From Defluviitaleaceae bacterium (GTDB lineage: Bacteria; Bacillota; Clostridia; Lachnospirales; WQUN01): 64,000 bases of DNA. Below the pieces are notes generated by a model, which did no database searches, was not told the origin of the DNA, and saw nothing but the letters and a program-made list of their open reading frames with translations. Made by a program: the position numbers and the translations under genes. The DNA lies in assembly GCA_009780315.1 (NCBI GenBank), contig WRAH01000009.1, forward strand, positions 13,516-77,515, given 5' to 3'. How positions within the stretch are numbered: position 1 is the first letter of the stretch; every line of letters starts with the position of its first letter. This document shows positions 1 through 64,000 of the stretch, piece by piece.

Positions 1-138
1 AATGGCTTCAAAAATTTCTCTAGGCATATCGTGACCCATTATTTTTGCAACCTCAATCATCCCTGCAAGGGACAGTGTTTCCGTGTCTAGCAGTGTTCCG
101 TCCATGTCGAATATGACAAGTTTTGGTTTAATCATCAT
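1..138 (-). CDS. HAD-superfamily hydrolase, N-terminal fragment (gene runs off the left edge)
   Basis: Reverse translation of 138..1 gives MMIKPKLVIFDMDGTLLDTETLSLAGMIEVAKIMGHDMPREIFEAI. DMDGT is HAD motif I (DxDxT). It is absent from the ORF track because it is truncated by the window edge. Confidence 0.6.
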   Translation of the reverse strand, partial: MMIKPKLVIFDMDGTLLDTETLSLAGMIEVAKIMGHDMPREIFEAI

Positions 139-265
139 AAAAAATCCCCTTTTTTAATATCATACCAATATGATATCACATATTTGCTGATTATGCTTCC
201 AAAAAATGCCCAAATGTGCTATCCTTAGTTACCTAAAGAAAATGTCACCCTGGGGAGATGATTTT

Positions 266-2506
266 ATGATAAAAACCACAATGCATGAACTTACACAAAT
301 CGTAAATGGCGAACATGCCGACCCGCATCATGTGTTGGGAATGCATGACATTACATCTGAACAAGATGAGTATACGGTGGTGAGAGTATTCAACCCATCG
401 GCGGCAAAAGTGGAGGTTTTTAATCCAAAAAAGCTAAAAGAACGCTACACAATGGAACTTGAGCATAAAATGGGCTTTTTTATAGCAGTACTGCCACGTC
501 AAAAGCATTTTCGCTACAAACTAGCATTTACAGGACATGACGGCAATGTATGGGAATCATGGGATGCATACAGTTTTGCGCCTGCCATTTCTGAAATGGA
601 CTTACACCTTTTTGGACAAGGTACTCACTATGAAATTTATAATAAACTTGGCGCAACCCCTATGAAAATTGACGGAATAGACGGTGTGCTTTTTGGTGTA
701 TGGGCCCCCAATGCCAAACGCATAAGTGTTGTTGGGGATTTTAATGATTGGAATGGATTACGCAATCCAATGCGTACATTAGGAAATTCTGGTGTGTGGG
801 AACTTTTTATTCCAGGGCTAAAAAATTATGACAGATATAAATTTGAAATTTCGTCACACACAGGCGGATTTTTTCATAAATCTGACCCCTATGCTTTTTT
901 TGCAGAGCTTCGCCCTGAAACAGCCTCTATGGTTTTTGACATCAAAAATTATAAGTGGGAAGATAGTCAGTGGATTAAAAACCGCACAAAAAAAGACCCT
1001 CTTGATGGGCCTGTAAATATTTATGAGTTCCATGCGGGCAGTTGGCGCAAAGTGGCAGAAGACGGATGGCGTTTTATGAGCTGGCCAGAAATAACCAAGG
1101 AACTTATCCCTTATGTAAAAGACATGGGCTATACCCATATAGAGCTTATGCCCGTGACAGAATACCCCTTTGACGGCTCATGGGGTTATCAAGTGACAGG
1201 CTACTATGCCGCAACCAGCCGTTATGGCAATCCGTTGGAACTTAAAGCATTTATTGATGCCTGTCATCAAAATAATATTGGTGTCATTATGGACTGGGTA
1301 CCTGCCCACTTTCCTAAAGATGCCCATGGATTAGCATGGTTTGACGGCTCAAAATTGTATGAGCATGAAGACCCACGTCAAGGGGAACATCCCGACTGGG
1401 GAACATTGATTTTTAACTATGGACGCAATGAAGTTAAAAATTTCCTCATTGCTAATGCACTTTTTTGGATAAATGAATACCATATTGACGGCTTGCGTGT
1501 AGATGCAGTAGCTTCTATGCTATACCTAGACTATGGTAAACAATTTGGGCAATGGGTACCTAATGAATACGGCGGGCGTGAAAATTTTGAAGCCGTAGAA
1601 TTTATGAAGCATATGAATTCTATTCTGTTTGGCAAACACCCACATGTCATGATGATTGCAGAAGAATCTACCGCTTGGACAGGTGTAACCCGCCCTGCAA
1701 AATATGATGGGCTGGGTTTTAGCTTAAAATGGAATATGGGCTGGATGAATGACTTTTTAGAATATATGAGTAAGGACAGTGTTTACCGCAAACATCACCA
1801 TCACAACTTAACATTCAGTATGGTTTATGCGTACTCTGAAAAATATATTTTAGTGCTTTCTCATGACGAAGTTGTCCATGGCAAAGGTTCTCTTGTCAAT
1901 AAAATGCCTGGAGACACTTGGCAGAAGATGGCGAATCTTCGTGTTGCCTTTGGTTATATGATGGGACACCCTGGCAAAAAATTACTATTTATGGGGGGAG
2001 AGTTTGCTCAGTTTGATGAGTGGAGCGAGGAACGTACACTAGACTGGTTCTTGTTGGACGAATATGAACATCATCGCCAAATGAAAGCTTTTGTCAAGGA
2101 CATTAACCATCTTTATTTGAAGGAAAAAGCTTTATGGCAAAAAGATTTTGATAGTGAAGGATTCCAGTGGATTAGTTGTCAAGATGCCGAGCGCAGTATT
2201 ATTTCATTCTATCGCGTATCAGAAACACGCCGCCGCTCAAAAGCAGACCAAGAAGCCAAAGGTTCAACTTTTGAATATTTAGTTTTCATATGTAATTTTA
2301 CACCATACCCCCATTTAGATTATCGCACCGGTCTACCTGCCCTTGGTAGGTATGTAGAGATTTTAAACAGCGATGATGAAAAGTATGGCGGAAGTGGAAT
2401 AATCAATTCTGGCAATTTAATAGCAGAAGAACATCTTTGCGATGGCAGAGCGTACAGTGTATCCATTCAACTACCACCCCTTGGAGTTGTTATTCTAAAG
2501 GGATAA
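266..2506 (+). CDS. glgB: 1,4-alpha-glucan branching enzyme
   Basis: Track ORF 206..2506. The translation carries GH13 branching-enzyme blocks (DGLRVDAVASMLY, MIAEESTAW, LSHDEVVHGKGS). A GGGGAG SD lies 8 nt before ATG 266, so 266 is preferred over 206. Confidence 0.95.
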   Translation: MIKTTMHELTQIVNGEHADPHHVLGMHDITSEQDEYTVVRVFNPSAAKVEVFNPKKLKERYTMELEHKMGFFIAVLPRQKHFRYKLAFTGHDGNVWESWDAYSFAPAISEMDLHLFGQGTHYEIYNKLGATPMKIDGIDGVLFGVWAPNAKRISVVGDFNDWNGLRNPMRTLGNSGVWELFIPGLKNYDRYKFEISSHTGGFFHKSDPYAFFAELRPETASMVFDIKNYKWEDSQWIKNRTKKDPLDGPVNIYEFHAGSWRKVAEDGWRFMSWPEITKELIPYVKDMGYTHIELMPVTEYPFDGSWGYQVTGYYAATSRYGNPLELKAFIDACHQNNIGVIMDWVPAHFPKDAHGLAWFDGSKLYEHEDPRQGEHPDWGTLIFNYGRNEVKNFLIANALFWINEYHIDGLRVDAVASMLYLDYGKQFGQWVPNEYGGRENFEAVEFMKHMNSILFGKHPHVMMIAEESTAWTGVTRPAKYDGLGFSLKWNMGWMNDFLEYMSKDSVYRKHHHHNLTFSMVYAYSEKYILVLSHDEVVHGKGSLVNKMPGDTWQKMANLRVAFGYMMGHPGKKLLFMGGEFAQFDEWSEERTLDWFLLDEYEHHRQMKAFVKDINHLYLKEKALWQKDFDSEGFQWISCQDAERSIISFYRVSETRRRSKADQEAKGSTFEYLVFICNFTPYPHLDYRTGLPALGRYVEILNSDDEKYGGSGIINSGNLIAEEHLCDGRAYSVSIQLPPLGVVILKG

Positions 2507-2512
2507 AATAAT

Positions 2513-2553
2513 AAAAAAATCCACATATTCAGTATGATTATGTGGATTTTTTT
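2513..2553. terminator. Bidirectional intrinsic terminator between convergent glgB and the small Cys-rich gene
   Basis: Hairpin arms atccacata (2519-2527) and tatgtggat (2539-2547), flanked by an A-run on the left and a T-run on the right. Confidence 0.7.
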
Positions 2554-2554
2554 A

Positions 2555-2755
2555 TTATCTGTACAACGTATCTATTTTGACTATGCGCCTTGTTTCCGTC
2601 TCATTGAATTGACGCTCTTTTTCAAGCGCAGGTGTATCCGAGTCAATTTTTACAACGATACAGTCTTCACATTGTCCAAGGTCATCAATATTGATAGTGC
2701 CTAAAATACATTTATAAGCCTTATTATAAATACACTGTTCATATGCGCAATTCAT
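2555..2755 (-). CDS. Small cysteine-rich protein (DUF1540-like C-x4-C-x7-C plus CxxC pattern), function unknown
   Basis: Track ORF 2555..2764. The GTG at 2764 sits inside the SD GAGGTG, so ATG 2755 (MNCAYEQCIYNKAYKC...) is the likely start. The gene is divergent from the XRE gene. Confidence 0.5.
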   Translation of the reverse strand: MNCAYEQCIYNKAYKCILGTINIDDLGQCEDCIVVKIDSDTPALEKERQFNETETRRIVKIDTLYR

Positions 2756-2820
2756 CGCTATCACCTCATATGATTATATTACTTAATAATAGTATAATCA
2801 ATCAAGTAAATTGTCAATAA

Positions 2821-2846
2821 TGTATACATCTATTAAAGTGTATACA
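2821..2846. promoter_or_regulatory. Twin 8-bp palindromes TGTATACA (candidate XRE operator pair)
   Basis: TGTATACA occurs at 2821-2828 and again at 2839-2846, 18 bp centre to centre. The second copy abuts the SD (caGGTGG) of the XRE gene. Confidence 0.45.
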
Positions 2847-2856
2847 GGTGGTTAAA

Positions 2857-3063
2857 ATGAAAAATCAAATTATATTAGCACTAAAGGATGTACTTGAATC
2901 AAAGAATATCACACGATATGAACTTGCAAAGCGAACAGGTACACATTACCCGATTATTGATAAATACTACAAAAATAAAGTCGTAAGATACGACAGCGAA
3001 ATACTTTTGAGAATATGTATTGCACTAGATTGTGAAATTGGAGATATCATTAAAATAATTTAA
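2857..3063 (+). CDS. XRE/Cro-C1 family helix-turn-helix transcriptional regulator
   Basis: Track ORF 2848..3063. The ATG at 2857 follows the GGTGG SD. ITRYELAKRTGTHYPIIDKYYKN...LLRICIALDCEIGDII fits a short HTH_XRE protein. Confidence 0.8.
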   Translation: MKNQIILALKDVLESKNITRYELAKRTGTHYPIIDKYYKNKVVRYDSEILLRICIALDCEIGDIIKII

Positions 3064-3098
3064 GCCACGCATTGATGATAAAAATTTTTGCGTGGCTT
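3062..3098 (+). terminator. Hairpin after the XRE gene (weak terminator)
   Basis: Arms aagccacgc (3062-3070) and gcgtggctt (3090-3098). The downstream T-run is poor. The hairpin overlaps the spurious N-terminal extension of track ORF 3072. Confidence 0.4.
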
Positions 3099-3197
3099 AA
3101 ATTATTTTATTTGCAATGTATATTTTCTTACGCAGATTGCAAGACTAATGGTAGTGTATTCCACTTTACTATTTTATTTAGAAAGGAGCATTTAACC

Positions 3198-3386
3198 ATG
3201 AACAATAACGGACTTAAACAATCAGAACTAAACTGGATTCGCGAAGTTGTTTCTGCGCACAACATGTCTTCAAGCAAACTGAATGCCTATGCAGAGCAAG
3301 TGCAAGACCCACAAATCAAGCAAATGTTCGCCAAGGCTTCTACACAAGCAAAGCAAGCAGCACAAAATCTACTACAAATGCTATAA
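3198..3386 (+). CDS. Small helical spore-coat (CotF-like) protein
   Basis: An in-frame ATG at 3198 is preceded by AAAGGAGC. The product is MNNNGLKQSELNWIREVVSAHNMSSSKLNAYAEQVQDPQIKQMF.... It is paired with the CotF-family gene 14 nt downstream. Confidence 0.55.
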   Translation: MNNNGLKQSELNWIREVVSAHNMSSSKLNAYAEQVQDPQIKQMFAKASTQAKQAAQNLLQML

Positions 3387-3399
3387 GGAGGTTTTAACT

Positions 3400-3651
3400 A
3401 TGATGCAAGAAAAAGATATTGTTTTAGATGTACTTGGCGGCGTTAAAGCCAGCCTTACAGGTTATGCCACATTCATTAGCGAAACCGCTAACCCAAATCT
3501 TCGCCAAACCTTTCAACAAATGCGTGATGGTGATGAAAAGTTCCAATATGACCTATACAAAATAGCCGCGCAAAAAGGCTACTACGCAACATCACCCAAT
3601 GCAACACCACAAGATATGAGCAGTGTAAAATCATCCCTTACTTCATTCTAA
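3400..3651 (+). CDS. Spore coat protein, CotF family
   Basis: ATG 3400 follows AAGGAGG. The block MMQEKDIVLDVLGGVKASLTGYATFISETANPNLRQTFQQMRDGD matches the Coat_F pattern (D.L...K.....Y......E..NP.LR). Confidence 0.7.
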   Translation: MMQEKDIVLDVLGGVKASLTGYATFISETANPNLRQTFQQMRDGDEKFQYDLYKIAAQKGYYATSPNATPQDMSSVKSSLTSF

Positions 3652-3698
3652 ATCAGTGTTAAAAAATTTTGCAAAGTTTTGTGCTGGTTAAACAGCAC

Positions 3699-3740
3699 AA
3701 AAAACCTCCTGTCGCAAGTCAAGCGATAGGAGGTTTTTTG
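3699..3740. terminator. Bidirectional terminator between the cotF-like gene and the histidine kinase gene
   Basis: cctcct (3705-3710) pairs with aggagg (3729-3734). An A-run lies on the left and a T-run on the right. A second small hairpin gtgctgg/cagcac sits at 3681-3698. Confidence 0.7.
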
Positions 3741-3768
3741 TATGGTATATCCATGGGCATTTTTTTAA

Positions 3769-5148
3769 TTAAACTTTGCAGTCATTCAAAATAATATTAA
3801 ATTTTGCCCCTGTTTCTGTATTTTCTGCAATAATGCTGCCATTCAGTTTTTCTACTATATCTTTGCTTATGGCAAGACCTAAACCGCTATTGCCGTTTTC
3901 ACCCTTGTAAAAGCGTTTGAAGATATAGGGTAAATCTGTTTCTTTTATGCCTTTACCATCATCGGCAATAGTGATTTTTATTTTGCCATCTTCAATTACA
4001 TATGAAATGTCTATACGCGTATGCCCATGGCGTGTGCAGTTTGTCAAAATATTATCTATGGCACGTTGTAATTTTTCTTCATCCGCTTTTATTTCTATAT
4101 CTTCATTAGGGAAGTGTGGGATGATTGCCTTGCCGTCTTTGTCAGCTAAAATTTTTACCCGTCCAATGGAATCGTATAACATATTTTTTAGATTAAATGT
4201 GGTGAATTTTAATGCGTCAAGCCCACTGTCCATACGAGAAATATATAGAAGTTGATTGACGAGGTTTTCCATCCGTTCGCTTTCAGCCAAGATTATTTTT
4301 GTAGCCTCATCCTTGCCTATAACATCCGCCGCAATGGCTTCTGTGTATCCTTGGATAGACATTAGCGGGGTGCGTAACTCATGGGATACATTTTGAAAAA
4401 ATTGCTTCTGATTATTTTCATACTCGTCTAATTTGTTTGACATGTTGTTCATGCTTTGGGCTAGGTTGTGAAATTCTTTATATTTAAAGTTGGATATTTT
4501 TTCACCAAATTTTCCCTGACCAACGGATTCTGCATAATTACATAAACGCAAAACTGCATTTTGTACTTGGGTTGAAACCACAATGGATAAGATAATACTT
4601 GTGATACTAGAAATCACCAGTAAATACATCAGCGTCATGTTTACACTTGCCACAAACAACATGGCAGATGTAATATCCGTATAAAAAATAAAAGTGAAGG
4701 GCATATCACCAATGGGCGCAACCTCTATCCCTTGCAAATAAAAAACATTACCCCTATCAACATCAGGGACACGCACCATGGCTTCATTTTCAAATTCATG
4801 ACGGTGTGATACAAAATAGGAGGCAAGCAACATCACTTGTGTGATATCTCCATGATTGAGGTGTTGAGGATTAGGGAAAATGATTTCATTGTAGGCGTTT
4901 AAGATAATACTGTCAGAGTTCATCATCAGTTGACGGCGCACAGGACGGGCATGTTCCCAATGGGGCAGAAGATTATCAGAAGAAATATTTTCAACTTCAA
5001 TCATGCCGCGGGAAAGTTCTCTGCGGGCTTCTTCACTAATAAAATTGCCTGTGAGGGTATTAAACAAAAAGTATATCACTAGAAATGTAATAAATATCGC
5101 ACCTGTAAAGTTGCGTATCAATATGGTTTTAAAACTTCTCTTTTTCAT
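3769..5148 (-). CDS. Sensor histidine kinase (two TM segments, HisKA + HATPase_c)
   Basis: H-box FFQNVSHELRTPL, N box DNILTNCTRH, G boxes DDGKGI and GLGLAI. An N-terminal TM segment and a second TM segment flank an extracytoplasmic loop. Confidence 0.92.
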   Translation of the reverse strand: MKKRSFKTILIRNFTGAIFITFLVIYFLFNTLTGNFISEEARRELSRGMIEVENISSDNLLPHWEHARPVRRQLMMNSDSIILNAYNEIIFPNPQHLNHGDITQVMLLASYFVSHRHEFENEAMVRVPDVDRGNVFYLQGIEVAPIGDMPFTFIFYTDITSAMLFVASVNMTLMYLLVISSITSIILSIVVSTQVQNAVLRLCNYAESVGQGKFGEKISNFKYKEFHNLAQSMNNMSNKLDEYENNQKQFFQNVSHELRTPLMSIQGYTEAIAADVIGKDEATKIILAESERMENLVNQLLYISRMDSGLDALKFTTFNLKNMLYDSIGRVKILADKDGKAIIPHFPNEDIEIKADEEKLQRAIDNILTNCTRHGHTRIDISYVIEDGKIKITIADDGKGIKETDLPYIFKRFYKGENGNSGLGLAISKDIVEKLNGSIIAENTETGAKFNIILNDCKV

Positions 5149-5150
5149 CA

Positions 5151-5867
5151 CTATACACCCTCTTTTTTTACACCCAGCTTAAAGCCAAAGCCCCATACTG
5201 TGTCTATGGACAGTTTACTACCCGCTTCACTCAGTTTGCGCCGCAGACGTTTGACTGTATCGTCTGTAGCGCGGGTTTCTACAATACTGTCATAACCCCA
5301 AATTGTATTTAGCAGCTCTTGACGGGCAATGGCTTTGCCTTGGTTTTCTATCATGTATGCCAGTAGTTTAAATTCTGTTTTGGTGAGGTTTAACATTTTA
5401 TCTTGGGCATATGCCGTCAGCATATTGGGCATGATTTTTATATCTTCAAATATGATTTCATCTGCTTGTGCCGTTTTGGGTGCGTTATTGTTTTGGGCAT
5501 CCATTGCAGCCCTGCGAAACATGGCTTTGACACGCATGGTTAACTTCATTGGGCTAAAGGGTTTTGTAAAATAATCGTCACTGCCCAACGCCAGCCCACT
5601 TACATAATCATCTTCTGTGTCTTTTGCTGTCAGCATGATAATGGGCACGGCAGAAATTTCTCTCAATTTTGTACATATGATAAACCCACTATTTCCTGGC
5701 ATCATCACATCCAGAATCACCAGGTCACAGGGGGCATTTTTAAATGCATCAAAAAGCAAGTCACCTGTAGCAAATGCATGTACACAAAAACCCTCTTTTT
5801 CCAAGAAGGCTTTAACAAGATTGCGGATATTTATTTCATCATCTGCAATATAGATTATTTTTTCCAT
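5151..5867 (-). CDS. OmpR/PhoB-family response regulator
   Basis: Receiver domain (ADDE, LDVMMPG, TKPF) plus winged helix (LTKTEFKLLAYM, VWGFGFKL). Its stop overlaps the kinase start. Confidence 0.93.
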   Translation of the reverse strand: MEKIIYIADDEINIRNLVKAFLEKEGFCVHAFATGDLLFDAFKNAPCDLVILDVMMPGNSGFIICTKLREISAVPIIMLTAKDTEDDYVSGLALGSDDYFTKPFSPMKLTMRVKAMFRRAAMDAQNNNAPKTAQADEIIFEDIKIMPNMLTAYAQDKMLNLTKTEFKLLAYMIENQGKAIARQELLNTIWGYDSIVETRATDDTVKRLRRKLSEAGSKLSIDTVWGFGFKLGVKKEGV

Positions 5868-6022
5868 AAAAGTCCCCTACTTTAACTATAATATAGATTA
5901 TCATATCACAGTTTATCCTCAAAAGTGTATATTTACATGGTTTGCTTCAAAGTTGCCACAATTCTTCGGTGATTTTTCCGCAAATGAAACAGTATTATAG
6001 TGAAAGAAACGAGGTGTCTGGC

Positions 6023-6391
6023 ATGAAAAAAATATATATTGCTGAAGACGAGAAACATATCCGCTCATTGATTAAAACATTTTTAACCCATTTTGATTAT
6101 GAAGTAGAGGCGTTTGAAAATGGTGATTTGTTGCTTGATGCTTTTGATAAAAGCCCTGCGGACATGGTTATCTTAGATGTAATGATGCCTGGTTCTTGTG
6201 GGTTTTCCATCTGCCGCAAGATTCGGCAGGGCAGTGATGTGCCTGTTATCATGCTGACCGCACGAGACAGCCATGAAGACTATACCGAAGGGCTTAACGC
6301 AGGCACAGATGACTATTTGGTTAAACCCTTTAGCCCTCAAACATTGATAAAACGTATGGACGAAATATTTACAAGGAGGTCTTTTGTATGA
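6023..6391 (+). CDS. Stand-alone receiver-domain protein (response regulator lacking an output domain)
   Basis: The product MKKIYIAEDEKHIRSLIKTF...LDVMMPGSCG...LVKPFSP ends right after the receiver domain. Its stop overlaps the ATG of the adaptor gene (ATGA at 6388-6391). The track ORF begins at 5942, but ATG 6023 has an upstream GAGGTG. Confidence 0.8.
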   Translation: MKKIYIAEDEKHIRSLIKTFLTHFDYEVEAFENGDLLLDAFDKSPADMVILDVMMPGSCGFSICRKIRQGSDVPVIMLTARDSHEDYTEGLNAGTDDYLVKPFSPQTLIKRMDEIFTRRSFV

Positions 6392-8490
6392 ATAAGCGCA
6401 AATTAGTTATATTGGGTATCACTGTGGCAACAGTGGCCGCCATTGGCGGTGGGGTGGTTTACGCCGGACCCTTTGGCAATAACACTGGCAACTCGGCACA
6501 GGTTCAGGATATTTTAAATCAGGAGGTTGCCATAGAGCGCACTGACCTTTCCCAAGTTTTTTCTACTTCAGGAATCGTTCGCAGTGCAGACACACAATAT
6601 GTATTTTCTTCCCACAGCCGCCCTGTGCGGGAAATTCTTGTTTCTGTTGGAGACACAGTGCAAGCAGGTGATGTATTGGCGGTTCTAGATATGTCCAATG
6701 TAGAAAACGACATTGCACAAACAGAACTTAATTTGATAAACGCCCAAAGAAATGCCGCTGATGAACAGCGCAACAATGCTAACAGCGTAACCAATGCCAG
6801 AACATCTGTAGATTCTGCCGTTATTTCATTAGAGCGTCAAAATTTAAATCTGGCAAATGCTGAACATGAACTTGAAACTGCTCAAGCAGACGCAAATACG
6901 CCTTTTGACACAACCCTCCACGACCGCGCCATTGCAGATGCAGAAATCAATGTAGAACGCCGCCGTGCAGACGTGGAGGAAGCCCAAAGGGATTTACTTA
7001 CAGCCCCAACAGACTTTGACGACCACCATCATATACACACGATAAACGAAGCACAAATTACCCTTGACCGCCGCCTTGCAGACCTTGCAGAAGCAGAGGA
7101 ACAATTAGATGAAGAAGTCCGTGCCAGAAATGAGCCATTTGACCCAATCAATTTTCAAATCGCCATCACTGATGCGGAGCGCAACTTAGAACGCCGCCGC
7201 GCAGATGAATCTACAGCCCATCAAAATTTATCCATTGCATGGAATACTTATGTCAGTGCTTTACCTGCACAACAAAGCCAAGCGCGGACACAATTAGACA
7301 CAGCACAAGTGCAGGTAGACAATGCCCGCCGTGCAGTAGAAGACGCAGAATTTGCCCTCACCCGCGCACGTGATGATTTAACCCGTGCCAGAAACAATCA
7401 CAATGATAATCAATCAGACATACGGGAAACAGCCATCACCACTGCCGAACGTCATTTTAACAATGCACAAAATGCCGCAGATGATGCCCAACGAACCCTA
7501 GACCGTGCCATTGCCGACCTAGACCGCGCCATCAATGACGCTAACCGTGCCAATAGTGACGCAGAATCTAACGCAGACACGCGCTTAACCACAGCCATCA
7601 ACCATTACAATGACGCTGTACGCGTCCTCGAACGGGCAATCAATGACAAGTACCGCGCCATGGATGATAGTGCCACCACCAATGAAAACCGCTTAAACAA
7701 CGCCCAAAGAAGCTTAGATGACAGCCAAAATCAACGACAATCCGCAGAAAATAGTTTACGCTCTGCCCAAGAAGGTTTAAACCAAGCGGCAAGCAGACCC
7801 AACCCATCCAGCACCAATGTTGAAATACAGGAACTTAATTTAGACAGGCTAAATACCTCGTTAACAGAAGGTATTATCCTTGCCCCTGGGTCTGGCGTGA
7901 TTACAGAAATTAACGCGTCTGTAGGCGCAACCACAAGCGGTGTGCTGTTCATTATCGAAGATGTGAATAATTTATATGTATCTGCCAATGTGCGGGAACA
8001 CAGCCTTGGTAGCCTTGAAATTGGACAGCAAGCCTTTGTAACGACAGAAGTAACAGGACGGCAGGAATATGGCGCAGAACTCACGTTTATTTCCCCCCGT
8101 TCCGTTTCTCCCCAAGGGTCTACCAGTGTAGAATTTGAAATCCACGCCGCCATGAATGACAGCGATACGAATGTACGCATTGGCATGAATGCTTTTATCA
8201 ATGTCATTTTAAATTCCAGCGACGAAGTTTATGCCGTGCCAATCAATGCAGTCGTATCCACAGAGCGGGGCAGTTTCATAGCCATTCGTGATGAAGATGG
8301 AGAAGTCAGTCAAATTCCAGTAGAGGTGGGCATCAGCACATCCACCCATGTTGCCATAAACTCACCCCTTATATATGAAGGCATGATGATTCTTGCCCGC
8401 CCTGCCCTAGCCGCAGCCGAGCTTGGAGGCAACCGTTCGGCAACAAGCGGAATGCCCATGGGTATTCCTGCAATGGGAGGTAGACCATAA
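6388..8490 (+). CDS. HlyD/MacA-family efflux adaptor with an unusually long coiled-coil hairpin
   Basis: 700 aa. Order of parts: N-terminal TM anchor, lipoyl/barrel-sandwich start (VSVGDTVQAGDVLAVLD), about 400 aa of heptad-like D/E/R/A/N-rich helix, then a beta-barrel and membrane-proximal C-terminus. Confidence 0.85.
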   Translation: MNKRKLVILGITVATVAAIGGGVVYAGPFGNNTGNSAQVQDILNQEVAIERTDLSQVFSTSGIVRSADTQYVFSSHSRPVREILVSVGDTVQAGDVLAVLDMSNVENDIAQTELNLINAQRNAADEQRNNANSVTNARTSVDSAVISLERQNLNLANAEHELETAQADANTPFDTTLHDRAIADAEINVERRRADVEEAQRDLLTAPTDFDDHHHIHTINEAQITLDRRLADLAEAEEQLDEEVRARNEPFDPINFQIAITDAERNLERRRADESTAHQNLSIAWNTYVSALPAQQSQARTQLDTAQVQVDNARRAVEDAEFALTRARDDLTRARNNHNDNQSDIRETAITTAERHFNNAQNAADDAQRTLDRAIADLDRAINDANRANSDAESNADTRLTTAINHYNDAVRVLERAINDKYRAMDDSATTNENRLNNAQRSLDDSQNQRQSAENSLRSAQEGLNQAASRPNPSSTNVEIQELNLDRLNTSLTEGIILAPGSGVITEINASVGATTSGVLFIIEDVNNLYVSANVREHSLGSLEIGQQAFVTTEVTGRQEYGAELTFISPRSVSPQGSTSVEFEIHAAMNDSDTNVRIGMNAFINVILNSSDEVYAVPINAVVSTERGSFIAIRDEDGEVSQIPVEVGISTSTHVAINSPLIYEGMMILARPALAAAELGGNRSATSGMPMGIPAMGGRP

Positions 8491-9170
8491 TGCTTGAACT
8501 TAATAATATTGTAAAAAAATACTTCATAGGCGAACCGAACGAATTAACCGTATTAAAGGGGCTTAACTTGAAAATAAACGAGGGGGAATTTGTAGCCATT
8601 GTAGGACAGTCTGGTTCTGGAAAAAGTACCCTTATGAATATTATGGGCGCGCTAGACCGCCCAACAGAGGGGGGATATTCCCTAGATGGTGTAGATGTTT
8701 CATCTATGGGTGACGGACAGCTTTCAGAAATTCGTAATCAAAAAATCGGATTTGTCTTTCAAACCTTTAATTTGATACCACGGACTACAGCCCTTTCAAA
8801 TGTACAGTTGCCCCTATTTTACATGGGTGTTCCCAAGAAACTACGGGTTGCCAAAGCCAAAGAGTTATTAAAGCTTGTAGAAATGGACGAGCGCATGAAC
8901 CATCTCCCCAGTGAACTTTCAGGAGGGCAAAAGCAACGGGTAGCCATTGCACGCGCCCTTGTAAATGACCCATCCATTATTTTAGCAGACGAACCCACAG
9001 GGGCATTGGACACAAGCACAGGTAATCTTGTGATGGATATTTTTCTAAAAATCAATCGGGAACAAAAAAAGACCGTCATACTCATTACCCACAACGAAGA
9101 ACTTGCCGCCCAAACCCAAAGGGTTATCACCATCAGAGACGGCGAAATCATTTCAGACAAAGTAGCATAA
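8490..9170 (+). CDS. MacB-type ABC transporter ATP-binding protein
   Basis: Walker [10 protein letters not shown], signature [15 protein letters not shown], Walker [12 protein letters not shown]. Its start overlaps the adaptor stop. Confidence 0.95.
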
Positions 9171-9183
9171 AGGACGTGCGATT

Positions 9184-10482
9184 ATGATTTGGGAAAATAT
9201 CCAACTTTCTTTTACATCACTTTTATCCAATAAAATGCGCGCCCTGCTCACCATGCTTGGTATCATCATAGGCATTATGTCCATCATCACGATTGTCATT
9301 ATTGGCGATGCCATGAGTGCATCTGTCACAGACGAACTGGCTGGTTTGGGTGCAGACAATATCACCGTGAGTGTACAAGAAAGAGGACGTACAAGCAGTG
9401 GCATGGGGGGTATGGGCATGGGGGGTGGCGGTGCAAGACAAACTGCCGCACTAACAGGGCGTACACCCCTAAGCGAAGACTTACTGTCTGACACCATGGT
9501 TGCAGACATGTTGGCATTCTTTCCAGAGGATATCCAAGGGGTATCTATCACACATGCCCTTGGTAATGCAGAAGTTCGGGACATGGACAGGACTGCGAAT
9601 ATTTCCATTTCAGGGGTAAACCCTGATTATACCTTTGCCAATAGTGTAGAGTTAATCAGCGGACGGTGGATAACCACCGAAGATTTAGAAGCTAATGCAA
9701 TGACAGCCGTGGTGTCAGACCGTCTTGTGTCCCAAATGTTCCCCCAAGGCACTCATCCAATAGGACAGCAAGTGCGGGTTTTCATGCCGTCTTCCATTGA
9801 AATTTATACGATAGTAGGCGTATACCGCCATGTGGAAAATGCCTTCATGGGTATGATGATGGCGGCAGATGAAATCCCTACAAATTTCTACATTCCACTC
9901 ACCACTGCACGCCATGGACTGCTTGAACGCAACTATACAAACATGACCGTCATAGGCGCGCCTGACACAGATATCAATGTACTCACATCTGCCTTGCAAA
10001 TGTATTTTGACATGGTTTACATCTCCAATGAATTTTGGCAGGTTCATGTGTCTAATATGACATCTATGCTAGACATGATTACCAGCACATTAGACACTAT
10101 TTCTATTGCCATCGCATTCATTGCAGGTATTTCCCTATTGGTTGGCGGGATAGGTGTCATGAATATCATGTTAGTTTCTGTTACCGAGCGCACAAGGGAA
10201 ATTGGCACACGTAAGGCACTAGGGGCAAAAAATTTCCATATTCGATTCCAGTTTGTCATGGAGTCTTTAATCGTTGCATCTATTGGCGGTATCATTGGAA
10301 TGGTGCTGGGCATATTCCTTGGCGGTGCCATTGCAAGTATCTTTGGCGCACCAATGGTTCTGTCCCCTGTCGTGCTGATAGGTAGTATGCTGTTCTCTAT
10401 GGCAATTGGTGTTTTCTTTGGTCTGTACCCTGCAAATAAAGCGGCAAAGCTAGACCCTATTGAAGCTTTGCGCTATGAGTAG
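9184..10482 (+). CDS. MacB/FtsX-family ABC transporter permease
   Basis: 432 aa. N-terminal TM segment, a large extracytoplasmic domain, and a C-terminal FtsX block (TERTREIGTRKALGAK). Confidence 0.9.
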   Translation: MIWENIQLSFTSLLSNKMRALLTMLGIIIGIMSIITIVIIGDAMSASVTDELAGLGADNITVSVQERGRTSSGMGGMGMGGGGARQTAALTGRTPLSEDLLSDTMVADMLAFFPEDIQGVSITHALGNAEVRDMDRTANISISGVNPDYTFANSVELISGRWITTEDLEANAMTAVVSDRLVSQMFPQGTHPIGQQVRVFMPSSIEIYTIVGVYRHVENAFMGMMMAADEIPTNFYIPLTTARHGLLERNYTNMTVIGAPDTDINVLTSALQMYFDMVYISNEFWQVHVSNMTSMLDMITSTLDTISIAIAFIAGISLLVGGIGVMNIMLVSVTERTREIGTRKALGAKNFHIRFQFVMESLIVASIGGIIGMVLGIFLGGAIASIFGAPMVLSPVVLIGSMLFSMAIGVFFGLYPANKAAKLDPIEALRYE

Positions 10483-10526
10483 TACAATAGACAGGAATTT
10501 AAGAATAAAACAAAGGTGGAATTACC

Positions 10527-11561
10527 ATGAACAACAAGAAAAAGAAGAAAAACACCCCTCAAGTACCAGACAGAAGATGGATGTGGCTAGGCATTGCAAC
10601 CATTGCAACGGCTATCATTGCCGCAATCACTGTAGGTCTTGTATTGTGGAATGAACATGTGCCAAACCCAACAGTGGCATCCTTTCGCGGTGCAGACATT
10701 AACGCCGCAGATGTAGAACCCCGCCTGCAAGAAGCGGAAGGCCGTGCGTGGGCAAACTTTGACGGTGAGAGTATGGTTATTGAAGACACCATTCGTCAAG
10801 AAGCCGTGCGTCTTGTGGCAATGGATATGCTTATAGCAGACTATGCCGCCCAAAATGGCATTGCCCTTTCTCCAGAGCATCTTCAAGGCATCACGCAAGA
10901 AATTAACGACATGATAGCCAATGCAGGAGGGCTTGCCAACTGGAATCAAGACATGCAAGCACATGGTTTCCGCAATCGTCAGCAAGTAGAAGCGGCTTTT
11001 CAAAACCAAGACTTGATGATGCATGTGATAAGTACAATCATGGACAGCCCAGAACTTTTTGCAGAATTTGAACCATTTATGGAGGAAGTAGAAGAAGTTG
11101 AGGAGGTTGAGGAATACATTGTTGCCGCAACACATATTTTAGCCGCTTTTGATAACTTTGACTCGGAAGAAGTCGCCCACATATACGCAGAGGAGCTTTT
11201 GCAAAGAGCCTTGGATGGTGAAGACTTTAACATGCTGGTTGCTGAATATGGTCAAGACCCAGGCATGATTGGCAGCCCAGAAGGTTATACCTTTGTAGAA
11301 GGCGCAATGGTGCCAGAATTTTACGAAGCCACAAGAGCCCTTGAAATGGGCGGTATCAGCGGATTAGTAAGAAGTGACTTTGGTTATCACATTATCATGC
11401 GGGTTGAACCGAATCTTGACGATGTTATGCGTCCATGGGGTTCTGAAGCACCTACCCTAGAAGACAGAATGTGGAGGGCAATCACTACAGGTTTTGAAGC
11501 AAAACTAATAGATTCAGACATTACTTTCCGCCCTGCATTATCAAATATTGAAGTGGATTAG
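10527..11561 (+). CDS. Membrane-anchored parvulin-type peptidyl-prolyl isomerase (PrsA-like)
   Basis: N-terminal K-rich segment plus TM anchor, and a PPIC rotamase core (ATHILAAF...GYTFVEGAMVPEF...SDFGYHIIMRVE). Confidence 0.8.
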   Translation: MNNKKKKKNTPQVPDRRWMWLGIATIATAIIAAITVGLVLWNEHVPNPTVASFRGADINAADVEPRLQEAEGRAWANFDGESMVIEDTIRQEAVRLVAMDMLIADYAAQNGIALSPEHLQGITQEINDMIANAGGLANWNQDMQAHGFRNRQQVEAAFQNQDLMMHVISTIMDSPELFAEFEPFMEEVEEVEEVEEYIVAATHILAAFDNFDSEEVAHIYAEELLQRALDGEDFNMLVAEYGQDPGMIGSPEGYTFVEGAMVPEFYEATRALEMGGISGLVRSDFGYHIIMRVEPNLDDVMRPWGSEAPTLEDRMWRAITTGFEAKLIDSDITFRPALSNIEVD

Positions 11562-11661
11562 ATAAAAATCTGCTTTAATTGTTTTTAGCGTGAATGGCTT
11601 GTAGCATTCAACCCAAAACCCTCTTGCAAATGGCAAAGGAATTATAAGGAGCGTATAACAA

Positions 11662-13101
11662 ATGAAGCAATTTATAAGAAAATCAATGGCATTATTACTG
11701 GTTTTAATTATGGCAGGAACTCATGTAGTTGTCGCAAACACCGCTCTAGAAACCCAAAGTTTTGAACTTAGTCCTATCCGAGTGACTATGGAAGCCCTTG
11801 GTGGAGAAGTAGAGTGGGACACAACAGACAGGAGCATTCTAATTACCTTATTAGATAATACATTCATACTTTTTGCAGATAGCCAAAACGCTTATGTAAA
11901 CAATGAAACTGTTACATTGCAGAATGCTATATTGATAGAAAACGGAATATCATACATGAATCCAGATGACTTTCTTTATATGCTTATGCGGGCATTTGAC
12001 TTGGAGATAGAAAGTCACCTAAGCGGCACTATGCTTGAAGCACATCTTCTTGCACCAATGCTTATGGAACTGTTTTCTGTCCCTGGCATGGTAGTTGCCA
12101 TCGTCGATTCACATGAAACGTTCACTTGGATACAGGGTTTTGGTTATGCAGATACCACGCAGGGTATTCCAGTGGAAGAGGATACAGTCTTTGGGATAGC
12201 TTCTATTTCTAAACCATTCACCGCTCTTGCAGTCATGCAACTTGTAGAGAGCGGTATTATAGACTTAGATATACCCATTGTGGAGTATCTTCCTGATTTT
12301 CATATGCAGCCATCCCCTACATTAGTTGGTGATTATAGAAATATAACTGCAAGAATGCTGCTTACGCATACATCAGGTCTTTCTGTGCAATTTCACCTCT
12401 CTAGTATTTTTGACTATGACTATTTTTCACTGGATGAACACAGCCCTGAATTTCTTAACTTATTTTTAGATAATTTGGCACAATATTATATGGAAAATCT
12501 CGAAGGTGAAGTTTATAGTTATAGTAACAATGGATACATTCTGCTGGGCATTTTGGTCGCCGCAATGACGGGAGATGACAATTTCTTTGATGATTTTGTA
12601 CGCTATACGGATGAGCATATTTTTGCACCCGCAGGGATGACCCGCTCCAGCTTCATCCTTGACGATAGTTTAATGCCATATCTGGCTAGACCATATGATG
12701 GTGCTGATACACCCGATGAGTATATATTTCCTAATGGTTTGCCCACAGGTTCAATGGTTTCTACAGCTTATGACATGGCGCGCTTTATGCATATAGTACT
12801 TGACGATGACGGAAAACTAATTGCACCCGGCACTATAAGGCTAATGATGCAACCCCATGATTTTGATTTTTCTAACGTAGGTATAGAGTATGGTCTAGGA
12901 TTTGCACGCTTTACAACCGAAGACGGATTTGTAGCCATTGGTCATAATGGACAGTGGCATCATTATAATGCGTATATGCTCTTTGACGTAGATAGCGGGC
13001 TAGGCGTTTTTGTTGCAAACAATAGCACTACGGGTTTAGAAGCTTCAAACTTTATGGCTTTTGTACTGTTGCAAATTGCCATAATAGAACAAGGCATATA
13101 A
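11662..13101 (+). CDS. Secreted serine hydrolase (beta-lactamase / class C family) with a copper-amine-oxidase-like N-terminal domain
   Basis: Signal peptide, a Cu_amine_oxidN1-like stretch (MEALGGEVEWDTTDRSILITL), the SxxK motif ASISKPF, and YSN (YSYSNNGY). Confidence 0.85.
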   Translation: MKQFIRKSMALLLVLIMAGTHVVVANTALETQSFELSPIRVTMEALGGEVEWDTTDRSILITLLDNTFILFADSQNAYVNNETVTLQNAILIENGISYMNPDDFLYMLMRAFDLEIESHLSGTMLEAHLLAPMLMELFSVPGMVVAIVDSHETFTWIQGFGYADTTQGIPVEEDTVFGIASISKPFTALAVMQLVESGIIDLDIPIVEYLPDFHMQPSPTLVGDYRNITARMLLTHTSGLSVQFHLSSIFDYDYFSLDEHSPEFLNLFLDNLAQYYMENLEGEVYSYSNNGYILLGILVAAMTGDDNFFDDFVRYTDEHIFAPAGMTRSSFILDDSLMPYLARPYDGADTPDEYIFPNGLPTGSMVSTAYDMARFMHIVLDDDGKLIAPGTIRLMMQPHDFDFSNVGIEYGLGFARFTTEDGFVAIGHNGQWHHYNAYMLFDVDSGLGVFVANNSTTGLEASNFMAFVLLQIAIIEQGI

Positions 13102-13157
13102 CCATAGTCATTTTTTCTCTTTTAACGAATAATAGTTAATCCTCATGACAAATTTAA

Positions 13158-13189
13158 AAGCCACAATTTCTATATAGAAATTGTGGCTT
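13158..13189. terminator. Terminator hairpin shared by the convergent hydrolase gene and ppdK
   Basis: Perfect hairpin aagccacaatttc-tata-tagaaattgtggctt. The T-rich flank is on the minus-strand side. Confidence 0.7.
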
Positions 13190-13222
13190 AATTATTACAA
13201 AAAGTACGCTCTAGCCTAAAAA

Positions 13223-15853
13223 TTAGTCAAACTTTTCACCTGCAAGTGCAGCTTGTGCAGCCGATAATCTAGCAATTGGCACACGGAATGGTGAACAAGA
13301 AACATAATCTAAGCCAACTTTGGCGCAAAATTCAATGCTGCTTGGGTCGCCGCCGTGTTCTCCACAAATACCAATTTTCAGGTCTTTTCTTGCTTTACGG
13401 CCTTTTTCAACGGCAATTTTCATCAGAGAGCCTACACCAGTTTGGTCAAGTCTTGCAAATGGGTCACCTTCATAGATGTTTGCATCAATATAATCTTTAA
13501 GAATGCGTCCTGCGTCATCACGAGAGATACCGTAGGTCATCTGGGTCAGGTCATTTGTACCAAAGGAGAAGAACTCTGCTTCACCAGCAATATCATCTGC
13601 AATGAGACATGCCCGTGGAATTTCAATCATTGTGCCAATAGAGTAATCCAAGGTTACGCCAGCGGCTTTAATGAGTTCGTCTGCCTTATTTTTAATCACT
13701 TCTTTTACATAGCGGGTTTCTTTTAAATCACCAACCAATGGAATCATCAGTTCTGGTTTAATGTCAAATCCCTTTGATTTTTTAACTTCCAAGGCTGATT
13801 CAATGATTGCCTGTGCTTGCATTTGTGCAATTTCTGGATAAGAAACTGACAGGCGGCAACCACGGTGTCCCATCATTGGGTTAAGCTCATGAAGAGAATC
13901 TGCTACATCTCTTACTTCTTTCACCGTTTTGCCCATGTCTTTTGCCAATGATTCAAAATCAGCGTCACTGGTTGGCATGAACTCGTGAAGTGGTGGGTCA
14001 AGTAAGCGAATGGTCACAGGTCGGCCTTCCATGACTTCATAAATGCCTGTAAAGTCTTTCTTTTGGAATGGCAACAGTTCAGCAAGAGCGGCGCGACGTT
14101 CTTCTTCTGTGTCAGAAAGAATCATCTTACGCATTTTGCCTATTCTGTCTGGTTCAAAGAACATATGCTCTGTACGGGTTAGACCAATACCTTCTGCGCC
14201 AAACTCAAGTGCTTTAAGGGCATCTTTTGGAGAGTCTGCATTGGTGCGTACACTGAGTTTATTGGGGACAGCTTCAAGCCAGCTCATGAAAGTGCCAAAG
14301 TTTCCGCTAATTTCAGCTTCAACTGTAGGAATGTCACCTTTATAGATTTTTCCTGTTGAACCATCAAGGGAAATGTAATCGCCCTCTTTAATGGTTTCAC
14401 CGCCAAGTGTGAAGTTCTTTTTACCAAATTTAATAGCTTCGCAACCAGATACACAACATGTACCCATGCCGCGGGCAACTACTGCCGCATGGCTGGTCAT
14501 TCCGCCGCGGGCAGTTAAGATACCTTTGGAAACTTCCATACCCATAATATCATCTGGAGATGTTTCAAGGCGCACAAGGATAACGCGCTCGTTACGCTCA
14601 TGGAAAGCCACAGCAGCGTCTGCGGCGGTAAAGTATACTTTACCTGCGGCAGCACCTGGGGAAGCAGGAAGGGCTGAACCAATAACTTGACCTGCTTTAA
14701 GGGCAGCTTGGTCAAACATAGGGTGAAGTAATTGGTCAAGAGAACGTGGATCTACCTGACGGATAGCTTCTTCCTTGGTAACGATACCTTCATTCACAAG
14801 GTCAACAGCAAGTTGTAAAGCGGCTTGTGCCGTACATTTACCATTTCTTGTTTGCAGGATAAAGAGTTTGCCATTTTCAATGGTAAATTCCATGTCTTGC
14901 ATATATTTATAGTGTTTTTCAAGTTTTTTAGCAATATCCAAAAACTCTTTAAAGCAAGCAGGAGAATCCTTTTCAAGCTCCATAAAGTCTTTTGGTGTAC
15001 GCGTTCCAGCTACAACGTCTTCGCCTTGCGCGTTCATTAGATATTCGCCATAAATTTTATTTTGACCACTGGATGGGTCACGGGTAAATACTACACCTGT
15101 GCCAGATGTGTCGCCCAAGTTTCCGTAAACCATTTCTTGTACGTTGACGGCTGTACCCCATTCGTAGGGAATGTCATGCATACGGCGGTAGATAAATGCA
15201 CGCTCGTTATCCCATGATTGGAATACTGCGGTGATTGCACCGTAAAGTTGCTCTTTCGCGCTGGTTGGGAAGTCTGTACCTTGGTCATCCCGATAGATTT
15301 TTTTGAAAATATCAACGATGGCTTTCCAGTCGTCAGCGGTCATGTTTTCATCTGAAGCATAACCTTTTTTCTCTTTATAATCATCAATGGCATGTTCAAA
15401 ACTATGCTTGCTTACGCCAATAACAACATCTGCAAACATCATAATGAAACGGCGGTATGAATCATATGCAAAGCGGTCGCCTGCGGCTTTTGCAAGCCCT
15501 GCGGCTACTTCATCATTGATACCCAAGTTAAGCACGGTATCCATCATACCTGGCATAGAAGCCCGCGCGCCTGAACGCACACTTACAAGCAGTGGGTTGG
15601 ACACATCACCAAATTTTTTGCCGCTTCCAGCTTCTAATTGTGTAATACAATCGTCAATTTGACTTTTAATATCATCAGACATCACTTTGCCTGATGAATT
15701 GTAAAGTGTACAAGCTTCTGTCGTAACAATAAACCCATTGGGTACAGGAATGCCCATATTGGTCATTTCTGCAAGGTTTGCACCTTTTCCGCCAAGGAGG
15801 TTACGCATGGTTGAGTTACCTTCCTTGAACATATATACATATTTATGACCCAT
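13223..15853 (-). CDS. ppdK: Pyruvate, phosphate dikinase
   Basis: 876 aa. Phospho-His loop GGMTSHAAVVARGMG and PEP-utiliser C-terminal block FFSFGTNDLTQM. Confidence 0.97.
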   Translation of the reverse strand: MGHKYVYMFKEGNSTMRNLLGGKGANLAEMTNMGIPVPNGFIVTTEACTLYNSSGKVMSDDIKSQIDDCITQLEAGSGKKFGDVSNPLLVSVRSGARASMPGMMDTVLNLGINDEVAAGLAKAAGDRFAYDSYRRFIMMFADVVIGVSKHSFEHAIDDYKEKKGYASDENMTADDWKAIVDIFKKIYRDDQGTDFPTSAKEQLYGAITAVFQSWDNERAFIYRRMHDIPYEWGTAVNVQEMVYGNLGDTSGTGVVFTRDPSSGQNKIYGEYLMNAQGEDVVAGTRTPKDFMELEKDSPACFKEFLDIAKKLEKHYKYMQDMEFTIENGKLFILQTRNGKCTAQAALQLAVDLVNEGIVTKEEAIRQVDPRSLDQLLHPMFDQAALKAGQVIGSALPASPGAAAGKVYFTAADAAVAFHERNERVILVRLETSPDDIMGMEVSKGILTARGGMTSHAAVVARGMGTCCVSGCEAIKFGKKNFTLGGETIKEGDYISLDGSTGKIYKGDIPTVEAEISGNFGTFMSWLEAVPNKLSVRTNADSPKDALKALEFGAEGIGLTRTEHMFFEPDRIGKMRKMILSDTEEERRAALAELLPFQKKDFTGIYEVMEGRPVTIRLLDPPLHEFMPTSDADFESLAKDMGKTVKEVRDVADSLHELNPMMGHRGCRLSVSYPEIAQMQAQAIIESALEVKKSKGFDIKPELMIPLVGDLKETRYVKEVIKNKADELIKAAGVTLDYSIGTMIEIPRACLIADDIAGEAEFFSFGTNDLTQMTYGISRDDAGRILKDYIDANIYEGDPFARLDQTGVGSLMKIAVEKGRKARKDLKIGICGEHGGDPSSIEFCAKVGLDYVSCSPFRVPIARLSAAQAALAGEKFD

Positions 15854-15868
15854 AGTTTTTAGGCTCCC

Positions 15869-16246
15869 TTATTTAAGCGTAACTTTCGCGCCGATTTCAG
15901 CAAGTTTTTTAACGATTTCATCAGCTTCAGCTTTGGGCACTGCTTCACGCATTACTTTGGGTGCGTTGTCTACCATATCTTTTGCTTCTTTTAAGCCAAG
16001 TCCTGTGATTTCACGCACAACTTTAATGACTTTAATTTTTTCTGAACCAACTTCTGTAAGTTCTACATCAAAGTCTGTTTTTTCTTCTGCTGCTTCGCCG
16101 CCGCCTGCTGCTGGACCAGCCATAACCATACCCGCTGCTGCGCTTACGCCAAATTCTTCTTCTGCTGCTTTTACAAGGTCGTTGAGTTCAAGAACTGAAA
16201 GTTCCTTCACTGCATCAATAATTTCTTGAATTGATAATTTTGCCAT
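15869..16246 (-). CDS. rplL: 50S ribosomal protein L7/L12
   Basis: The product [34 protein letters not shown]...[13 protein letters not shown] is a typical L7/L12. Confidence 0.97.
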
Positions 16247-16257
16247 TTTATAATCTC

Positions 16258-16767
16258 CTATTCTGATTTAGCTTTTTCTTCAGCCACAGCGTTAATCACG
16301 CGGGCAAAGCTGGATAATGGTGACTTGAATGAACCAAGTAGTTTGGAAATAAGCACATCTTTTGATGGAATATCTGCGATGGCTTTGGTTTTAGCGGCAT
16401 CGTAAATTTCGCCCTCAATTGCACTGGCTTTAAACTCCAAGTTAGGCATACCTTTAAGTTGCTTGGAAATTGCCGCCGCCGCCGCTGTTGCGTCATCATA
16501 TGAAAACGCTACTGCTGTTGGGCCTGCCAAATACGTCTTCAAACCTTCAAATGCTGTGCCTTCAATTGCAAAGTTTATCATTGAGTTTTTATAAACTTTG
16601 TAATCAATACCGCCAACTTTACGCATAGACTTACGCAAGGTTGTGTCTTGCTCTACAGTTAGACCGCGGGCATCTACAAGCACTACAGACTTTGTACGCT
16701 CTAACTTTTCGCGTATTTCATCGACCACGGCATGTTTTGCTTTACGATTCTTCTCCAGATTCGTCAT
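16258..16767 (-). CDS. rplJ: 50S ribosomal protein L10
   Basis: ATG 16767 ([22 protein letters not shown]) follows AAAAGGAGGTG. The track ORF extends to 16827 through leader sequence. Confidence 0.95.
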
Positions 16768-16827
16768 CTTTGCACCTCCTTTTAATGGGGGCTTTGTTCC
16801 CGCTCCCACAACATTGCGCAATTGCAC

Positions 16828-16980
16828 AATGGGTGGAAATTGAAGACAATATAAAAGCCCCAGACTAAGTGACCATAGTCTCGGGCTAAAATAGGCATCA
16901 TTGCATAAAGCACAATTTTATAAACACGAGCCTCGGCAGGATTTACGCACAGAAAATGCACCTGCTGTCTATGGCTTTGC
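16828..16980 (-). promoter_or_regulatory. Probable ribosomal protein L10 leader (autoregulatory 5' UTR)
   Basis: A roughly 150-nt structured 5' UTR lies between a sigma-A-type promoter and the rplJ SD. It includes the hairpin agcccgagact...agtctggggct followed by TTTTAT (plus-strand coordinates 16856-16887), as expected for the L10-leader attenuator. The Rfam motif was not verified. Confidence 0.5.
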
Positions 16981-16981
16981 C

Positions 16982-17010
16982 AGTATATACTATGTCTTAG
17001 AAAATGTCAA
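16982..17010 (-). promoter_or_regulatory. Sigma-A-type promoter of rplJ-rplL(-ppdK)
   Basis: Minus strand reads TTGACA (17010-17005), a 17-nt spacer, then TATACT (16987-16982). Confidence 0.65.
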
Positions 17011-17018
17011 GAAATATA

Positions 17019-17060
17019 TAAAAAACCCGTGTATGAAAGGGGGACTAACACACACGGGTG
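17019..17060 (-). terminator. Intrinsic terminator of the giant adhesin gene
   Basis: Minus strand reads acccgtgtgtg...cacacgggt followed by TTTTTT. Confidence 0.75.
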
Positions 17061-17070
17061 GCCTTAAAGA

Positions 17071-20000
17071 CTAAGCGATATCCGAACGCTTAATCTTACG
17101 TATATAGGTTACGGCAAACCCTGCCAGAATCAGGGCAGCCAATAAACCAGCTAATAATAGTGGAATGGTGCTGGTGATACCTGTTTGCGGCATCAGTGAC
17201 ATTACTGCGGCTACAGGCACGGGGACAGATGAAGGCATTGCCGCCGCTAGTGGAACATTATCTTCGTCAAATATCCACGTTTCTTCATCCTCATTCCATT
17301 CCCATGCGCCTTGTGGTATTCCAGTATCGTCAAATTCTACCCACATGCCGTCGTCATTGTTTACAACTTCATTGCCTACAACAGATGGAGTTGGTGGTTC
17401 TGGGCGGGTTGGAATGGTTGGACGGAATCCTCCGTCTAAATTACCGCCCCCTCCGCCTAAAATCGGCGGGCTGGTTGGTGGCGTGACATTAGGCGGTATA
17501 TTAGGTTCGCCTATGATTCCAGTAGAGCTGTTTCCCCATACTGCAAAGTAGTTTGTATCATTACTTGGCATGGCTACACTTGGAGTAACGACTGCACTTG
17601 GAGGCAATACAGAACCTACTACAAGTACTGATGTGTCTGTTGCCCAACCTAAGAAGTCATAAGTTGCGACAGTTCCCTCGTTCCAAATTAGTGCTGTACC
17701 TGCTTCTACAAGGGTAATACCTGTTGGTGTTTGCCCGACTGGTACAAAACTTGGCGGGAAGTTGCCCACGGTCAAGTTAAATGAAAGGGGTACACCTACA
17801 TGGGTGCCATTGCCCCAAAGTGCAGTGTATACAACTGCATCATTCGGCATAGTGAAGCTATGCCCTACTCCACGCACAGGTACGGCGGTAAAGTCGTTGA
17901 TGTTTGTGCCTATGGCAGGCAAGTCGCTTCCCCGTACCCATCCCATAAACATGAAGCCTTCAGGGGCTATACCCTCGTCTAGGGTTACTGTCGAACCTAG
18001 TACAGTTGCTCCACTTTCGGTCTGGTCTACATGAGGGCCAATATTGTCTGGCAAGTTATTGATAAAAAGATTGTAGTTTAATGGTTTACCAACAATCACA
18101 CCATTGCCCCAAAGTGCAGTGTAGGTTATCACTTCGTTTGGCATAGTGAAACTGCGTGTCGGGTACACTGTTCCTGTAAAATCATTGATATCAGAACCTA
18201 GTGCAGGAAGTACATCTCCCCGTACCCAGCCCATGAAAATGAAATCAACGGGATGGATACCCTCCTCAAGATTTACGTGAGTACCCACTATAACGCCTTC
18301 ACTTTTGGTTTGGTTTACGTGGGGGTCAATAGTATTTGGCAGGTTGTTGATAATAAGGTTATAATCTGTTGGCACGCCCACGAATGTACCGTCACCCCAA
18401 ATGGCAGTGTAGGTCAAATCTTCGTTTGGCATGATGAAATGGCGTGTTGGATAATACACTGTTCCTGCAAAACTGCTCAAGTCAGAACCTAATGCAGGTA
18501 ATGTTGCACCCCGTACCCAGCCCATAAATACAAAGTTGGTTGGGGCTGTGCCTTCTGCTAAGATGACATCAACACCGACTGCCACACTGCCTGTTGCTGT
18601 TTGACCAACATGTGGCCCAATGTTGTTTGGCAGATTATCAATGGTTAAGTTATCGTTGATTGGCACACCTACATAAGTGCCGTCACCCCAAATAGCGGTG
18701 TACGTGATGGCTTCATTTGGCATGGTGAAAGTACGTGTTGGGTAGTACACTGTTCCTGCAAAACTACTCAAGTCAGAACCTAATGCAGGCAGTGTTGCAC
18801 CCCTTACCCATCCCATAAATACAAAGTCAGCTGGGGCTGTACCTTCTGCTAAGGTGATATCCGTGCTTACAACCACACTGCCTGTTGCTGTTTGACCAAC
18901 ATGTGGCCCAATATTGTTTGGCAGATTGTTAATGGTTAAATTATCATTGGTTGGCAGACCTACATAAGTGCCGTCGCCCCAAATGGCGGTGTAAGTTAAT
19001 GATTCATTTGGCATGGTGAAGGTACGTGTTAGATATATCGTTCCTGCAAAACTACTCAAGTCAGAACCTAATGCAGGCAGTGTTGCACCCCTTACCCATC
19101 CCATAAATACAAAGTTGATTGGGTTTGTGCCTTGTACCAAAGTGATTGTATCCCCTGCATTCATTATTCCGCTTGGGGTTTGCCCTGATGGTATGCCTAT
19201 GGCATTTGGCAAATTATTGATTGTTAAGTTAAATGTGTCTGGTGTAAATATCCAATATCCTGTAAATGCAACGTCATGGTTTGGCATGATGAATGGTGAG
19301 CTTGTAATGGTTGCATTGCTCCATCCACTAAACGTCCATGTGCCTTGCACGCCGACTGTATTTGTATTAGATGTAGTGATTGGTGACGCGGCAATGACTA
19401 CGCCTGTTGTGCCGGCATTTAAAGTGGTTAGTGCTGGTGGCATACCAGTAACCACGGCTGGCTCTACCCCTGTGACTGTATAGGTCACGTCAAATGTGTC
19501 TGGTGTAAATGTCCAGTAACCTGTAAACGCAACATTGTTGTTTGGCATGGTAAATGGTGAACTGGATACGGTTGCATTAAACCAGCCGCTGAATGTCCAT
19601 GCACCTTGGACACCTGCCCCATTGGTGGTAGATGTGGTGGTTGGGCTTGGGGCGATAACCACGCCTGTTGTCCCTGCCGCTACTGATGTTGACGCAGCTG
19701 GCATGTTGGCAACTACAGACGGTTCAATGCCTGTAACTGTGTAGGTCACGTTAAATTGCGCAGGGGTAAATGTCCATGTGCCTGTAAAAGTTACATTACT
19801 GTTTGGCATGGTAAATGGTGATGTGGTTATGGTTGGGTGATTCCAACCATCAAATGTCCATGTGCCCATTACACCTGCGGCATTGGTGAGTGATGTGGTT
19901 GTTGGATAGGGTGCTATGGTTAAACCTGCTGTACCTGCGGTGGTGGGTGTTGCCGCTGGCGGCATATTGTTTTCAATCGCAGGTCTAACACCTATCACTT

Positions 20001-22872
20001 CATAATTGATACTAAACACAGCAGGGGTGAATGTCCAATAGCCTGTAAACTCAACATGATTATTTGGCATAATAAATGGTGAGCTTATGATGGTTGTATG
20101 ATTCCAACCGCTAAATACCCATCCGCCTTCTACACCCAAGGCATTTATTGTTGATGTGGTTGTAGGATTTGGCGCAATCAGCATACCTATTGTGCCGGCG
20201 GCAAATGGTGTTGATGCTGACGGCATGTTGGCAACTACAGGCGGTTCAATGCCTGTGACTGTGTAGGTCACGTTAAATTGTGCTGGGATAAATGTCCAAT
20301 AGCCTGTAAAGGCTACATGATTATTGGGCATGGTAAATGGTGATGTAGTGATGGTTGCATGACTCCATCCACTAAATGTCCATGTGCCTTGGGTACCTGC
20401 GGCATTGGTGGTGGATGTGGTGGTTGGTTCTGGGGCTATGGTTAAGCCTGTTGTACCTGCGTCTACTGGTGTTGACCCAGTTGGCATGTTGGCAACCACA
20501 GGAGGTTCAACTCCTGTAACTGTATAAGTCACGTTAAATTGTGCTGGAGTAAATGTCCAATATCCTGTAAAGGCTACATGATTATTGGGCATGGTAAATG
20601 GTGATGTGGTGATGGTTGCATGATTCCATCCACTAAATGTCCATGTGCCTTGGGTACCTGCGGCATTGGTGGTGGATGTGGTGGTTGGTTCTGGGGCTAT
20701 GGTTAAACCTGTTGTACCTGCGTCTACTGGTGTTGACCCAGTTGGCATGTTGGTAACCACAGGAGGTTCAGCACCTGTAACTGTATAAGTCACGCTAAAT
20801 TGTGCTGGGGTAAATGTCCAATATCCTGTAAAATGCACAGCATTATTGGGCATAGAAAATGGTGATGTGGTGATGGTTGGATGATTCCAGCCGTTAAATG
20901 TCCATGTGCCTTGGACACCTGCGGCATTGGTGGTAGATGGAGTGGTTGGTATTGGTGCAATATCTACACTTGTGGTAGGCATTACATATGTTGTTGGCGG
21001 CATACCGTTGACTACATCAGGTGTAATGCCTGTAACTGTATAAGTTACATCAAGTGGAAGTGCCGGCGAACTAGTTGTAACATTAAATGTGCTAACCGCT
21101 GAATCTAAGTGGTTAACATTATTTGCCCTATGGTACATTTCAACTGTATAAGTTGTACCATCTGTTAAGCCTGTAAAATTAAGACTGATATCCCAGTCTC
21201 TAACGACTGCACCAGTAGCGGAGTTGATTAGACGGTATTGTGTTGTCCAGCCTGTACCGGGCGAACCTGTCCAAGCATTTAATGGCGTTGGTGCATTTGC
21301 AGCTGTAATAGTAAACATATTTTCGCCTACTACATTTTCTGCTGCACCAGAAGGCGCATTTGTCTCCCTTGCTATAATAGTAACTGTAATATCTGGTATT
21401 GATATGCCAACTGCCGGCGGAGCTGGTGTACCTGCACTTGATATAACAGTACCTTGACGCGTAGCAGGAATATTCAAGGTCACAGTATGTGTCCCGACAC
21501 CAAGATTTCTTGAATTTGGAGTAATATTAAAATTTCTTTGGGGAACAGCATTATTCAAAGCCGTACCAGGTGGATTAATTGAACCAATATTAAAGCCAGC
21601 AAAAGGGCCAGTAATAGTAGGGTTACTAAAACTTATTGATGATGCAGAAACGCCATTCTCTCTTGTTAAAGTTACAGATGCTGATGGGATACTTTGTCCC
21701 CATACACGTGTACCAAAATCAACATGAGATATATTAGCACTTAAAGTCGGTGGAATTGCTGACGCAACTGAAAAAGTCAAATCTCCCAAATTTCTTGTGG
21801 GGTGTCCAGGTGTAATGAGGTTATTTGTAATCGTTTGTCCGATAAAATGATGATTTGCTGGAAAACCTGGTGTTATTGTTGTCGTGTATCCAGTTCGAAC
21901 CCCTAATATAGGGGGGATGGCTGGAGGGTAAAATCTTTGTTGGGAAGTACCCACTAAAAAACCAGTTACATCCGACAAACTTATGCCTCCTGGATTAACT
22001 AATGTTGCGCCTACAGGAGTACTCCTTGCAACATGCGAACCTGGATAATTTAAAAATTGGTTCATAGCCAGCTCAGTTGCTCCACCCAAACTTCCTGTAT
22101 AACCAAAATTTGGAAAAATATAAGTTTCAATAACTATGGTTTCTGTGCGTGTCGGCCATATATAATGTCTGCCAGTACCCGTTGACATTGAAGAAAATTG
22201 CGGTGTAAACCCCATGAAAATTCTAACACTAAAATCATGTACAAAATCATCACTTGCTGTTGCACCATTTGCAATGGTTGCACGTACGATGACAGTACCC
22301 ATATCAAAAGCATGGAGTTCATTGTCTACAAGCACTGCGCCAGTCGCGCCAGGGTCTGAAATGCTCCAAGTAATGCTTTGGTTTGTGGCGTTGCTTGGGT
22401 ATACATCACCAGTTAAGTACAATGGAATGCCTATATTTGTTTCCGTTGGCAGGTTGTGCAGTGTTGCCACAGGAACAAAGTCTAGGGCTGGCAATTGGGG
22501 TAGTACAGGCGCAATGTCAACCAGATTATCTTTGCATCCGCAATGATTGTCTTCGTCACACTCGCATTCTGCACATTCACAGTCAGTTTCTTCTTCTCCT
22601 TCAATGTCTTCTTCTGTTTCAGATTCTTCCGTTTCGGCTTCCTCTGTTTCATCCTCTGTTTCTTCGTCAATGTCAGTTTCTTCATCTTCTTCTACATCAT
22701 TATCATCCGTATAGTCATCATAAATGCTGCTTGATACATAATCGCTTTCATCATATTCCGGCGGCAAAGCGTCTACGGGCAATGCGGCAAAAACCAGAAT
22801 AAACACAAGCAAAATGCACATTACCTTTTGAATGAACATCCGCCCTTGATAATTTAATATGCTGTTTAACAT
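17071..22872 (-). CDS. Giant wall-anchored repeat adhesin: signal peptide, acidic Cys-containing tract, Big_2-like domain, 7 + 6 Listeria/Bacteroides-type (Flg_new-like) repeats, C-terminal sorting signal
   Basis: Track ORF 17071..22917 (TTG start). ATG 22872 or ATG 22839 (MFIQKVMCILLVFILVFAALPVDA) are likelier starts. The repeat signature is GTWTFSGW...FTMPNN.V.FTGYWTF. The C-terminus reads LMPQTG, then a hydrophobic stretch, then RKIKR. Confidence 0.9.
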   Translation of the reverse strand: MLNSILNYQGRMFIQKVMCILLVFILVFAALPVDALPPEYDESDYVSSSIYDDYTDDNDVEEDEETDIDEETEDETEEAETEESETEEDIEGEEETDCECAECECDEDNHCGCKDNLVDIAPVLPQLPALDFVPVATLHNLPTETNIGIPLYLTGDVYPSNATNQSITWSISDPGATGAVLVDNELHAFDMGTVIVRATIANGATASDDFVHDFSVRIFMGFTPQFSSMSTGTGRHYIWPTRTETIVIETYIFPNFGYTGSLGGATELAMNQFLNYPGSHVARSTPVGATLVNPGGISLSDVTGFLVGTSQQRFYPPAIPPILGVRTGYTTTITPGFPANHHFIGQTITNNLITPGHPTRNLGDLTFSVASAIPPTLSANISHVDFGTRVWGQSIPSASVTLTRENGVSASSISFSNPTITGPFAGFNIGSINPPGTALNNAVPQRNFNITPNSRNLGVGTHTVTLNIPATRQGTVISSAGTPAPPAVGISIPDITVTIIARETNAPSGAAENVVGENMFTITAANAPTPLNAWTGSPGTGWTTQYRLINSATGAVVRDWDISLNFTGLTDGTTYTVEMYHRANNVNHLDSAVSTFNVTTSSPALPLDVTYTVTGITPDVVNGMPPTTYVMPTTSVDIAPIPTTPSTTNAAGVQGTWTFNGWNHPTITTSPFSMPNNAVHFTGYWTFTPAQFSVTYTVTGAEPPVVTNMPTGSTPVDAGTTGLTIAPEPTTTSTTNAAGTQGTWTFSGWNHATITTSPFTMPNNHVAFTGYWTFTPAQFNVTYTVTGVEPPVVANMPTGSTPVDAGTTGLTIAPEPTTTSTTNAAGTQGTWTFSGWSHATITTSPFTMPNNHVAFTGYWTFIPAQFNVTYTVTGIEPPVVANMPSASTPFAAGTIGMLIAPNPTTTSTINALGVEGGWVFSGWNHTTIISSPFIMPNNHVEFTGYWTFTPAVFSINYEVIGVRPAIENNMPPAATPTTAGTAGLTIAPYPTTTSLTNAAGVMGTWTFDGWNHPTITTSPFTMPNSNVTFTGTWTFTPAQFNVTYTVTGIEPSVVANMPAASTSVAAGTTGVVIAPSPTTTSTTNGAGVQGAWTFSGWFNATVSSSPFTMPNNNVAFTGYWTFTPDTFDVTYTVTGVEPAVVTGMPPALTTLNAGTTGVVIAASPITTSNTNTVGVQGTWTFSGWSNATITSSPFIMPNHDVAFTGYWIFTPDTFNLTINNLPNAIGIPSGQTPSGIMNAGDTITLVQGTNPINFVFMGWVRGATLPALGSDLSSFAGTIYLTRTFTMPNESLTYTAIWGDGTYVGLPTNDNLTINNLPNNIGPHVGQTATGSVVVSTDITLAEGTAPADFVFMGWVRGATLPALGSDLSSFAGTVYYPTRTFTMPNEAITYTAIWGDGTYVGVPINDNLTIDNLPNNIGPHVGQTATGSVAVGVDVILAEGTAPTNFVFMGWVRGATLPALGSDLSSFAGTVYYPTRHFIMPNEDLTYTAIWGDGTFVGVPTDYNLIINNLPNTIDPHVNQTKSEGVIVGTHVNLEEGIHPVDFIFMGWVRGDVLPALGSDINDFTGTVYPTRSFTMPNEVITYTALWGNGVIVGKPLNYNLFINNLPDNIGPHVDQTESGATVLGSTVTLDEGIAPEGFMFMGWVRGSDLPAIGTNINDFTAVPVRGVGHSFTMPNDAVVYTALWGNGTHVGVPLSFNLTVGNFPPSFVPVGQTPTGITLVEAGTALIWNEGTVATYDFLGWATDTSVLVVGSVLPPSAVVTPSVAMPSNDTNYFAVWGNSSTGIIGEPNIPPNVTPPTSPPILGGGGGNLDGGFRPTIPTRPEPPTPSVVGNEVVNNDDGMWVEFDDTGIPQGAWEWNEDEETWIFDEDNVPLAAAMPSSVPVPVAAVMSLMPQTGITSTIPLLLAGLLAALILAGFAVTYIRKIKRSDIA
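17515..19233 (-). repeat. Six in-frame tandem coding repeats of about 291 bp (97 aa)
   Basis: The units begin (F/D/Y)NL(T/I/F)INNLPNNIGPHVGQT and end TFTMPNE..TYTAIWGDGTYVG. The measured period is 291 bp (acataagtg at 18671 and at 18962). Confidence 0.9.
19234..21054 (-). repeat. Seven in-frame tandem coding repeats of 261 bp (87 aa)
   Basis: tgctgg recurs at 20281, 20542 and 20803, exactly 261 bp apart. The two units starting at 20281 and 20542 are near-identical at the DNA level. Confidence 0.92.
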
Positions 22873-23206
22873 ACAGAGAATACCCCCTAGGTTTAATTTT
22901 TTATTTTTCTCTTGCAAATCTTAAAATCCTATAAATCTTGGTTAAGGGCCCTCATGAACCAAAAATAAAATAGGCTATGTATAGAAGACCACAGGGGTCA
23001 CGAATACGTTACATACGTTTTTTAAAAAATTTATAAAAAATTTTATCATGCCCTAAAAAACGACACCAAATGTCCCGTTGCGGGCAATCATACAAAAACT
23101 TTATTTGAAGGTGAATAATATGGCATAAGTATATACACTTCAAATAAAAAGGGAAATGACCAATATGTAGCAATTTAATTTTTCCTTGTCTAAAAACAAG
23201 GCGAAA

Positions 23207-23241
23207 ATAAAAAAGCCATCTCTACGAAGATGGCTTTTTTG
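23207..23241 (-). terminator. Intrinsic terminator after the sigma-fusion gene
   Basis: Hairpin aagccatct-ctacg-aagatggctt with flanking A and T runs. A second hairpin ccttgt/acaagg sits at 23185-23200. Confidence 0.75.
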
Positions 23242-23262
23242 CAAAGTTTTGTTTCGCTTGAT

Positions 23263-24429
23263 TTAAGGCACATCCACTACAGATGGCATACCCACTATTC
23301 CTGTTTCTCTATTGCCCCATACGGCAATATAAACAATATCACTGTTGGGCATGAGTTCAAGGGGGGTGACTATTGCGTCCGCAGGTATTGGCTCGCCTAC
23401 CACCAGCCCTTTTGTACTGCTTACCCAGCCTAAAAAATCATAACCTGCAACCATGCCAGGGTCTAATAAAAATGTGTCTGATTCAATGGTTTCCACTGGC
23501 AAAGCTTCTGTCACTATCTCTATCGGGAGTATATTTTCTACATAGGCTGGTGTGTTGTTTTCAGGCGGTGGTATTTCAATATCTTCTTCTTGTACATACA
23601 ATATCGACAGTTCATCTTCTGATACGGCTATAACTGTATCTTGTATAGGCACAGGTGCAATATATACTGTGGTGTCATACAGGCTACTCAATGCCAACCC
23701 TCCTGCAAGCAAAGCGGTAACTGCTACACCACCGGCTATACTGGCAGTTCTTACAAAGTGTAGTCTTCTTATAACGCTTGTAAAAGCAAGGGTTGCCACG
23801 CCTAACTGGGTTGCGGCAAACACTTCTTCTTCCTTGAAAAATAGCTTTGAAACAGAAACAAACGGAAGAACCACCACTGGCAAATGTTTTCTGTCTTTTT
23901 CAATTTTCTTTTTCATGCTTTTGCGGGCATCATGCATGGCTTTTCGCACACTGGCTGAACTACTGCCTTGATAGTCTGCTATTTCATTCGTATCCATGCC
24001 TTGATAATAATATAAATAAATCACTTCACGTTGTTTGTCTGGCAGTGAATTGACAAGCTTTAGCATGTCCTTTTGCAATTCCTTGTTGGCGACATATGCC
24101 TCGGGCAGAAAATCCTCGTCAGCGTCTTGCATATCTTCAGGCACTTCGTTGGTTTGTAATGCAAACTTTTGATTTTTATTCAGTTTAGTACGGCATACTC
24201 TAACGGTTATTGTACCAATCCATGCTTTAAGCTTAGTATCATCTTTCAAATTTTTAATGTTTTTAAACACCTTTATAAAAACATCCTGCAAGACATCATT
24301 GGCATCTGATTCATTGTTGCAAAGTTTGGCGGCTATAAATAAAACATACCGCCAGTATGTATCATATATAACACGAAAAGCCTCCTCATCCCCATTTTTT
24401 GCTTTTTCGATGACTTCCCGTATCACCAT
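23263..24429 (-). CDS. ECF-type sigma-70 family factor fused to a TM helix and an extracytoplasmic Listeria/Bacteroides-type repeat domain
   Basis: ATG 24429 follows AAAGGTGTG. Region 2 is DVLQDVFIKVF and region 4 is REVIYLYYYQGMDTNEIADYQGSSSASVRKAMHDARK. The TM helix is IAGGVAVTALLAGGLALSSL. The C-terminal block is YDFLGWVSS...MPNSDIVYIAVWGN. Confidence 0.85.
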   Translation of the reverse strand: MVIREVIEKAKNGDEEAFRVIYDTYWRYVLFIAAKLCNNESDANDVLQDVFIKVFKNIKNLKDDTKLKAWIGTITVRVCRTKLNKNQKFALQTNEVPEDMQDADEDFLPEAYVANKELQKDMLKLVNSLPDKQREVIYLYYYQGMDTNEIADYQGSSSASVRKAMHDARKSMKKKIEKDRKHLPVVVLPFVSVSKLFFKEEEVFAATQLGVATLAFTSVIRRLHFVRTASIAGGVAVTALLAGGLALSSLYDTTVYIAPVPIQDTVIAVSEDELSILYVQEEDIEIPPPENNTPAYVENILPIEIVTEALPVETIESDTFLLDPGMVAGYDFLGWVSSTKGLVVGEPIPADAIVTPLELMPNSDIVYIAVWGNRETGIVGMPSVVDVP

Positions 24430-24447
24430 TATCACACCTTTCAAGCC

Positions 24448-24477
24448 ATTATATGACCAACCACTAGAAATTGTCAA
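24448..24477 (-). promoter_or_regulatory. Sigma-A-type promoter of the sigma-fusion gene
   Basis: Minus strand reads TTGACA (24477-24472), an 18-nt spacer, then TATAAT (24453-24448). Confidence 0.6.
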
Positions 24478-24510
24478 TATATCTGCAAAATGTTATAATT
24501 ACCCAATTCA

Positions 24511-25290
24511 TCATGACCCTGTAGACTGATATTTTTTAAGCCCCAATTTAAAACATGCATAACATGGCAAAAGAAAAAGTAATGACATTACAGGGGCAAT
24601 TCCATGAAAAATGCCAGCTTCTTCACGCCCCAATAAAAATAATAAGGGATAGTATTGAATCAGCGCAAGGGGAACAATAAAAGTCAAAAATTTCAATATG
24701 CCATCACCATATACGGAAAAAGGTAATCTTCCATGTTCTTGGGCACCATGGGTGAGAAGATTCATAAATTCCAACCCTTCCAGTGTGAAAAATGACAATG
24801 CCGCATACAGCACTTGCAAGCCAAAAAATAATAAGCCGCCGCAAATGATCATCAATGCAAGGGTAATCACCCTAGGCAAAGTCCAGTCTATACTACTGCT
24901 TGGAATAACATAAATAAAAACCAATATGGCTTGAAGAAGCCGCCCCAAGCGGGAAAAGTCCATTTGTGATGCCAGTACTTGAAAAATAACATTGCGGGGG
25001 CGCACCAAAGCTCTATCAAAACCCCCATTGCCAATAAGATTAGGAAACTGGTCAAAACCACGTGCAATCAGCTCGCTGATAGAAAACGCAGACATGATGA
25101 TTGCAAAACAAAGCAATACTTCTTCATGGGTAAAGCCCCCAACAGAGTCAAAGCGGGCAAACATAAAATTGATACTCAGCAAAGTCACAAAGGCCACTAG
25201 AAACTGCCCAAGGGTTGTAAAAAAGAAAGAGGACTTAAACTGCATTTGACTTTTAAGGTGTATTGAAAAATATTTTATATACAAGCTCAT
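24511..25290 (-). CDS. ABC-2 family transporter permease (DUF990-type)
   Basis: 259-aa polytopic membrane protein, the third gene of an ATPase + two-permease trio. Confidence 0.75.
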   Translation of the reverse strand: MSLYIKYFSIHLKSQMQFKSSFFFTTLGQFLVAFVTLLSINFMFARFDSVGGFTHEEVLLCFAIIMSAFSISELIARGFDQFPNLIGNGGFDRALVRPRNVIFQVLASQMDFSRLGRLLQAILVFIYVIPSSSIDWTLPRVITLALMIICGGLLFFGLQVLYAALSFFTLEGLEFMNLLTHGAQEHGRLPFSVYGDGILKFLTFIVPLALIQYYPLLFLLGREEAGIFHGIAPVMSLLFLLPCYACFKLGLKKYQSTGS

Positions 25291-25293
25291 GTT

Positions 25294-26097
25294 TTAACCT
25301 CCTTGAACCACCACGCGCTTTAAAGCACGAGACATAAAAAATCGTCCTGCCAATAACATAAACAAAAGCCAAAAAATTTGCAAAAGCATACTCTGCACCA
25401 AATCCGCACCTGTTAAGTAGCCGCTAAAAATAAGCAATGGTGTATTTTTCATGGCCCCAAATGGCGAAAACTCTATCATAGTGCGTAAAGTGTCGGGAAA
25501 AAATGGAATGGGAATATAACTACCCATCAGAAAATCTGCGGCAATGCCTACAACAATACGTATCCCTTTGCTGTTCATGGTGTAAAAAGTTGAAATGTAA
25601 ATGAGCATAGAAAATGCAACCACCACACTTAAACTTAAAATTAAACTAATGATAAAAAGCACCACTGTTATAAAACTTGAAGGCAAAACCAGACGAAAAG
25701 CCACCGGTAAAATGAGTGCAATCACTAAAAGAGGCACAGCACGAAGTACTGTACGGGCGATGCGGTTTGCAGAAATCGTGGTAAACCACCGCCCATATAC
25801 ATCCATGGGGCGAACCAAATCATAAGCCACACCGCCGCTTTCTATTGATTCAAAAATGCTATTTTCCCAAAACCATATAAAAAGCAAAGCCATAAATGCC
25901 TGTTGCATCCAAATGTAAGCAACGGTCTGCTGAAATGTCATTGGAAACCCAGTGGGATTTTCACGGTAAAAAGCGGCAAAACCCAAAATAGTCATAAGCC
26001 CCCACCCAAACTGCGTCACTAATCCAGCCAAAGCCGCCGCACGATATTGTAGGGAATTGGTAAAACGTATTCTAAAAAGTGCCGCAAAGGGCTTCAT
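25294..26097 (-). CDS. ABC-2 family transporter permease (DUF990-type)
   Basis: 267-aa polytopic membrane protein. Its start overlaps the ATPase stop by 4 nt. Confidence 0.75.
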   Translation of the reverse strand: MKPFAALFRIRFTNSLQYRAAALAGLVTQFGWGLMTILGFAAFYRENPTGFPMTFQQTVAYIWMQQAFMALLFIWFWENSIFESIESGGVAYDLVRPMDVYGRWFTTISANRIARTVLRAVPLLVIALILPVAFRLVLPSSFITVVLFIISLILSLSVVVAFSMLIYISTFYTMNSKGIRIVVGIAADFLMGSYIPIPFFPDTLRTMIEFSPFGAMKNTPLLIFSGYLTGADLVQSMLLQIFWLLFMLLAGRFFMSRALKRVVVQGG

Positions 26098-26894
26098 ATT
26101 TTAAGCTCCTTATACAGTGCGGCAACCGCTTCCTCTGCATTGTCACCATCAGTATTTGCACGGGATTTTAGCTCTGCTAAACTTCCGTCTAAAAGCACTT
26201 GCCCTCTTCCTATAAGAATAATGCGCTCGGTCAAAGCTTCAATATCTTGCATGTCATGAGTGGTAAGGATAACTGTCGTTTTACGCTCGACATTCAGTTG
26301 TTTAATAAATTGGCGCACGGCTATTTTAGACACAGCGTCCAGCCCAATCGTTGGCTCGTCTAGGAATAGAATTTTTGGGTTGTGTAACAAGCTTGCCACA
26401 ATTTCACAACGCATTCTTTGCCCTAAACTTAAACTTCTGGCTGGAGTTTTTAAAATTTCCCCCAGTTCCAAAATTTCTGTAAGTTCTTTTAAATTTTTTG
26501 AATATACAGTTTGCGGGGTTTTATAAATATCGCGGATAAGTTCAAAGCTGTCTATGACAGGCACATCCCACCACAATTGACTGCGCTGACCAAACACTAC
26601 CCCAATATCACGCACATGGGCTATTCTTTGCCGCCATGGGGTGCGCCCATTGATACTACAATCGCCATCGTCAGGCGTTAGGATTCCGCACATTATTTTT
26701 ATGGTTGTACTTTTTCCTGCCCCATTTGGCCCTATATACCCCACCATTTCACCATCGTTGACAGTAAAGCTGACATTATGCAGTGCATGAATCAGCTCAT
26801 ATTCCCGAGAAAATAACGCCTTAAACGCATTGGCAAACCCTGCCTGACGCTTTGACACTTTAAATGTTTTAGTGATGTTTTGTAACGTAATCAA
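26094..26894 (-). CDS. ABC transporter ATP-binding protein
   Basis: Walker A GPNGAGKST, signature LSLGQRMRCEI, Walker B LFLDEPTIGLD. Confidence 0.93.
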   Translation of the reverse strand: MITLQNITKTFKVSKRQAGFANAFKALFSREYELIHALHNVSFTVNDGEMVGYIGPNGAGKSTTIKIMCGILTPDDGDCSINGRTPWRQRIAHVRDIGVVFGQRSQLWWDVPVIDSFELIRDIYKTPQTVYSKNLKELTEILELGEILKTPARSLSLGQRMRCEIVASLLHNPKILFLDEPTIGLDAVSKIAVRQFIKQLNVERKTTVILTTHDMQDIEALTERIILIGRGQVLLDGSLAELKSRANTDGDNAEEAVAALYKELKI

Positions 26895-26986
26895 AATACC
26901 CTCCTTTTTTCAATGGGTCTCTGTTTTTAGGTCAAATAAACCCGAAGGCAACAGCCCCCGGGTTTAAACATGTGCTACAGTGTTGT

Positions 26987-27238
26987 TTATAATCCTGCAA
27001 GTTTCATCATTTCTTGTATCGCTTCCTTAGAAACTTTACGCCCATGAAATTCGATTAAATCATCAGCAGAGCCTGTGAATGTACATGCAGGTTCATATTT
27101 CTTAAGTATAATTTTGTCAGAATCCACAAAGACCTCTAATGCATCCCTGTCATTGATATGCATTGTCCTTCTCAACTCGCAAGGTAAAACCACACGCCCA
27201 AGCTCATCTACACGTCTTACAACACCTGTTGCTTTCAT
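26987..27238 (-). CDS. abrB: Transition-state regulator AbrB
   Basis: MKATGVVRRVDELGRVVLPCELRRTMHINDRDALEVFVDSDKIILKKY is a canonical SpoVT/AbrB swapped-hairpin N-domain. Confidence 0.9.
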   Translation of the reverse strand: MKATGVVRRVDELGRVVLPCELRRTMHINDRDALEVFVDSDKIILKKYEPACTFTGSADDLIEFHGRKVSKEAIQEMMKLAGL

Positions 27239-27314
27239 AAATATGCACTCCTTTTAAGATAATAGCTTACCACATTTATTCAATTTTGCCTGTTCCAGCA
27301 ATTGTGGTGGTGAT

Positions 27315-27342
27315 AGTATACCATACTTGTCAATATATGCAA
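27315..27342 (-). promoter_or_regulatory. Candidate sigma-A promoter of abrB
   Basis: Minus strand reads TTGCAT, a 16-nt spacer, then TATACT. Confidence 0.4.
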
Positions 27343-27437
27343 GTATTAAATGAAAGAAATTATTTCCTGTCGAAATGAATGCATGAAAGCTTTTGTGAAT
27401 AAGCTATATTAACAGTGAAAATCAGGAGGTACATATC

Positions 27438-28022
27438 TTGCTTAACAAACTTTGGGGCGGAATGATTTTGCTATCTATCGTGGTGGCTTTATTTACAGGA
27501 AATATTCCTGCACTCACCAATGCGGCAATAGAATCTGCAAGAGAAGCCATTACACTAAGCATTACAATGCTTGGGATTTTAGCCATGTGGACGGGGCTTA
27601 TGACCGTGGCAGAAAAGGCAGGGCTTATTGGTGCATTGGCACGGCGGTCACGCCCCCTACTTCGGTGGTTGTTTCCTGACCTTGGAAAAAATCACCCTGC
27701 ACACGAGCCTATTGCAACCAATTTCATTGCCAATATTTTAGGGCTTGGATGGGCAGCAACCCCTAGCGGATTAAAAGCAATGAAGGTCATGCAGGAGGAA
27801 AACCCTAAAAAAGATACGGCTACGCGCTCTATGCGCATGTTTATGGTTATCAATATGTCCAGCTTACAGCTTGTGACTATTAGTGTGGTAGCTTATCGTA
27901 TGCAATATAATTCTATTAACCCGTCAGAAATCATTGGCCCTGGGCTTGTTGTGACGGCAATTACTACTGTTGTAGCTGTTGCCTTCTGCAAAATACTAGA
28001 TAAGTTTGATAGGAAGGACTGA
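27438..28022 (+). CDS. spmA: Spore maturation protein A (nucleoside-recognition / Gate domain)
   Basis: TTG start 8 nt after AGGAGG. 194-aa membrane protein paired with an spmB-like gene. Confidence 0.8.
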   Translation: MLNKLWGGMILLSIVVALFTGNIPALTNAAIESAREAITLSITMLGILAMWTGLMTVAEKAGLIGALARRSRPLLRWLFPDLGKNHPAHEPIATNFIANILGLGWAATPSGLKAMKVMQEENPKKDTATRSMRMFMVINMSSLQLVTISVVAYRMQYNSINPSEIIGPGLVVTAITTVVAVAFCKILDKFDRKD

Positions 28023-28030
28023 ATACGCCT

Positions 28031-28561
28031 ATGAATTGGATGCTTTTTTTATCTGACATGATTATTCCTATCACATTTGCAGGGATTCTTATGTATGCAT
28101 TTAGCAGAAAAGTTCCCGTTTATGACCATTTTGTTACCGGTGCAAAAGAAGGCTTTTTTACCGTTTTACATATTGCACCAACCATTGTTGGCTTACTTAT
28201 CTCCGTGGGAATGCTTAGGGCAAGCGGTGCATTTGACTTACTTGGCGGACTTATTGCACCACTGACTGACCGTATCGGATATCCAGCAGAAACCGTACCC
28301 CTTACCCTCATGAGGTTAGTATCATCATCTGCCTCCACAGGTTTGCTTTTGGATATATTTGAAAACTATGGGCCTGATTCATTTATTGGACGCTTTACAT
28401 CCATTATGATGAGCAGTACCGAGACAGTTTTTTACACCATGAGCATTTACTTTATGAGCGTAAAGGTTACAAAAACACGCTTTACACTAGCAGGGGCGTT
28501 GCTTGCCAATTTTACAGGGGTTATGCTTAGTCTCATGATTACCAGATATCTCTATCCATAA
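28031..28561 (+). CDS. spmB: Spore maturation protein B
   Basis: 176-aa membrane protein immediately after spmA, the typical SpmA/SpmB pair. Confidence 0.8.
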   Translation: MNWMLFLSDMIIPITFAGILMYAFSRKVPVYDHFVTGAKEGFFTVLHIAPTIVGLLISVGMLRASGAFDLLGGLIAPLTDRIGYPAETVPLTLMRLVSSSASTGLLLDIFENYGPDSFIGRFTSIMMSSTETVFYTMSIYFMSVKVTKTRFTLAGALLANFTGVMLSLMITRYLYP

Positions 28562-29735
28562 AATTATGTTCGTCTGGGGTAGGTGCTTCAAGTTTTTTCA
28601 CTTCACGGAATGCAATATACTCATCCAATAAATCTTTGAAAATTGCCACAATAGGAATTGCCATAAGCATTCCCAGTACACCAAAATATGCACCGCCAAC
28701 GGTTACACTAATGATAATAAGAATTGGACTTAGTGAAAACGAACCGCCCATGAGCTTTGGCTGAATAACATTGCCGTCAATTTGCTGAATAATAAACATC
28801 ACAACGGCGGCAATGGCGGCAATCCCCAAGCCTTGGGTAAATGCCACGACAATGACAGCAATTGCCGTACCCAAGATAGAGCCAAAGTACGGAATATAAT
28901 TTAATATCCCCAAAATCAACCCTAAAACCAAGAAATAGGGCGAGCCAAATAACGCCAATACTACCATCATAATTGTGCCTAGAATCAAACCGTCAATGGT
29001 TTGTGTATAGATATATTGATGGAAGTTAAAATTTAATTTTTTTGCATACTTTACAATGATTCCACTGGTACGGTCCGTAAAAGCGGCATTGACAAATCTA
29101 CCTGCAAACGCTTTAAGTTTATCTTTTTCAAGTAAGAAATAAATAGACGCGATGATTGAAATAATGAGTTGGAAAACAGCAAAGGCGGCACTGCCAAAGC
29201 CCGTAATAATTTGCCCAAGCAATGCTTCAAAATTAAAACCTTGAATGAAGTCGTAAATAAATTCATTCACTACAGTAATAAGCCCTTCTTCATCAATATC
29301 AGGCACAAACTCAGGCAAATCCCAGCCATCTACAATCAATAACCATTCGCGGAAAGTTGCTTCAAAATCTGGTATCGCTTCAACCAAATCCATGATACTT
29401 TCATAAATTGCAGGTACGATTATGTTAATTAAAATAGCAAAAACAATCACAACCAGCACAGCCGTTGTGACAACGGACAACCCGCGGCTTATTTTTTGCA
29501 CCACTATGTTATTTATCTTTAAGTAAAGCCGTTGAATAAAGGAACATGGCAAATTTAAAATATATGCAATAATCGCACCCAGCACAAATGGCGCAATAAC
29601 ACCCATAAAATGATTCAGTGCTTCTGAAAAAAAAGCAACCTCAGAAATTAGCCGAAACGCAACAATTAACCCCACACCTAAAATAAGATAAGGTATCATT
29701 GAGCGCATCATTCGTGATTTTAAAAACTTGTTCAC
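28539..29735 (-). CDS. AI-2E family transporter (PerM/YtvI-like)
   Basis: 398 aa, about 8 TM segments. GTG start 7 nt after GAGGAG. Its 3' end overlaps spmB by 23 bp. Confidence 0.8.
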   Translation of the reverse strand: MNKFLKSRMMRSMIPYLILGVGLIVAFRLISEVAFFSEALNHFMGVIAPFVLGAIIAYILNLPCSFIQRLYLKINNIVVQKISRGLSVVTTAVLVVIVFAILINIIVPAIYESIMDLVEAIPDFEATFREWLLIVDGWDLPEFVPDIDEEGLITVVNEFIYDFIQGFNFEALLGQIITGFGSAAFAVFQLIISIIASIYFLLEKDKLKAFAGRFVNAAFTDRTSGIIVKYAKKLNFNFHQYIYTQTIDGLILGTIMMVVLALFGSPYFLVLGLILGILNYIPYFGSILGTAIAVIVVAFTQGLGIAAIAAVVMFIIQQIDGNVIQPKLMGGSFSLSPILIIISVTVGGAYFGVLGMLMAIPIVAIFKDLLDEYIAFREVKKLEAPTPDEHNFMDRDIW

Positions 29736-29874
29736 AAAACAACTCCTCAGTTACATAGTACTTATAATATTACCACAATTTTCATCTGCAATCAAAATAA
29801 CATTTGAAAAATACTTATAATCATGTCATAATGCGTTGGTCAAATTGATATAAAACGTATGTGAGGACTACATT

Positions 29875-30933
29875 ATGCTTAAAAATATTCCAATCCGTAA
29901 AATGTTCGTGGCATTTTCTATTACTTTAATTGCTATACTGGCAGTGGCAGGAGGTGCTTATGCTGGAATGCGTGCATTATTTAATCCGCCGCCGCCAACA
30001 GTTGGCAATTATATTACATTAAGACCGCTCCCACCCAGTACAGGGCTTGACGGCAATATTAGTCTGGGAAATACAAACCCTAGTGATGGTGATTCTTATT
30101 ATGAACATCCACCAGAAGTACTTACAAGAGTTCCGCGGCGGCATCCATATTTCTTTACCCTTTTAATTTTTGCAACAGATACTGGCAACAATGTAGACGC
30201 AATGATGGTTGCTTCCTTTGATGCCCGGGAAAATGAAATCAATGTCATTAGCATTCCTCGGGACATACGGGTGGACTCAACCCGTGGCGTAGGACGGCGT
30301 AAGCCTGTGGCTTCATATTCCGCAGGACGCGGCGGCGGACGAGGACATGAAGGGGGCGTTGCTCAATTAAAGAGAGAACTTTCAACCTTAATTGGTTTTG
30401 AACCAGATTTTTATGTACATGTTGATTATAGAGCTTTTGAGCGTTTGATTGATGCGGTGGGCGGCGTAGAAATTGATGTACCCCGCCGTATGTTTTATGT
30501 CCAAGGGGGTGCTGTGGATATCAATATCCCCGCAGGTTTACAAGTCATGGATGGACGCACCGCTTCACACTTTGCCCGTTATCGCCATTCGATTACTGAC
30601 TATGGACGTATGGAAAACCAACAGGCAATTCTTACTGCCCTATATCAAGAAATGCTTTCCCCCAGTATGATTTTGCAACTGCCAGAACTTATCCGCATTT
30701 ATCAAGAAAATGTAAACACCGATATGTCTTTTCAAGATATGCTATGGTTTGTAAACCACCTCAGTCATATGGACATGAGCGGGCTTTCAACCTATACATT
30801 GCCTACCAGTCATACAGTACGGCAAGGTTGGTATGAAATGCCTGATAGTGCAGGTATTCTTGAGCTTATTAACCGCACAATTAACCCTCTTGCTATTGAT
30901 ATTACCCCAGAAATGGTGCGTCATATACAATGA
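29875..30933 (+). CDS. LCP (LytR-CpsA-Psr) family cell-wall glycopolymer transferase
   Basis: N-terminal TM anchor and an LCP core (NVISIPRDIRVD...VGGVEIDVP...RYRH). Confidence 0.85.
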   Translation: MLKNIPIRKMFVAFSITLIAILAVAGGAYAGMRALFNPPPPTVGNYITLRPLPPSTGLDGNISLGNTNPSDGDSYYEHPPEVLTRVPRRHPYFFTLLIFATDTGNNVDAMMVASFDARENEINVISIPRDIRVDSTRGVGRRKPVASYSAGRGGGRGHEGGVAQLKRELSTLIGFEPDFYVHVDYRAFERLIDAVGGVEIDVPRRMFYVQGGAVDINIPAGLQVMDGRTASHFARYRHSITDYGRMENQQAILTALYQEMLSPSMILQLPELIRIYQENVNTDMSFQDMLWFVNHLSHMDMSGLSTYTLPTSHTVRQGWYEMPDSAGILELINRTINPLAIDITPEMVRHIQ

Positions 30934-32897
30934 CAAACACAATACGTATACATGAACTTGTAGCAAAGCTTACGGCTGCCAATCGTGCGTACTACCAAGA
31001 AAACCGCGAAATCATGACCGACTTGGAGTATGATACCCTCTATGATGAACTGGTTGAACTAGAAAAATCCAGCGGAATACAATTGGCAGGCAGTCCAACA
31101 CGAAAAGTAGGCTATGAAATCGTAAGTGGGTTAGCTAAAGTCCCACACACTACCCCCATGCTTTCCCTTGATAAAACAAAAAGCCCTGAAACTTTGGAGA
31201 CATTTTTAGATGACCAAGTCGGGCTTTTATCATGGAAACTTGACGGGTTAACCATTATTTTAAAATATGAAAATGGTGAATTAAAACAAGCCTTAACCCG
31301 CGGAAATGGCAATGTAGGTGAAGATGTAACCCACAATGCACGTTTTTTTTCTAATGTACCCCTAACTGTGCCTTATAAAGGGATTTTTGATTTACGCGGA
31401 GAAGCAGTGATTACATTATCCGATTTTGAAGCCATTAACGAAAACGCAGAATATAAAAACCCACGCAACCTATGTAGTGGAGCTGTTCGTCAACTCAATA
31501 ACGAAATTACAGCGTCCAGACGGGTTCTTTTTTATGCCTTTGGCACACGCAGCACATCAGACAATACAAAGTCTGCCCAATTAGAATGGCTGTCTTCCCA
31601 AGGTTTTGACATTGTTCCATATGAAATGGTAACAGGGCAAAATGTAACAGAAGCCATAGCACGTTTTAAAGAAAAAATCCCCACTGCCCCATGGGCAACA
31701 GATGGGCTGGTTTTAACATATAACGATATTGCCTACAGCGAATCCCTTGGCGCAACGTCTAAATTTCCACGGGACAGTATCGCCTTTAAGTGGGCAGACG
31801 AATTGGCTGAAACCACATTGCTCACCATAGAATGGAATACTTCACGCACAGGCCGTATAAACCCTGTGGCAATTTTCGAGCCTGTAGACATTGAAGGCTC
31901 ACAAGTAAGCCAAGCCAGCGTACACAATGTAAGTATCTTGCGTGAACTTGAACTATGCCCAAACGACCGCATTACGGTTTACAAAGCCAATATGATAATC
32001 CCGCAAGTTGCTGAAAATTTAAGCCAAAAAGATAACACGCCCCGAGAAGTGATGATTCCCACTGCATGTCAAGCATGTGGGGGAGCAACAGAAATCATAG
32101 GCGACCCAGAGGTTTTATACTGCACAAACCCCGCATGTGATGCACAGCAAATACGCGCCCTCTCCCACTTTGTAAGCCGTGATGCTTTAAATATTGCAGG
32201 GCTTTCTGAACAAACATTGGAAAAATTCGTGACCCAAGGTATCGTCACCAATTATATGAGCCTATTTGATTTACAAACCCATGAAGATACTATTTTACAA
32301 ATGGAAGGCTTCGGGCAAAAGTCTTACGAAAAATTAACAACTGCCATTGAAACTGCCAAAGATATACCACTACCCAACTTCATTTATGCACTGGGCATAC
32401 GTCATGTCGGTTTGTCCAATGCAAAGTTATTATGTAAATATGTAAAATATGATGCGATGAAAATTTTGGAAATGTGCAAAGATGAAAATTATCAAGAATT
32501 GCTGGTTGAAATCAAAGGCTATGGAGATGCAATCGCCAATAGTCTACACCAGTATTTCATTGTAGAAAAAAATGAAGCCCTATATAAACACGCCCTTTCT
32601 ATTTTGCGTATACAGTTTCCAGAAGAAAATCCTGCCGAACAACCTTTGGTTGACCTATCTTTCGTCATTACAGGTGATGTTACCCAATTTAAAAACCGTA
32701 AAACCCTATCCGACTTTATAGAAACCCATGGTGGGCGCACCACAGGCACAGTCACCGCAAAAACTTCCTATCTTATCAATAACGACATCACATCAACCAC
32801 AGGCAAAAATAAAAAGGCCACCCAACTGGGCGTGCCTGTAATAACCGAGGATGATTTTCTTAAACTTATAGCAATAAGGCAATCAGAGGTACAGTAA
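30930..32897 (+). CDS. ligA: NAD-dependent DNA ligase
   Basis: KxDG adenylation site (WKLDGLTII), Zn finger CQACGG...CTNPAC, HhH region and a C-terminal BRCT domain (FVITGDV). Confidence 0.97.
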   Translation: MTNTIRIHELVAKLTAANRAYYQENREIMTDLEYDTLYDELVELEKSSGIQLAGSPTRKVGYEIVSGLAKVPHTTPMLSLDKTKSPETLETFLDDQVGLLSWKLDGLTIILKYENGELKQALTRGNGNVGEDVTHNARFFSNVPLTVPYKGIFDLRGEAVITLSDFEAINENAEYKNPRNLCSGAVRQLNNEITASRRVLFYAFGTRSTSDNTKSAQLEWLSSQGFDIVPYEMVTGQNVTEAIARFKEKIPTAPWATDGLVLTYNDIAYSESLGATSKFPRDSIAFKWADELAETTLLTIEWNTSRTGRINPVAIFEPVDIEGSQVSQASVHNVSILRELELCPNDRITVYKANMIIPQVAENLSQKDNTPREVMIPTACQACGGATEIIGDPEVLYCTNPACDAQQIRALSHFVSRDALNIAGLSEQTLEKFVTQGIVTNYMSLFDLQTHEDTILQMEGFGQKSYEKLTTAIETAKDIPLPNFIYALGIRHVGLSNAKLLCKYVKYDAMKILEMCKDENYQELLVEIKGYGDAIANSLHQYFIVEKNEALYKHALSILRIQFPEENPAEQPLVDLSFVITGDVTQFKNRKTLSDFIETHGGRTTGTVTAKTSYLINNDITSTTGKNKKATQLGVPVITEDDFLKLIAIRQSEVQ

Positions 32898-33789
32898 TTG
32901 CGCATAAAATCGTTGGCACAACTACAAATTTAGCGGCGGCAACACTATCCCCGCCAAACTGGTCTGCAAAAATAGCAGTAGAAGCCGCAGGGGGCATTGC
33001 CATGAGTGTAACAATCACACTAAGCATCAGTGGATTAGGCACAAACCATCGGAGTATAAACAAAGCCGCTAAGGGAATGACCACCAGTTTTATTACCGTA
33101 GGCGGTAAAATTTTTATATCTGTAAAAGAGTCCCGCAATCTTTGCTTTGCTAACATCCCGCCAATAAGCACCATGGAAAGAGGTGTGGTCATATTGCTCA
33201 CCAAGGCAATGCCGCCTTCAAGGGGTGCAGGCAATCTCAACCCTGTCAAAAACAATACAAAACCAATCAACGTTACAGGAATAGCAGGACTATTTTTCAT
33301 CACTTGTAAAATCCGAATTTCTTTTGGGCCTCCTGAAAACATACGTACACCTACTGTAAATGACAAAATAGTAAAAGAAGCCGCCGCCATGGATACATAA
33401 ATTAACCCTTCAGGCCCAAAAACAGCCATAACCACAGGGATTCCAATAAACCCAACATTGCTGAAAGCACAGCCAAACTGCCAAGATTCCTTAATGCCAT
33501 CAGGCATTTTCATAAGCTTTGCAACCCCAAGACCTAAATATCCGCCTGCTATGTAAAGCACACCGGTAATCACAAAAGAAGCCAAAGATTCAATCATAAG
33601 CTCCCGAGAAAAAGGTTGCATTAACGCGATAAAAACAGTGCAGGGCATGGCTACACGCATTAAAATCACCGTCATACCGCCCATATGTTCATCGTTAATA
33701 AGCCGCTGTCTGCGGCACACAAAACCCAATACTATACAAACTGCAAGGGCAGTTAGGCTATTTGTAAATGTAAGAAATAATCCGTCCAT
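32866..33789 (-). CDS. AEC (auxin efflux carrier) family transporter
   Basis: 307-aa polytopic membrane protein with an AEC-like two-half topology. Confidence 0.75.
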   Translation of the reverse strand: MDGLFLTFTNSLTALAVCIVLGFVCRRQRLINDEHMGGMTVILMRVAMPCTVFIALMQPFSRELMIESLASFVITGVLYIAGGYLGLGVAKLMKMPDGIKESWQFGCAFSNVGFIGIPVVMAVFGPEGLIYVSMAAASFTILSFTVGVRMFSGGPKEIRILQVMKNSPAIPVTLIGFVLFLTGLRLPAPLEGGIALVSNMTTPLSMVLIGGMLAKQRLRDSFTDIKILPPTVIKLVVIPLAALFILRWFVPNPLMLSVIVTLMAMPPAASTAIFADQFGGDSVAAAKFVVVPTILCAITVPLIALLL

Positions 33790-33804
33790 ATCTATACATT
33801 AACA

Positions 33805-33846
33805 CAAAAAACGCCTTATCACAATCATGATAAGGCGTTTTTTTGT
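33805..33846 (-). terminator. Intrinsic terminator after groEL
   Basis: Hairpin aacgccttatc...gataaggcgtt with A and T runs on both sides. Confidence 0.75.
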
Positions 33847-33934
33847 CTTTTTCTTTAATATATGGCTTCGAGACGTTAACTAAAAACCTAATATGCAATT
33901 ACAGCGGTTATAGCCGCAGTACCGCAAGGGCTGG

Positions 33935-35572
<1,638 letters not shown>

Positions 35573-35584
35573 CTACCTCCAGAA

Positions 35585-35881
<297 letters not shown>

Positions 35882-35907
35882 TTAGGAAATAAGTTTACTA
35901 TGTTTTA

Positions 35908-35934
35908 TTAGCACTCTCGTCAATTGAGTGCTAA
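35908..35934 (-). promoter_or_regulatory. CIRCE operator (HrcA binding site)
   Basis: Perfect TTAGCACTC-N9-GAGTGCTAA between the promoter and the groES SD. Confidence 0.95.
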
Positions 35935-35937
35935 TAC

Positions 35938-35966
35938 AGTTTAATCTTGGACGCAGTCTTATGCAA
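35938..35966 (-). promoter_or_regulatory. Sigma-A-type groESL promoter
   Basis: Minus strand reads TTGCAT, a 17-nt spacer, then TAAACT, directly upstream of CIRCE. Confidence 0.65.
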
Positions 35967-36195
35967 TGGCTGAAATCATATAAATATCCATATATTTCAC
36001 CATATTTAACTAATTTCATTGGAAATTTATTCGTTTTTTGCGTTTAGCTTTAATTTGGTAAATATTATGCGTGTTTTCAGTGTAATGATATGAAAAAGTT
36101 TGCATTAGGGCTTGATTTATGACAAAATCTAAGCATATGGTCATCATGGGTTTAATATGTTATATAGAATGGAAATACTGGATATTGAAACTGAA

Positions 36196-37650
36196 ATGGA
36201 GTTGAAGTGCTTGAAGTTAAGTGAACTACTTAAAAATATCCCCCACGAAATGATACAAGGGGATGACTGCGAAATTTTGACGGCTGAAATTGATTCCCGC
36301 AAAGTCAAGTCTAAGACATTATTTATATGTCAACAAGGGCTGACTGTAGATGGGCATGACTATATTCAAGGGGCTGTTCAAAAAGGTGCTTCGGCAATTT
36401 TAATAGAAAACAAATCCGTCCCATTACCAGCTGATGTGGCTGTTGTATATGTAGAAAATACCCGTAAAGCAACTGCGTATTTGGCGGCTAATTTACATGG
36501 TAATCCTGCCAAAAAGCTTCGCTTAATCGGCGCAACAGGAACCAACGGTAAAACCAGCGTCACTTGTTTTATTGAAGAAATTTTGCGTCAATGCGGACGC
36601 AAAACAGGACTGATTGGCACAAATGGCGCACGTATTGGGGAAAAGCCGCTGGATATTTCCTTTTTAACCTCAACTACCCCCGACCAGTTAGAACTTCATG
36701 CTATTTTTGCCCAAATGCTTTCTGAAGGTGTACAAGATGTGGTTATGGAAGTATCTTCTCATGCATTGGCACTTTACAAAATGGAAGGGCTTACTTTTGA
36801 TGTAAGCGTTTTTACAAACTTGACCCAAGACCATCTTGATTTTCATGGCACAATGGAAAACTATCGTCTAGCCAAAGCCGCACTTTTTACACAAAGTCAA
36901 TTTGCCGTGGTCAATGCAGATGATGAATCTACCTCCACCATGCTTGCACACCATGGAGATGACCCATTTACCACTTATGGCATAGATAACCCAGCAAACC
37001 TACAGGCAATACATATCAAATATGAGCCAATGGGCATTATCTTTGACCTTGCCGAAAAACAATACACCTTACCGATAAAAGGAAAGTTTAATATCTATAA
37101 CACTTTAGCCGCCATTGGCACTGCCCAAGCATTAGGGCTTGATGAAAATGCCATTTGCAAAGCGGTGTCTCAACTCACAGGCGTACCTGGAAGGATTCAG
37201 TCTGTGCCAAATAACCGTGGATTGAATGTTTTTGTAGATTATGCCCATTCTCCTGACGGGCTGGTGAATATTATTTCCTCTGTCCGTGAATTTACAACAG
37301 GGCGCGTCATTACGTTATTTGGCTGTGGAGGCGACCGTGATACATTAAAACGCCCAATCATGGGGCGTATTGCTGGGGAAATGTCAGACTTTTGCATACT
37401 TACATCAGATAACCCCCGCACAGAAAACCCTATGGAAATCCTTAAACAAGTAGAAGAAGGCATAAGAGAAGTTTCTACCCATTATATATCCATAGAAAAC
37501 CGCCGTGATGCCATTTTCAGCGGAATAAAAATGTTAAGCCATGGAGATTCACTTATTATCGCAGGCAAAGGGCATGAGGACTATCAAATCATCGGCACAA
37601 AAACTTTTCATTTCAGCGATTACGAAGTAGCATTGGAGGCTTTATCGTGA
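36196..37650 (+). CDS. murE: UDP-N-acetylmuramoyl-L-alanyl-D-glutamate--2,6-diaminopimelate ligase
   Basis: GATGTNGKTS P-loop and the DNPR motif (TSDNPRTENP), which indicates meso-DAP specificity. The start is uncertain: ATG 36157, ATG 36196, or TTG 36211 after a GGAG. Confidence 0.93.
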   Translation: MELKCLKLSELLKNIPHEMIQGDDCEILTAEIDSRKVKSKTLFICQQGLTVDGHDYIQGAVQKGASAILIENKSVPLPADVAVVYVENTRKATAYLAANLHGNPAKKLRLIGATGTNGKTSVTCFIEEILRQCGRKTGLIGTNGARIGEKPLDISFLTSTTPDQLELHAIFAQMLSEGVQDVVMEVSSHALALYKMEGLTFDVSVFTNLTQDHLDFHGTMENYRLAKAALFTQSQFAVVNADDESTSTMLAHHGDDPFTTYGIDNPANLQAIHIKYEPMGIIFDLAEKQYTLPIKGKFNIYNTLAAIGTAQALGLDENAICKAVSQLTGVPGRIQSVPNNRGLNVFVDYAHSPDGLVNIISSVREFTTGRVITLFGCGGDRDTLKRPIMGRIAGEMSDFCILTSDNPRTENPMEILKQVEEGIREVSTHYISIENRRDAIFSGIKMLSHGDSLIIAGKGHEDYQIIGTKTFHFSDYEVALEALS

Positions 37651-39008
37651 ATCTTAGTATAAAGGAAATTGTAAAGGCAGTGGGCGGTAGGTTATTAGGC
37701 GAGTCTGAAGCAATGATTACCAGTATATCCACCGACACACGAAAATTTGCGCCCAATGCATTATTTGTGCCTATTGCAGGAGAAGTATTTGACGGGCATG
37801 ACTTTATTCAACAGGCAAAAGACAATGGTGCGGTTTGCGCTTTGACAGAAAAGAAAAACGCTGTAGATGAGGGGATTCCGCTCATTTATGTACAGTCAAC
37901 CCGCCGTGCCTTAATGGACTTGGCAGGATACTACCGCCAAAAGCATGACATCACTGTTGTTGCAGTCACAGGCAGTGCCGGCAAAACCACAACAAAAGAC
38001 ATGATGTATCATATCTTAGCACGTAAGTATAAAACAAAAAAAACCATGGGTAATTTTAATAATGATATCGGTCTGCCTCTATCTATATTTCAACTGGAAT
38101 CAGATGATGAGGTATTAGTGCTTGAAATGGGTATGAACCATGCCAATGAAATTCATGAACTCAGTCTCATAGGTGCGCCAGACATTGCTGTAATTACCCA
38201 TATAGGCGATGCCCATATAGAAAATTTTGAAAACCGTGAGGGCATTCTTCACGCAAAATTAGAAATCGTTGACGGATTAAAGCCCAATGGCAAAGTTGTA
38301 CTCAATGGTGATGATATTCTGCTTACAGGGGAAATTGCCAAGGATAAAGTAAAACATTTTGATGCGCTTTATCCCCATTCAGAAAACATCATACAAGCTG
38401 AACCTATGGGTCTACAAGGAAGCCGTTGTCATTTTAGATGGCGGGATAAAGATTTATTTGTTGATGTGCATATGCCTGGCACACATATGGTGATGAACGC
38501 TTTACTTGCCGCCGTTGTAGGCTTGGAAATGGGCGTTTCTCCAGAAGAAATTACAAAGGGCTTTGAAGATTTTGAGCCGCCGAAAGGACGGCTAACTGTT
38601 GCACACACACACCATATGACCATTATCAGTGATGTGTACAATTCCAATCCCGCCGCTGTGCGTGAAGGCATTAAAGTGTTGCAAAAGGAAAAAAATGAGC
38701 ATAATCGTACAGTCGCCATTCTTGGAGATATTGGGGAGCTTGGTCATGTTGCAGTCCCACGGCACTATGAATTAGGAGTGTTTGCGGCAGAAAGCGGCAT
38801 TGACTTATTGATTGCCATTGGTGAATTGTCATGTAATATGTATGAAGGGTTTATAAAATCCACAGCCAAAGACAAAGCCGTCTACTTTGAAACCGTATCA
38901 GAATTTTTGACCCATTGGAAGGATTTATTAAAACCCAATGATGTGGTGCTTATCAAAGCTTCCCGAAGCATGACGTTTGAAAATATTACGAATGCACTTA
39001 CGAAATAG
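37647..39008 (+). CDS. murF: UDP-N-acetylmuramoyl-tripeptide--D-alanyl-D-alanine ligase
   Basis: VTGSAGKTTTKD P-loop. Its start overlaps the murE stop. Confidence 0.95.
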   Translation: MNLSIKEIVKAVGGRLLGESEAMITSISTDTRKFAPNALFVPIAGEVFDGHDFIQQAKDNGAVCALTEKKNAVDEGIPLIYVQSTRRALMDLAGYYRQKHDITVVAVTGSAGKTTTKDMMYHILARKYKTKKTMGNFNNDIGLPLSIFQLESDDEVLVLEMGMNHANEIHELSLIGAPDIAVITHIGDAHIENFENREGILHAKLEIVDGLKPNGKVVLNGDDILLTGEIAKDKVKHFDALYPHSENIIQAEPMGLQGSRCHFRWRDKDLFVDVHMPGTHMVMNALLAAVVGLEMGVSPEEITKGFEDFEPPKGRLTVAHTHHMTIISDVYNSNPAAVREGIKVLQKEKNEHNRTVAILGDIGELGHVAVPRHYELGVFAAESGIDLLIAIGELSCNMYEGFIKSTAKDKAVYFETVSEFLTHWKDLLKPNDVVLIKASRSMTFENITNALTK

Positions 39009-39020
39009 GAGTGAACTTTT

Positions 39021-39980
39021 ATGAACACAGCCATATACGCAGTGCTTATTGCCTTTGTCGCCAATATTGCACTTACCCCAATGCTTATTCCATCATTGGT
39101 TAAGCTAAAATTCGGGCAATTTGTGCGGGATGACGGGCCTAAGTCACACATGAAAAAGGCGAAAACACCCACAATGGGTGGGATTATGATTATCATTAGT
39201 TTTTTGCTTGCATCACTCATTTTCATGCGCGGCAATCCAGAAGCAATGGCAATTATTATCACCACTGTGGCATTTGGGTTTGTGGGCTTTTTAGATGATT
39301 TTATCAAAATCACAAAGAAGCGCAGCATGGGGCTTCGTGCATGGCAAAAGCTTACATGCCAGCTGGCTATTTCTATTGGATTTGTCTTGTTTTGGCGTAC
39401 TTTACCTGCATACTCTACAGAATTGCTTATCCCATTCTTTCCTGAACTCACCTTTAATCTAGGCTTTTTGTATCCTGTGTTTGTGATTTTTATTTTTTTA
39501 GGCACAACAAATGGTGCAAACCTTACAGATGGACTTGACGGACTTGCAGCAGGTGTAACCGCACTGATTGCTTGCTTTTTTATGTTTGCCGCATGGATTA
39601 TGGACTCGGCAACCCTTCCTGTGGCAGGGGCAGCCGTGGGCGCACTTTTAGGCTTTTTGTTGTTTAACTCCCACCCTGCGAAGGTATTTATGGGGGATAC
39701 AGGTTCGCTGGCGTTAGGGGGATTTGTGGCATCTATTGCATTGATTTTGCAAATGCCCTTATTCCTTGTTATTGTGGCAATTATTTATGTTATTGAATCC
39801 CTTTCCGTAATTATTCAAGTGGTATATTTCAAAATGACACGTCAAAGATTTTTCAAAATGGCACCTATTCACCATGCTTTTGAGCTTTCTGGTTGGGCAG
39901 AAACTAAAGTTGTGGCGTTTTTCTATATTGTTACAACCATGGCGGCTTTACTTGGATATTTAGCCATACGGGGGTTTTAA
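39021..39980 (+). CDS. mraY: Phospho-N-acetylmuramoyl-pentapeptide transferase
   Basis: Blocks DDFIKI, NLTDGLDGLA and MGDTGSLALGG. Confidence 0.97.
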   Translation: MNTAIYAVLIAFVANIALTPMLIPSLVKLKFGQFVRDDGPKSHMKKAKTPTMGGIMIIISFLLASLIFMRGNPEAMAIIITTVAFGFVGFLDDFIKITKKRSMGLRAWQKLTCQLAISIGFVLFWRTLPAYSTELLIPFFPELTFNLGFLYPVFVIFIFLGTTNGANLTDGLDGLAAGVTALIACFFMFAAWIMDSATLPVAGAAVGALLGFLLFNSHPAKVFMGDTGSLALGGFVASIALILQMPLFLVIVAIIYVIESLSVIIQVVYFKMTRQRFFKMAPIHHAFELSGWAETKVVAFFYIVTTMAALLGYLAIRGF

Positions 39981-39981
39981 A

Positions 39982-41298
39982 GTGAATTATTTTTCTGGTA
40001 AGAAAATTTTAGTATGCGGCATGGCAAAAAGCGGTCAATCGGCGGCTTTATTATTGTGTCAATTGGGTGCGGAAGTTACCGCGTCAGATACAAATGTAGA
40101 TATTTCATGGGATTACGACCCAGCAGTGTATAAAATCCAATGCCGTTTAGGCGAAGACCCGATTCGTTTTATAGAAGCATTTGACCTTATTATCATAAGC
40201 CCCGGCATAAGTGTATATGCACCCTTTGTAAAAAAAGCCAATGAACTAAATATTCCTGTATGGGGGGAGGCAGAGCTTGCATACCGTTTATGCCCCTGCC
40301 CCATGATTGCCATTACAGGAACTAACGGAAAAACCACTGTCACAACACTGGTTGGTGAAATTTTATTGCGTCATAATGCAGGCACGGTGGTTGCGGGCAA
40401 CATTGGCATACCCCTGACCAGCCTTGTTTCAATACTTTCTAAGGAAAATATGGTGGTTGCTGAAATATCAAGTTTTCAACTTGAAACCATTTCTGCCTTT
40501 CGTCCAAGTATCAGTGCAGTTTTAAATATGACACCAGACCATTTAGACCGTCACGGCACAATGGAAAATTATATCGCCGCAAAGGCAAGAATTTTTGAAA
40601 ATCAAAGACAAGATGACATGACTGTGTTAAACTATGACAATATCATTACACGGGCAATGCAACCTATTGGACGTAGAATATATTTCAGTATGAATGAACA
40701 GCCAGAGGGCGGCGTATATTTAAAGGACGGACAAATTTTTTCTCATGAACAGGGCGTAAACATTTTGCCCATATCTGAAACCCGTGTCATGCCTGAAAAT
40801 GCCCTTGCGGCAACTGCACTGGCATTATGCGCAGGAGTTGCACCAGAGATAATTGCCGATGTTTTAAGCAATTTTAAAGGTGTGGAACACCGCTTAGAAC
40901 TGATTGCAACCATCCATGGGGTGGATTACTACAACGACTCAAAAGCCACCAATGTAGATGCGGCAATAAAGGCATTAACATCTTTTGACCATCCTGTTGT
41001 TCTTATTGCAGGAGGCTATGATAAAAATACAGACTTTACCCCATGGGTGGAGCTTTTTAAAGAAAAGGTTTCTCATTTAATTTTAATGGGAGACACAGCA
41101 ACCCAAATTGCAAAAACTTGTGAAGCCGTTGGGTTTTCCAATTATGAAAGCGTCGAGGATTTACAAGATGCAGTAAAGCGTGCAAAGGCACTAGCCACTG
41201 CCACAGTGCTTCTTTCCCCAGCCTGTGCGGCTTGGGGTATGTTTAAAAATTTTGAAGTGCGGGGTAACTTATTTAAAAAGTATGTGCAAGGAGGTTAA
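39982..41298 (+). CDS. murD: UDP-N-acetylmuramoylalanine--D-glutamate ligase
   Basis: GTG start and the ITGTNGKTTV P-loop. Confidence 0.95.
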   Translation: MNYFSGKKILVCGMAKSGQSAALLLCQLGAEVTASDTNVDISWDYDPAVYKIQCRLGEDPIRFIEAFDLIIISPGISVYAPFVKKANELNIPVWGEAELAYRLCPCPMIAITGTNGKTTVTTLVGEILLRHNAGTVVAGNIGIPLTSLVSILSKENMVVAEISSFQLETISAFRPSISAVLNMTPDHLDRHGTMENYIAAKARIFENQRQDDMTVLNYDNIITRAMQPIGRRIYFSMNEQPEGGVYLKDGQIFSHEQGVNILPISETRVMPENALAATALALCAGVAPEIIADVLSNFKGVEHRLELIATIHGVDYYNDSKATNVDAAIKALTSFDHPVVLIAGGYDKNTDFTPWVELFKEKVSHLILMGDTATQIAKTCEAVGFSNYESVEDLQDAVKRAKALATATVLLSPACAAWGMFKNFEVRGNLFKKYVQGG

Positions 41299-41301
41299 TC
41301 A

Positions 41302-42606
41302 TTGGAAAGATATAGAGACGAAGTATATGATAATGAACCGCGTCAACGTACAGCAAAAGCCCGTAGCCGAGACAATAAACGGTCGGCTGTTGCCGCAGTC
41401 AGGCAAAATATTCACATTGGTTCTGTAGATATTACACTTTACTTAGTGGTGACTATTTTAGTACTTATTGGTGTTGTTATGGTTTTTTCGGCATCCTACA
41501 TAATGGCTGCAAACCGCACTGTTTTTGATAATGATATGTTTTTCTTCTTACGCCGCAATGGTATTTTTGCTATTGTAGGTTTTATCATTATGAACCTTTT
41601 AGCCAGTGTAAGTTATGAGTATATTCGCCCTTTTGTATTCTTGATTTACATGATTGCTGTTGGAATGCTTATAGCCGTTATGATTATAGGTGTTGCCAGT
41701 GGTGGTGCGGTGCGGTGGCTTCCCTTTCCAATCATTGACCGTTTCCAGCCTTCCGAAGTGTCTAAGGCGGCTTTGATTTTCATACTTGCCTATCTTATCG
41801 AGCAATATCCAAATGCCTTGCGCACGTGGAAGGGCTTATTTACTTATGCGGGCATTGTTACCGTTACTGTTGCCCTTGTATTGTATGGTGGGTTTAGTAC
41901 TGCGCTGATTATAGCCGCAGTGGGTTTTGGTATGATTTTTATTGCAAGCCCTCACTTTTGGCGGTTTATTATTGCTGGCGGGGGCATTGTTGTTGCCGTT
42001 GTTAGTTTTCTTTGGATTGATGCGACATGGATGGGCGGCTTCCGTGGACGACGCTTTACCATTTGGCAGGACCCATTTTCTGACCCCACAGGCATGGGGT
42101 TTCAAATCATACAATCCCTTTATGCCGTTGCAAGCGGCGGTTGGTTTGGAGTAGGCATTGGGCAAAGCCGTCAATCTTCTTTTATTCCAGAACCTCACAA
42201 TGATATTATTTTTGCCATCATTGTTGAAGAACTTGGTTTTATTGGCGCAGGTTTGATTCTTGTCCTTTTTGGAATATTTATTTGGCGGGGTATTTTAATT
42301 GCCCTTCGGGCACGTGATACGTTTAGCTCAATGATTGCCATTGGTATTGTTTTTGCTATTGGATTTCAGACGATTATCAATGTTGCCGTTGTGACGAACA
42401 GCATTCCAAATACGGGTGTTACTTTGCCCTTTATTAGCTATGGCGGTACTTCACTGATTGTAAGTATGGCTTTGGCGGGGATTTTATTAAATATATCCCG
42501 TTATAGTAAGGACAGTACTGCTGTAAGTGAATCTGCGTCTCGTCATGGGCGTACAAAACCAAAGCGGAAACGAAACCGTCAACAAGAACTGACGGACAGC
42601 GACTAA
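41302..42606 (+). CDS. ftsW: SEDS-family peptidoglycan glycosyltransferase (FtsW/SpoVE)
   Basis: Blocks PSEVSKAALIF and NTGVTLPFISYGGTSL. It has a basic C-terminal tail. Confidence 0.9.
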   Translation: MERYRDEVYDNEPRQRTAKARSRDNKRSAVAAVRQNIHIGSVDITLYLVVTILVLIGVVMVFSASYIMAANRTVFDNDMFFFLRRNGIFAIVGFIIMNLLASVSYEYIRPFVFLIYMIAVGMLIAVMIIGVASGGAVRWLPFPIIDRFQPSEVSKAALIFILAYLIEQYPNALRTWKGLFTYAGIVTVTVALVLYGGFSTALIIAAVGFGMIFIASPHFWRFIIAGGGIVVAVVSFLWIDATWMGGFRGRRFTIWQDPFSDPTGMGFQIIQSLYAVASGGWFGVGIGQSRQSSFIPEPHNDIIFAIIVEELGFIGAGLILVLFGIFIWRGILIALRARDTFSSMIAIGIVFAIGFQTIINVAVVTNSIPNTGVTLPFISYGGTSLIVSMALAGILLNISRYSKDSTAVSESASRHGRTKPKRKRNRQQELTDSD

Positions 42607-42624
42607 ATACAAGGAGGACATCCA

Positions 42625-43734
42625 ATGCGTTATACAAAATTTAAGGATATTTCCCTATCCCTTCTGGGCATGGGTGCAATGCGCTTACCTCAAGAGGGTG
42701 AAGGCTGGGGTTTGCCTATTATCCACGACCAAGCCGAAGCATTGATTGACTACTGCATGGCACAGGGTATCAATTATTATGACACTGCGTATATTTACCA
42801 TAATGGTGAATCTGAAGTGTTTTTGGGCAAAACCTTATCAAAATATCCACGGGATAGCTACTATGTGGCAGACAAATATAATCTGCCTGCCAATGCAGAT
42901 TACAAAGCCCAATTTGAAGAACAATTAGAACGCTTGCAAATGGACTATATTGACTTTTATCTGTTGCACGGCATATCTGATGATAAAGTAGACGAATTTC
43001 TGACCAATGGCTGTATCGAGTATTTTATTGAGCAAAAAAACAAAGGCAAAATCAAGTATCTTGGTTTCTCTCTTCATGCAACGCCGCCTGTTTTGCCAAA
43101 GATAACCGCCCGATACGACTTTGATTTTGCTATGATTCAGCTCAATTACTTAGATTGGCACTATGGGCCAGCAAAGGAACTTTATAATCATTTAAGAGAA
43201 AAGAACATTGCCATCATGGTTATGGAACCTGTCCATGGGGGGTTACTTGCCAAGCTGAATAATGACGAATGTGAAACCATGCTGAAAAATGCTGAACCTA
43301 ATAGAACCATTGCCTCTTGGGCAATACGTTTTGTAGCAGACTTGCCTGATATTACTGTTATTTTAAGCGGCATGTCTACTATAGAACAAGCCAAAGATAA
43401 TATCACGATCATCAATGAGAACACGCCCCTGTCTGAAAGTGATAAGGCACTTATCTTTGATGTGAGTACAAAGCTTACAAAGTCTATTGCAGTCACTTGT
43501 ACATCTTGTAAATACTGTGTCAATGACTGTCCCCAACAATTAGATATTCCAACATTGCTAGGTGTTTATAACGAATATAAAACCAGCGGTGTTTGGCGTT
43601 TGGGGCGTTTAAAAGGGTTGCCTGAAGACAAACAACCCAAAGGTTGTACCCATTGCGGCATATGTAAACCGCTTTGCCCGCAAAACATAGATATTCCTGA
43701 ATGTATGCAGGATATGGAAAAAGCCATGGAATAG
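42625..43734 (+). CDS. Aldo/keto reductase with a C-terminal 2x[4Fe-4S] ferredoxin-like domain
   Basis: AKR N-terminal region (GINYYDTAYIYHNGESE) plus CTSCKYCVNDCP and CTHCGICKPLCP. Confidence 0.85.
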   Translation: MRYTKFKDISLSLLGMGAMRLPQEGEGWGLPIIHDQAEALIDYCMAQGINYYDTAYIYHNGESEVFLGKTLSKYPRDSYYVADKYNLPANADYKAQFEEQLERLQMDYIDFYLLHGISDDKVDEFLTNGCIEYFIEQKNKGKIKYLGFSLHATPPVLPKITARYDFDFAMIQLNYLDWHYGPAKELYNHLREKNIAIMVMEPVHGGLLAKLNNDECETMLKNAEPNRTIASWAIRFVADLPDITVILSGMSTIEQAKDNITIINENTPLSESDKALIFDVSTKLTKSIAVTCTSCKYCVNDCPQQLDIPTLLGVYNEYKTSGVWRLGRLKGLPEDKQPKGCTHCGICKPLCPQNIDIPECMQDMEKAME

Positions 43735-44009
43735 AACTATTTTTTTGCATATTGGATTCTTATTTTGACGGATTTCATTATCCGTCAACTACATATAAAA
43801 ACTTCATTTTCAAGTCATCCATGTAGCAATGAATGTAAAATCATTGGGCTGATATTTTATTGGTGATAATCACTATGATATCCCATTAACAAGAATAGAA
43901 ATTATGTTATTTGCAATTAAAATATTGACAATAAAACAGTATGATGTCAAAATAAATAAACTTAATGCCCTATTGATGGTCTTTATTTATGAAGGGAGAT
44001 ATGTGTATC

Positions 44010-45734
44010 ATGAAAAACTTGTTTTTGGTTTCGGCATTGTTTATGTTTGTTTTTGCTTTTGCAGCTTGCGGCCGTAATGAGGATGCGCCCCCGCAACAAT
44101 CGAGTGAAAACTTAATACTTTCGCCTGACAACCCTGTGGAAATTAGCATGTTAATTGTCACCAACCAAGTAGAACCTGCACCAAATAACAGAATGGCTGC
44201 TTTGATGGCGGAGCGTTTGGGCGTTACCATCAATTACGAAATTGTAACCCCTGAAATGCAGGCAGAAAGACTCAGTGTTTTGATTGCCGGCGGTGGAGTC
44301 GGACTGCCCGATATACTCGCCACCACTGAAATCGAGCCGCGTTTAACCGAGGCTGGAGCAAAACTGCGCTTAGATGACTTTTTAGACAGCGGAAGATGGC
44401 CAAATATTTATGAGCATATCGCACCCTACAGACGCAGATTGTCTTGGACAGGGGGAGACGCATCCCCAGGGTTTTACACCATTCCAAATTATAATCGCTT
44501 CTATGGCGACCCGCCAATTTTAGGGGGCACTCACTTTGGTTCAGGATTCTTTATTCAAAAGCGTGTGCTTGAATGGCATGACTTCCCCGATTTAACAGAC
44601 ATGACCCTTGAAAGGTATTTCCAGCTTATTGAGGAATTTTTAATTGCCAATCCATACACGCCTGAAGGATTACCGCATATCGGTTTTACCTTCCCTGCAT
44701 TTCCTGGACGTGAATGGGGCATGACAAACCCACCTATGTTCCTTGCAGGGCATCCCAACAACGGCGGTGTGCTTGTACATGACGGTATTGCAACCATTTA
44801 TGCAGACACAGAATATAGCCGCAGATATTTTCAATTTTTAAATGAAATGTTTAACCGAAATTCTGAATTTCCAGGACATGTGGTTTTGGTTGACCCTGAA
44901 GCCGCCACCCAATCCCAAGATATGTACTTTGCAAACATTGCAAGCGGACGGGTGTTGGGTATGCACGACCAGCGTTGGGGTTTTAGTACCCCTCATGATT
45001 CATTGATTGCAGCAGGGCAGTTTGACCGTACTTTTGTAGCCACCATGCCCACCTTTGATGGACGCGCACCTTGGTATGCAGACAGAGATGTATTAAACAT
45101 TCACCAAGGCTTTGCCATTTCATCAACAGTATCACAAGAACGTGCAGAGTTATTACTCACCTTCATTGATACCATCTTGTCTGAAGAATGGCAAATACTG
45201 CTTTCATGGGGAGAAGAAGGTATTGATTACCATGTTGGCGCAGACGGAATTTTCTATCGTACACCCCAGCAAAGACTAGACTATGATAATACAACTTGGC
45301 AACAAAACAATCGTCTTATGGCATTCTTTGACACAATGCCAAAGCGTCAAGGTACACTTTCTTGCGGCAATGCATTTGCACCAGGTGACCAACCTTTAGA
45401 GTTTATGGAATCCTTGAGTGATTATCACAGATGGTTCTTGGAACAATACAACAAATATACTTGGCGTGACTTTGTCAATGACCCGCCGCCAAACCCTGTA
45501 TATTATCCTGCTTGGCAAATTTCAGTCGGTGCAGGTACACCAGCAAATATCGCGTCTAGTGAACTAGAAGCGGCGGCATTGATTCACCTTCCCCAGATAA
45601 TCATGGCTGGGCCTCATGATTTTGACGCACTGTGGGCGGCATATGTAGAACACATTGGAAGAATAGATGTAGCCGCATTCGAGAATGCAATGACCGCAGG
45701 TATTCAGGAGCGCATTGCTTTGTGGGGTCAATAA
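44010..45734 (+). CDS. ABC sugar-transporter extracellular solute-binding lipoprotein (LplA-like, large)
   Basis: ATG 44010 follows GGGAG. Lipobox VFAFAAC-G. The track ORF starts at 43989. Confidence 0.85.
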   Translation: MKNLFLVSALFMFVFAFAACGRNEDAPPQQSSENLILSPDNPVEISMLIVTNQVEPAPNNRMAALMAERLGVTINYEIVTPEMQAERLSVLIAGGGVGLPDILATTEIEPRLTEAGAKLRLDDFLDSGRWPNIYEHIAPYRRRLSWTGGDASPGFYTIPNYNRFYGDPPILGGTHFGSGFFIQKRVLEWHDFPDLTDMTLERYFQLIEEFLIANPYTPEGLPHIGFTFPAFPGREWGMTNPPMFLAGHPNNGGVLVHDGIATIYADTEYSRRYFQFLNEMFNRNSEFPGHVVLVDPEAATQSQDMYFANIASGRVLGMHDQRWGFSTPHDSLIAAGQFDRTFVATMPTFDGRAPWYADRDVLNIHQGFAISSTVSQERAELLLTFIDTILSEEWQILLSWGEEGIDYHVGADGIFYRTPQQRLDYDNTTWQQNNRLMAFFDTMPKRQGTLSCGNAFAPGDQPLEFMESLSDYHRWFLEQYNKYTWRDFVNDPPPNPVYYPAWQISVGAGTPANIASSELEAAALIHLPQIIMAGPHDFDALWAAYVEHIGRIDVAAFENAMTAGIQERIALWGQ

Positions 45735-45747
45735 ACCAAAACCATCA

Positions 45748-45781
45748 ATCAGGCATCTCATGAAAAAGATGCCTGATTTTT
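45748..45781 (+). terminator. Intra-operon hairpin plus T-run between the binding-protein and permease genes
   Basis: atcaggcatct-catgaaaa-agatgcctgat followed by TTTT. This is the typical partial terminator that lets the SBP message accumulate. Confidence 0.6.
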
Positions 45782-45805
45782 ACCTTTTCATATTGGGGGT
45801 ATTTT

Positions 45806-46795
45806 ATGACTGCAATCAAAAGCAGGTTTTCCCGAAAATCCCGAAAACCCAGTTTTGGCAGGATAGTATGGATGCAACGCACATTGTTGCTTATGAGCAT
45901 TCCGTTTTTGCTGTACAGGCTTCTGTTTTCATATGTACCCTTGATTGGGTGGGCTATTGCTTTTCAAGATTTTCGGCCGCGCATAGGTGTTACACCTTTG
46001 CAATCCTTGAGAACCAATGAATTTATCGGGCTTGATAACTTTCGCGTATTGTTAGATACGGACACTGTTTTAGGTGCAAGATTTGTTCAGTCTATCATAA
46101 ACACATTTGGGCAAGCCTTATTAACCCAAATAGTCGGTTTTATTTGTGCCATTGTTCTATCGCTTATGTTGAATGAGGTGCGTCAAAACGGTATTAAAAA
46201 AGTTATACAAAATATTTTATACCTGCCCCATTTCCTTAGTTGGGTTATTGTGGCAAGTTTGGCTTCGGTTGCGTTGGCACTGCCTGCGTCTGGAGGGATA
46301 ATCAACGAGTTTTTATTATGGACGCGCATTATCAGCGAGCCAATACACTTTCTTGCGAACCCAAGTTATTTCTGGGGCATTGTTGCAGGCACACATCTTT
46401 GGCGGAATCTTGGCTGGAACACCATTATTTACTTGGCGGCCATGACCGCTGTTGACCCTAGCCTTTATGAAGCCGCTTCTATTGACGGTGCAAGCCGTTA
46501 TCGTAAAATGTGGCATATTACCTTGTCGTCTATCAAGCCTACTATTGTCATTTTAATGATTATGAATGTTGGCTGGCTGTTGACTTCGGGCTTTGAAATC
46601 CAATGGTTTCTTGGGCATGGGGTGAATATTCCCCGTTCAGAAAACATTGATATATTTATATTTCGCTATGGCATTCAAATGGGCAATTTTGGTTTAGCAA
46701 CGGCCTCGGGCATTCTTCGGACGGGTATTAGTATCACATTGCTTTCGATTGTTAATTTTATCGCCGGCCGCTTAGGCAGTGAAAAGTTATTTTAA
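45806..46795 (+). CDS. ABC sugar transporter permease (LplB-like)
   Basis: EAA loop EAASIDGASRYRKMWHITL. About 6 TM segments. Confidence 0.9.
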   Translation: MTAIKSRFSRKSRKPSFGRIVWMQRTLLLMSIPFLLYRLLFSYVPLIGWAIAFQDFRPRIGVTPLQSLRTNEFIGLDNFRVLLDTDTVLGARFVQSIINTFGQALLTQIVGFICAIVLSLMLNEVRQNGIKKVIQNILYLPHFLSWVIVASLASVALALPASGGIINEFLLWTRIISEPIHFLANPSYFWGIVAGTHLWRNLGWNTIIYLAAMTAVDPSLYEAASIDGASRYRKMWHITLSSIKPTIVILMIMNVGWLLTSGFEIQWFLGHGVNIPRSENIDIFIFRYGIQMGNFGLATASGILRTGISITLLSIVNFIAGRLGSEKLF

Positions 46796-46807
46796 GGGAG
46801 GCTGGTT

Positions 46808-47746
46808 ATGATAAAATCATTAGAAGGAAAACAAAAAACCCGCAAAAAGCCTTTACGGTTAGAGCCTATCATTTTTCATACGATAAACTATATTTTGCTT
46901 GCTGTGCTGTGTATTGTCATGCTTTATCCCATGCTTAACCAACTTGCCATTTCCTTTAATGATGGATTAGACGCAGTAAGGGGTGGTATTCGTATTTTCC
47001 CCCGTGTGCCTACTTTAGAAAACTACCGTGTGGTTTTTGCCACCCACACCATGTTTAATGCTTTCCTCATGTCGGTCTACAGAACCATTGTTACAGTAGT
47101 ACTAAATATTGTGATTACGTCTATGTTGGCATATGTTCTTAGCCGTCCCGAATTTGTTTTTAGGAAATTCATTACCATTGTATTTGTGCTGACCATGTAC
47201 TTTGACCCAGGGCTTATTCCCAACTTTATACTGATTCAAAGTTTAGGGCTTATGAATTCATTTCATGTATATTGGATTCCTAACTTGATTGCCGCTTTTA
47301 ATTTGATTATTATTCGCACCTATATTCGGGGCATTCCTGAATCTTTTATTGAGTCGGCACGATTAGACGGTGCAGGTGATTTTCGTATTTATTGGCAAGT
47401 TATCATGCCCCTTTGTAAGCCGACCTTGGCAACCATTGCTTTGTTTGTGGCAGTTGGTTCTTGGAACGCTTGGTTTGATAACTTCTTGTTTAATGCGGCG
47501 CGTCAAGACCTTTCCGTTTTGCAATTTGAGCTGATGCGTCTCCTTGCCGCCGCTACAGGAGTGGGGGCAGCAGGACAGGGGCAAGCAGGGCAAGCGGCGG
47601 CGGCAGGTTTAGGGGTAGCCCAAGTTTCACCTTTGACCATACGCGCCGCAGTGACGATTGTAGCGGCTGTGCCTATTTTATGCGTTTATCCCTTCTTACA
47701 GCGATATTTTGTACATGGCGTTCAATTAGGCGGTGTGAAAGGATAG
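46808..47746 (+). CDS. ABC sugar transporter permease (LplC-like)
   Basis: EAA loop ESARLDGAGDFRIYWQVIMP. It has an A/G/Q-rich insert near the C-terminus. Confidence 0.9.
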   Translation: MIKSLEGKQKTRKKPLRLEPIIFHTINYILLAVLCIVMLYPMLNQLAISFNDGLDAVRGGIRIFPRVPTLENYRVVFATHTMFNAFLMSVYRTIVTVVLNIVITSMLAYVLSRPEFVFRKFITIVFVLTMYFDPGLIPNFILIQSLGLMNSFHVYWIPNLIAAFNLIIIRTYIRGIPESFIESARLDGAGDFRIYWQVIMPLCKPTLATIALFVAVGSWNAWFDNFLFNAARQDLSVLQFELMRLLAAATGVGAAGQGQAGQAAAAGLGVAQVSPLTIRAAVTIVAAVPILCVYPFLQRYFVHGVQLGGVKG

Positions 47747-47764
47747 CGGGATATAAAACCACAC

Positions 47765-47810
47765 AAAAAAAGAAGCAGACATCTTCTGTGATGTACTGCT
47801 TCTTTTTTTG
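47765..47810. terminator. Bidirectional terminator between the convergent sugar-ABC operon and the tandem-AbrB gene
   Basis: agaagcag (47771-47778) pairs with ctgcttct (47796-47803). An A-run lies on the left and a T-run on the right. Confidence 0.75.
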
Positions 47811-47814
47811 GTTG

Positions 47815-48114
47815 TTACAATGGTTTTTTTATTATTAAGATGTCTTCCAAGAGATAGAAGGCAATCTTGTCTTGCTCTTTCCAGTTTTGATGATTCCGTA
47901 GTTCAAAATCTAACGCTATCCTGCCCAACTCGTCAATTTCACTAATGAAATAATCAGAGCTTGGTTCGCCTTCCAAGGGTTTCAGGATGATAATGGGTTC
48001 TAATGGCATGAGAACAATCTGCATACCTTGTTCAAAATTCAATTTTGTCCTTAGACTTTGAGGCACGACTAACCTTCCTAAATCGTCAATGCCTCGGGTA
48101 CCGTAGTTTTCCAT
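47815..48114 (-). CDS. Single-chain tandem SpoVT/AbrB-fold protein (two swapped-hairpin repeats)
   Basis: ATG 48114 is 8 nt after AAAGGTGG. Repeat 1 is TRGIDDLGRLVVPQSLRTKLNFEQGMQIVLMPLEPIIILKP. Repeat 2 is ISEIDELGRIALDFELRNHQNWKEQDKIAFYLLEDILIIKKP. Confidence 0.7.
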   Translation of the reverse strand: MENYGTRGIDDLGRLVVPQSLRTKLNFEQGMQIVLMPLEPIIILKPLEGEPSSDYFISEIDELGRIALDFELRNHQNWKEQDKIAFYLLEDILIIKKPL

Positions 48115-48290
48115 GAGTCTTTCCACCTTTATGTTATAAGCTGGAAATAAAATAACCTCACAAAGACGGCACCATCACACACATGTACATGCTTGAAATA
48201 TATAAACTCAAGCGTGGCCTTCCCATGGCACACACAGCAAATTTATTGGACGAATAAAATACACGATGTCTACACCTAAAGGGGGAATGC

Positions 48291-48320
48291 TTGTAAAAAG
48301 CGGGGGAAATGGTGTATAAT
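48291..48320 (+). promoter_or_regulatory. Sigma-A-type promoter of the candidate sRNA
   Basis: TTGTAA (48291-48296), an 18-nt spacer, then TATAAT (48315-48320). No plus-strand CDS follows. Confidence 0.5.
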
Positions 48321-48326
48321 CGGTTT

Positions 48327-48429
48327 GCCGCGGTGGCAGGAGTTAACCTGTTCATAATGTGTGATGGCTGACTGCCCATCCTCGTGTGAGTTGATGATGG
48401 TTCGAGCATCATCGCCCCGCGGCTTTTTT
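48327..48429 (+). ncRNA. Candidate structured small RNA (about 100 nt, four-way-junction / cloverleaf-like), family unknown
   Basis: The 5' GCCGCGG(T)GGC pairs with the 3' GCCCCGCGGC and is followed by TTTTTT. Three internal hairpins are seen at 48337-48350, at 48363-48380 (GATGG/CCATC), and at 48393-48413 (GATGATG / loop GTTCGAG / CATCATC). Confidence 0.45.
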
Positions 48430-48458
48430 ACTTTCCGCACACATAGTATATAGTAAAC

Positions 48459-48490
48459 CTTCCGCTTTGGGAAGTGTTTTTTTATTTTTC
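48459..48490 (+). terminator. Second plus-strand hairpin plus long T-run (back-up terminator)
   Basis: cttcc-gctttg-ggaag followed by tgtttttttattttt. It overlaps the stop codon of the convergent ECF gene. Confidence 0.4.
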
Positions 48491-50878
48491 CTCGACTAAT
48501 CCATATTTGATTTTGATTCTGTCGAGTTTTTCCAACATTGGGCGGGATATGATGAGTAGAAAAAAGACTGTCGCCACAGCGTGAATGATATCAAATGGAA
48601 AACCCATGATGTATGACATCAAAAACATTTCTATTGTAGGGTTGGGTTGCCACATGAGTACACTGGCAGGGTTCATGATACCGCCATAGATTATCAAAGT
48701 GGCTAAACCACCAAAAATGGCAAGAGGAATAGGGCTGGATTGCAGTAATTTTTTGTGAAATAATATCCCTGCAAGGAAGCCTATCATACCAAAGGCAAAC
48801 ATTTGCCAAGGTGTCCACGGGCCTTGACCAAAAAACATATTACTTACAAACGCAGTCACCGCACCCACTAAAAATCCTGATTCCCCGCCAAAGGCCACCC
48901 CTGCAATGATGACAATAGCAATCACAGGCTTAAATTGGGGCAACATAAAAAATGCAGACCTGCCTGCAACAGCCAATGCACAAAGTACTGCAATGACTAC
49001 AATTTCACGGGCTTGGGGCTTTCGGCTTTCAAAAATCATCATAAAGGGAATCATGGTTTGCAAGATAATGAGCATGGAAATAAAGTAAAATCTACGGTCG
49101 TCAAAAAAATATATGCCTGCATAAATGGTGATGGGGATAGACAGCAAAATTAAAGCGGCTGCCAGCATGGTACGTTTTGGCAACGGAGGTTTGGGTGGAT
49201 TGCTGGGGGGGATATATTGGGTTTCATTGTTTACATATGGTTTTGCAGGAGTATCATCAGGGGGATTAGATTTCGTGGTTGTTGTCAGTTTCCCTCCCAG
49301 GGCAGTGATGATATCTTGGGGGGTTACGGCTTCGGGCAAGACTTGACGCGCCATACGATTAGCCCCTGTGGTATAAAAGCTATTTCCGCTAAAAAATGCC
49401 TTGGGGGTGTTTTCAGCCACAATATCACCGTCAAAAAATAATGCACAACGGGTTGCATATTCTGCACAAAATTCTATGTCATGGCTTACCATAATAATTG
49501 CCGTGCCGTCTTGTGCCAACTTTTGCAGGATACCTGCAAATATTGCCTTGTATTCTGCGTCCAACCCTTTGGTTGGCTCGTCCAGCAACAGGATTTTGGG
49601 CTGGAGCAATAATACTTTTGCCAGTGCCGCCCGTTGTTGCTCTCCCCCTGACAGGTCATACGGGTGACTGTCCAGTAAGTTTTCTAAGCGGCATAACTTT
49701 ATCATTTGGGTAAATGCTGCTTCTTTTTTTGCAGGCAATACTTCCTGCAAGTCTTCCCGCAAAGTTTTTGCTACAAATAATGTTTGGGGGTTTTGGGGCA
49801 AAGCATAAACAGGCTCATGGGTATGTATTTTTCCACGGTATGGTGAATAAAGCCCTAATATGAGGGACAGGGTTGTGGTTTTGCCTGTGCCGTTTCCGCC
49901 TAAAATGGCTGTAATTTCACCATAGTTGGCTTGAAAGTTTAGCCCTTTCACCACATCAGGGAGGTTCTTTTCATATTTGAACCATAGGTCTTTTACCGTC
50001 ACAGCCCTTTTGCCTGTAGTCATTGGAGGGGGTGCGGTGGATGTTTGAATGATTTTTTGGGTGTTAAGCCAGTCTGCGCCCTCTCGTACCGTGATTGGGC
50101 ATTGGTCTTTTCCATCACAAGCCGCCCATACACGCATGGGGGTTGGCATGGCTAGAAACATGCTGTGGGCTTTGGTACGCAAGATTGTACCTATTTCAGC
50201 AGGTGTGCCATGGGCTATCATTTGCCCTTTTTCCATTACGATGACTCTGGTAGAAAGGGAAAGCACTTCCTCCAGCCGATGTTCTGTTAAAATAACCGTT
50301 GTGCCTAGTTCGCGGTTTATTTTGCCTATCATCCCTAGAAACTCCCCTGCGGCAATAGGGTCTAACTGGCTGGTTGGCTCGTCTAAAATAAGCACAGAGG
50401 GTTGCAATGCCATAATAGACGCAAGGGCTAAAATTTGCTTTTGTCCACCAGACAATTCTGTTACAGATTTGTGAAACCAAGATTGTATGCCAAAAAAACT
50501 GGCTGTTTCTGCAACACGCAAGCGGATTTCTGGGGTTTTCATGCCTAGGCTTTCCAGCCCAAAAGCAAGCTCATGCCAGACCTTGTCCGTCACTATTTGA
50601 TTTTCCGGGGATTGAAATACGAAACCAATTTTTGCAGCCCCATCCCTTGGGGATAATTCCTCCAGAGGGGTATTTTCAAAAAATATTCTGCCTGTTTTCA
50701 CCCCATGGGGTGTAGCCGATGGCTTGATATGCCTCAGTAAAGTTGTTTTTCCACAGCCTGACGACCCGCAAACCGTTATAAACTCCCCGCTTTTTATGGT
50801 CAAATTGACATTCAGCAAGGCAGGGTGTGGGCGGGTTGGATATGAAAATGTTAGGTTCTCGATTTTATACGTTTCCAT
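48482..50878 (-). CDS. ECF transporter fusion protein: ATPase (EcfA-like) + ATPase (EcfA'-like) + C-terminal S-component-like membrane domain
   Basis: ATG 50878 follows AGAGGA. There are two complete ABC cassettes (GSSGCGKTT / LSGGQKQILAL / LILDEPTSQLD and GGNGTGKTT / LSGGEQQRAAL / LLLDEPTKGLD). A P/T/N-rich linker follows, and then about 6 TM helices. Confidence 0.88.
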   Translation of the reverse strand: METYKIENLTFSYPTRPHPALLNVNLTIKSGEFITVCGSSGCGKTTLLRHIKPSATPHGVKTGRIFFENTPLEELSPRDGAAKIGFVFQSPENQIVTDKVWHELAFGLESLGMKTPEIRLRVAETASFFGIQSWFHKSVTELSGGQKQILALASIMALQPSVLILDEPTSQLDPIAAGEFLGMIGKINRELGTTVILTEHRLEEVLSLSTRVIVMEKGQMIAHGTPAEIGTILRTKAHSMFLAMPTPMRVWAACDGKDQCPITVREGADWLNTQKIIQTSTAPPPMTTGKRAVTVKDLWFKYEKNLPDVVKGLNFQANYGEITAILGGNGTGKTTTLSLILGLYSPYRGKIHTHEPVYALPQNPQTLFVAKTLREDLQEVLPAKKEAAFTQMIKLCRLENLLDSHPYDLSGGEQQRAALAKVLLLQPKILLLDEPTKGLDAEYKAIFAGILQKLAQDGTAIIMVSHDIEFCAEYATRCALFFDGDIVAENTPKAFFSGNSFYTTGANRMARQVLPEAVTPQDIITALGGKLTTTTKSNPPDDTPAKPYVNNETQYIPPSNPPKPPLPKRTMLAAALILLSIPITIYAGIYFFDDRRFYFISMLIILQTMIPFMMIFESRKPQAREIVVIAVLCALAVAGRSAFFMLPQFKPVIAIVIIAGVAFGGESGFLVGAVTAFVSNMFFGQGPWTPWQMFAFGMIGFLAGILFHKKLLQSSPIPLAIFGGLATLIIYGGIMNPASVLMWQPNPTIEMFLMSYIMGFPFDIIHAVATVFFLLIISRPMLEKLDRIKIKYGLVEEK

Positions 50879-51744
50879 ATTAAATCCTCTTTTACATTGA
50901 CGATTAAGGGAAATGCGCAAAGCATAAAATGGACAATAAATAACACAACCATTAGCCCTTCATGGGTGTAAAAATGCCTAATGGTGGGAAAATATCTAAA
51001 GCGGTACACCTCAAAAACCCCACCTGTGATGATTGCAATAAGGCAAATTAAAATATAAATCAGCCCATATATATCACGGCTGGTGAAGCGGAAAATGGAA
51101 AATGCTGTGCGCTTGGGTAAACCATACCCCCGCCCTTTCATACTGTCTGCTGTCTCAATGGCGTTTTCCAGTGACCATGTAACCATGATGGATAAAATGC
51201 GCATACCATGCCGCGCCCGCTGAAAGACATTTCCCCTGGAAACATCCCGCCCAATGCATTTTTGTGCATTTGCCACAATTTTAATTTGGGCGCGAAACCG
51301 AGGAACAGCCCGCAACGACATGGAAAGTATCAACGAAAGGGCGGGAACTACCCGCCCAAGCAAATAAATCAATTTATCACTGGTCATGACTGCATTAAAG
51401 CATGAAAACCACACAATAACGGTGACAATCACCACTGCTGCCGCAATACCAAACATGGTTGACTCAAGAGTAAGTGGGTTTCCATTGGGCAAATGGGCTA
51501 AAATCGTACTGCCTTGGTGGTTAAAAAGCGGGTTCATGCCTGCGGCAACAATCATCATTGGCAACATAAAAATACCCATCCGTAAGGCTTTTTTTCCATA
51601 TAAATACAAGGCATAGACCATTGCACACAGCATAGAAATGCCTAAATTCACAGGATGCATGAAAAACATAGCCAGTCCAATAACTGCCGCAAAATAAAGT
51701 ATATTCACCAGAGGATGAAAGCTTGAAAATACGTCACATTCCAT
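50851..51744 (-). CDS. ecfT: ECF transporter transmembrane (T) component, CbiQ family
   Basis: 297-aa polytopic protein with the coupling-helix region ARHGMRILSIMVTWSLENAIETADSMKGRGY. It overlaps the ATPase gene start. Confidence 0.85.
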   Translation of the reverse strand: MECDVFSSFHPLVNILYFAAVIGLAMFFMHPVNLGISMLCAMVYALYLYGKKALRMGIFMLPMMIVAAGMNPLFNHQGSTILAHLPNGNPLTLESTMFGIAAAVVIVTVIVWFSCFNAVMTSDKLIYLLGRVVPALSLILSMSLRAVPRFRAQIKIVANAQKCIGRDVSRGNVFQRARHGMRILSIMVTWSLENAIETADSMKGRGYGLPKRTAFSIFRFTSRDIYGLIYILICLIAIITGGVFEVYRFRYFPTIRHFYTHEGLMVVLFIVHFMLCAFPLIVNVKEDLIWKRIKSRT

Positions 51745-51747
51745 GGT

Positions 51748-52557
51748 TTATTCTACCTGTTCTGCGCCTATATCACGTCCAAGGTCTACGGTATAAAGCC
51801 ACTCTACAATATCCCCTTCGCTTAAAAGATATTGAGACGACCCAAAATTGGGAAACCAGCCATTCACCCGATATTTCCAGCCAGAAAGAGGGCCTACATC
51901 ATATTCATACAAATTATTGATGGCTTCTATATACGCTGTATTAAAAGCAGGCGTAAACCGTGCCGCCATGTGTATACCTTCCTGTCTCGTTTCCCGCTGT
52001 AATATATCAAATACACTTTCCCCTTCCCAAGCCAATACTTGCCTTGGGTGCAAAATCCAGCCGTCTTCTGGTACAAGTTCGTGTTTGTCTCTGTGCAATA
52101 AATGCATATTATCCAAAATCGTATGGGCGCGCACAGATAAAGTCACGTAAAATGAACCATCATCTACAACAACATAGGCTGGCTCAACCTCAACAGGGAT
52201 GATTATTTCGGGCGTTTCTTCAAAAGTTTCTTCATCTTCAATTATTTCAAGGCTGGCTATATATTCGTATTCGTTTTGTGAGGGTTCATCCTGTAGAGTG
52301 TCATCCTGTGTTTCCGCTTCGGCAACGAGGGTTTCTACTTCTAATGGTAGAAACTCCGTAATCCCTTCGGAATGATATAAGTCGGGAATTGTGACGGGGG
52401 TTGCCATTGTTTCAAGGGGAGAGGATTCTGCCAGTTCTGGTGCTGGTGCATTTGTACTATGCACCCCACCCCAAAACCATGCAGTCACCAGCAAGGCAAC
52501 AATGACAACACCGCCTACAATTTTAGGCACAATATTAGTTTTCATAAGCTTCTTCAA
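51748..52557 (-). CDS. Membrane-anchored DUF4430-domain protein (transcobalamin beta-domain-like)
   Basis: N-terminal TM anchor, an acidic linker, and a C-terminal DUF4430 signature LSGWKYRVNGWFPNFGSSQYLLSEGDIVEWLYT. Confidence 0.8.
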   Translation of the reverse strand: MKKLMKTNIVPKIVGGVVIVALLVTAWFWGGVHSTNAPAPELAESSPLETMATPVTIPDLYHSEGITEFLPLEVETLVAEAETQDDTLQDEPSQNEYEYIASLEIIEDEETFEETPEIIIPVEVEPAYVVVDDGSFYVTLSVRAHTILDNMHLLHRDKHELVPEDGWILHPRQVLAWEGESVFDILQRETRQEGIHMAARFTPAFNTAYIEAINNLYEYDVGPLSGWKYRVNGWFPNFGSSQYLLSEGDIVEWLYTVDLGRDIGAEQVE

Positions 52558-53521
52558 ACATATCGCTCATGTCATATAGCCATGTCATGCCATTGACAAG
52601 TCGCCAGTATGCAACCAGTGCATAAGCCCCTTGTTCTGTTGACATAGGGTCTATCATGTCATCTGAATTTGAGCGTCTAAACCCGCCGCTTTCTTCATCA
52701 AACCATTGTAATAGCCATTGTACATAAACCAAAGCTTCTTCTGCAAAGTCTTCCCCAAGGGCAGTGAGTGCCACAATCATTTGGGCAGTGCTTTCAGGGT
52801 CAGAAAAAGTTTGCCTGCGAAGCCAGTCAAGGGCAAGGTCAACTGCCATGCGCACTTCTGCGTTATCGTCATAATACTGCGCCAATGCTTGAACAACCAT
52901 GGACGTTGTGTCTATTTCCAGCCGACCGAAAGCCCATGTACCTGTTGGATTTTGAGATGCTAAAATCCAGTCTATAAAGTCCATGCTATCCCTTTCATGC
53001 GGTATTGCGTTTAGTGCAATCAGTGCGAAAGCGTCTGCGTTTATGGTCATGTTCAAGGCATGGCGTTCATCCACTGAAACAAATGTACTGTACACTGCCG
53101 TCAAATCCCGCCCGTTAAAGTCGGCCGCATTAAATCCAACAGAACCCAGTGCCAGTGCCAGCCGTTGAAAATCCGTCCAACGGCGCATTCCGCTTGGGAA
53201 AGTTCCCGCAGATGGCGGATGTTGGATGTTATGCCCTTCCCTAGTTAGCCTATCCACTTCCAAAAGCATACGTTCCACATCCGTAAGCCAACCTTGTACC
53301 CAAGCATCATCAGCAGTCACCCGCCCTGCACGTGCAAGGGCAAGTACAGCCCATTCCCCGCCGACAGAGCCGACAAGGGGATGGGGTGTCACTGAGTCAT
53401 AAATCCAGTCAAGGGAACGATACATTGCCGTTTCCCAATCGGGTATAGTATCTTCTGCTTGAACAGCTACAGGAACAATGAGCATGGTCAAAATCAATAA
53501 AAACGCTGTAAATTTACCCAT
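52535..53521 (-). CDS. Secreted alpha/alpha-barrel protein (prenyltransferase / squalene-oxidase repeat; transcobalamin alpha-domain-like)
   Basis: Signal peptide ...VAVQA-ED. Repeated helical-hairpin motifs (GGEWAVLALARAG, SQNPTGTWAF, DTTSMVVQALAQ, AQMIVALTALG, MSTEQGAYALVAYWR). Confidence 0.8.
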   Translation of the reverse strand: MGKFTAFLLILTMLIVPVAVQAEDTIPDWETAMYRSLDWIYDSVTPHPLVGSVGGEWAVLALARAGRVTADDAWVQGWLTDVERMLLEVDRLTREGHNIQHPPSAGTFPSGMRRWTDFQRLALALGSVGFNAADFNGRDLTAVYSTFVSVDERHALNMTINADAFALIALNAIPHERDSMDFIDWILASQNPTGTWAFGRLEIDTTSMVVQALAQYYDDNAEVRMAVDLALDWLRRQTFSDPESTAQMIVALTALGEDFAEEALVYVQWLLQWFDEESGGFRRSNSDDMIDPMSTEQGAYALVAYWRLVNGMTWLYDMSDMFEEAYEN

Positions 53522-53550
53522 GAATACCTCCTAATAATTTGTCTAACCTA

Positions 53551-56500
53551 TTATACCAGACTTTCCAGTGTTTCTTCTACCTTTGCACGGGTAATTCCAT
53601 TGTCTACATGCTGAATTTCGACAAAATCAAACCCGCCAAACTGTGCAAAGTTATTTAAAAGTATGGCAAAATGTTCGCTTGTCATATAAAGGTCTGGGCC
53701 AAAAGTGCCGTCACCAAAGCCATTGACAATACCATGATGTCTTGCCCATGCAATGGCTTGATAGTGAACATGTGATGTTTGTACATCTGTAAAAGCAGCA
53801 GGGGTACTAACGATTGGCGAGCCTTCAAATGCCCAAAGGATTGCAACAATCATTGCCCGTGTCATGATTTCATATGCATACAATGTTTCTTCTAACACAT
53901 CATTAGGATGTTCAACCGCTTCAATTTCGTCAGCGTCTTCACCAATATAGTCCACAAAGAATAATGAAAAATGCGTGGTTGAGAAAGTCATAAATCCCCT
54001 GTGATACAGTGAATCTTCCATGACGCTAATATTGCCGTCATCATCAAGATGGAACACTTTAAGCAAGTGATGATTAGAAAAACCTATCGGCAGTGTATAG
54101 GGTATGGTAATGGTAATAGTCCCTTCAAAATAGCGGATATATTCACCATCAATCATGATTGAAAGTGCGATAATAACATTATCACCCACAATTTCTCTTT
54201 GGACTGGGCTTAGATTATGATAGGCTACCATTTCTACAATAAGTCTTACTGTTGTATCATCATTTAATCCATATGCCAATCCTGCCAAAGTATCCACATC
54301 TAAGACGATAACCGAAATATAAGATTGAAGGGTTAATATCATTTCATTTGCTATAAGGGCATTGATTGATTCCATAATTAAATTTATCTCAATACTGACG
54401 GCTTCCTCTGTGTGGGTTACATGGATAATAATATTTTCTGCGGCTTCTGTTAAAGCTTCTGCAATGACTGAATCAATCAATGCAGGACTGACTTCCACCA
54501 CAGCTATGCCATCCACAACATCCGCTTCAATTTCTACATTGACGGAAGGTACATTCGGCACAGGCATAACAACAGGAGGTACAGGGACTAAAGGTGTTGC
54601 GTCAGACCCAGTCACATCACCACCGCCAATATCATCACCAAGTTCACGGGTATATAACCACGCTACAGTATCCCCATCGCGCACGGGGATAGATATTGCA
54701 CCTGCCTGTGGAAATGCACCGTTGATACTCACCATCCAACCAGACCCAGGGCCATGGTCAAATTCCGAAAGTCCTTCAATACGATATACATATCCGCCGC
54801 TACTGCCTATATTCAGTCCTGTTCTGTGAAGGAAACTATAAGCGGTTTCATTTGCATTGAGCGTAAGCGTATCATGAAAGAACGTGCGGTTTCCATGGGG
54901 GTCACGTACACTAATGGTTGCCGTACCAAGGGTTGGAGGGGTTTCACCACCCCCGCCACCGCCCCCACCGCCAGAAAGGTTTGGGGTGCTAACAGAAGGC
55001 AGGAGTTGGAGGGTTCTTGCCATACTTGCATCGTTCATACTATATAGTGTATCCATGCCATTGATAAAACGGTAGTACGCCACAAGGGCATAAGCGCCTT
55101 GTTCTGTAGACATTTGGTTAACAACACCACCGCCTGTCATGCCTTCCCAATACCATTCGGCACTTCTAAAGCCACCTGTTGCAGTGTCAAAATACCCCAG
55201 CAATCCAATGACATATGCAGACGGATTGTGTCCAGCTCCAGTGAGGGCAACAATCATTTGGGCATAATTTTCTGGGCCTGATAAAAATTGACCAGGTGTT
55301 ATCCAGCTGACTGCATTATTCACTGCTGTATTCACGGCACTATGACTGCGGAAAGGGGCAAGTGCTTGAATTGCCATTGACGTATGGTCAAAATCCCCCC
55401 AATCAGCACTCCATGGTGAAGGCCAAGAACCATCGGGTAATTGCTCTGCCAAAATTGCATCAATATATTGCTGTGTATTGATACTATAATTGCCAGCGTT
55501 TATGGCAAGCAATGCAAAAATATCCCCATTCAGCGGATTGTCCCCTGGACGGTTTGCAAATGCCGCCGTTAAGTCATGTCCTGAAAAATTTGATGCGTCT
55601 ATCCCCAAGGACGTTAGCGCAAGTGTAATACGCGCAAAATCTGTCAATGAAGTGCTGGATGCAAGGGGAAGCGCAGATGTTAGATTGGATATATACATGT
55701 CATACCATATATCATCATCAATACCTGCCCTAGCCAGTGATAGTACAGCCCATTCGCTAGAAATTCCAGGGTTAGGCGTATCTAACCGTAACCAACGCAA
55801 TGCATCATACATCATGGTTTGCCAGCGGGGTGCAGATGCTAATGGTATCAACCCATTGATTGATGCTGTCAGCCTTATGCGAACAGGGTCAACCACTGCT
55901 TGTGTTGCGTCTAAGGGTAATGAAAGTGCTTCATTGAGTGAGGTTTGCATTTCTGCCCAACTTGTAGGCGTGTAATTTGTCCTATTCCTTTGTTGCGCTT
56001 CTGCAATGGCTTCATTCAGTGCAACCCTAAAAGGCGGCAAAATAGATACAAGCCCATCTTTTGCAGCCAGCAACACTGCCAGTGCATTGTCAACATCAAT
56101 TTGTGTAGCACTTGCATTGATTACAACACTTTCAGCACTTGTTAATGCTGTCATAAACACGACCCAACTTGCTGGGGTGTATAGTGCAAATGAAAGAAGT
56201 CTCCCTTCAGTAATGGCCGCTTGTAGTGTTGAAAATCTGACTACAGTTAAATCAGGCTGCCATACCCATGTTTCACCTGCAACATCTGCATTAGGTACAG
56301 CAATAAGTCCCGCAGATGTAAATACACGATTTCCTTGAGGGTTTCCAATAGTGCCAGTCCCTACATTTGCCCAATACCCAGTATAGTATGGGTGACTGGG
56401 AATGGCAGGGAGATTAGCATTGATTTTAAACTCAAAATCAGTACCAAGTGTGATTTCACGCAAGGCAGTGGTATCTTGGAACGCATTTGCCATGGTTGGT

Positions 56501-58596
56501 TGCAATACGTTTGCAATAAAAACAGTGGAGGATGTGTTCCAACCTGATAAATTTACACGTTCTAAGCGGTTTGCATTTTGGAAGATAGCATTCATATTGG
56601 TTGCGCGGCGTATATCCCAACCTGATAAATCTAAACTTTGCAGACTTCTTGCGTCTGTAAACATATTGTTCATCAGAAGATTGGCAGTGATATTTCCACC
56701 CACATCCCAGCCTGACAAGTTCAATGATTCTAACGCCCATGTGTTAGCAAATGTACTTGCAAAGTTGGTGACACGGCTTACATCCCAGCTTGATAAATCT
56801 AAGCTTGTTAAGCTTCGGGCATTGCCAAATGTCATGCTCATGGTGGTTACATTACGTGTATCCCATTGGGCTATATTTAAGTCTGACAATGCCCATGTAT
56901 TGGAAAACGTACTGCTTAAATTGGTGACATTGCTTACATTCCAACCAGACAAATTTAAACTAGTCAAACTTTGGGCATTTGAAAAAGTTAAAGACAATGT
57001 ATTCACACTGCTTGTATCCCAATTGGCAATATCAAGACTGGTTAAGCTGTGTGCGCCAGAAAACATTGACCCTAAAGTTGTAACATTGCTTGTATTCCAA
57101 TGGCTCATACCTTGAATACTTACCAAGTTTGGATTTGTCGCAAACATATTTGCCATGGTCGTTACATTGGAAGTGTTCAGATATTGTAAACCCTCTATGG
57201 TTCTAACATTTGACAAACTACTAAACAAATGTTGGACAGAGTTGGACGAACCAACGGTAAGGGGGGCTTCAACAATAACACTGGTAATATTCATGCGGTG
57301 TGCGTGCCATGGAATGCTTGCATTTGCAGCAGTAGAACCTGCAACAATGCCACCGCCAATGACTAATCTGCCATCATTATATAACCGCCACGGTGCGCCG
57401 CCAGCAACTGAAAATGTGCCGGAATGAACAACACCTACAGAAATAAATCTGACATTAAACCTTTGCATGGCAATGTTGTTGCCAAACACAGTAACCGTTG
57501 CATTATATATTCCCACAGGAAGTCCGCTGTTGGGTGTTACAGTAAATAAATCATTCCCTCCTGCGGCAATGGCTGAAAGGGTTGATACATTTATTGTAAA
57601 AGCACTGGCATGTGTGCCAGAAAGTGCAATGGTAAGCCCACTTGTAGCCCTAGAACTTGTATTAGACACAGTAACATCAAGGGGGCTATCGGATGAAAAT
57701 ACATACAAATCAGTCACCGACAGCGCGATTTCTGCTGGTTCAGGTAAAACACCTGTTTCCAGTGCTGAAAGGGCGGCAAAGATTTCTCCAGTGGTTGCCA
57801 CAGGATTTATAATCACATCCAGTGCATGTTGGAATGCAGGCGCACTTACACCAGGTAAAAATAATGCACGAATCAAAGCATCTTTGCTTTCATGCACATA
57901 AATAGACGGCCCAAACCATGGGTCTACCGATAGCCCAAGACAAGTGCCTATGATTGAAAACATCCAACGCACAACATCTCCGTCACTTAATACCTCAACA
58001 CCTGCGCCAACATTACCAATGTTATGATTGACGGCAAACATCCAGCCTGACAAAAAGTTCATACCAAAATCATTTGACCCTATAGACCCATTTGGGTTAG
58101 GGTTAGGATTCCACATGGAAGCCATTGCATTTGCATTTATGCCATCCATGATAACCTGCGGTGGATTTGCAATGTCTGGAAATAACCCATGAATCCTAGT
58201 GATACCAGCAGCCCCGCCCTCATGTGTAAGACCATGTGCCGCCAGCACTTGCATTGTGGGCACCATTGCATTTGAACCTATAGGCACACGCACTTGTGTA
58301 GGTTCTACATAAAATCCATGACCTAAAGTAAAACCTTCAATGCTGACATAAACCGTAATATATTCCGTTGCCAGTGGAGCAACAATAACTTCTACCGCAG
58401 GGGGGCTTGCTATTTCAATGTCAACATCTACATTAAAATCATTATCGTTATTTTCATACTCCACTTCATATACATCTGCAAACAAAGATGTATTCGGCAA
58501 AAGACCAAATGCCATAACGAACGCAACAAGCAATGCAAGTATCCGCGTTTTTTTATTTTTGTTTATCAAAACAAACATCCTTTCTTTCATTGACAT
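53551..58596 (-). CDS. 1681-aa SLH-anchored surface protein. Domain order: signal peptide, DUF4430, Ig-like, about 10 BspA-type 26-residue LRRs, helical (FIVAR-like) modules, alpha/alpha barrel, poly-Gly linker, DUF4430, unknown domain, SLH
   Basis: Motifs in order: GWMFAVNHNIGNVGAGVEVLSDGDVVRWMFS; LTSLDLSSWDVSRVTNFASTF repeats; SSEWAVLSLARAG...MSTEQGAYALVAYYRF; GGGGGGGGG; SGWMVSINGAFPQAGAISIPVRDGDTVAWLYT; and a C-terminal FTDVQTSHVHYQAIAWARHHGIVNGFGDGTFGPD (SLH). Confidence 0.9.
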   Translation of the reverse strand: MSMKERMFVLINKNKKTRILALLVAFVMAFGLLPNTSLFADVYEVEYENNDNDFNVDVDIEIASPPAVEVIVAPLATEYITVYVSIEGFTLGHGFYVEPTQVRVPIGSNAMVPTMQVLAAHGLTHEGGAAGITRIHGLFPDIANPPQVIMDGINANAMASMWNPNPNPNGSIGSNDFGMNFLSGWMFAVNHNIGNVGAGVEVLSDGDVVRWMFSIIGTCLGLSVDPWFGPSIYVHESKDALIRALFLPGVSAPAFQHALDVIINPVATTGEIFAALSALETGVLPEPAEIALSVTDLYVFSSDSPLDVTVSNTSSRATSGLTIALSGTHASAFTINVSTLSAIAAGGNDLFTVTPNSGLPVGIYNATVTVFGNNIAMQRFNVRFISVGVVHSGTFSVAGGAPWRLYNDGRLVIGGGIVAGSTAANASIPWHAHRMNITSVIVEAPLTVGSSNSVQHLFSSLSNVRTIEGLQYLNTSNVTTMANMFATNPNLVSIQGMSHWNTSNVTTLGSMFSGAHSLTSLDIANWDTSSVNTLSLTFSNAQSLTSLNLSGWNVSNVTNLSSTFSNTWALSDLNIAQWDTRNVTTMSMTFGNARSLTSLDLSSWDVSRVTNFASTFANTWALESLNLSGWDVGGNITANLLMNNMFTDARSLQSLDLSGWDIRRATNMNAIFQNANRLERVNLSGWNTSSTVFIANVLQPTMANAFQDTTALREITLGTDFEFKINANLPAIPSHPYYTGYWANVGTGTIGNPQGNRVFTSAGLIAVPNADVAGETWVWQPDLTVVRFSTLQAAITEGRLLSFALYTPASWVVFMTALTSAESVVINASATQIDVDNALAVLLAAKDGLVSILPPFRVALNEAIAEAQQRNRTNYTPTSWAEMQTSLNEALSLPLDATQAVVDPVRIRLTASINGLIPLASAPRWQTMMYDALRWLRLDTPNPGISSEWAVLSLARAGIDDDIWYDMYISNLTSALPLASSTSLTDFARITLALTSLGIDASNFSGHDLTAAFANRPGDNPLNGDIFALLAINAGNYSINTQQYIDAILAEQLPDGSWPSPWSADWGDFDHTSMAIQALAPFRSHSAVNTAVNNAVSWITPGQFLSGPENYAQMIVALTGAGHNPSAYVIGLLGYFDTATGGFRSAEWYWEGMTGGGVVNQMSTEQGAYALVAYYRFINGMDTLYSMNDASMARTLQLLPSVSTPNLSGGGGGGGGGETPPTLGTATISVRDPHGNRTFFHDTLTLNANETAYSFLHRTGLNIGSSGGYVYRIEGLSEFDHGPGSGWMVSINGAFPQAGAISIPVRDGDTVAWLYTRELGDDIGGGDVTGSDATPLVPVPPVVMPVPNVPSVNVEIEADVVDGIAVVEVSPALIDSVIAEALTEAAENIIIHVTHTEEAVSIEINLIMESINALIANEMILTLQSYISVIVLDVDTLAGLAYGLNDDTTVRLIVEMVAYHNLSPVQREIVGDNVIIALSIMIDGEYIRYFEGTITITIPYTLPIGFSNHHLLKVFHLDDDGNISVMEDSLYHRGFMTFSTTHFSLFFVDYIGEDADEIEAVEHPNDVLEETLYAYEIMTRAMIVAILWAFEGSPIVSTPAAFTDVQTSHVHYQAIAWARHHGIVNGFGDGTFGPDLYMTSEHFAILLNNFAQFGGFDFVEIQHVDNGITRAKVEETLESLV
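56430..57180 (-). repeat. About 10 in-frame 75-78-bp coding repeats (BspA-type / DUF285-type 26-residue leucine-rich repeats)
   Basis: Recurring pattern ...W(D/N)(V/T)S.V(T)(N/T)...(M/T)F....L.SL(D/N)LS.W... Confidence 0.85.
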
Positions 58597-58701
58597 GGGG
58601 TTTTATCTCAAACCCCGCCGCTACTTTGATTTTTTTAGATTTTTTTACTATGCTATCCAATGCCAAGCACCCCTCCTTTTCATGAAAAATCCCTGAGAAT
58701 C

Positions 58702-58736
58702 AAAAAAACACGCTCCGTTTATGTAACGGAACGTGT
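58702..58736 (-). terminator. Riboswitch expression-platform terminator
   Basis: Minus strand reads ACACGTTCCGTT-ACAT-AAACGGAGCGTGT followed by TTTTTTT. Its 5' arm can alternatively pair with GAACGGAGCAATGTGT at the aptamer 3' end, which would form an antiterminator. Confidence 0.75.
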
Positions 58737-58779
58737 CCTAATAACAAGGTTAAAATACCCTTTTAAAATAAAACACATT

Positions 58780-58935
58780 GCTCCGTTCGGGGAAGCCATG
58801 TAGTGCCGCAACGTATCTGACTTATCAATAGCGGCAAATTGCCGCATCGCATCACAGTGACCCGCTCGCAGGGAATCTCACCCTATTCCGCTCCAAATAT
58901 TTATAAATACTAAAAATATCTTGGCAGCAGCACCA
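58780..58935 (-). promoter_or_regulatory. Probable cobalamin (B12) riboswitch, short or atypical variant
   Basis: The minus strand shows the conserved blocks in canonical order: GGTGAGATTCC (L4-type loop closed by AGGG/CCCT), GGTCACTGTGA, and a B12-box-like AAGTCAGATAC. In addition, 5' GGTGCTGC pairs with GCGGCACT just after the B12 box. A terminator lies downstream. No covariance-model search was run. Confidence 0.6.
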
Positions 58936-58954
58936 TCTATTATGTTGTAACTTT

Positions 58955-58983
58955 AGTTTACATCACCCTACAAAAATTTGCAA
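58955..58983 (-). promoter_or_regulatory. Sigma-A-type promoter of the riboswitch-led operon
   Basis: Minus strand reads TTGCAA (58983-58978), a 17-nt spacer, then TAAACT (58960-58955). It lies immediately after the stop of the upstream M23 gene. Confidence 0.5.
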
Positions 58984-58990
58984 TATTCAT

Positions 58991-60202
58991 TTACCTAAAA
59001 TATTGCATTGGGTCAACCGGCACATTATTACGACGAATTTCAAAGTGAATATGCGGGCCTGTAGACATTCCTGTCGAGCCTACATCAGCAATATGCTGAC
59101 CACGTGTTACCGCTTGCCCTGTCACTACACGATTGACAGAATTATGGGCATATAAGGTACTATACCCATTACCATGGTCGATAATAACTGTCAGACCAAA
59201 TCCACTACTCCACCCTGCAAAACGTACATATCCGTCTGCGGCGGCAACAAGGCGTGTCCCTGTAGGAGCCCCTACGTCAATACCTTGATGCATTCTGTTT
59301 ACACCAAGTATAGGGTGTCTACGCATACCAAAGGGGCTGGAAATGCGGCTATGGGTTGGTATTGGCCAGGCAAACTGTCCGTTAAAATTATTAAGCCGTT
59401 CTAAGTTGGCATTGTGTGCCTCACGGCTGCGCTGTGCGGCAAGTGCCGCCGCTTCGTTTTGATACCTAGCCCGATAAATACCATACTGGTCATCCAGTAA
59501 ACGTCTATCATAGTCTAACACTGCAATCACTGCCGCTAACCGTTCTGCATCTTCAGACAGGGCGTAAAGCCATACTTCCCGCTCTTCAAGTGCCGCTTGC
59601 AGTTCAACTTGTGTTGCTTCTTCTAAAAATCTTAAATCATGAAGCATGTTTTCTTCCCGAAACAATGCGTCTGCATTGGCAATAATTTGCTCTTCTGCGT
59701 CTTCAATTCGTGTAATCATATCACGGTCAAACTGAGCCACTGTTTGCACGATTTCCATTCGCGCAAAAAAATCACTAATACTTGTTGCGTCAAAAAGCAC
59801 TTCCAGCCAACCTGTTGGCCCTTGCATGTACATGGCCCTTAAACGCGCACGGAATACTTCATATTGCAAGTCGCGCTCTTCATGGGCTAATGCTAAAGCA
59901 TGATATGTTTCTTCTCTTCTGGATTCTGTCATCACCAGTGACATTTCAATGCTTTCAAGCCGCTCTGCCGCATCCATAAAACGCTGGTCTAGCACTTGCA
60001 TTTCTGCCACAAGTTCAGACATCTCATGTTCTGTTCCTGCAAGTAAGTTTTGGTTTTCGCTTAACTCACGCCTGACAGCGTCCCGTTGTGCTTCAATTTC
60101 ACGAAGCTGCTCACGTGTTTGCTGGGTTGCGCCAACTGTTAATACAGAAATAAGGGATAATATCACTGCAAGTATGATTAAAACCATTGATTTCTTTTTC
60201 AT
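58991..60202 (-). CDS. M23-family metallopeptidase with an N-terminal coiled coil (EnvC-like architecture, catalytic residues intact)
   Basis: Signal or anchor segment, a roughly 250-aa coiled coil, HQGIDVGAPTGT (HxxxD) and GPHIHFEIR (HxH). Confidence 0.88.
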   Translation of the reverse strand: MKKKSMVLIILAVILSLISVLTVGATQQTREQLREIEAQRDAVRRELSENQNLLAGTEHEMSELVAEMQVLDQRFMDAAERLESIEMSLVMTESRREETYHALALAHEERDLQYEVFRARLRAMYMQGPTGWLEVLFDATSISDFFARMEIVQTVAQFDRDMITRIEDAEEQIIANADALFREENMLHDLRFLEEATQVELQAALEEREVWLYALSEDAERLAAVIAVLDYDRRLLDDQYGIYRARYQNEAAALAAQRSREAHNANLERLNNFNGQFAWPIPTHSRISSPFGMRRHPILGVNRMHQGIDVGAPTGTRLVAAADGYVRFAGWSSGFGLTVIIDHGNGYSTLYAHNSVNRVVTGQAVTRGQHIADVGSTGMSTGPHIHFEIRRNNVPVDPMQYFR

Positions 60203-60215
60203 GCCTTAGCACCAC

Positions 60216-61919
60216 CTATAAAATTTCAATGCCAAAAATACGTTGCCCACGTGTACCGACGACTATCATGTTGCCAAAAATGGCAGGTGAAGCTTCCACA
60301 TTTGAGCCTAGATTTATTGTGTACAAAACTTCCCCTGTTGTGCCTTGAATCAAATGCATAACACCGCCAGAATCACTGACAATGATATAACTTGTACCAT
60401 CCTCTGTATACACTGCCACAGGGGAACTCCATCCCCAGCGCGGCATAATATTTTCCCAAACAATTTCTCCTGTAGTGCGGTTAAAAGCAGTAAGCGCACC
60501 ACTTCCGCCGCGCCCAATCACCATTGCTGTCCAAAAAATCACAAGGTCATCAATATCATGCTGTCCAATCACCGGCGTTGCGGTTACACCGCCATTCACC
60601 GCTGTATTATACACGCAACGATAGGAATATTCCCAAATAACTTCACCATTTGATGCATTTAATTTACGAATAAATGCAGACCCACCATGTCCTTGTAAAT
60701 CAACCTGTGTGGCAGTGTATAAATAAAGCTGTTGGGTAGCTTCACTCCATTCCAACACAATTGTACTATCTGTATCATCACCTGCATTAAATGCCCACAC
60801 AGGTTCAAGGGTTCTTAAATCTAAACACTGAATCATACCACTATTGTCGGCAAAAAATAAATAATGTCCAAAACCTGTTGGAGAGTTTTCAATGCCTAAT
60901 CGCCGTCCTGTTTGATGCCAATAGCGGGAAATCACAGGGTCGATAGCAATACTTGGGGTGGTTCTGTCAAAGTGTGTATTTAGCAAAATGCTGTATAGAA
61001 CCCCATTTTCGCCAGCTAAAATCATCCTATCATTCACAGAATCAAAAAGCGGGTTACTATCAAAAGCCCCCCAACGGCGCGGTGCAATACTTTCCATCCC
61101 GTTGATAAAAAACATCTCCGAACTATCAATTAACGAAAAAATATAATAGCCAAAACGATTGCCTGCTTGGTCCCCCTGCCCTACATATAAAATAGGGTAT
61201 CCCCGTGGGTCAATGGTGATTCCACCTTTAATGGGTACACCAACGCGAAGTGTATCGCGGGTAGGTTCGCCTGTAAATAAGTCAAAAAAATATACATTGC
61301 CATCCAATGCACCTTGAATAACCTCTACCAGATTAGGGTTGTCACGATGCTGTGGGTAAATATTCATAAGCTGTTGAATTTCAAAATCCCACTGAACAAT
61401 TGCTGGCTGTCCTGTCCAACCAACACCTGTCCAACGTCCTAAACTTCCTATATTTAAACTGTATCGTTGCGCTAATCTTTGCTCTGTTACATCAACCGTT
61501 CCCCATGCAGCACTATTGCGAAAATTGTTTCCGCGAAAGGTGGTAATGCCCGCCAATGCCGCATATGTATCAGGCATTCCAAAATGAATAGGATATAGTG
61601 AACCTTCAATCCTTGAATCAAAACTAAACCCTCTGACATTTGCAGGGTCTGTTTCAGGTGTGCTATGGGGGTGAAATAACGCCCATGGAGGTGGTGTTGG
61701 CTCTGGCGTGGGTTCTGGAGTAGGTATTGGCTCCGGCGTAGGGGTGGGATTTGGCGTAGGCATAGGAGTGGGTTCAGGCAAAGTATCCACCGTTGTTGCC
61801 AATACCACATCCCCCATTTCTTCAACATCACTTCTAAAATATAAAAAATAAACGCCGCCTGCCGCAATAGCCACCACAGCCAAAATTCCTACCATACTAA
61901 AAACTGTTCCTAAACGCAT
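60216..61919 (-). CDS. Membrane-anchored PQQ-like (BamB-like) beta-propeller repeat protein
   Basis: N-terminal TM anchor and a PT/PE-rich linker (PTPMPTPNPTPTPEPIPTPEPTPEPTPPP). Repeated motifs of the type G.V.W (NASNGEVIWEY, NRTTGEIVWEN, QGTTGEVLYTI). Confidence 0.8.
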   Translation of the reverse strand: MRLGTVFSMVGILAVVAIAAGGVYFLYFRSDVEEMGDVVLATTVDTLPEPTPMPTPNPTPTPEPIPTPEPTPEPTPPPWALFHPHSTPETDPANVRGFSFDSRIEGSLYPIHFGMPDTYAALAGITTFRGNNFRNSAAWGTVDVTEQRLAQRYSLNIGSLGRWTGVGWTGQPAIVQWDFEIQQLMNIYPQHRDNPNLVEVIQGALDGNVYFFDLFTGEPTRDTLRVGVPIKGGITIDPRGYPILYVGQGDQAGNRFGYYIFSLIDSSEMFFINGMESIAPRRWGAFDSNPLFDSVNDRMILAGENGVLYSILLNTHFDRTTPSIAIDPVISRYWHQTGRRLGIENSPTGFGHYLFFADNSGMIQCLDLRTLEPVWAFNAGDDTDSTIVLEWSEATQQLYLYTATQVDLQGHGGSAFIRKLNASNGEVIWEYSYRCVYNTAVNGGVTATPVIGQHDIDDLVIFWTAMVIGRGGSGALTAFNRTTGEIVWENIMPRWGWSSPVAVYTEDGTSYIIVSDSGGVMHLIQGTTGEVLYTINLGSNVEASPAIFGNMIVVGTRGQRIFGIEIL

Positions 61920-61950
61920 GATTTAAGTCCTCCATCCAAAATGTAAAAGG

Positions 61951-63120
61951 TTAATTTCCTTCAAAAAAGAAATTTATTGGATTTACAGGTTTGCCATTGA
62001 CATGTACTTCATAATGAAGGTGCGGAGTAGAGGCACGCCCTGTACTTCCAACATAAGCAATAACATCGCCTCGTGATACTTCTTGCCCAACATATACTAA
62101 ATTGACAGTATTGTGGGCGTATAGTGTAACAATGCCTATCCCATGGTCGATAAAAACAACATTGCCAAACCCATTGCGCCAACCAACATAAGTGACTATG
62201 CCACCTCCGCCTGCCATAATAGGCGTACCTGTAGGTGCAGGAACATCTACACCATAATGATGTCGGATACTTCCATCAAATGGGTCATTGCGAAAACCAA
62301 AAGGCGATGTAATCACTCCGCCTTTGATAGGAAAAAGCGTTGGAAAGTTGCGCAAATAAATATCAATGCTTTCCAAATGACTTTCAATACTGTCATGTAA
62401 TATCCGCTGTACGTACAATTCATCATTGAGTATGGCAATGCGGTGAATGACCGTCTCAAGAGAAATTTCACTATGTTCAATTAGACTCATTAGCCCAGCT
62501 GCAACAATAGGTTCACTTGTGTGAAGTTCAATTAAAGCATATTGTGCGGCTTCAAGGGCTGGCAGTATATCTTCAACGCCAGGGATAAAGGTGCGGGTTC
62601 TAAGCCGTGCAATTGTTTCTTGACGCGTTGATTCAAGATTGTCAAGCATATTTTCAAGATAGTTTATATGCGCCCAAATATCACCTAATTCATATTGCTG
62701 ACGTAATAATTGATGATTAACTTCCTGCTGTGCCAGTGCTTGTTCTTCGTTTAGCTGTTCACTAAGTTCTGCAACGGTACCCAGAAGTTCGGCTTCTTCT
62801 TGTGCAAATACCATTTGAAATTCATCAAATGCATCCCTAGCTTCACTGAGTTCCTCATAAAATTGACTGATGACATGAACAAAATAATGACTTCTCAAAA
62901 ATAATCCAGCAATCGTAAGCACTATCACAAAAATAGCAATGGCTATACCATGAAATACTGTACGTGGCATACGTAAACTTTTAACCGACTCAACTGCATT
63001 AGAGGGAACTATCATAATTGAAATATATTTCATCTGTTTATGAGAGTTTTTATTGATGAGTTCACTAGCCTTTTTTATCGCCGGACGCGATGCTTGGGAT
63101 TTTTTCCAAAATTGCACCAC
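61951..63120 (-). CDS. M23-family metallopeptidase with a TM anchor and coiled coil
   Basis: TM segment FHGIAIAIFVIVLTIAGLF, a coiled coil, HYGVDVPAPTGT and TPHLHYEVH. Confidence 0.88.
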   Translation of the reverse strand: MVQFWKKSQASRPAIKKASELINKNSHKQMKYISIMIVPSNAVESVKSLRMPRTVFHGIAIAIFVIVLTIAGLFLRSHYFVHVISQFYEELSEARDAFDEFQMVFAQEEAELLGTVAELSEQLNEEQALAQQEVNHQLLRQQYELGDIWAHINYLENMLDNLESTRQETIARLRTRTFIPGVEDILPALEAAQYALIELHTSEPIVAAGLMSLIEHSEISLETVIHRIAILNDELYVQRILHDSIESHLESIDIYLRNFPTLFPIKGGVITSPFGFRNDPFDGSIRHHYGVDVPAPTGTPIMAGGGGIVTYVGWRNGFGNVVFIDHGIGIVTLYAHNTVNLVYVGQEVSRGDVIAYVGSTGRASTPHLHYEVHVNGKPVNPINFFFEGN

Positions 63121-63169
63121 GCACCTCCTTTATTTCAACAGAAGTTTTGTCTTTATGTATTACTTACCA

Positions 63170-63198
63170 AATATAACATGTTGACAACAATTTTTCAA
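63170..63198 (-). promoter_or_regulatory. Sigma-A-type promoter of the M23 / propeller / M23 cluster
   Basis: Minus strand reads TTGAAA, a 17-nt spacer, then TATATT. Confidence 0.55.
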
Positions 63199-63253
63199 GC
63201 AAAAGTTACATAATTATTACAAAAATATTAAAAACCGCTTTTTATCGCAGCTT

Positions 63254-64000
63254 TCATACAATTTCTATTTTATTGATAAACTTCTTCACAACACGATTCA
63301 TATTATTTACGATGACATCACCTGTAATGCGTAAGTTCTTTTTTTCACTTGCTTTATTAAGCTGCTCAATTTGTTTATACACTGCGTCAAGATTTTCTGT
63401 TCCACTTGCAAAAACCTGCTGTAAAATTTGCATTGCCCTTGCATAACCTTCTTCAATCATATATTGAATGGAATCATCTGTCATGCAAATAGAACTTGAA
63501 ATGATTTTATTGTCGGAAAAATTCATTTTAATCACTTTATTATCCAACAACTCATTTTCAAAAATATAATCATGCTCATCAAAGTAAATGCAAATGATAT
63601 AATCAATAGGGTGTTGTAAAATTGGTTGAATAGGAATGTTGTCCACTATTGCCCCATCATAAAAATACTCACCGTCAATTAAAACACTTGCGTTAAAGAC
63701 AGGCATAGCAATACTGGCTTGAAGATATGGCTCTATGTCTTGGGGCGGCACTTTTCCAATGTCTACATAGATGAGTTTTCTTTTTTTAATACTTACCAGT
63801 GGAATATAGCATGTATTTGATATTGCCGAACTGCTTGCAGCTATTTTTCTTACGGCTTGTTGCATAAAATCGCTTTTTAATATAGAGGTTGCCCATTTTT
63901 TCACATTGCCGCCACTTACAGAACTCCAAATTTCAATACCTTTTTCCATTGCATTTGTAAGAAATACATATGTATTTAAAGCCCCTACCGAAGCCGAGCT
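63254..64000 (-). CDS. Patatin-like phospholipase (partial; N-terminus lies beyond the right edge)
   Basis: The frame stays open upstream of the track ATG (63949) to the window end (…SSASVGALNTYVFLTNA-MEKG), which gives the nucleophile-elbow-like SASVG. The catalytic Asp motif is YFYDGAIVDNIP. Confidence 0.65.
   Translation of the reverse strand, partial: SSASVGALNTYVFLTNAMEKGIEIWSSVSGGNVKKWATSILKSDFMQQAVRKIAASSSAISNTCYIPLVSIKKRKLIYVDIGKVPPQDIEPYLQASIAMPVFNASVLIDGEYFYDGAIVDNIPIQPILQHPIDYIICIYFDEHDYIFENELLDNKVIKMNFSDNKIISSSICMTDDSIQYMIEEGYARAMQILQQVFASGTENLDAVYKQIEQLNKASEKKNLRITGDVIVNNMNRVVKKFINKIEIV

Follow-up and report, generated by a model that had tools for sequence, protein, structure and literature searches.

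We describe a two-gene locus of a Defluviitaleaceae bacterium in which a gene for an ECF-type sigma factor continues without interruption through a transmembrane helix into an extracellular domain, and is followed on the same strand by the gene for a giant surface adhesin that carries one repeat of the same domain subtype. Because the adhesin gene carries a conserved, candidate ECF-type promoter, the fusion appears to be sensor and switch in one protein, acting on a surface adhesin. We consider it probable that the two genes form a module in which a single-chain sigma/anti-sigma protein is released by proteolysis and switches on the adhesin. For Firmicutes of the gut and the termite gut, giant repeat adhesins are a principal way of attaching to particles and to their hosts. 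The locus is proposed as a compact, testable circuit made of one constitutive sensor/anti-sigma/sigma protein and one target promoter, and short, orthogonal pairs of sigma factor and promoter such as this one are also of interest as components in synthetic biology. All coordinates refer to the window, the whole 64,000-nucleotide (64-kb) stretch of DNA that was analysed, which comes from a metagenome-assembled genome.

Layout of the sigma-fusion gene and its product

The gene for the membrane-tethered single-chain ECF sigma factor was called as an open reading frame at 23263..24429 on the minus strand and encodes 388 aa followed by a stop codon. The first-pass annotation had given it as 23263-24477; that reading frame exists, although on the minus strand, and the TTG at 24477 belongs to a -35 hexamer, the likely start being the ATG at 24429, directly 5′ of which there is a sequence resembling a ribosome-binding site (AAAGGTG). 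A plus-strand reading of 23263-24477 is ruled out, since its frames are full of stops. The product is 100% identical to an NCBI entry named 'sigma-70 family RNA polymerase sigma factor [Defluviitaleaceae bacterium]'. Upstream is a sigma-A (sigma-70) type promoter (24448..24477, minus strand) with the sequence TTGACA-18 nt-TATAAT, matching at 12 of 12 hexamer positions and the best site in a 7.9-kb scan, which upholds the earlier claim that the sigma gene has a strong sigma-A promoter of its own. It also has its own intrinsic terminator (23203..23240, minus strand), with a 14-bp stem and a U-run (RNA fold -20.8 kcal/mol, z=-4.4 relative to shuffles). The gene would be transcribed alone from this housekeeping-type promoter, to give a protein that combines a sigma factor, a membrane anchor and a putative sensor.

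Sigma region 2 (aa 22-88; 24166..24366, minus strand) matches Pfam PF04542 Sigma70_r2 (E=6.8e-12; 45.5 bits, cut-off 24) and sigma region 4 (aa 122-172; 23914..24066, minus strand) matches PF08281 Sigma70_r4_2 (E=4.2e-12; 46 bits, cut-off 25.7), both regions having pLDDT >90 in an AF2 model. The protein also scores 30.8 bits with Pfam PF07638 (cut-off 21.1) and 91.4 bits with the NCBIfam ECF superfamily model TIGR02937 (cut-off 42.9), and has the layout of the ECF (group 4) factors, with region 2 and region 4 models only, approximately 33 aa between them, and neither sigma1 nor sigma3. None of the NCBIfam subfamily or equivalog models reaches its cut-off with this protein, the best being TIGR02985 at 103.5 bits against 126.4; the closest solved sigma factor by sequence is SigW (E=1.3e-14).

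Approximately 50 aa separate sigma region 4 from the membrane. They include a conserved juxtamembrane motif (aa 185-206, VVVLPFVSVSKLFFKEEEVFAA; 23812..23877, minus strand), a candidate in-cis anti-sigma or degron segment, in which F197, E200 and A205 are invariant in an 8-member alignment and the pattern [VI]-P-L-x-x-L-L-x-x-E-E-x-A-F-A-A is kept across 78 members of a broader family. Comparison of this segment with Pfam, for the window protein and the 78 relatives, matched no anti-sigma family. An Ala/Thr-rich stretch that seems to resemble post-cleavage degrons precedes the transmembrane helix (aa 229-250; 23680..23745, minus strand), which is oriented N-in/C-out and has a Kyte-Doolittle value of 1.88 (2.0-2.8 in homologues), and is preceded within 15 aa by three Lys/Arg residues, with none on its far side. 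All eight fusion proteins tested have a single strong helix and follow the positive-inside rule; hydropathy and Lys/Arg distribution, in the topology prediction that was run, bear out the earlier view that there is one transmembrane helix and that the C-terminal domain is extracellular. The extracytoplasmic linker that follows (aa 251-311; 23497..23679, minus strand) is acidic and Pro/Tyr-rich, varies in length among aligned homologues and is predicted to be disordered (AF2 pLDDT <50); at approximately 60 aa it is shorter than the 'about 90 aa' first estimated.

The C-terminal extracellular domain (aa 312-384; 23278..23496, minus strand) is probably a divergent InlB-type B-repeat, placed by BLASTP and subtype scores in a subtype that we refer to as sigma-type (YDFLGW...AVWGN..TGIVG). 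Compared with Pfam by itself the domain of the window protein has no match even at E<=10, and its placement in the class is transitive, by way of related repeats that match Flg_new_2: the adhesin repeat region (aa 1240-1948) scores 27.1 bits, above the cut-off of 23.6, and the related repeats of P0017 score 62.2 bits. With the PF18998/PF09479 class the C-terminal domain of one sigma homologue (P0018) scores 19.9 bits, below the cut-off of 23.6, and comparison of the C-domain profile with the InlB B-repeat structure 2y5p gives a weak match (E=0.39).

Eight further full-length homologues (P0002-P0008 and P0018), from independent metagenome assemblies, share the whole layout at approximately 35-50% identity, and one more, partial, homologue is present at locus L096. 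These bear on the reading that the fusion is an assembly or frameshift error, or a decaying pseudogene, and that the true layout is one of separate sigma and anti-sigma genes. Indel errors are possible in a metagenome-assembled genome such as that of the window, but the explanation is effectively refuted by the same uninterrupted layout in the eight homologues, which derive from different samples and assemblers and have conserved residues across the junction. An exhaustive search at E<=1e-30 gave a broad family of 777 cluster representatives, and most of the best 150 of these match continuously from the sigma domain through the transmembrane helix. The union of sigma and 'anti-sigma' in a single chain, as first described, is genuine.

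The sigma-fusion subfamily is nested in this large, uncharacterised family of sigma-transmembrane fusions, which is almost only metagenomic and whose ectodomains are varied (DUF11/CLIPPER, SdrD_B, Cna-B, InlK_D3, Big_13, Lipase_3 and Ig-like). A word-indexed search with the 78-member alignment, together with cluster look-ups, found no named or cultured relatives, and searching GTDB species genomes with the family alignment gave generic ECF sigma factors only among the matches listed (approximately 25-33% identity, in the sigma domain). The text of the ECF classification that was consulted does not describe the family; an earlier named group may exist for it.

The adhesin gene and its candidate promoter

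The neighbouring gene encodes a giant sortase-anchored adhesin of approximately 1,933 aa from the ATG at 22872 (17071..22872, minus strand; the open reading frame is 17071..22917 in TTG numbering), with a signal peptide, an acidic N-terminal region, SHIRT repeats, six B-repeats and an MPQTG anchor. Pfam SHIRT (PF18655) matches it at 135.6 bits in six stretches, and there are seven SHIRT units of 87 aa, each ending in YWTFTP. The first five B-repeats, R1-R5 (17758..19233, minus strand), make up the bulk of the array; they are of the FxFMGWVRG...YTAIWGDG type in the repeat listing and score 225-403 with one another. Repeat 6 (aa 1734-1807 in TTG numbering; 17497..17718, minus strand) is assigned to the sigma-type by a matrix of subtype scores. 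The cell-wall sorting signal (17074..17193, minus strand), recognised in the translation and with NCBIfam, is composed of a variant LPXTG motif (MPQTG), a hydrophobic stretch of 23 aa and the basic tail RKIKRSD, and scores 18.5 bits with the LPXTG anchor model TIGR01167 (cut-off 15.9). Tandem SHIRT units, InlB-type B-repeats and a sortase signal are shared with the periscope-type SHIRT/B-repeat LPXTG adhesins; the difference is the dedicated, domain-sharing, membrane-tethered sigma factor encoded upstream, of which we found no report for SHIRT/B-repeat adhesins in the searchable literature. Similar B-repeat adhesins also occur without an adjoining sigma fusion.

The arrangement of a sigma-fusion gene followed on the same strand by a gene for a giant secreted protein is present in the window and at six homologous loci (L004, L001/L002, L085/L086, L088, L089 and L096). 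Two members of the broad family, P0056 (at L092) and P0025 (at L102), likewise have a giant secreted protein gene downstream on the same strand; a third, P0112, has no giant gene downstream.

A candidate ECF-type promoter of the adhesin gene was recognised as a conserved motif, TGTAAC-N18-GTCT(TC), at 22986..23013 (minus strand) with an A/T-rich tract before it. TGTAAC-N18-GTCT has a single exact match in the 64-kb window, is present upstream of the giant gene at four independent loci (the window, L004, L085/L086 and L088, with two copies each in L085/L086) with a spacer that is always 18 nt, and has no matches in 84 unrelated loci (approximately 1.2 Mb). As judged by motif conservation, it would fit the AAC-containing -35 and CGT/GTC-containing -10 elements of ECF targets, and its AAC ... 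GTC/CGT layout is like that of promoters of the SigW (SigW/RsiW, B. subtilis) and sigma-E (sigma-E/RseA, E. coli) types. In L001, L089, L096 and L092 the region before the giant gene lacks the motif, and thus either the specificity differs there or the link between sigma factor and promoter is not universal. Synteny in the window and at the six homologous loci, together with the ECF-type motif at four of the independent loci, makes the adhesin the likely target of the sigma fusion, in keeping with its earlier designation as putative target, and the promoter, written TGTAAC-N18-GTCTWC, would most likely be read by this sigma factor.

Two other kinds of regulation were rejected at these genes. 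Autoregulation of the sigma gene is ruled out by the lack of an ECF motif before it in the window or at any of the loci, and a structured 5′-UTR element in the adhesin leader is ruled out for the window (z=+0.84).

A B-repeat subtype common to sigma factor and adhesin

The C-terminal domain of the sigma fusion and the last repeat of the adhesin are identical at 36 of 74 positions (49%; BLASTP E=2e-18), relative to 25-39% identity for the other five adhesin repeats (E 1e-6 to 2e-3). So close a match greatly exceeds what chance would give and singles out the last repeat. The peptide that the first-pass annotation quoted from the adhesin, at 17515-17670, is present (aa 1753-1805), although its actual position is nt 17503-17661, approximately 10 nt away. 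Repeat 6 scores 162-189 with the sigma C-domains of four genomes and 68-103 with its own siblings R1-R5; the C-domains of the three other genomes score 162-178 with it. The window C-domain scores 218 with that of a sigma homologue from another genome and 189 with the adhesin repeat, to which its DNA is approximately 58% identical. The cross-genome scores and the DNA identity show that the sharing is old and at the level of subtype, and not a local copy. The sensor domain is therefore shared with the neighbouring adhesin, as had been claimed, but the description of it as 'copied from' the last adhesin repeat does not stand, and recent gene conversion or duplication between the two is ruled out on the same grounds.

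The sharing is seen again, independently, at L096, where the sigma C-domain is 44% identical over 77 aa to one adhesin repeat, and where the adhesin has exactly one sigma-type repeat beside 17 or more near-identical tandem repeats of another type. The sigma-type repeat is first in the B-repeat array of L096, and is not invariably the membrane-proximal, last repeat.

B-repeats of the InlB type recur widely in the surface proteins of Firmicutes. The ectodomain could have come from that pool by domain shuffling, the sharing then being without functional meaning, and could respond to an unrelated cue (envelope stress, for example) even if the adhesin is controlled by the sigma factor. The broad family bears many different ectodomains of surface-protein type, B-repeat adhesins occur without a sigma partner, and the C-domain and the adhesin repeat are only approximately 58% identical in DNA, all of which this explanation accommodates. 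It would also fit P0056, which has a DUF11 ectodomain, and P0025: over the 1,200-1,500 N-terminal aa that can be seen of the giant protein encoded downstream, no similarity to the ectodomain was detected in either case, and a broad-family rule that the ectodomain is a domain of the neighbour is unsupported at these two loci. Both of these downstream proteins are cut by contig ends, however, so that the non-match is weak evidence. Against this explanation, the match in the window is subtype-specific, with repeat 6 nearer to the sigma C-domains than to R1-R5, and L096 independently repeats the pattern of a single sigma-type repeat among others. We regard an unrelated sensory role as unlikely, while giving it some weight.

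A more specific suggestion is that the external B-repeat of the sigma factor stands in for the sigma-type repeat of the adhesin, through mutual pairing or through competition for a wall or sorting partner, such that the cell would gauge the amount of adhesin properly displayed, or tension on it from a surface to which it is bound, and adjust transcription of that one gene. We hold this to be doubtful. If it were true, the family of 777 representatives might be general one-protein 'surface-protein self-monitoring' sigma factors of gut Firmicutes. If, more broadly, the ectodomain does report on the adhesin or on what the adhesin binds, the reach of single-chain ECF signalling would widen from iron uptake (IutY) and Streptomyces development (ECF52) to the control of surface adhesins in Firmicutes.

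Predicted conformation, proposed activation and relation to known systems

An AF2 model built on 78 sequences was used for the cytoplasmic part alone, its C-domain being of low confidence; a model from the 8-sequence alignment was discarded (pLDDT 51), that alignment being too shallow. Two juxtamembrane helices, 193-207 and 209-239, are predicted with pLDDT of about 87-93. The model superposes best on anti-sigma-bound ECF sigma factors, including SigW/RsiW (TM 0.68), CnrH/CnrY (rmsd 5.9 Å), RpoE/NepR and SigK/RskA, and poorly on holoenzyme-bound sigma factors (26-28 Å). The tethered sigma factor is thus predicted to adopt a closed conformation like that of the anti-sigma-bound state, a prediction to be read with the tendency of AF2 to give compact models of lone ECF sigma factors in any event.

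The activation that we favor would proceed as follows. Sigma regions 2 and 4 would lie in the cytoplasm, with the disordered acidic linker and the InlB-type B-repeat outside, beyond the transmembrane helix, and the two-helix juxtamembrane segment would probably hold the sigma factor closed and inactive in the manner of a minimal in-cis anti-sigma domain. Perception of a cue by the external B-repeat would lead to regulated proteolysis, in which cleavage at site 1 outside the cell and at site 2 within the membrane would precede removal of the Ala-rich stub, and the freed, soluble sigma factor would turn on the adhesin gene through its ECF-type promoter. No protease gene linked to the window locus was found. 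We infer inactivity of the tethered form, and its release by proteolysis, from the predicted closed conformation and by analogy with IutY and ECF52 (PMC8999054); recognition of the adhesin promoter by the sigma fusion is similarly inferred.

It is also conceivable that no cleavage takes place, and that the sigma factor, still membrane-bound, brings RNA polymerase to the promoter of the adhesin gene in the way that the activators ToxR and CadC work, so coupling in space the transcription, translation and secretion of a protein of 1,900-5,000 aa. The constitutive sigma-A promoter of the sigma gene and its lack of an autoregulatory ECF promoter, the very large size of the secreted proteins encoded in every locus, and the approximately 50 aa available between sigma region 4 and the membrane would all suit such tethered action. 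However, no sigma factor is known to us that acts from the membrane without being released, the predicted closed conformation could not bind core RNA polymerase, and the Ala/Thr-rich stretch before the helix, if it is indeed like a post-cleavage degron, points towards processing. The fused sigma/anti-sigma protein IutY, moreover, is inactive until it is processed (PMC8999054). Action from the membrane is accordingly given a low probability, and we consider it quite improbable relative to proteolytic release.

For release, the precedent whose mechanism is best characterised is IutY (ECF243), a sigma/anti-sigma hybrid of cell-surface signalling in Pseudomonas putida. It is a single chain with an N-terminal ECF sigma factor, a single transmembrane helix and an extracytoplasmic C-terminal sensor; it remains inactive until regulated intramembrane proteolysis, in which it is freed by Prc and RseP (PMC8999054, PMC5411451). 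It differs in being a Gram-negative fusion of the FecI/FecR type that works with a TonB-dependent outer-membrane receptor in siderophore uptake, whereas in the window the host is a Firmicute of Gram-positive type, the ectodomain a B-repeat of the adhesin kind and the likely target an adhesin. Neither the window protein nor the 78 relatives has a FecR or related Pfam domain, and there is no TonB-dependent receptor gene nearby.

The actinobacterial groups ECF48, ECF52 and ECF53 also have an ECF sigma factor fused to an anti-sigma-like segment, one or more transmembrane helices, a Pro-rich extracytoplasmic linker and a binding domain, and a similar proteolytic activation has been proposed for SCO4117 (ECF52) of Streptomyces coelicolor (PMC8999054, PMC5826349). 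The window protein has the corresponding parts outside the sigma domain, namely a helix at aa 229-250, an acidic, Pro-containing linker and a C-terminal B-repeat. In those groups the anti-sigma domain is a zinc finger (ZAS) and the binding domain a carbohydrate-binding module, whereas the window protein belongs to a different phylum, has VPL..LL..EE.AFAA in the juxtamembrane position and is partnered with an adhesin gene. It has no cysteine in aa 180-228, no Cys/His motif (ZAS, HxxxCxxC) between sigma region 4 and the transmembrane helix, and no zf-HC2 match.

The regulatory logic of the module is the same as that of SigI/RsgI in Clostridium thermocellum, where the extracellular sensor module of the anti-sigma factor resembles a module of the regulated extracellular machinery (PMC6852018, PMC10575876). 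SigI and RsgI are, in contrast, two proteins; SigI is not of the ECF type, and RsgI has an N-terminal sigma-binding domain and carbohydrate-binding or PA14 sensors. None of the Pfam and NCBIfam models for SigI/RsgI and their sensor domains matched the window protein. We regard the module as a variation on the logic of IutY, ECF52 and SigI/RsgI, with a putative mechanism of release.

SigW/RsiW provides a further comparison, as the RsiW-bound state is the closest predicted fold to the AF2 model and SigW the closest solved relative. The window protein differs from both SigW/RsiW and sigma-E/RseA in being one chain, in having no autoregulatory ECF promoter before its gene, and in that its candidate inhibitory part is approximately 45 aa, relative to an anti-sigma domain of four helices.

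The sigma-fusion protein and its gene

The sigma-fusion protein belongs to the ECF sigma factor family, with Pfam domains Sigma70_r2 at aa 22-88 and Sigma70_r4_2 at aa 122-172. TIGR02937, the model for the ECF superfamily, gives 91 bits (cut-off 42.9); the subfamily and equivalog models of NCBIfam all stay below their cut-offs, and the closest solved sigma factor is Bacillus subtilis SigW (E=1.3e-14). Beyond region 4 follow a basic stretch, a conserved hydrophobic-acidic motif at aa 185-206 (VVVLPFVSVSKLFFKEEEVFAA), the sequence RRLHFVRT, and a single strong hydrophobic helix at aa 229-250. Lys and Arg residues precede this transmembrane (TM) helix and are lacking behind it in all eight family members tested, and the topology is therefore N-in/C-out; the C-terminus would lie outside even if two weaker hydrophobic segments before the helix formed a membrane hairpin. 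The protein ends with a 60-aa linker – acidic, containing Pro and Tyr, variable in length among homologues, and predicted to be disordered – and a C-terminal domain of ~75 aa.

The gene lies on the minus strand (23263-24429), and a plus-strand reading of 23263-24477 was rejected, as its translation is full of stops. The mechanical ORF begins at a TTG (24477) which is in fact the start of a promoter, TTGACA-18 nt-TATAAT (24477-24448, minus strand), and the ATG at 24429 is preceded by an AAAGGTG ribosome-binding site, giving a protein of 388 aa. This promoter has 12/12 matches to the sigma-70-type consensus and is the top site of a 7.9-kb promoter scan, bearing out the claim of the first-pass annotation that the sigma gene has a strong sigma-A promoter of its own. 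Directly 3′ of the stop codon is a 14-bp hairpin with a U-run (-20.8 kcal/mol, z=-4.4), so the gene forms a monocistronic unit under a housekeeping-type promoter. An NCBI entry from a metagenome-assembled genome, 'sigma-70 family RNA polymerase sigma factor [Defluviitaleaceae bacterium]', is 100% identical to the protein.

Directly upstream of the sigma gene is an ABC-2 type transporter (an ATPase and two permease-like ORFs; 24511-26894, minus strand), and beyond it a MazE-like antitoxin gene (26987-27238, minus strand). The sigma-less giant adhesin P0017 (loci L090/L091) is likewise preceded by an ABC transporter, with a putative link to adhesin export. To one side of the region lie rplJ-rplL and pyruvate phosphate dikinase (13223-16827), to the other an AI-2E transporter (28539-29735); in metagenome locus L001 (1-7540), rpoB/rpoC and an AI-2E transporter are close to the sigma fusion. 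The two loci look like chromosomal orthologues set in a conserved housekeeping neighbourhood, and not like mobile islands.

A word-indexed search returned seven further proteins of 394-547 aa that align with the sigma fusion over its full length (37-50% alignment identity), and an exhaustive profile search added an eighth, P0018. All eight share the sigma domain, juxtamembrane motif – in which F197, E200 and A205 are invariant – TM helix, variable linker and FLGW...AVWG domain, the last in two or three copies in P0003, P0018 and the protein of locus L096. Because the relatives come from differing samples and assemblies (JGI 3300009826 and 3300010162; ENA ERZ27257297/300) and all keep the whole layout, the alternative that a stop or frameshift artefact conceals a conventional sigma/anti-sigma pair is excluded.

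The adhesin and the shared repeat subtype

The neighbouring adhesin ORF (17071-22917, minus strand) probably starts at the ATG at 22872 and encodes a signal peptide, an acidic region, seven 87-aa SHIRT-type units (SHIRT, 135.6 bits in Pfam), six B-repeats, a Pro-rich wall-spanning region and an MPQTG sortase signal. A word-indexed protein search with its C-terminal 236 aa (17071-17780, minus strand) gave no match, not even the adhesin itself, in a collection that includes the sigma protein from the same genome; the adhesin may not be called as a protein in the public record. Behind the acidic N-terminal region is a Cys-rich run, CECAECECDEDNHCGC (22530-22590, minus strand; aa ~110-128), which was not seen in the homologous giant proteins. 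Within the bulk B-repeats, aa 1337-1425 (18640-18910, minus strand) give a borderline Pfam match to the FimH mannose-binding domain (26.0 bits on the sub-sequence and 23.5 on the whole adhesin; cut-off 25), which may be spurious or a hint of lectin-like function.

The C-terminal domain of the sigma fusion (aa 312-384) resembles the sixth and last B-repeat of the adhesin (aa 1734-1807) with 49% identity over 74 aa (BLASTP, E=2e-18), compared with 25-39% for the other five repeats (E 1e-6 to 2e-3). This confirms the similarity noted in the first-pass annotation, whose quoted adhesin peptide is encoded at nt 17503-17661; the accompanying proposal that the domain was copied from this repeat does not hold. 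The domain scores higher against that of P0002, from another genome (218), than against repeat 6 (189), and repeat 6 scores 167, 178 and 162 against the C-terminal domains of P0002, P0003 (second domain) and P0004, and 68-103 against its siblings R1-R5. Coding DNA identity between domain and repeat is ~58%. There was thus no local copy event; both belong to a single old subtype (YDFLGW...LVVG...VTP...MP...AVWGN..TGIIG) that the bulk repeats do not share.

The subtype can be classed, by transitivity, as a divergent InlB B-repeat, because the window domain alone has no Pfam match and matches an InlB B-repeat structure weakly (E=0.39). The Flg_new_2 model matches the adhesin repeat region with 27.1 bits (threshold 23.6), closely related repeats of the 5,589-aa metagenomic adhesin P0017 with 62 bits, and the C-terminal domain of P0018 with 19.9 bits.

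Homologous loci and a candidate ECF-type promoter

In other genomes, too, the sigma-fusion gene has a giant secreted protein gene downstream on the same strand: in L004 (sigma P0003; >4,360 aa), L001/L002 (P0005; >1,741 aa in L001, behind inserted toxin-antitoxin modules, L002 ending before the giant gene), L085/L086 (P0007; >1,464 aa), L088 (P0002; >561 aa), L089 (P0018; an adhesin start with the signal-peptide, acidic, Big_2-like N-terminus of the window adhesin) and L096 (a partial sigma; >2,722 aa). Contig ends cut all of these giant genes, so that their C-terminal repeats are out of view. The L096 adhesin has one sigma-type repeat, 44% identical over 77 aa to the C-terminal domain of its own sigma, which opens the B-repeat array and is followed by at least 17 near-identical repeats of another type, ANGMTWAAATAVAG, resembling the C-terminal domains of the P0005-P0008 subclade (ANMTW.QA.E.GY). 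Two independent loci thus combine a single sigma-type repeat with many bulk repeats; this repeat is last in the window and first in L096, so what the two share is not membrane proximity. Other B-repeat adhesins of a similar kind have no sigma neighbour (P0017, P0054, P0050).

Comparison of upstream regions revealed the motif TGTAAC-N18-GTCT(A/T)C before giant genes, with a spacer of always 18 nt and usually a preceding A/T-rich tract. The AAC...GTC layout is one read by ECF sigma factors of the SigW and sigma-E type. TGTAAC-N18-GTCT has a single exact match in the 64-kb window, at 23013-22986 (minus strand), ~115 nt before the ATG at 22872; it is also present in L004, L088 and, as two tandem copies each, L085/L086. 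In a scan of 88 loci, matches were confined to four family loci, where the motif always sits between the sigma and giant genes in the correct orientation; the 84 others (~1.2 Mb) have none. L001, L089, L096 and L092 (the locus of P0056) lack it before their giant genes; L001 has a two-mismatch version, TGCAAC-N18-GTGT. The intergenic region before the adhesin holds no strong sigma-70-type site (9/12 at best), in agreement with the earlier remark that this gene has no recognisable housekeeping promoter. Sigma genes have sigma-A-like promoters wherever one is recognisable, and the motif precedes the sigma gene in no locus; the usual ECF-style autoregulation is therefore lacking.

The two copies in L085 (4758-5230) and L086 (4402-4870) are ~238 nt apart, each followed by a similar stretch, TGTGG.TTTGG.TC.CAA...GGGTTT; promoter and leader seem to have been duplicated in tandem within a 1-kb intergenic region. 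Toxin-antitoxin modules (PIN/RelB, Gp49/HTH_3, ParE/Phd, PHD-like) lie between the sigma-fusion and giant adhesin genes in several homologous loci (L001 11335-14830; L096 ~1500-3000; L089 4431-5153; L087 2869-3445) and are absent from this gap in the window; the gap appears to be an insertion hotspot. The window encodes another giant surface protein (53551-58596, minus strand; 1,681 aa; DUF285, DUF4430, FIVAR and SLH domains), whose gene has no TGTAAC-N18-GTCT upstream and is presumably regulated differently from the adhesin.

Predicted closed state, known systems and the wider family

An AlphaFold2 model built on a 78-sequence alignment places both sigma domains at pLDDT >90 and helices 193-207 and 209-239 at ~87-93, the latter running into the TM segment. 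It superposes best on closed, anti-sigma-bound ECF sigma factors – SigW/RsiW (TM-score 0.68), and further CnrH/CnrY (rmsd 5.9 Å), RpoE/NepR and SigK/RskA – and very poorly on sigma factors in RNA polymerase holoenzyme (26-28 Å). The model fits a juxtamembrane part that would serve as a short, class-II-like anti-sigma element in cis, with the proviso that AlphaFold2 may favour compact sigma factors anyway.

Fused sigma/anti-sigma proteins are known (PMC8999054, PMC5411451, PMC5826349, PMC7826278). IutY of Pseudomonas putida is released by Prc and RseP (PMC8999054, PMC5411451), and actinobacterial ECF48/52/53 proteins, SCO4117 among them, have TM helices, a Pro-rich linker and a carbohydrate-binding domain in addition to an anti-sigma part of the zinc-finger type (PMC8999054, PMC5826349). 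The window protein belongs to neither type, lacking the FecR domain of IutY/FecIR and the zinc finger of ECF52, and differs from SigI/RsgI in being a single chain without SigI or RsgI domains; by analogy, it would work like the first two in its operation and like SigI/RsgI in its sensor-sharing logic. Most likely, the fusion would be synthesized constitutively and held self-inhibited at the membrane until an external cue triggers regulated proteolysis, and the freed sigma would then switch on the adhesin promoter. A post-cleavage degron could be provided by the Ala/Thr-rich stretch ahead of the TM helix, and the external B-repeat may share its ligand with the adhesin's sigma-type repeat, following SigI/RsgI logic, or may sense the adhesin itself. 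The literature searched describes neither an ECF sigma factor fused to an adhesin-type domain nor this Firmicute family; the family may already have a group number in the supplementary group descriptions of the ECF classification. The locus connects giant adhesin genes with a large, uncharacterised family of regulators and supplies a directly testable sigma-promoter pair.

This broader family comprises 777 cluster representatives at E<=1e-30 in the exhaustive profile search; in the databases queried, no member carries a name or has a cultured source. The best 150 of the 777 are mostly 400-600 aa, some up to 1,930 aa, and most show an unbroken match running from sigma region 2 over the juxtamembrane motif to the TM helix. 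Sigma regions 2 and 4 are present in 78/78 members examined, and conservation extends to the motif [VI]-P-L-x-x-L-L-x-x-E-E-x-A-F-A-A, the Ala/Thr-rich stretch, the TM helix and a Tyr close behind it. Among the matches listed, only ~9 have a B-repeat C-terminal domain. The ectodomains vary widely, and many are of the kind found in surface proteins (DUF11/CLIPPER in four copies, SdrD_B, Cna-B pilin domain, InlK_D3, Big_13, GLUG, class-3 lipase), and some members add an N-terminal zinc ribbon. Of three members sampled, P0056 and P0025 have a giant secreted protein with an acidic, Tyr-rich N-terminus downstream, and P0112 has none; no similarity between ectodomain and neighbour was detectable for P0056 and P0025, whose neighbour proteins are truncated.

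A Tyr/acidic segment lies right behind the TM helix of sigma fusions (window linker 23497-23679), the Tyr just past the helix being kept in 47 of the 54 broad-family members with a residue there, and the giant proteins have a Tyr/Asp/Glu-rich segment right after the signal peptide (window adhesin 22650-22800; L004, L001, L089, L092 and L102, the locus of P0025). The resemblance could reflect processing or recognition in common, or be only a compositional coincidence. The class-3 lipase branch (P0121, P0128, P0166-P0168, P0088, P0090, P0092) has ectodomains of 700-1,500 aa and often carries a zinc ribbon or double zinc ribbon N-terminal to the sigma domain.

Follow-up and report, generated by a model that had tools for sequence, protein, structure and literature searches.

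In a 64,000-nucleotide stretch of Defluviitaleaceae DNA, which we call the window, a plus-strand promoter lies upstream of a minus-strand gene for an AbrB-type protein, points away from that gene, and is followed by a sequence that folds into a cloverleaf. What does such a promoter transcribe, does the product stand by itself, and how does it bear on the gene behind it? The original prediction, made from the letters of the window, took the locus to be an orphan unit encoding an RNA of about 100 nt with a tRNA-like shape. Here we compare the locus with its relatives in the same genome and in others, and conclude that positions 48115-48489 make up a single copy of a self-contained module of ~340 bp, predicted to encode a sense and an antisense RNA, which is repeated 15-28 times in some termite-gut Defluviitaleaceae. 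The cloverleaf is not an orphan but one member of a family of 15-28 copies, each accompanied by a predicted transcript from the opposite strand.

Materials and methods

The region 48280-48490 was compared with the source genome (2.9 Mb, 73 contigs) by BLAST and nhmmer, and a covariance model, R1, was built from 15 source-genome copies. The genomes compared are MAGs, and the termite-gut set is that of PMC7024585. An exact-pattern scan was run on one genome per species for 185,579 species. The assignment of promoters, transcript starts and transcript ends on both strands rests on sequence conservation.

The cloverleaf RNA and its promoter

The features of the window copy are listed here in order of position, with the strand on which each is read.

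47815-48114, minus strand: tandem-AbrB (single-chain swapped-hairpin) gene, 99 aa, with the ribosome-binding site AAGGUGG 8 nt upstream of the ATG
48115-48438, minus strand: putative leader (5' UTR) of the AbrB-type gene, ~324 nt, placed from the promoter position
48160-48189, minus strand: leader hairpin, segments 3 and 4, GUGUGAUGG-UG-CCGUC..., identified from alignments and homologous to the strong terminator of other copies
48191-48213, minus strand: optional small hairpin GCUUGA...UCAAGC, in about half of the source-genome copies
48291-48320, plus strand: sigma-70-type promoter, -35 TTGTAA, 18 nt, -10 TATAAT, from a promoter scan (10/12 matches)
48327-48430, plus strand: cloverleaf, the candidate countertranscript, ~104 nt, from the fold, model R1 (83 bits) and covariation
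48327-48336 with 48415-48423, plus strand: P1 closing stem, GCCGCGGuGG with CC(C)CGCGGC, from folding of 48321-48435
48337-48350, plus strand: P2, CAGG/CCUG, from the same folding
48351-48389, plus strand: P3, from the same folding
48351-48389, minus strand: antisense of P3 (segments 1 and 2), able to pair long-range with 48160-48189
48393-48413, plus strand: P4, GAUGAUG/CAUCAUC with loop GUUCGAG, from the same folding
48424-48429, plus strand: U-run (T6), directly 3' of P1
48445-48489, minus strand: convergent promoter and its A-rich upstream stretch, from a promoter scan, at a position conserved in the family
48450-48445, minus strand: -10 TATACT, from the promoter scan
48473-48468, minus strand: -35 TTCCCA, from the promoter scan

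Both the promoter and the fold proved to be as first described. The TTGTAA-18-TATAAT promoter was located by the scan, and the sequence refolded into a closed stem around three hairpins followed by the T-run, with a minimum free energy (MFE) of -42.8 kcal/mol (z = -3.2) for the region 48321-48435; one of 200 shuffled sequences was equally stable. The promoter hexamers are kept in 49 of 50 non-redundant copies, in which the spacers vary and the promoter always ends 0-1 nt before the start of the model. The RNA would begin near 48327, at the first base of P1. It is modelled as a compact four-way junction (P1-P4) with junctions of 0-3 nt, usually ending at P1 and the U-run. No conserved frame was found on either strand of the module, and a recurring 'VNLPPR' peptide, considered as a sign of coding, was rejected: it is the translation of the conserved antisense of P1 and P2, in frames that differ between copies. 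The evidence thus far supports the reading of the cloverleaf as a plus-strand promoter-to-terminator unit for a non-coding RNA of ~100 nt.

The RNA does not belong to a family that is already catalogued in the places searched. ARAGORN found 0 tRNA or tmRNA genes in the window, and Rfam 15 gave no relevant match, and none to the tRNA clan, in a search of both strands of 48100-48600 at E <= 10, in agreement with the original prediction, which recognised no family by eye. At the gathering threshold Rfam returned nothing except an L10 leader, which is unrelated, and the loci of 13 relatives gave no family match at E <= 0.1. The comparison with tRNA has to be given up, as the D-, T- and anticodon-loop features are not conserved and the GUUCGAG loop, described earlier as T-loop-like, is peculiar to the window copy. 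Among 60 copies no conserved loop nucleotides were found, each of the three loops differing between copies in both sequence and length. This absence of conserved nucleotides from loops and junctions speaks against both a tRNA-like RNA and an aptamer that binds a ligand. A riboswitch was considered and rejected on the same ground, unpaired nucleotides being unconserved, and because the genes downstream are mutually unrelated.

Copy number and distribution

BLAST and nhmmer identified 16 places in the source genome, on both strands, of which model R1 scores 15 at 76-96 bits and one, a decayed copy, at 37 bits. In the within-genome alignment the -35 and -10 hexamers and P1-P3 are conserved, P2 and P3 being near-identical between copies, while P4 is copy-specific: its sequence differs, yet it always pairs. 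Relatives of the window copy are present in 21 of 40 Defluviitaleaceae genomes (E <= 1e-3), with 1-28 copies in each, and in 0 of 114 genomes sampled from 33 other families of the same order. The exact-pattern scan gave 21 loci, all of them in termite-gut Defluviitaleaceae MAGs. Many copies in two of the genomes, G010 and G027, lie at contig ends. It is well supported that the cloverleaf represents an undescribed structured RNA family, found so far only in uncultured termite-gut Defluviitaleaceae.

Covariation and strand

When 60 copies were aligned to R1, standard pairs filled 91.4% of cells and compensatory changes occurred in 21 of the 24 modelled pairs, counts that are favoured by an alignment fitted to the model. 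Shuffled controls reached the observed pairing and covariation values in 0 of 500 trials, and pairing fell to 29-56% when the partner strand was slid; because the copies share kinship and are not independent, the permutation and binomial figures overstate the support. An independent check of the fold is provided by P4, which lies outside the R1 model. It forms a single hairpin in 60/60 copies (median 9 bp, 45 distinct 5' arms), although its loop and stem differ in nearly every copy, and cognate arms pair at -12.2 kcal/mol compared with -7.05 kcal/mol for non-cognate chimeras.

The strand of the fold can also be determined. Stems P1-P3 of the 60 copies, read as the plus strand, contain 189 G.U against 6 A.C oppositions, which assigns the cloverleaf to the plus strand, and the plus-strand fold is stabler than its antisense in 60/60 copies (-46.7 vs -35.2 kcal/mol).

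A predicted convergent transcript on the minus strand

Beyond the cloverleaf, the original prediction had drawn attention to a second hairpin and T-run. Both are present in the window copy (48459-48489), but a role as terminator was rejected because the hairpin is not conserved in the family, whereas promoter hexamers and their spacing are; family-wide the stretch corresponds to the -35 box and UP element of a minus-strand promoter. In the window copy the T-run at 48477-48489, read on the minus strand, gives the A-rich stretch upstream of that promoter. In the source genome this promoter reads TTCCCA or TTTACA, 17 nt, and then TATACT, TAAAAT or TATAGT. The relatives have TTGCAt, a spacer of 17-18 nt, TGtTAGAAT and an A-rich 5' stretch, 12-14 nt past the end of P1, and across the family as a whole the elements are TTGCAt or TTTACA, 17-18 nt, and TGtTAGAAT or TAAAAT, 12-30 nt beyond P1. 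Judged by sequence, the plus and minus promoters are convergent and ~110-130 bp apart, and their positions are kept in ~50 copies.

From the position of its promoter the minus-strand transcript would start near 48438, just past the end of the cloverleaf, so that it would open as the exact antisense of the cloverleaf RNA over its first ~110 nt. It had been pointed out that any minus-strand transcript entering the tandem-AbrB gene from upstream would be perfectly complementary to the cloverleaf, and the conserved minus promoter is placed exactly to make such a transcript. The earlier argument that the cloverleaf is not the terminator of the minus-strand ECF operon is likewise supported.

The leader and its hairpin

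The conserved block is not limited to the cloverleaf, but extends well to the left of it and also to the right. The leader stretch is conserved in all copies, and its minus-strand fold has z = -4.4. Along the minus transcript, the antisense of the cloverleaf is followed by the plus promoter, a poorly conserved GU-rich stretch and a conserved hairpin. No conserved small ORF was found in the minus RNA, in which frames differ between copies, and a small toxin ORF considered in the GU-rich part was rejected because of a frameshift between two closely related copies.

In relatives the conserved hairpin has the form of an intrinsic terminator, GGUGUGUAGGUGAUGGCAG-loop-CUGCCGUCCUUGCACACC followed by T5-8, with a stability of -17 to -33 kcal/mol at 231-341 nt from the predicted start. 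It is strong in ~38 of 50 copies and weak, without a clean U-run, in all seven copies that are linked to a tandem-AbrB gene; in the source genome the strong form is absent from exactly these seven, and in six of them the U-run after P1 is missing too. The hairpin of the window copy is weak and is followed by UUAUUUUAUUU instead of a clean U-run, so 'attenuation' at this copy may be refolding or processing and not termination. The U.G pairs of the leader hairpin are valid on the minus strand only.

The 5' half of the terminator is complementary to the antisense of the 5' arm of P3, always at antisense-core positions ~74-77, a complementarity that would explain why P3 is conserved, and the duplex between the antisense core and the terminator 5' half amounts to -20 to -25 kcal/mol in relatives. 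Folding predicts that the minus leader has two nearly iso-energetic forms. In many relatives the local hairpins (1:2 and 3:4) roughly match the antiterminator (2:3) in stability or exceed it, and full-length MFE structures leave the terminator intact in ~60% of copies and disrupt it in ~35%. For the window copy the long-range duplex is calculated at -27.1 kcal/mol vs -5.4 for the local hairpin, and for the seven AbrB-linked copies at -24 to -29 vs -5 to -13 kcal/mol. The 5' arm of P3 and the leader hairpin co-vary copy by copy in the source genome, as in GTGCTGAGTGATGG vs GTGCAGAGTGATGG. Their identity is 10.0/14 in cognate and 8.5/14 in non-cognate combinations, a value as high being obtained in 6 of 10,000 permutations, where the test uses motif-anchored identity, long-window duplex energies being inflated.

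Proposed countertranscript control of the leader

This architecture suggests a cis-antisense countertranscript that controls a leader, in the manner of the plasmids pIP501 and pT181, a reading for which we consider the chances to be about even. The cloverleaf RNA would act as the countertranscript: base-paired to the opening ~110 nt of the minus transcript as this is being made, it would take away the partner of the 5' half of the hairpin. The minus leader could then refold to give the local hairpin or terminator, or else the duplex of cloverleaf and leader could be cut. Both outcomes would lower expression of the downstream sequence, which in the window is the AbrB-type gene; there the hairpin is weak and the minus transcript would run on into the 99-aa reading frame. 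The convergent promoters may add transcriptional interference. As P2 and P3 are near-identical between copies and P4 is not, partial cross-talk between copies is possible. The AbrB-type proteins, for their part, may regulate the promoters or be harmful products.

Genes downstream of the module

If the module controls a leader, the genes behind it are of interest. A tandem-AbrB gene of ~100 aa on the minus strand of the module lies behind 7 of 15 source-genome copies, including that of the window, and the seven paralogues are 38-69% identical, each behind its own copy. Each protein combines two AbrB-type half-domains in one chain. Pfam assigns MazE_antitoxin to 7/7 and MraZ to 5/7, the SymE_toxin family has no match in the seven at E <= 1, and PDB matches to the N-domains of AbrB, Abh and SpoVT cover both halves. 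In genus g17 at least nine copies precede genes for single-domain AbrB proteins (55-60 aa) or for AbrB plus a zinc ribbon (~85 aa). The AbrB linkage is confined to genera g1 and g17, and as a universal feature it was rejected, most copies in most genomes having no AbrB gene. No module was found near the full-length tandem-AbrB homologues of four other genomes, and a single-protein scan of the genome contigs for AbrB relatives gave no match. Elsewhere the downstream genes encode flagellin, the DNA polymerase III alpha subunit, a DUF1273-like protein, membrane proteins and a cytosine methyltransferase. No rep gene was found near the module, and the contigs are chromosomal. In one copy a separate cobalamin riboswitch lies between the module and the next gene. 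In 31 of 44 cases the gene that comes next points the same way as the minus RNA, compared with 26 of 47 on the other side, a difference that is indicative only, the copies being related; ~30% of copies have no co-directional gene.

The diversity of these genes, together with the ~30% of copies that have none in the same direction, means that many copies may be free-standing pairs of RNAs. In that case either the cloverleaf or the minus RNA of ~270-330 nt would act in trans, its overlapping partner would tune its level as a sponge or by interference, and the neighbouring genes would not be controlled at all. Such a multicopy pair would fit a unit of duplication that runs from promoter to terminator, the strong terminators of most relatives, the riboswitch that one copy places before its next gene, and the conservation of P2 and P3 between copies, which is expected of a shared protein or target site. 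The loops and junctions, however, offer no conserved nucleotides for a seed or a protein site, the conservation of P3 already has an explanation, since P3 is complementary to the leader hairpin and the hairpin varies with it from copy to copy, and neither the co-directional bias nor the loss of the strong terminator in the seven AbrB-linked copies is in keeping with uncontrolled neighbours. We regard the free-standing pair as unlikely.

Type I toxin-antitoxin systems are typically dispersed in many copies, as the module is. The AbrB-fold protein could then be harmful and be silenced by the cloverleaf as a cis-antisense RNA, with the gene-less copies as remnants; there is a precedent in SymE/SymR, where a protein of the AbrB superfamily is subject to an antisense RNA encoded in cis (PMC1891008), and AbrB-fold genes do recur behind the module in two genera. 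The protein itself speaks against a toxin, in that its Pfam families are MazE_antitoxin and MraZ and not SymE_toxin and its best PDB matches are the DNA-binding AbrB, Abh and SpoVT. So does the position of the antisense RNA (48327-48430), more than 200 nt from the start codon at 48114 and not over the ribosome-binding site. The minus RNA carries no conserved small ORF, most copies have no AbrB gene, and the homologues in the four other genomes do without a nearby module. A system of the SymE/SymR kind is for these reasons quite improbable.

The unit of duplication

Two source-genome copies that lie 10 kb apart share 92% identity along 338-340 bp and show no similarity outside that stretch. Its exact limits are, on one side, the A-run of the minus terminator and, on the other, the T-run past the -35 box and UP element of the minus promoter. 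The units of G010 are 400-560 bp long and 82-95% identical, with equally sharp ends. As identity is confined to a sharp-ended full unit, the module appears to be duplicated, or homogenised, as a whole transcription unit. Neither terminal inverted repeats nor target-site duplications were found at the unit ends in the source genome (G000) or in G010, and no recombinase was seen beside the 15 source-genome copies. A 13-nt inverted repeat, CCGCTGGCCTTTC, internal to the unit but close to each of its ends, occurs in the copies of genus g17 only. In a genome of the same genus as the source, synteny breaks at the ECF stop codon, so that no empty site can be defined.

Sharp ends, with high identity inside and none outside, are also what a selfish, non-autonomous, MITE-like element spreading through intergenic DNA would leave, its promoters and hairpins either serving propagation or being incidental. 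The range of 0-28 copies between related genomes, the frequent position of G010 and G027 copies at contig ends and the g17 repeat could be taken in the same sense. Against this stand the missing terminal repeats and target-site duplications, the lack of an associated transposase, and the signs of selection at the RNA level on both strands, namely the G.U asymmetry and the compensatory changes. The AbrB paralogues are moreover only 38-69% identical, from which it follows that the AbrB-linked copies are old and maintained. We doubt strongly that the module is simply a mobile element, and mobility would in any case be compatible with a regulatory function.

Finally, an invertible switch, in which the plus promoter, bracketed by the inverted repeat CCATCACACA / TGTGTGATGG (48170-48183 and 48356-48369), could flip to drive the AbrB gene, is very improbable, given that the arms differ by a constant 1-nt indel in most relatives (GTGTGTTAGG vs GTGTGTAGG), that the repeats carry strand-specific G.U pairs, that a dedicated and conserved minus promoter already exists, that it would be hazardous for a genome to have 10-28 identical recombination sites, and that no recombinase is linked.

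Significance

Leader control driven by a countertranscript is known mainly from plasmid replication and conjugation. If the mechanism proposed here holds, the same kind of control can operate from many chromosomal copies placed ahead of ordinary genes, and a family of single-chain AbrB-fold proteins would be linked to control at the RNA level. A bolder version, which we offer tentatively and think unlikely, is that a circuit like those of plasmid copy control has been turned into a dispersed chromosomal device: the pooled countertranscripts of 10-28 units would cross-talk and so couple read-through into unrelated genes (AbrB-type, flagellin, dnaE and others) in a single RNA-based regulon, with units spreading whole and without a transposase. 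Independent of mechanism, the cloverleaf family has strong covariation, a clear strand and its own promoter and terminator, and the module accounts for a set of long, conserved and seemingly "empty" intergenic regions in termite-gut Defluviitaleaceae genomes. At ~340 bp it is compact and self-contained, and can be tested directly in a laboratory Firmicute.

Comparison with known systems

The module can be compared with several known systems. With tRNA cloverleaves it shares a closing stem around three hairpins and a length of ~97 nt, but it is recognised by neither ARAGORN nor Rfam, its loop nucleotides are unconserved, its junctions are short, and the one loop that resembles a T-loop occurs in the window copy alone.

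In SymE/SymR of E. coli, the 5' region of the mRNA for an AbrB-superfamily protein is overlapped by a stable cis-encoded antisense RNA (PMC1891008). SymR covers the region of the start codon, whereas the overlap in the module lies more than 200 nt upstream of the ribosome-binding site; the protein of the module is a tandem AbrB without the SymE signature, and most copies of the module have no protein gene.

Closer in logic are prgQ/prgX of pCF10 (Anti-Q/Qs) and RnaG/icsA, in which convergent promoters overlap and the antisense RNA favours early termination of the sense RNA (PMC3181467, PMC2879508). Antisense attenuation from convergent promoters is what we propose for the module as well. These are single plasmid loci with one operon each, whereas the module is a dispersed family in which about a third of copies have no co-directional downstream gene.

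The nearest counterparts are the inc18 and pT181 plasmids (RNAIII and RNAII-repR with CopR in pIP501, pAMbeta1, and RNAI/II-repC in pT181), in which a multi-hairpin countertranscript of ~100-140 nt is made from a promoter that lies inside, and is convergent to, a leader of ~300 nt (PMC4981023). In pIP501 this arrangement comprises RNAIII, the convergent promoters pII and pIII, a leader attenuator and a small DNA-binding protein (PMC4981023). These plasmids have an intrinsic terminator towards the 3' end of the leader; in the module the corresponding hairpin is strong in ~38 of 50 copies and weak, with no clean U-run, in the window copy and the six others linked to AbrB. As in the module, the 5' half of the terminator can pair instead with an upstream segment that the antisense RNA covers, and a gene for a small protein with a DNA-binding fold is found at the locus, although in the module only in some copies. 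The two differ in that the module is chromosomal, with 10-28 copies per genome, and has no rep gene or origin, its downstream genes being diverse or absent; that P1 closes its countertranscript into a four-way junction; and that its AbrB-fold protein is encoded downstream of the leader, where CopR of pIP501 is encoded upstream. There is no sequence similarity between them. The RNA family described here is undescribed elsewhere, while the class of mechanism to which we tentatively assign it is already known.

Copies in the source genus

In the same-genus genome G001, the position after the ECF gene is occupied not by the module, the repeated sense/antisense unit of about 340 bp, but by a palindrome that reads tcatccgccttgggggagtggc ... 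gccactcccccaaggcggatga.

L072 1290-1490 (G001, contig C58): near-perfect palindrome, about 190 bp

The source genome itself (G000) carries a decayed copy that lacks both the plus promoter and the 5' strand of P1, the closing stem of the cloverleaf RNA, and that has a (GCTT)n-type microsatellite ahead of it, near where the contig stops. Three additional, more distant tandem-AbrB-like ORFs were also found in this genome, none of which adjoins a module match.

G000 C23:44592-44698 and flank: decayed module copy
G000 C71:230-523: distant tandem-AbrB-like ORF
G000 C17:25039-25302: distant tandem-AbrB-like ORF
G000 C15:1154-1423: distant tandem-AbrB-like ORF

Variation at the ends of the unit

In the genome G010 (L107, L109-L112) the 5' strand of P1 occurs again, as GCUACAGC, after the P1 3' strand, GCUGUAGC; the cloverleaf thus has an alternative hairpin instead of a U-run. 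For many of the 28 module copies in G010 the contig ends within a few hundred bases. Copies from the genus g17 (L085-L093, genome G017; for example L089 and L090) have a 13-nt motif, CCGCTGGCCTTTC, directly past the leader terminator. The minus RNA, the putative minus-strand leader transcript, carries the complement of this motif at its 5' end, so that the unit has either a closing 5'-3' helix or, close to its ends, an inverted repeat.

Riboswitches, leaders and downstream genes

A gathering-threshold Rfam scan of the whole window returned the L10 leader as its sole family, and the candidate cobalamin riboswitch at 58780-58935 had no Cobalamin match in that scan. At locus L034, a cobalamin riboswitch sits between the terminator of the module and the next gene; the module there forms a unit of its own, and the gene downstream of it is regulated independently.

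Window 16842-16992, minus strand: ribosomal protein L10 leader (RF00557), 59.1 bits
L034 506-763, minus strand: cobalamin riboswitch (RF00174), 82 bits

The genes behind the g17 copies encode either a single-domain AbrB protein of 55-60 aa or an AbrB domain with a CxxC...CxxC zinc ribbon, about 85 aa in all. In G036, two module copies (L021 and L042) each stand ahead of a paralogous gene of about 170 aa, which begins directly after the leader terminator. The paralogues share the motif MNID..R.VC..G... and, judged by eye from their sequences, look DUF1273/SLOG-like.

Follow-up and report, generated by a model that had tools for sequence, protein, structure and literature searches.

Scavenging of B12 by surface transcobalamin-like proteins, which combine SLBB domains with alpha/alpha toroids and are encoded in operons with CbiO/CbiQ-like genes, was predicted in 2007 (Burroughs et al., 2007, PMC1796856). 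In the available portion of that study, DUF4430/SLBB domains of secreted proteins are joined to alpha/alpha toroids by fusion or as partners, and surface-tethering domains, FIVAR among them, occur. A second paralogous SLBB protein lies in the operon beside a CbiO-like ATPase and CbiQ-like membrane genes, and the whole is predicted to scavenge B12 or its precursors. The locus described here resembles this system in all of these respects. However, the 2007 work was purely computational, and the same portion makes no mention of a riboswitch link, an SLH (S-layer) domain or a prenyltransferase-like domain. A capture-then-ECF model was later proposed for a five-gene operon of Lactobacillus sakei, with heme as the substrate (Verplaetse et al., 2019, bioRxiv 864751). 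As described in the available portion of the preprint, this operon encodes an S-component, a fused A-A' ATPase, EcfT, and secreted transcobalamin-beta-like and transcobalamin-alpha-like proteins, and the model of extracellular capture followed by ECF import is the same. In contrast to the present locus, the S-component is a separate gene, no giant surface protein is among the five genes, no riboswitch is noted there, and heme was assigned from heme accumulation in mutants. Given these two precedents, the original prediction that such a system had not been characterised in Gram-positives was too strong.

For the transporter, the closest solved S-component is that of ECF-CbrT from Lactobacillus delbrueckii (PDB 6FNP), and EcfT of the same complexes best matches the fourth gene of the locus. 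ECF-CbrT carries cobalamin and cobinamide in an ATP-driven manner (Santos et al., 2018, PMC5997447). Hemin has been shown not to compete with B12 transport by ECF-CbrT. CbrT is a group II S-component that uses a shared general ECF module and has no extracellular binders, whereas the module of the present locus is dedicated, with two extra transmembrane helices linking S to the A-A' part of the fusion. Mammalian transcobalamin, intrinsic factor and haptocorrin are likewise built of an alpha/alpha barrel and a beta-grasp domain, and they are the top Foldseek matches of both models obtained here. In contrast, the likeness does not extend to sequence: PF01122 (Cobalamin_bind) matches no operon protein in Pfam, a relaxed search included, and a profile search of the PDB with DUF4430 recovers no transcobalamin chain. 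Moreover, g2 and g3 divide the two domains between two chains. Partial accounts of the BtuG/BtuH lipoproteins of Bacteroides describe an analogous arrangement, in which high-affinity corrinoid capture at the surface feeds a transporter behind B12 riboswitches. Their folds are unrelated to those of the window proteins, they are anchored as outer-membrane lipoproteins, and they deliver to the TonB-dependent BtuB. No homology to them is claimed.

The present locus comes from a gut Clostridia bacterium (Defluviitaleaceae) and lies in a window of 64,000 nucleotides, the whole stretch of DNA analysed. Five co-directional minus-strand genes (58596-48482), here g1 to g5, follow a promoter-like site, a structured leader and a strong terminator (Table 1). 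An ORF check located all five open reading frames where they had been predicted, and the predicted gene content, domain assignments and corrinoid link of the operon were upheld. The operon quite probably encodes a system for scavenging and importing corrinoids (the vitamin B12 family), shut off by corrinoid via a divergent cobalamin-type riboswitch. The B12 reading itself is well supported.

Table 1. Features of the operon and its leader, in order of transcription.
Feature	Coordinates	Strand	Basis
Promoter-like site TTGCAA-N17-TAAACT	58955..58983	-	Read from sequence; 8/12 consensus positions matched
Variant cobalamin-type riboswitch aptamer	58800..58935	-	Minimum-free-energy fold, alignment with homologous leaders, weak RF01482 match
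Aptamer core, P3 to P3'	58807..58895	-	Covariance model R1: 86.4 bits, E about 1e-24
P13-like hairpin GCUUC-CCCGAAC-GGAGC	58780..58796	-	Fold; loop CCCG complementary to L5 CGGG
Predicted antiterminator	58722..58788	-	Fold of 58788-58722 = -21.8 kcal/mol
Intrinsic terminator	58698..58739	-	15-bp stem, 5-nt loop, U7 tail; 58739-58705 = 15 pairs, then U-run
g1, 1681-aa secreted modular surface protein	53551..58596	-	ORF; Pfam/NCBIfam domains
g1 N-terminal DUF4430 module (about aa 61-230)	57907..58416	-	One of two Pfam DUF4430 stretches in g1
g1 PARCEL/DUF285 leucine-rich-type repeats (about aa 444-700)	56497..57267	-	PF03382 1.5e-41; TIGR02167 2.5e-45
g1 alpha/alpha barrel (about aa 923-1200), then Gly8 linker	54997..55830	-	AlphaFold2, Foldseek
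g1 C-terminal DUF4430 module (about aa 1225-1320)	54637..54924	-	PF14478, best stretch aa 1264-1316
g1 single SLH domain (aa 1602-1641)	53674..53793	-	PF00395 1.4e-8, one stretch
g2, secreted stand-alone alpha/alpha barrel, 328 aa	52535..53521	-	Homology to g1 barrel
g3, N-terminally membrane-anchored DUF4430 protein, 269 aa	51748..52557	-	PF14478 6e-13; transmembrane segment aa 9-27
g4, EcfT, 297 aa	50851..51744	-	phmmer vs PDB: EcfT chains 5d3m_D/6fnp, E=1.6e-9
g5, EcfA-EcfA'-S fusion, 812 aa	48482..50920	-	ABC_tran x2 + ECF_trnsprt (Pfam)
g5 S domain, aa 637-791	48548-49012	-	CbrT 6fnp_A, E=1e-9

The giant first protein begins with a hydrophobic segment (aa 19-37), and modules homologous to its N-terminal DUF4430 segment are found by tblastn in L002, L068 and L113. 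Its predicted composition of one alpha/alpha barrel and two DUF4430 modules is borne out by the AlphaFold model and Pfam; a FIVAR match falls under the Pfam cutoff. The description of g1 as SLH-anchored holds insofar as an SLH domain is present, but that label stands on a single SLH repeat. Transcobalamin is the top Foldseek match of the model of residues 923-1320, with both domains aligned, but TM-scores are only 0.34-0.46. In this model pLDDT exceeds 90 over most of the barrel, and the DUF4430 part is of low confidence (pLDDT 50-70). The second protein has a signal-peptide-like N-terminus and yields nothing above threshold in Pfam, where only a faint Prenyltrans match appears (E 0.036). Its identity as the stand-alone barrel of the original prediction follows from 39% identity to the g1 barrel together with the AlphaFold model of the latter. 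Homologues of g2 number more than 500, most with C-terminal SLH domains. As predicted, g3 combines a transmembrane segment with a DUF4430 domain, and its AlphaFold2 model (pLDDT 92.3) adopts the fold of the transcobalamin, intrinsic factor and haptocorrin beta domain. In Foldseek, the 19 best PDB matches of the domain are the beta domains of these three carriers and the bacterial DUF4430 structure 3u7z, with E values of 3e-6 for top matches versus 7e-3 for the next fold.

The remaining genes encode the transporter. Pfam has no match of any kind to g4, and none to CbiQ even at E<=5; the solved EcfT chains nevertheless confirm it as EcfT. The assignment of g5 as an EcfA-EcfA'-S fusion is sustained by two ABC ATPase domains and an S-component, and it scores 317.6 bits against TIGR04520 (cutoff 315). 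Its start is likely the ATG at 50878 rather than the TTG at 50920, and a transmembrane scan places the two extra helices ahead of the S domain at aa 585-629. The only solved S-component that matches this domain closely is CbrT (174 residues), although similarity is low (41.6 bits) and FolT-family and riboflavin S-component models score about equally.

The leader is preceded by the promoter-like site, which was missing from the scanner list because only 8/12 consensus positions match; a -35/-10 pair occurs at the equivalent upstream distance in 11/11 variant copies from genomes. In the minimum-free-energy fold, P1 pairs 58934-58928 with 58809-58803 and is followed by the P2 hairpin, P3, P4 (loop UGAGAUU) and P5 with a G-rich L5 (GCGGG), then by ACUGUGAUG, a short P6 hairpin and the B12-box-like AAGUCAGAUAC. 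No Rfam family matches at gathering score. The best, though weak, match is RF01482 AdoCbl (18.3 bits against a cutoff of 50, E 0.4-0.8), the family of the 'atypical' Bacillus subtilis yvrC riboswitch (Chan and Mondragon, 2020, PMC7367189). Like yvrC, the variant has a P2 hairpin module, a short P6 hairpin and a four-way P3-P6 junction, and an L5-L13 kissing loop is expected. In contrast to yvrC, its L5 is G-rich (GnnGG) rather than C-rich, its P13 loop is C-rich and its junction reads GCGAGnGGGUCACUGUGAUG. Rfam cobalamin-clan models reach threshold on none of four other variant copies, and scores across the variant are null or 18 bits.

The leader had been called a probable cobalamin riboswitch. 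It is not recognisable as an Rfam cobalamin or AdoCbl-variant riboswitch, but it is a real, distinct sub-threshold variant (86 bits against the homologous-leader model R1, which was built in this analysis and has the window sequence among its 11 seeds). The original prediction had counted the lack of a significant covariance-model hit as evidence against it. Rfam models do give none, which is misleading here: because the leader is a sub-threshold variant, such a search would have led to wrongly discarding the idea. Covariation supports P3, P4 and P6, where 94.7% of cells are paired (81.9% in shuffles), 8/10 pairs show compensatory changes, and the covariation score of 0.43 exceeds that of shuffles (0.19) and of slid controls (no more than 0.08). 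The cobalamin core is kept, including GGUGAGAUUCC (P4/L4), ACUGU and AAGUCAG, and alignment shows that junction nucleotides common to cobalamin riboswitches are retained. L5 is GnnGG in all variant copies, in contrast to C-rich CCCCCG in RF00174 and CcC in RF01482.

Downstream, the complementarity of L5 CGGG and the P13 loop CCCG suggests a kissing loop. A C-rich P13 loop is found in 81/85 unique variant copies, and specific covariation of L5 with L13 did not reach significance by permutation (0.11 of values at or below the observed one). Bases of the P13 3' arm and those after it (about 58787-58770) can pair with the terminator 5' arm (about 58737-58725). The whole expression platform, which includes the intrinsic terminator predicted ahead of g1, folds at -33.2 kcal/mol. 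A regulatory model can be built on this structure, with a corrinoid as the presumed ligand. When ligand is absent, the P13 3' arm would pair with the terminator 5' arm as an antiterminator, and g1-g5 would be transcribed. Ligand bound in the P3-P6 junction would allow the G-rich L5 to dock on the C-rich P13 loop; the docked P13 would stay closed, the 15-bp terminator would form and transcription would stop.

Because no Rfam cobalamin-clan model reaches threshold, the identity of the ligand is drawn from context. The 79 homologous loci examined are a subset of the 581 or more stretches that matched in GTDB species genomes. Their gene neighbourhoods agree with the original prediction, the order barrel, membrane-anchored DUF4430, EcfT, EcfAA'(S) being kept in 44/79 fetched loci; the A-A'-S fusion occurs in 19/37. 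Scanning 29 loci at the gathering score placed a canonical RF00174 riboswitch ahead of the cluster in 14 (L008, L016, L078, L020, L030, L017, L021, L022, L063, L045, L038, L049, L053 and L070). Model R1 cross-detects canonical riboswitches, and all 32 of its 32 weak matches lie on the cluster strand. Altogether, a canonical or variant cobalamin riboswitch precedes the cluster in at least 42/79 loci, a count that depends partly on weak, unconfirmed R1 matches. The variant itself has 11 copies in genomes and at least 120 on metagenome contigs. It lies upstream of cobT-cobU-cobS-cobC in L023, and elsewhere upstream of cbiD, a BtuF-like binding protein gene and class II B12-dependent nrdJ. Transcobalamin-like or ECF genes lie 3' of it in 29/104 assessable metagenome loci, and many metagenome copies precede genes without an obvious B12 link or no clear ORF.

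From the folds and homologies of the operon proteins, we infer how corrinoids would be bound and handed on. Each transcobalamin-like binder would sandwich a corrinoid between an alpha/alpha barrel and a DUF4430 beta-grasp domain. In g1, both would act on one wall-tethered chain with an extra N-terminal DUF4430, whereas the secreted g2 barrel and membrane-anchored g3 would together make up a binder split over two chains near the membrane. The ECF transporter dedicated to this system (EcfT plus A-A'-S with its CbrT-like S) would then move the corrinoid across the membrane, driven by ATP. A three-step relay from the giant protein to the g2/g3 pair to the ECF module would be a purely conjectural extension. 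It is unlikely, though the best-surviving alternative, that corrinoid is bound with no relay, the giant protein being a reservoir, a sequestering agent or an adhesin with a B12 module, while g2/g3 or S alone feeds the transporter. The giant first gene does vary highly between loci (PARCEL, Flg_new, Big_2, Cadherin-like or GLUG repeats, 900-2500 aa) while the barrel, DUF4430, EcfT, EcfAA'S core is constant; ECF-CbrT functions without an accessory binder (PMC5997447); and surface B12 reservoirs are described in Bacteroidetes in the available part of the BtuJ1 preprint. Against this, g1 shares its riboswitch and transcript with the rest of the operon, and its two-domain binder is the same as that of g2 plus g3.

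Since the L5 and junction sequences differ from all Rfam models, the leader may be suspected of responding to a ligand outside the usual cobalamins (a particular cobamide, cobinamide or a non-corrinoid), as the replaced L5, the Rfam scores and the downstream genes lacking an obvious B12 link would allow. This is rather improbable: the junction keeps the nucleotides common to cobalamin riboswitches, the L5 change is matched by the C-rich P13 loop and so fits a swap of kissing-loop polarity rather than a changed pocket, the regulon holds cobTUSC, cbiD, BtuF-like and nrdJ genes, and RF01482-like intermediates scoring 31-37 bits stand in its place in L034, L059 and L061. Import of heme or another non-corrin tetrapyrrole, with transcobalamin-like proteins taking heme as for Lsa1836-1840 of L. 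sakei, is more doubtful still. Deletion of that homologous operon impaired heme accumulation and complementation restored it, according to the available portion of the preprint (Verplaetse et al., 2019), and the window S domain is only distant kin of CbrT. However, cobalamin riboswitches precede the clusters as counted above, weak R1 matches included; the variant also controls cobTUSC, cbiD and a BtuF-like gene; the window operon has no heme-related gene or regulator; and the heme capture role of the L. sakei transcobalamin-like proteins rested, in that portion, on docking. An enzymatic role of g2 and the g1 barrel as terpene cyclases or prenyltransferases, in a cluster for isoprenoid or cell-envelope chemistry, is scarcely credible, despite the NCBI name of g2 ('terpene cyclase/mutase family protein'), Foldseek matches of the g1 barrel to class II terpene cyclases as well as transcobalamin (drimenyl diphosphate synthases over the barrel, E about 4e-4), faint Prenyltrans and SQHop_cyclase matches and one QW-like motif, since a DxDD motif is absent, Pfam matches are far under cutoff (E 0.03), the barrel proteins are secreted or SLH-linked, and DUF4430 and an ECF importer always accompany the barrels behind B12 riboswitches.

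For this gut bacterium, the most likely reading is that B12 is caught at the cell surface by transcobalamin-like proteins and then imported by the ECF transporter. The operon type itself was already predicted in 2007; the new element of the system is the riboswitch variant.

The five genes of the operon are co-directional, with short gaps or overlaps between them. The flanking genes bear no relation to them: M23 peptidases are encoded on the upstream side and, on the downstream side, sugar-type ABC permeases in convergent orientation. The operon and its elements are as the original prediction had read them from the sequence. That prediction went on to propose a pathway of surface B12 capture, relay and ECF import. 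Of this, the B12 interpretation is well supported and probably correct, as cobalamin riboswitches, the genes that they precede and the folds of the encoded proteins all favour it; the relay is hypothetical.

Features of the operon, its leader and the homologous loci (g1 to g5, operon genes in order of transcription; L-numbers, homologous or metagenome loci outside the window; other positions refer to the window)
Feature	Position	Strand	Size	Description
g1 to g5 ORFs	58596 to 48482	minus		
g1, giant surface protein		minus	1681 aa	signal-peptide-like N-terminus; N-terminal DUF4430; PARCEL/DUF285 repeats; two FIVAR-like helical units (below cutoff); alpha/alpha barrel; Gly8 linker; second DUF4430; one SLH domain
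g2, barrel protein		minus	328 aa	secreted; 39% identity to the g1 barrel
g3, DUF4430 protein		minus	269 aa	one N-terminal transmembrane segment; DUF4430 at the C-terminal end
g4, EcfT		minus	297 aa	no Pfam hit; best matches are the solved EcfT chains 5d3m_D/6fnp, E=1.6e-9
g5, EcfA-A'-S fusion		minus	812 aa	two ECF-type ATPase domains; two extra transmembrane helices; S-component domain
g5 linker (aa 585-629)	49036-49168			two extra hydrophobic helices joining the second ATPase domain to the S domain
P13-like hairpin	58796-58780	minus		GCUUC-CCCGAAC-GGAGC; loop CCCG complements L5 CGGG
Short ORF between terminator and g1	58642-58680			strong Shine-Dalgarno-like AAAGGAGGGG, then TTG and a 7-codon ORF (MALDSIV, then stop)
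Possible g1 start	~58569			TTG before INKNKK...
Second giant surface protein	17071-22917	minus	1948 aa	SHIRT domains; faint FimH-like region
Ribosomal protein L10 leader	16842-16992	minus		RF00557, 59.1 bits
TIM-barrel gene	L023:581-1351			xylose-isomerase-like (AP_endonuc_2); first gene of a cobT-cobU-cobS-cobC operon
RF01482-like leaders	L034:2034-2200 and 6921-7066; L059:953-1029; L061:166-309			upstream of homologous clusters; only 31-37 bits (cutoff 50)
Three strong RF00174 riboswitches	L063:1261-1452, 2295-2483, 3326-3514			109-113 bits; spaced at ~1030 nt; a DUF4430/ECF cluster follows
Fourth, weaker RF00174 riboswitch	L063:12945-13190			before EcfT

SLH domains typically occur as three in tandem. 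The giant protein g1 carries a single stretch (aa 1602-1641, E 1.4e-8), and a relative in locus L023 carries three. The annotated ATG of g1 has no obvious ribosome-binding site, and a TTG a few codons inside the gene is better spaced to AAAGGA. Elsewhere in the window, the giant protein with SHIRT domains is unrelated to the B12 operon, and the L10 leader represents the sole Rfam family above threshold.

The leader RNA upstream of g1 had been expected to match the Rfam models of the cobalamin riboswitch (RF00174) or its AdoCbl variant, and in this respect the expectation failed. No member of clan CL00101 (RF00174, RF01482, RF01689) reached its gathering score in the window. The best low-threshold match of the leader, to RF01482 (AdoCbl), scores 18.3 bits against a cutoff of 50 and cannot stand alone, and four sister copies of the element gave no cobalamin-clan match at E<=1. 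Taken by itself, such a null result at threshold would count against the riboswitch assignment.

Comparison with homologous loci points the other way. Used as an nhmmer query, the leader retrieved the same element in nine homologous loci, and in all of these except L070 it sits ahead of whichever barrel or DUF4430 gene comes first. The copies of this divergent element, hereafter the variant, share an invariant core (GGAAUrGGGUGAGAUUCCCyGCGAGnGGGUCACUGUGAUG, a hairpin and AUAAGUCAGAUAC). The core motifs that mark the four-way P3-P6 junction of the cobalamin clan, namely GGUGnnAnUCC (P4/L4), ACUGU (J6/3) and the AGYCAG B12 box, are all present and invariant across copies. Raw MAFFT alignments submitted to RNAalifold gave only P3, P4 and a doubtful hairpin, and P1, P2 and P6 were read by hand. 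A covariance model (R1) was built from 11 copies, the window leader among them; its structure comprises P3, P4 and the base of P6, the last entered as two base pairs only. R1 gives its own 11 copies scores of 65-89 bits; separated from these by a gap are 32 weaker matches of 14-29 bits, all on the strand of the cluster. These weak matches are mostly canonical cobalamin riboswitches: among 13 such loci checked with Rfam, RF00174 exceeds its gathering score in 9, RF01482 reaches a sub-cutoff 31-37 bits in 3, and one has no Rfam match. The leaders in L034, L059 and L061 match RF01482 only below its cutoff, so Rfam thresholds miss several kinds of cobalamin riboswitch with a short P6 in these Clostridia, the variant being one of them.

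The secondary structure of the variant is supported by covariation. An exact-pattern scan of metagenomes placed it on at least 120 contigs, human-gut and termite-gut samples included. Across 91 matches (74 distinct), in an alignment that was fitted to the model and thus favours the result somewhat, pairing in P3, P4 and P6 reaches 94.7%, compared with 81.9% for shuffles, compensatory changes occur in 8 of 10 pairs, and the covariation score is 0.43, as against 0.19 for shuffles and at most 0.08 for slid controls.

Elements of the variant follow the order P1, P2 hairpin, P3, P4, P5/L5, a short P6 hairpin, and closing P3' and P1'. This arrangement resembles that of the 'atypical' yvrC riboswitch of Bacillus subtilis, which has a P2 module and a small P6 hairpin (PMC7367189) and belongs to RF01482, the family that gave the best weak match in the window. 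The two differ at L5: all copies of the variant have a G-rich loop there (GUCGG, GACGG, GCGGG, GAAGG, GUGGG), and both Rfam consensus models have a C-rich one. A C-rich P13 loop comparable to that of the leader occurs in 81 of 85 unique copies. The G-rich L5 and the C-rich P13 loop would together form an L5-L13 kissing loop of inverted polarity. Tests for type-specific complementarity stopped short of significance: a permutation of duplex energies gave a fraction of 0.11, and 33 of 87 copies fitted a strict motif template, a number that equals the maximum of 2000 permutations (mean 20.9, SD 3.6) and was not significant. For this reason, we infer the inversion from loop composition and complementarity. 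Downstream, an alternative pairing (-21.8 kcal/mol) is possible between the 3' arm of P13, with the bases that follow it, and the 5' arm of the terminator, which itself has a 15-bp stem and a U7 tail. The expression platform is, on this folding model, of classical transcriptional OFF design: ligand would lock P13, the terminator would form, and the operon would be silenced.

Genes behind the variant point to a corrinoid as the probable ligand, an argument drawn from genomic context. In L023, one copy precedes the TIM-barrel gene that is followed by cobT, cobU, cobS and cobC, whereas a second lies ahead of the gene for an SLH protein of 2504 aa that has two DUF4430 domains. In L070, the gene behind the variant encodes at least 1410 aa, with Flg_new repeats and DUF4430. 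Metagenomic copies lie upstream of cbiD (+121 nt), of a gene for a BtuF-like binding protein (+267 nt) and of the class II B12-dependent nrdJ (+154 nt). Transcobalamin-like or ECF genes follow the variant in 29 of 104 assessable metagenome loci, and so do giant proteins of 900-2333 aa, a family present in 19 loci, with a DUF4430 gene next in L113 and L163. Crude ORF calling behind metagenomic copies also yields many spurious or unrelated 'first genes', namely Ddl, a sigma factor, an alcohol dehydrogenase, RecQ and a hydrogenase; most of them begin over 380 nt past the element, and the regulon as counted here excludes them. The NrdJ ORF, found in metagenome locus L108 at the distance stated, encodes a B12-requiring enzyme, which makes its place behind an OFF switch unexpected.

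Some variant copies have no interpretable downstream gene. Promoter, aptamer and terminator are present, but several hundred nt pass without a convincing ORF on the same strand, in the metagenome loci L110, L112, L127, L131, L137, L149, L196, L080 and L180, and also in L174/L087, L192/L090, L166/L185 and L089/L181. In L192, a convergent gene for an SLH-domain protein ends ~460 nt past the variant, and read-through would be antisense to it. This copy may therefore control an antisense or non-coding RNA.

The surface proteins of the operon resemble animal B12 carriers in their predicted folds. PF14478 (DUF4430), described as the C-terminal domain of TCN proteins (PMC4350170), occurs twice in g1 and once in g3. 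The DUF4430 region of g3 (aa 135-269), modelled by AlphaFold2 from a 43-sequence alignment, is confident (pLDDT 92.3). Each of its best 19 PDB matches by Foldseek is either the beta domain of an intrinsic factor, transcobalamin or haptocorrin or 3u7z, a DUF4430 structure from Ruminococcus gnavus (E 3e-6 to 6e-5; TM-score 0.75 to 5no0, a transcobalamin beta domain on its own); a ubiquitin-like fold ranks next, at E 7e-3. In the model of g1 aa 923-1320, the barrel is confident (pLDDT above 90) and the DUF4430 part is poor. Its top match is transcobalamin 4zrp_B (E 1.4e-4, more than 400 aligned columns, TM-scores 0.34-0.46), and class II terpene cyclases come after the transcobalamin chains and match over the barrel only. 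Both models thus find the B12 carriers first, as the prediction would have it. Sequence comparison did not reach as far. PF01122 (Cobalamin_bind) has no match in g1, g2 or g1 aa 923-1320 even at E<=5, phmmer searches of the PDB with g2 and g3 were uninformative, and a PDB profile search with 25 DUF4430 domains matched no transcobalamin chain, so that fold comparison was required to establish the link. Kinship of the g1 and g3 modules to transcobalamin is therefore predicted at the level of fold only. At that level, g1 aa 923-1320 appears to have the two-domain architecture of barrel plus beta domain, and corrinoid binding by these modules is predicted.

A terpene cyclase is the alternative suggested by the NCBI name of g2 ('terpene cyclase/mutase family protein'; g3 is named 'DUF4430 domain-containing protein') and by faint Prenyltrans and SQHop_cyclase matches (E about 0.03, 13.9-14 bits against a cutoff of ~26). 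It is rejected for the barrels of both g2 and g1, given the absence of the DxDD catalytic motif from either protein, the secretion of the protein and the genomic context. Of the Pfam families anticipated for the operon, DUF4430, SLH, PARCEL/DUF285 and ECF_trnsprt were found, Cobalamin_bind and CbiQ were not, and the two cyclase families appeared only below cutoff.

Judged by its domains, the transporter is of the group I (dedicated-module) ECF type, with ATPases, EcfT and a co-encoded S-component all present. Two ABC_tran domains occur in g5, which also matches TIGR04520 (ECF_ATPase_1) at 317.6 bits against a cutoff of 315. Pfam CbiQ is not matched by g4. The C-terminal domain of g5 matches PF12822 at 43 bits (cutoff 30.7), and in homologous loci the S-component is fused in frame to A-A' in 19 of 37 assessable cases and encoded separately in the other 18. 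The number of helices in the g5 linker is even, so the S domain keeps its normal topology. ECF-CbrT has been characterized as a B12 transporter (Santos et al., 2018; PMC5997447), and CbrT (6fnp_A) is the best and only strong solved match of the g5 S domain (E=1e-9), at only 41.6 bits. The NCBIfam model of the FolT family scores about the same, at 39.3 bits, which is under its cutoff of 60. Because these scores are nearly equal, the S domain alone does not fix the substrate.

The core of the cluster is conserved across Clostridia. When an alignment of the barrel was scanned against one genome per GTDB species, at least 581 stretches were confirmed and 79 loci were fetched, almost all from gut Clostridia of termites, humans and other hosts. 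Among the carriers in culture are Anaerovorax odorimutans DSM 5092 (L072) and Paenibacillus sp. 2TAB19 (L078). A barrel protein, a g3-like DUF4430 protein, EcfT and EcfAA' occur together in 44 of the 79 loci, typically in that order. Genes upstream of this core vary, with 1-3 more barrel or DUF4430 proteins that are often giant and carry SLH, Big_2, Cadherin-like, Flg_new or dockerin modules. Of the 29 loci scanned with Rfam at gathering level, 14 have an RF00174 riboswitch ahead of the homologous cluster. With RF01482-like and variant elements added to the canonical ones, at least 42 of 79 loci carry such an element, a count that comes partly from unverified weak R1 matches.

To describe such a system as uncharacterized in Gram-positives, as the original prediction did, overstates the case. 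Burroughs et al. (2007; PMC1796856) describe a transcobalamin-like SLBB clade in low-GC Gram-positives whose secreted members are fused to alpha/alpha toroids and surface-binding domains, have a second paralogue in the operon and adjoin CbiO/CbiQ-like genes in organisms without B12 synthesis. There, scavenging of B12 or its precursors was predicted, and animals were proposed to have acquired these proteins from such bacteria. The operon is thus a new, elaborately built member of an already predicted system. Verplaetse et al. (2019; bioRxiv 864751) re-annotated and deleted a homologous Lactobacillus sakei operon, and their proposed model has transcobalamin alpha-like and beta-like capture followed by ECF import. 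The scheme proposed there is the same capture-then-ECF scheme as that predicted for the window operon, but with heme as the substrate. The tight linkage of the system to cobalamin riboswitches argues for a corrinoid rather than heme. A literature search that covered few subscription journals, and is weak evidence to that extent, found no experiment in which a bacterial transcobalamin-like protein bound a corrinoid, no statement tying the transcobalamin-like/ECF system to B12 riboswitches and no description of the variant. The most interesting remainder is the variant that Rfam does not see, along with the riboswitch-based argument for corrinoid handling by this ECF/transcobalamin-like family.

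To our knowledge, B12 capture by Gram-positive gut anaerobes is poorly known compared with the BtuG/BtuH proteins of Bacteroides. The transcobalamin-like/ECF system is spread over hundreds of species of Clostridia, and g2, g3 and g1 aa 923-1320 are compact constructs fit for binding studies. A whole branch of B12 riboswitches, with at least 120 metagenome contigs and 11 genomic copies, escapes annotation by Rfam, and B12 regulons of gut Clostridia are consequently under-called. A tentative joint reading, which we regard as possible though far from assured, is that the leader represents an unrecognized subclass of cobalamin riboswitch, one that Rfam 15 does not detect and whose L5-L13 polarity is inverted (G-rich L5, C-rich L13). 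In termite-gut and human-gut Clostridia this subclass would mainly control giant transcobalamin-like proteins tethered to the cell wall, and its selectivity among corrinoids may be distinct. On the same tentative footing, the subclass and these proteins would mark the bacterial system proposed as the source of animal B12 carriers, and the 'heme' assignment of this ECF family would be redirected to corrinoids. The system is, in addition, a means of testing the proposed Gram-positive bacterial origin of the animal B12 carriers.
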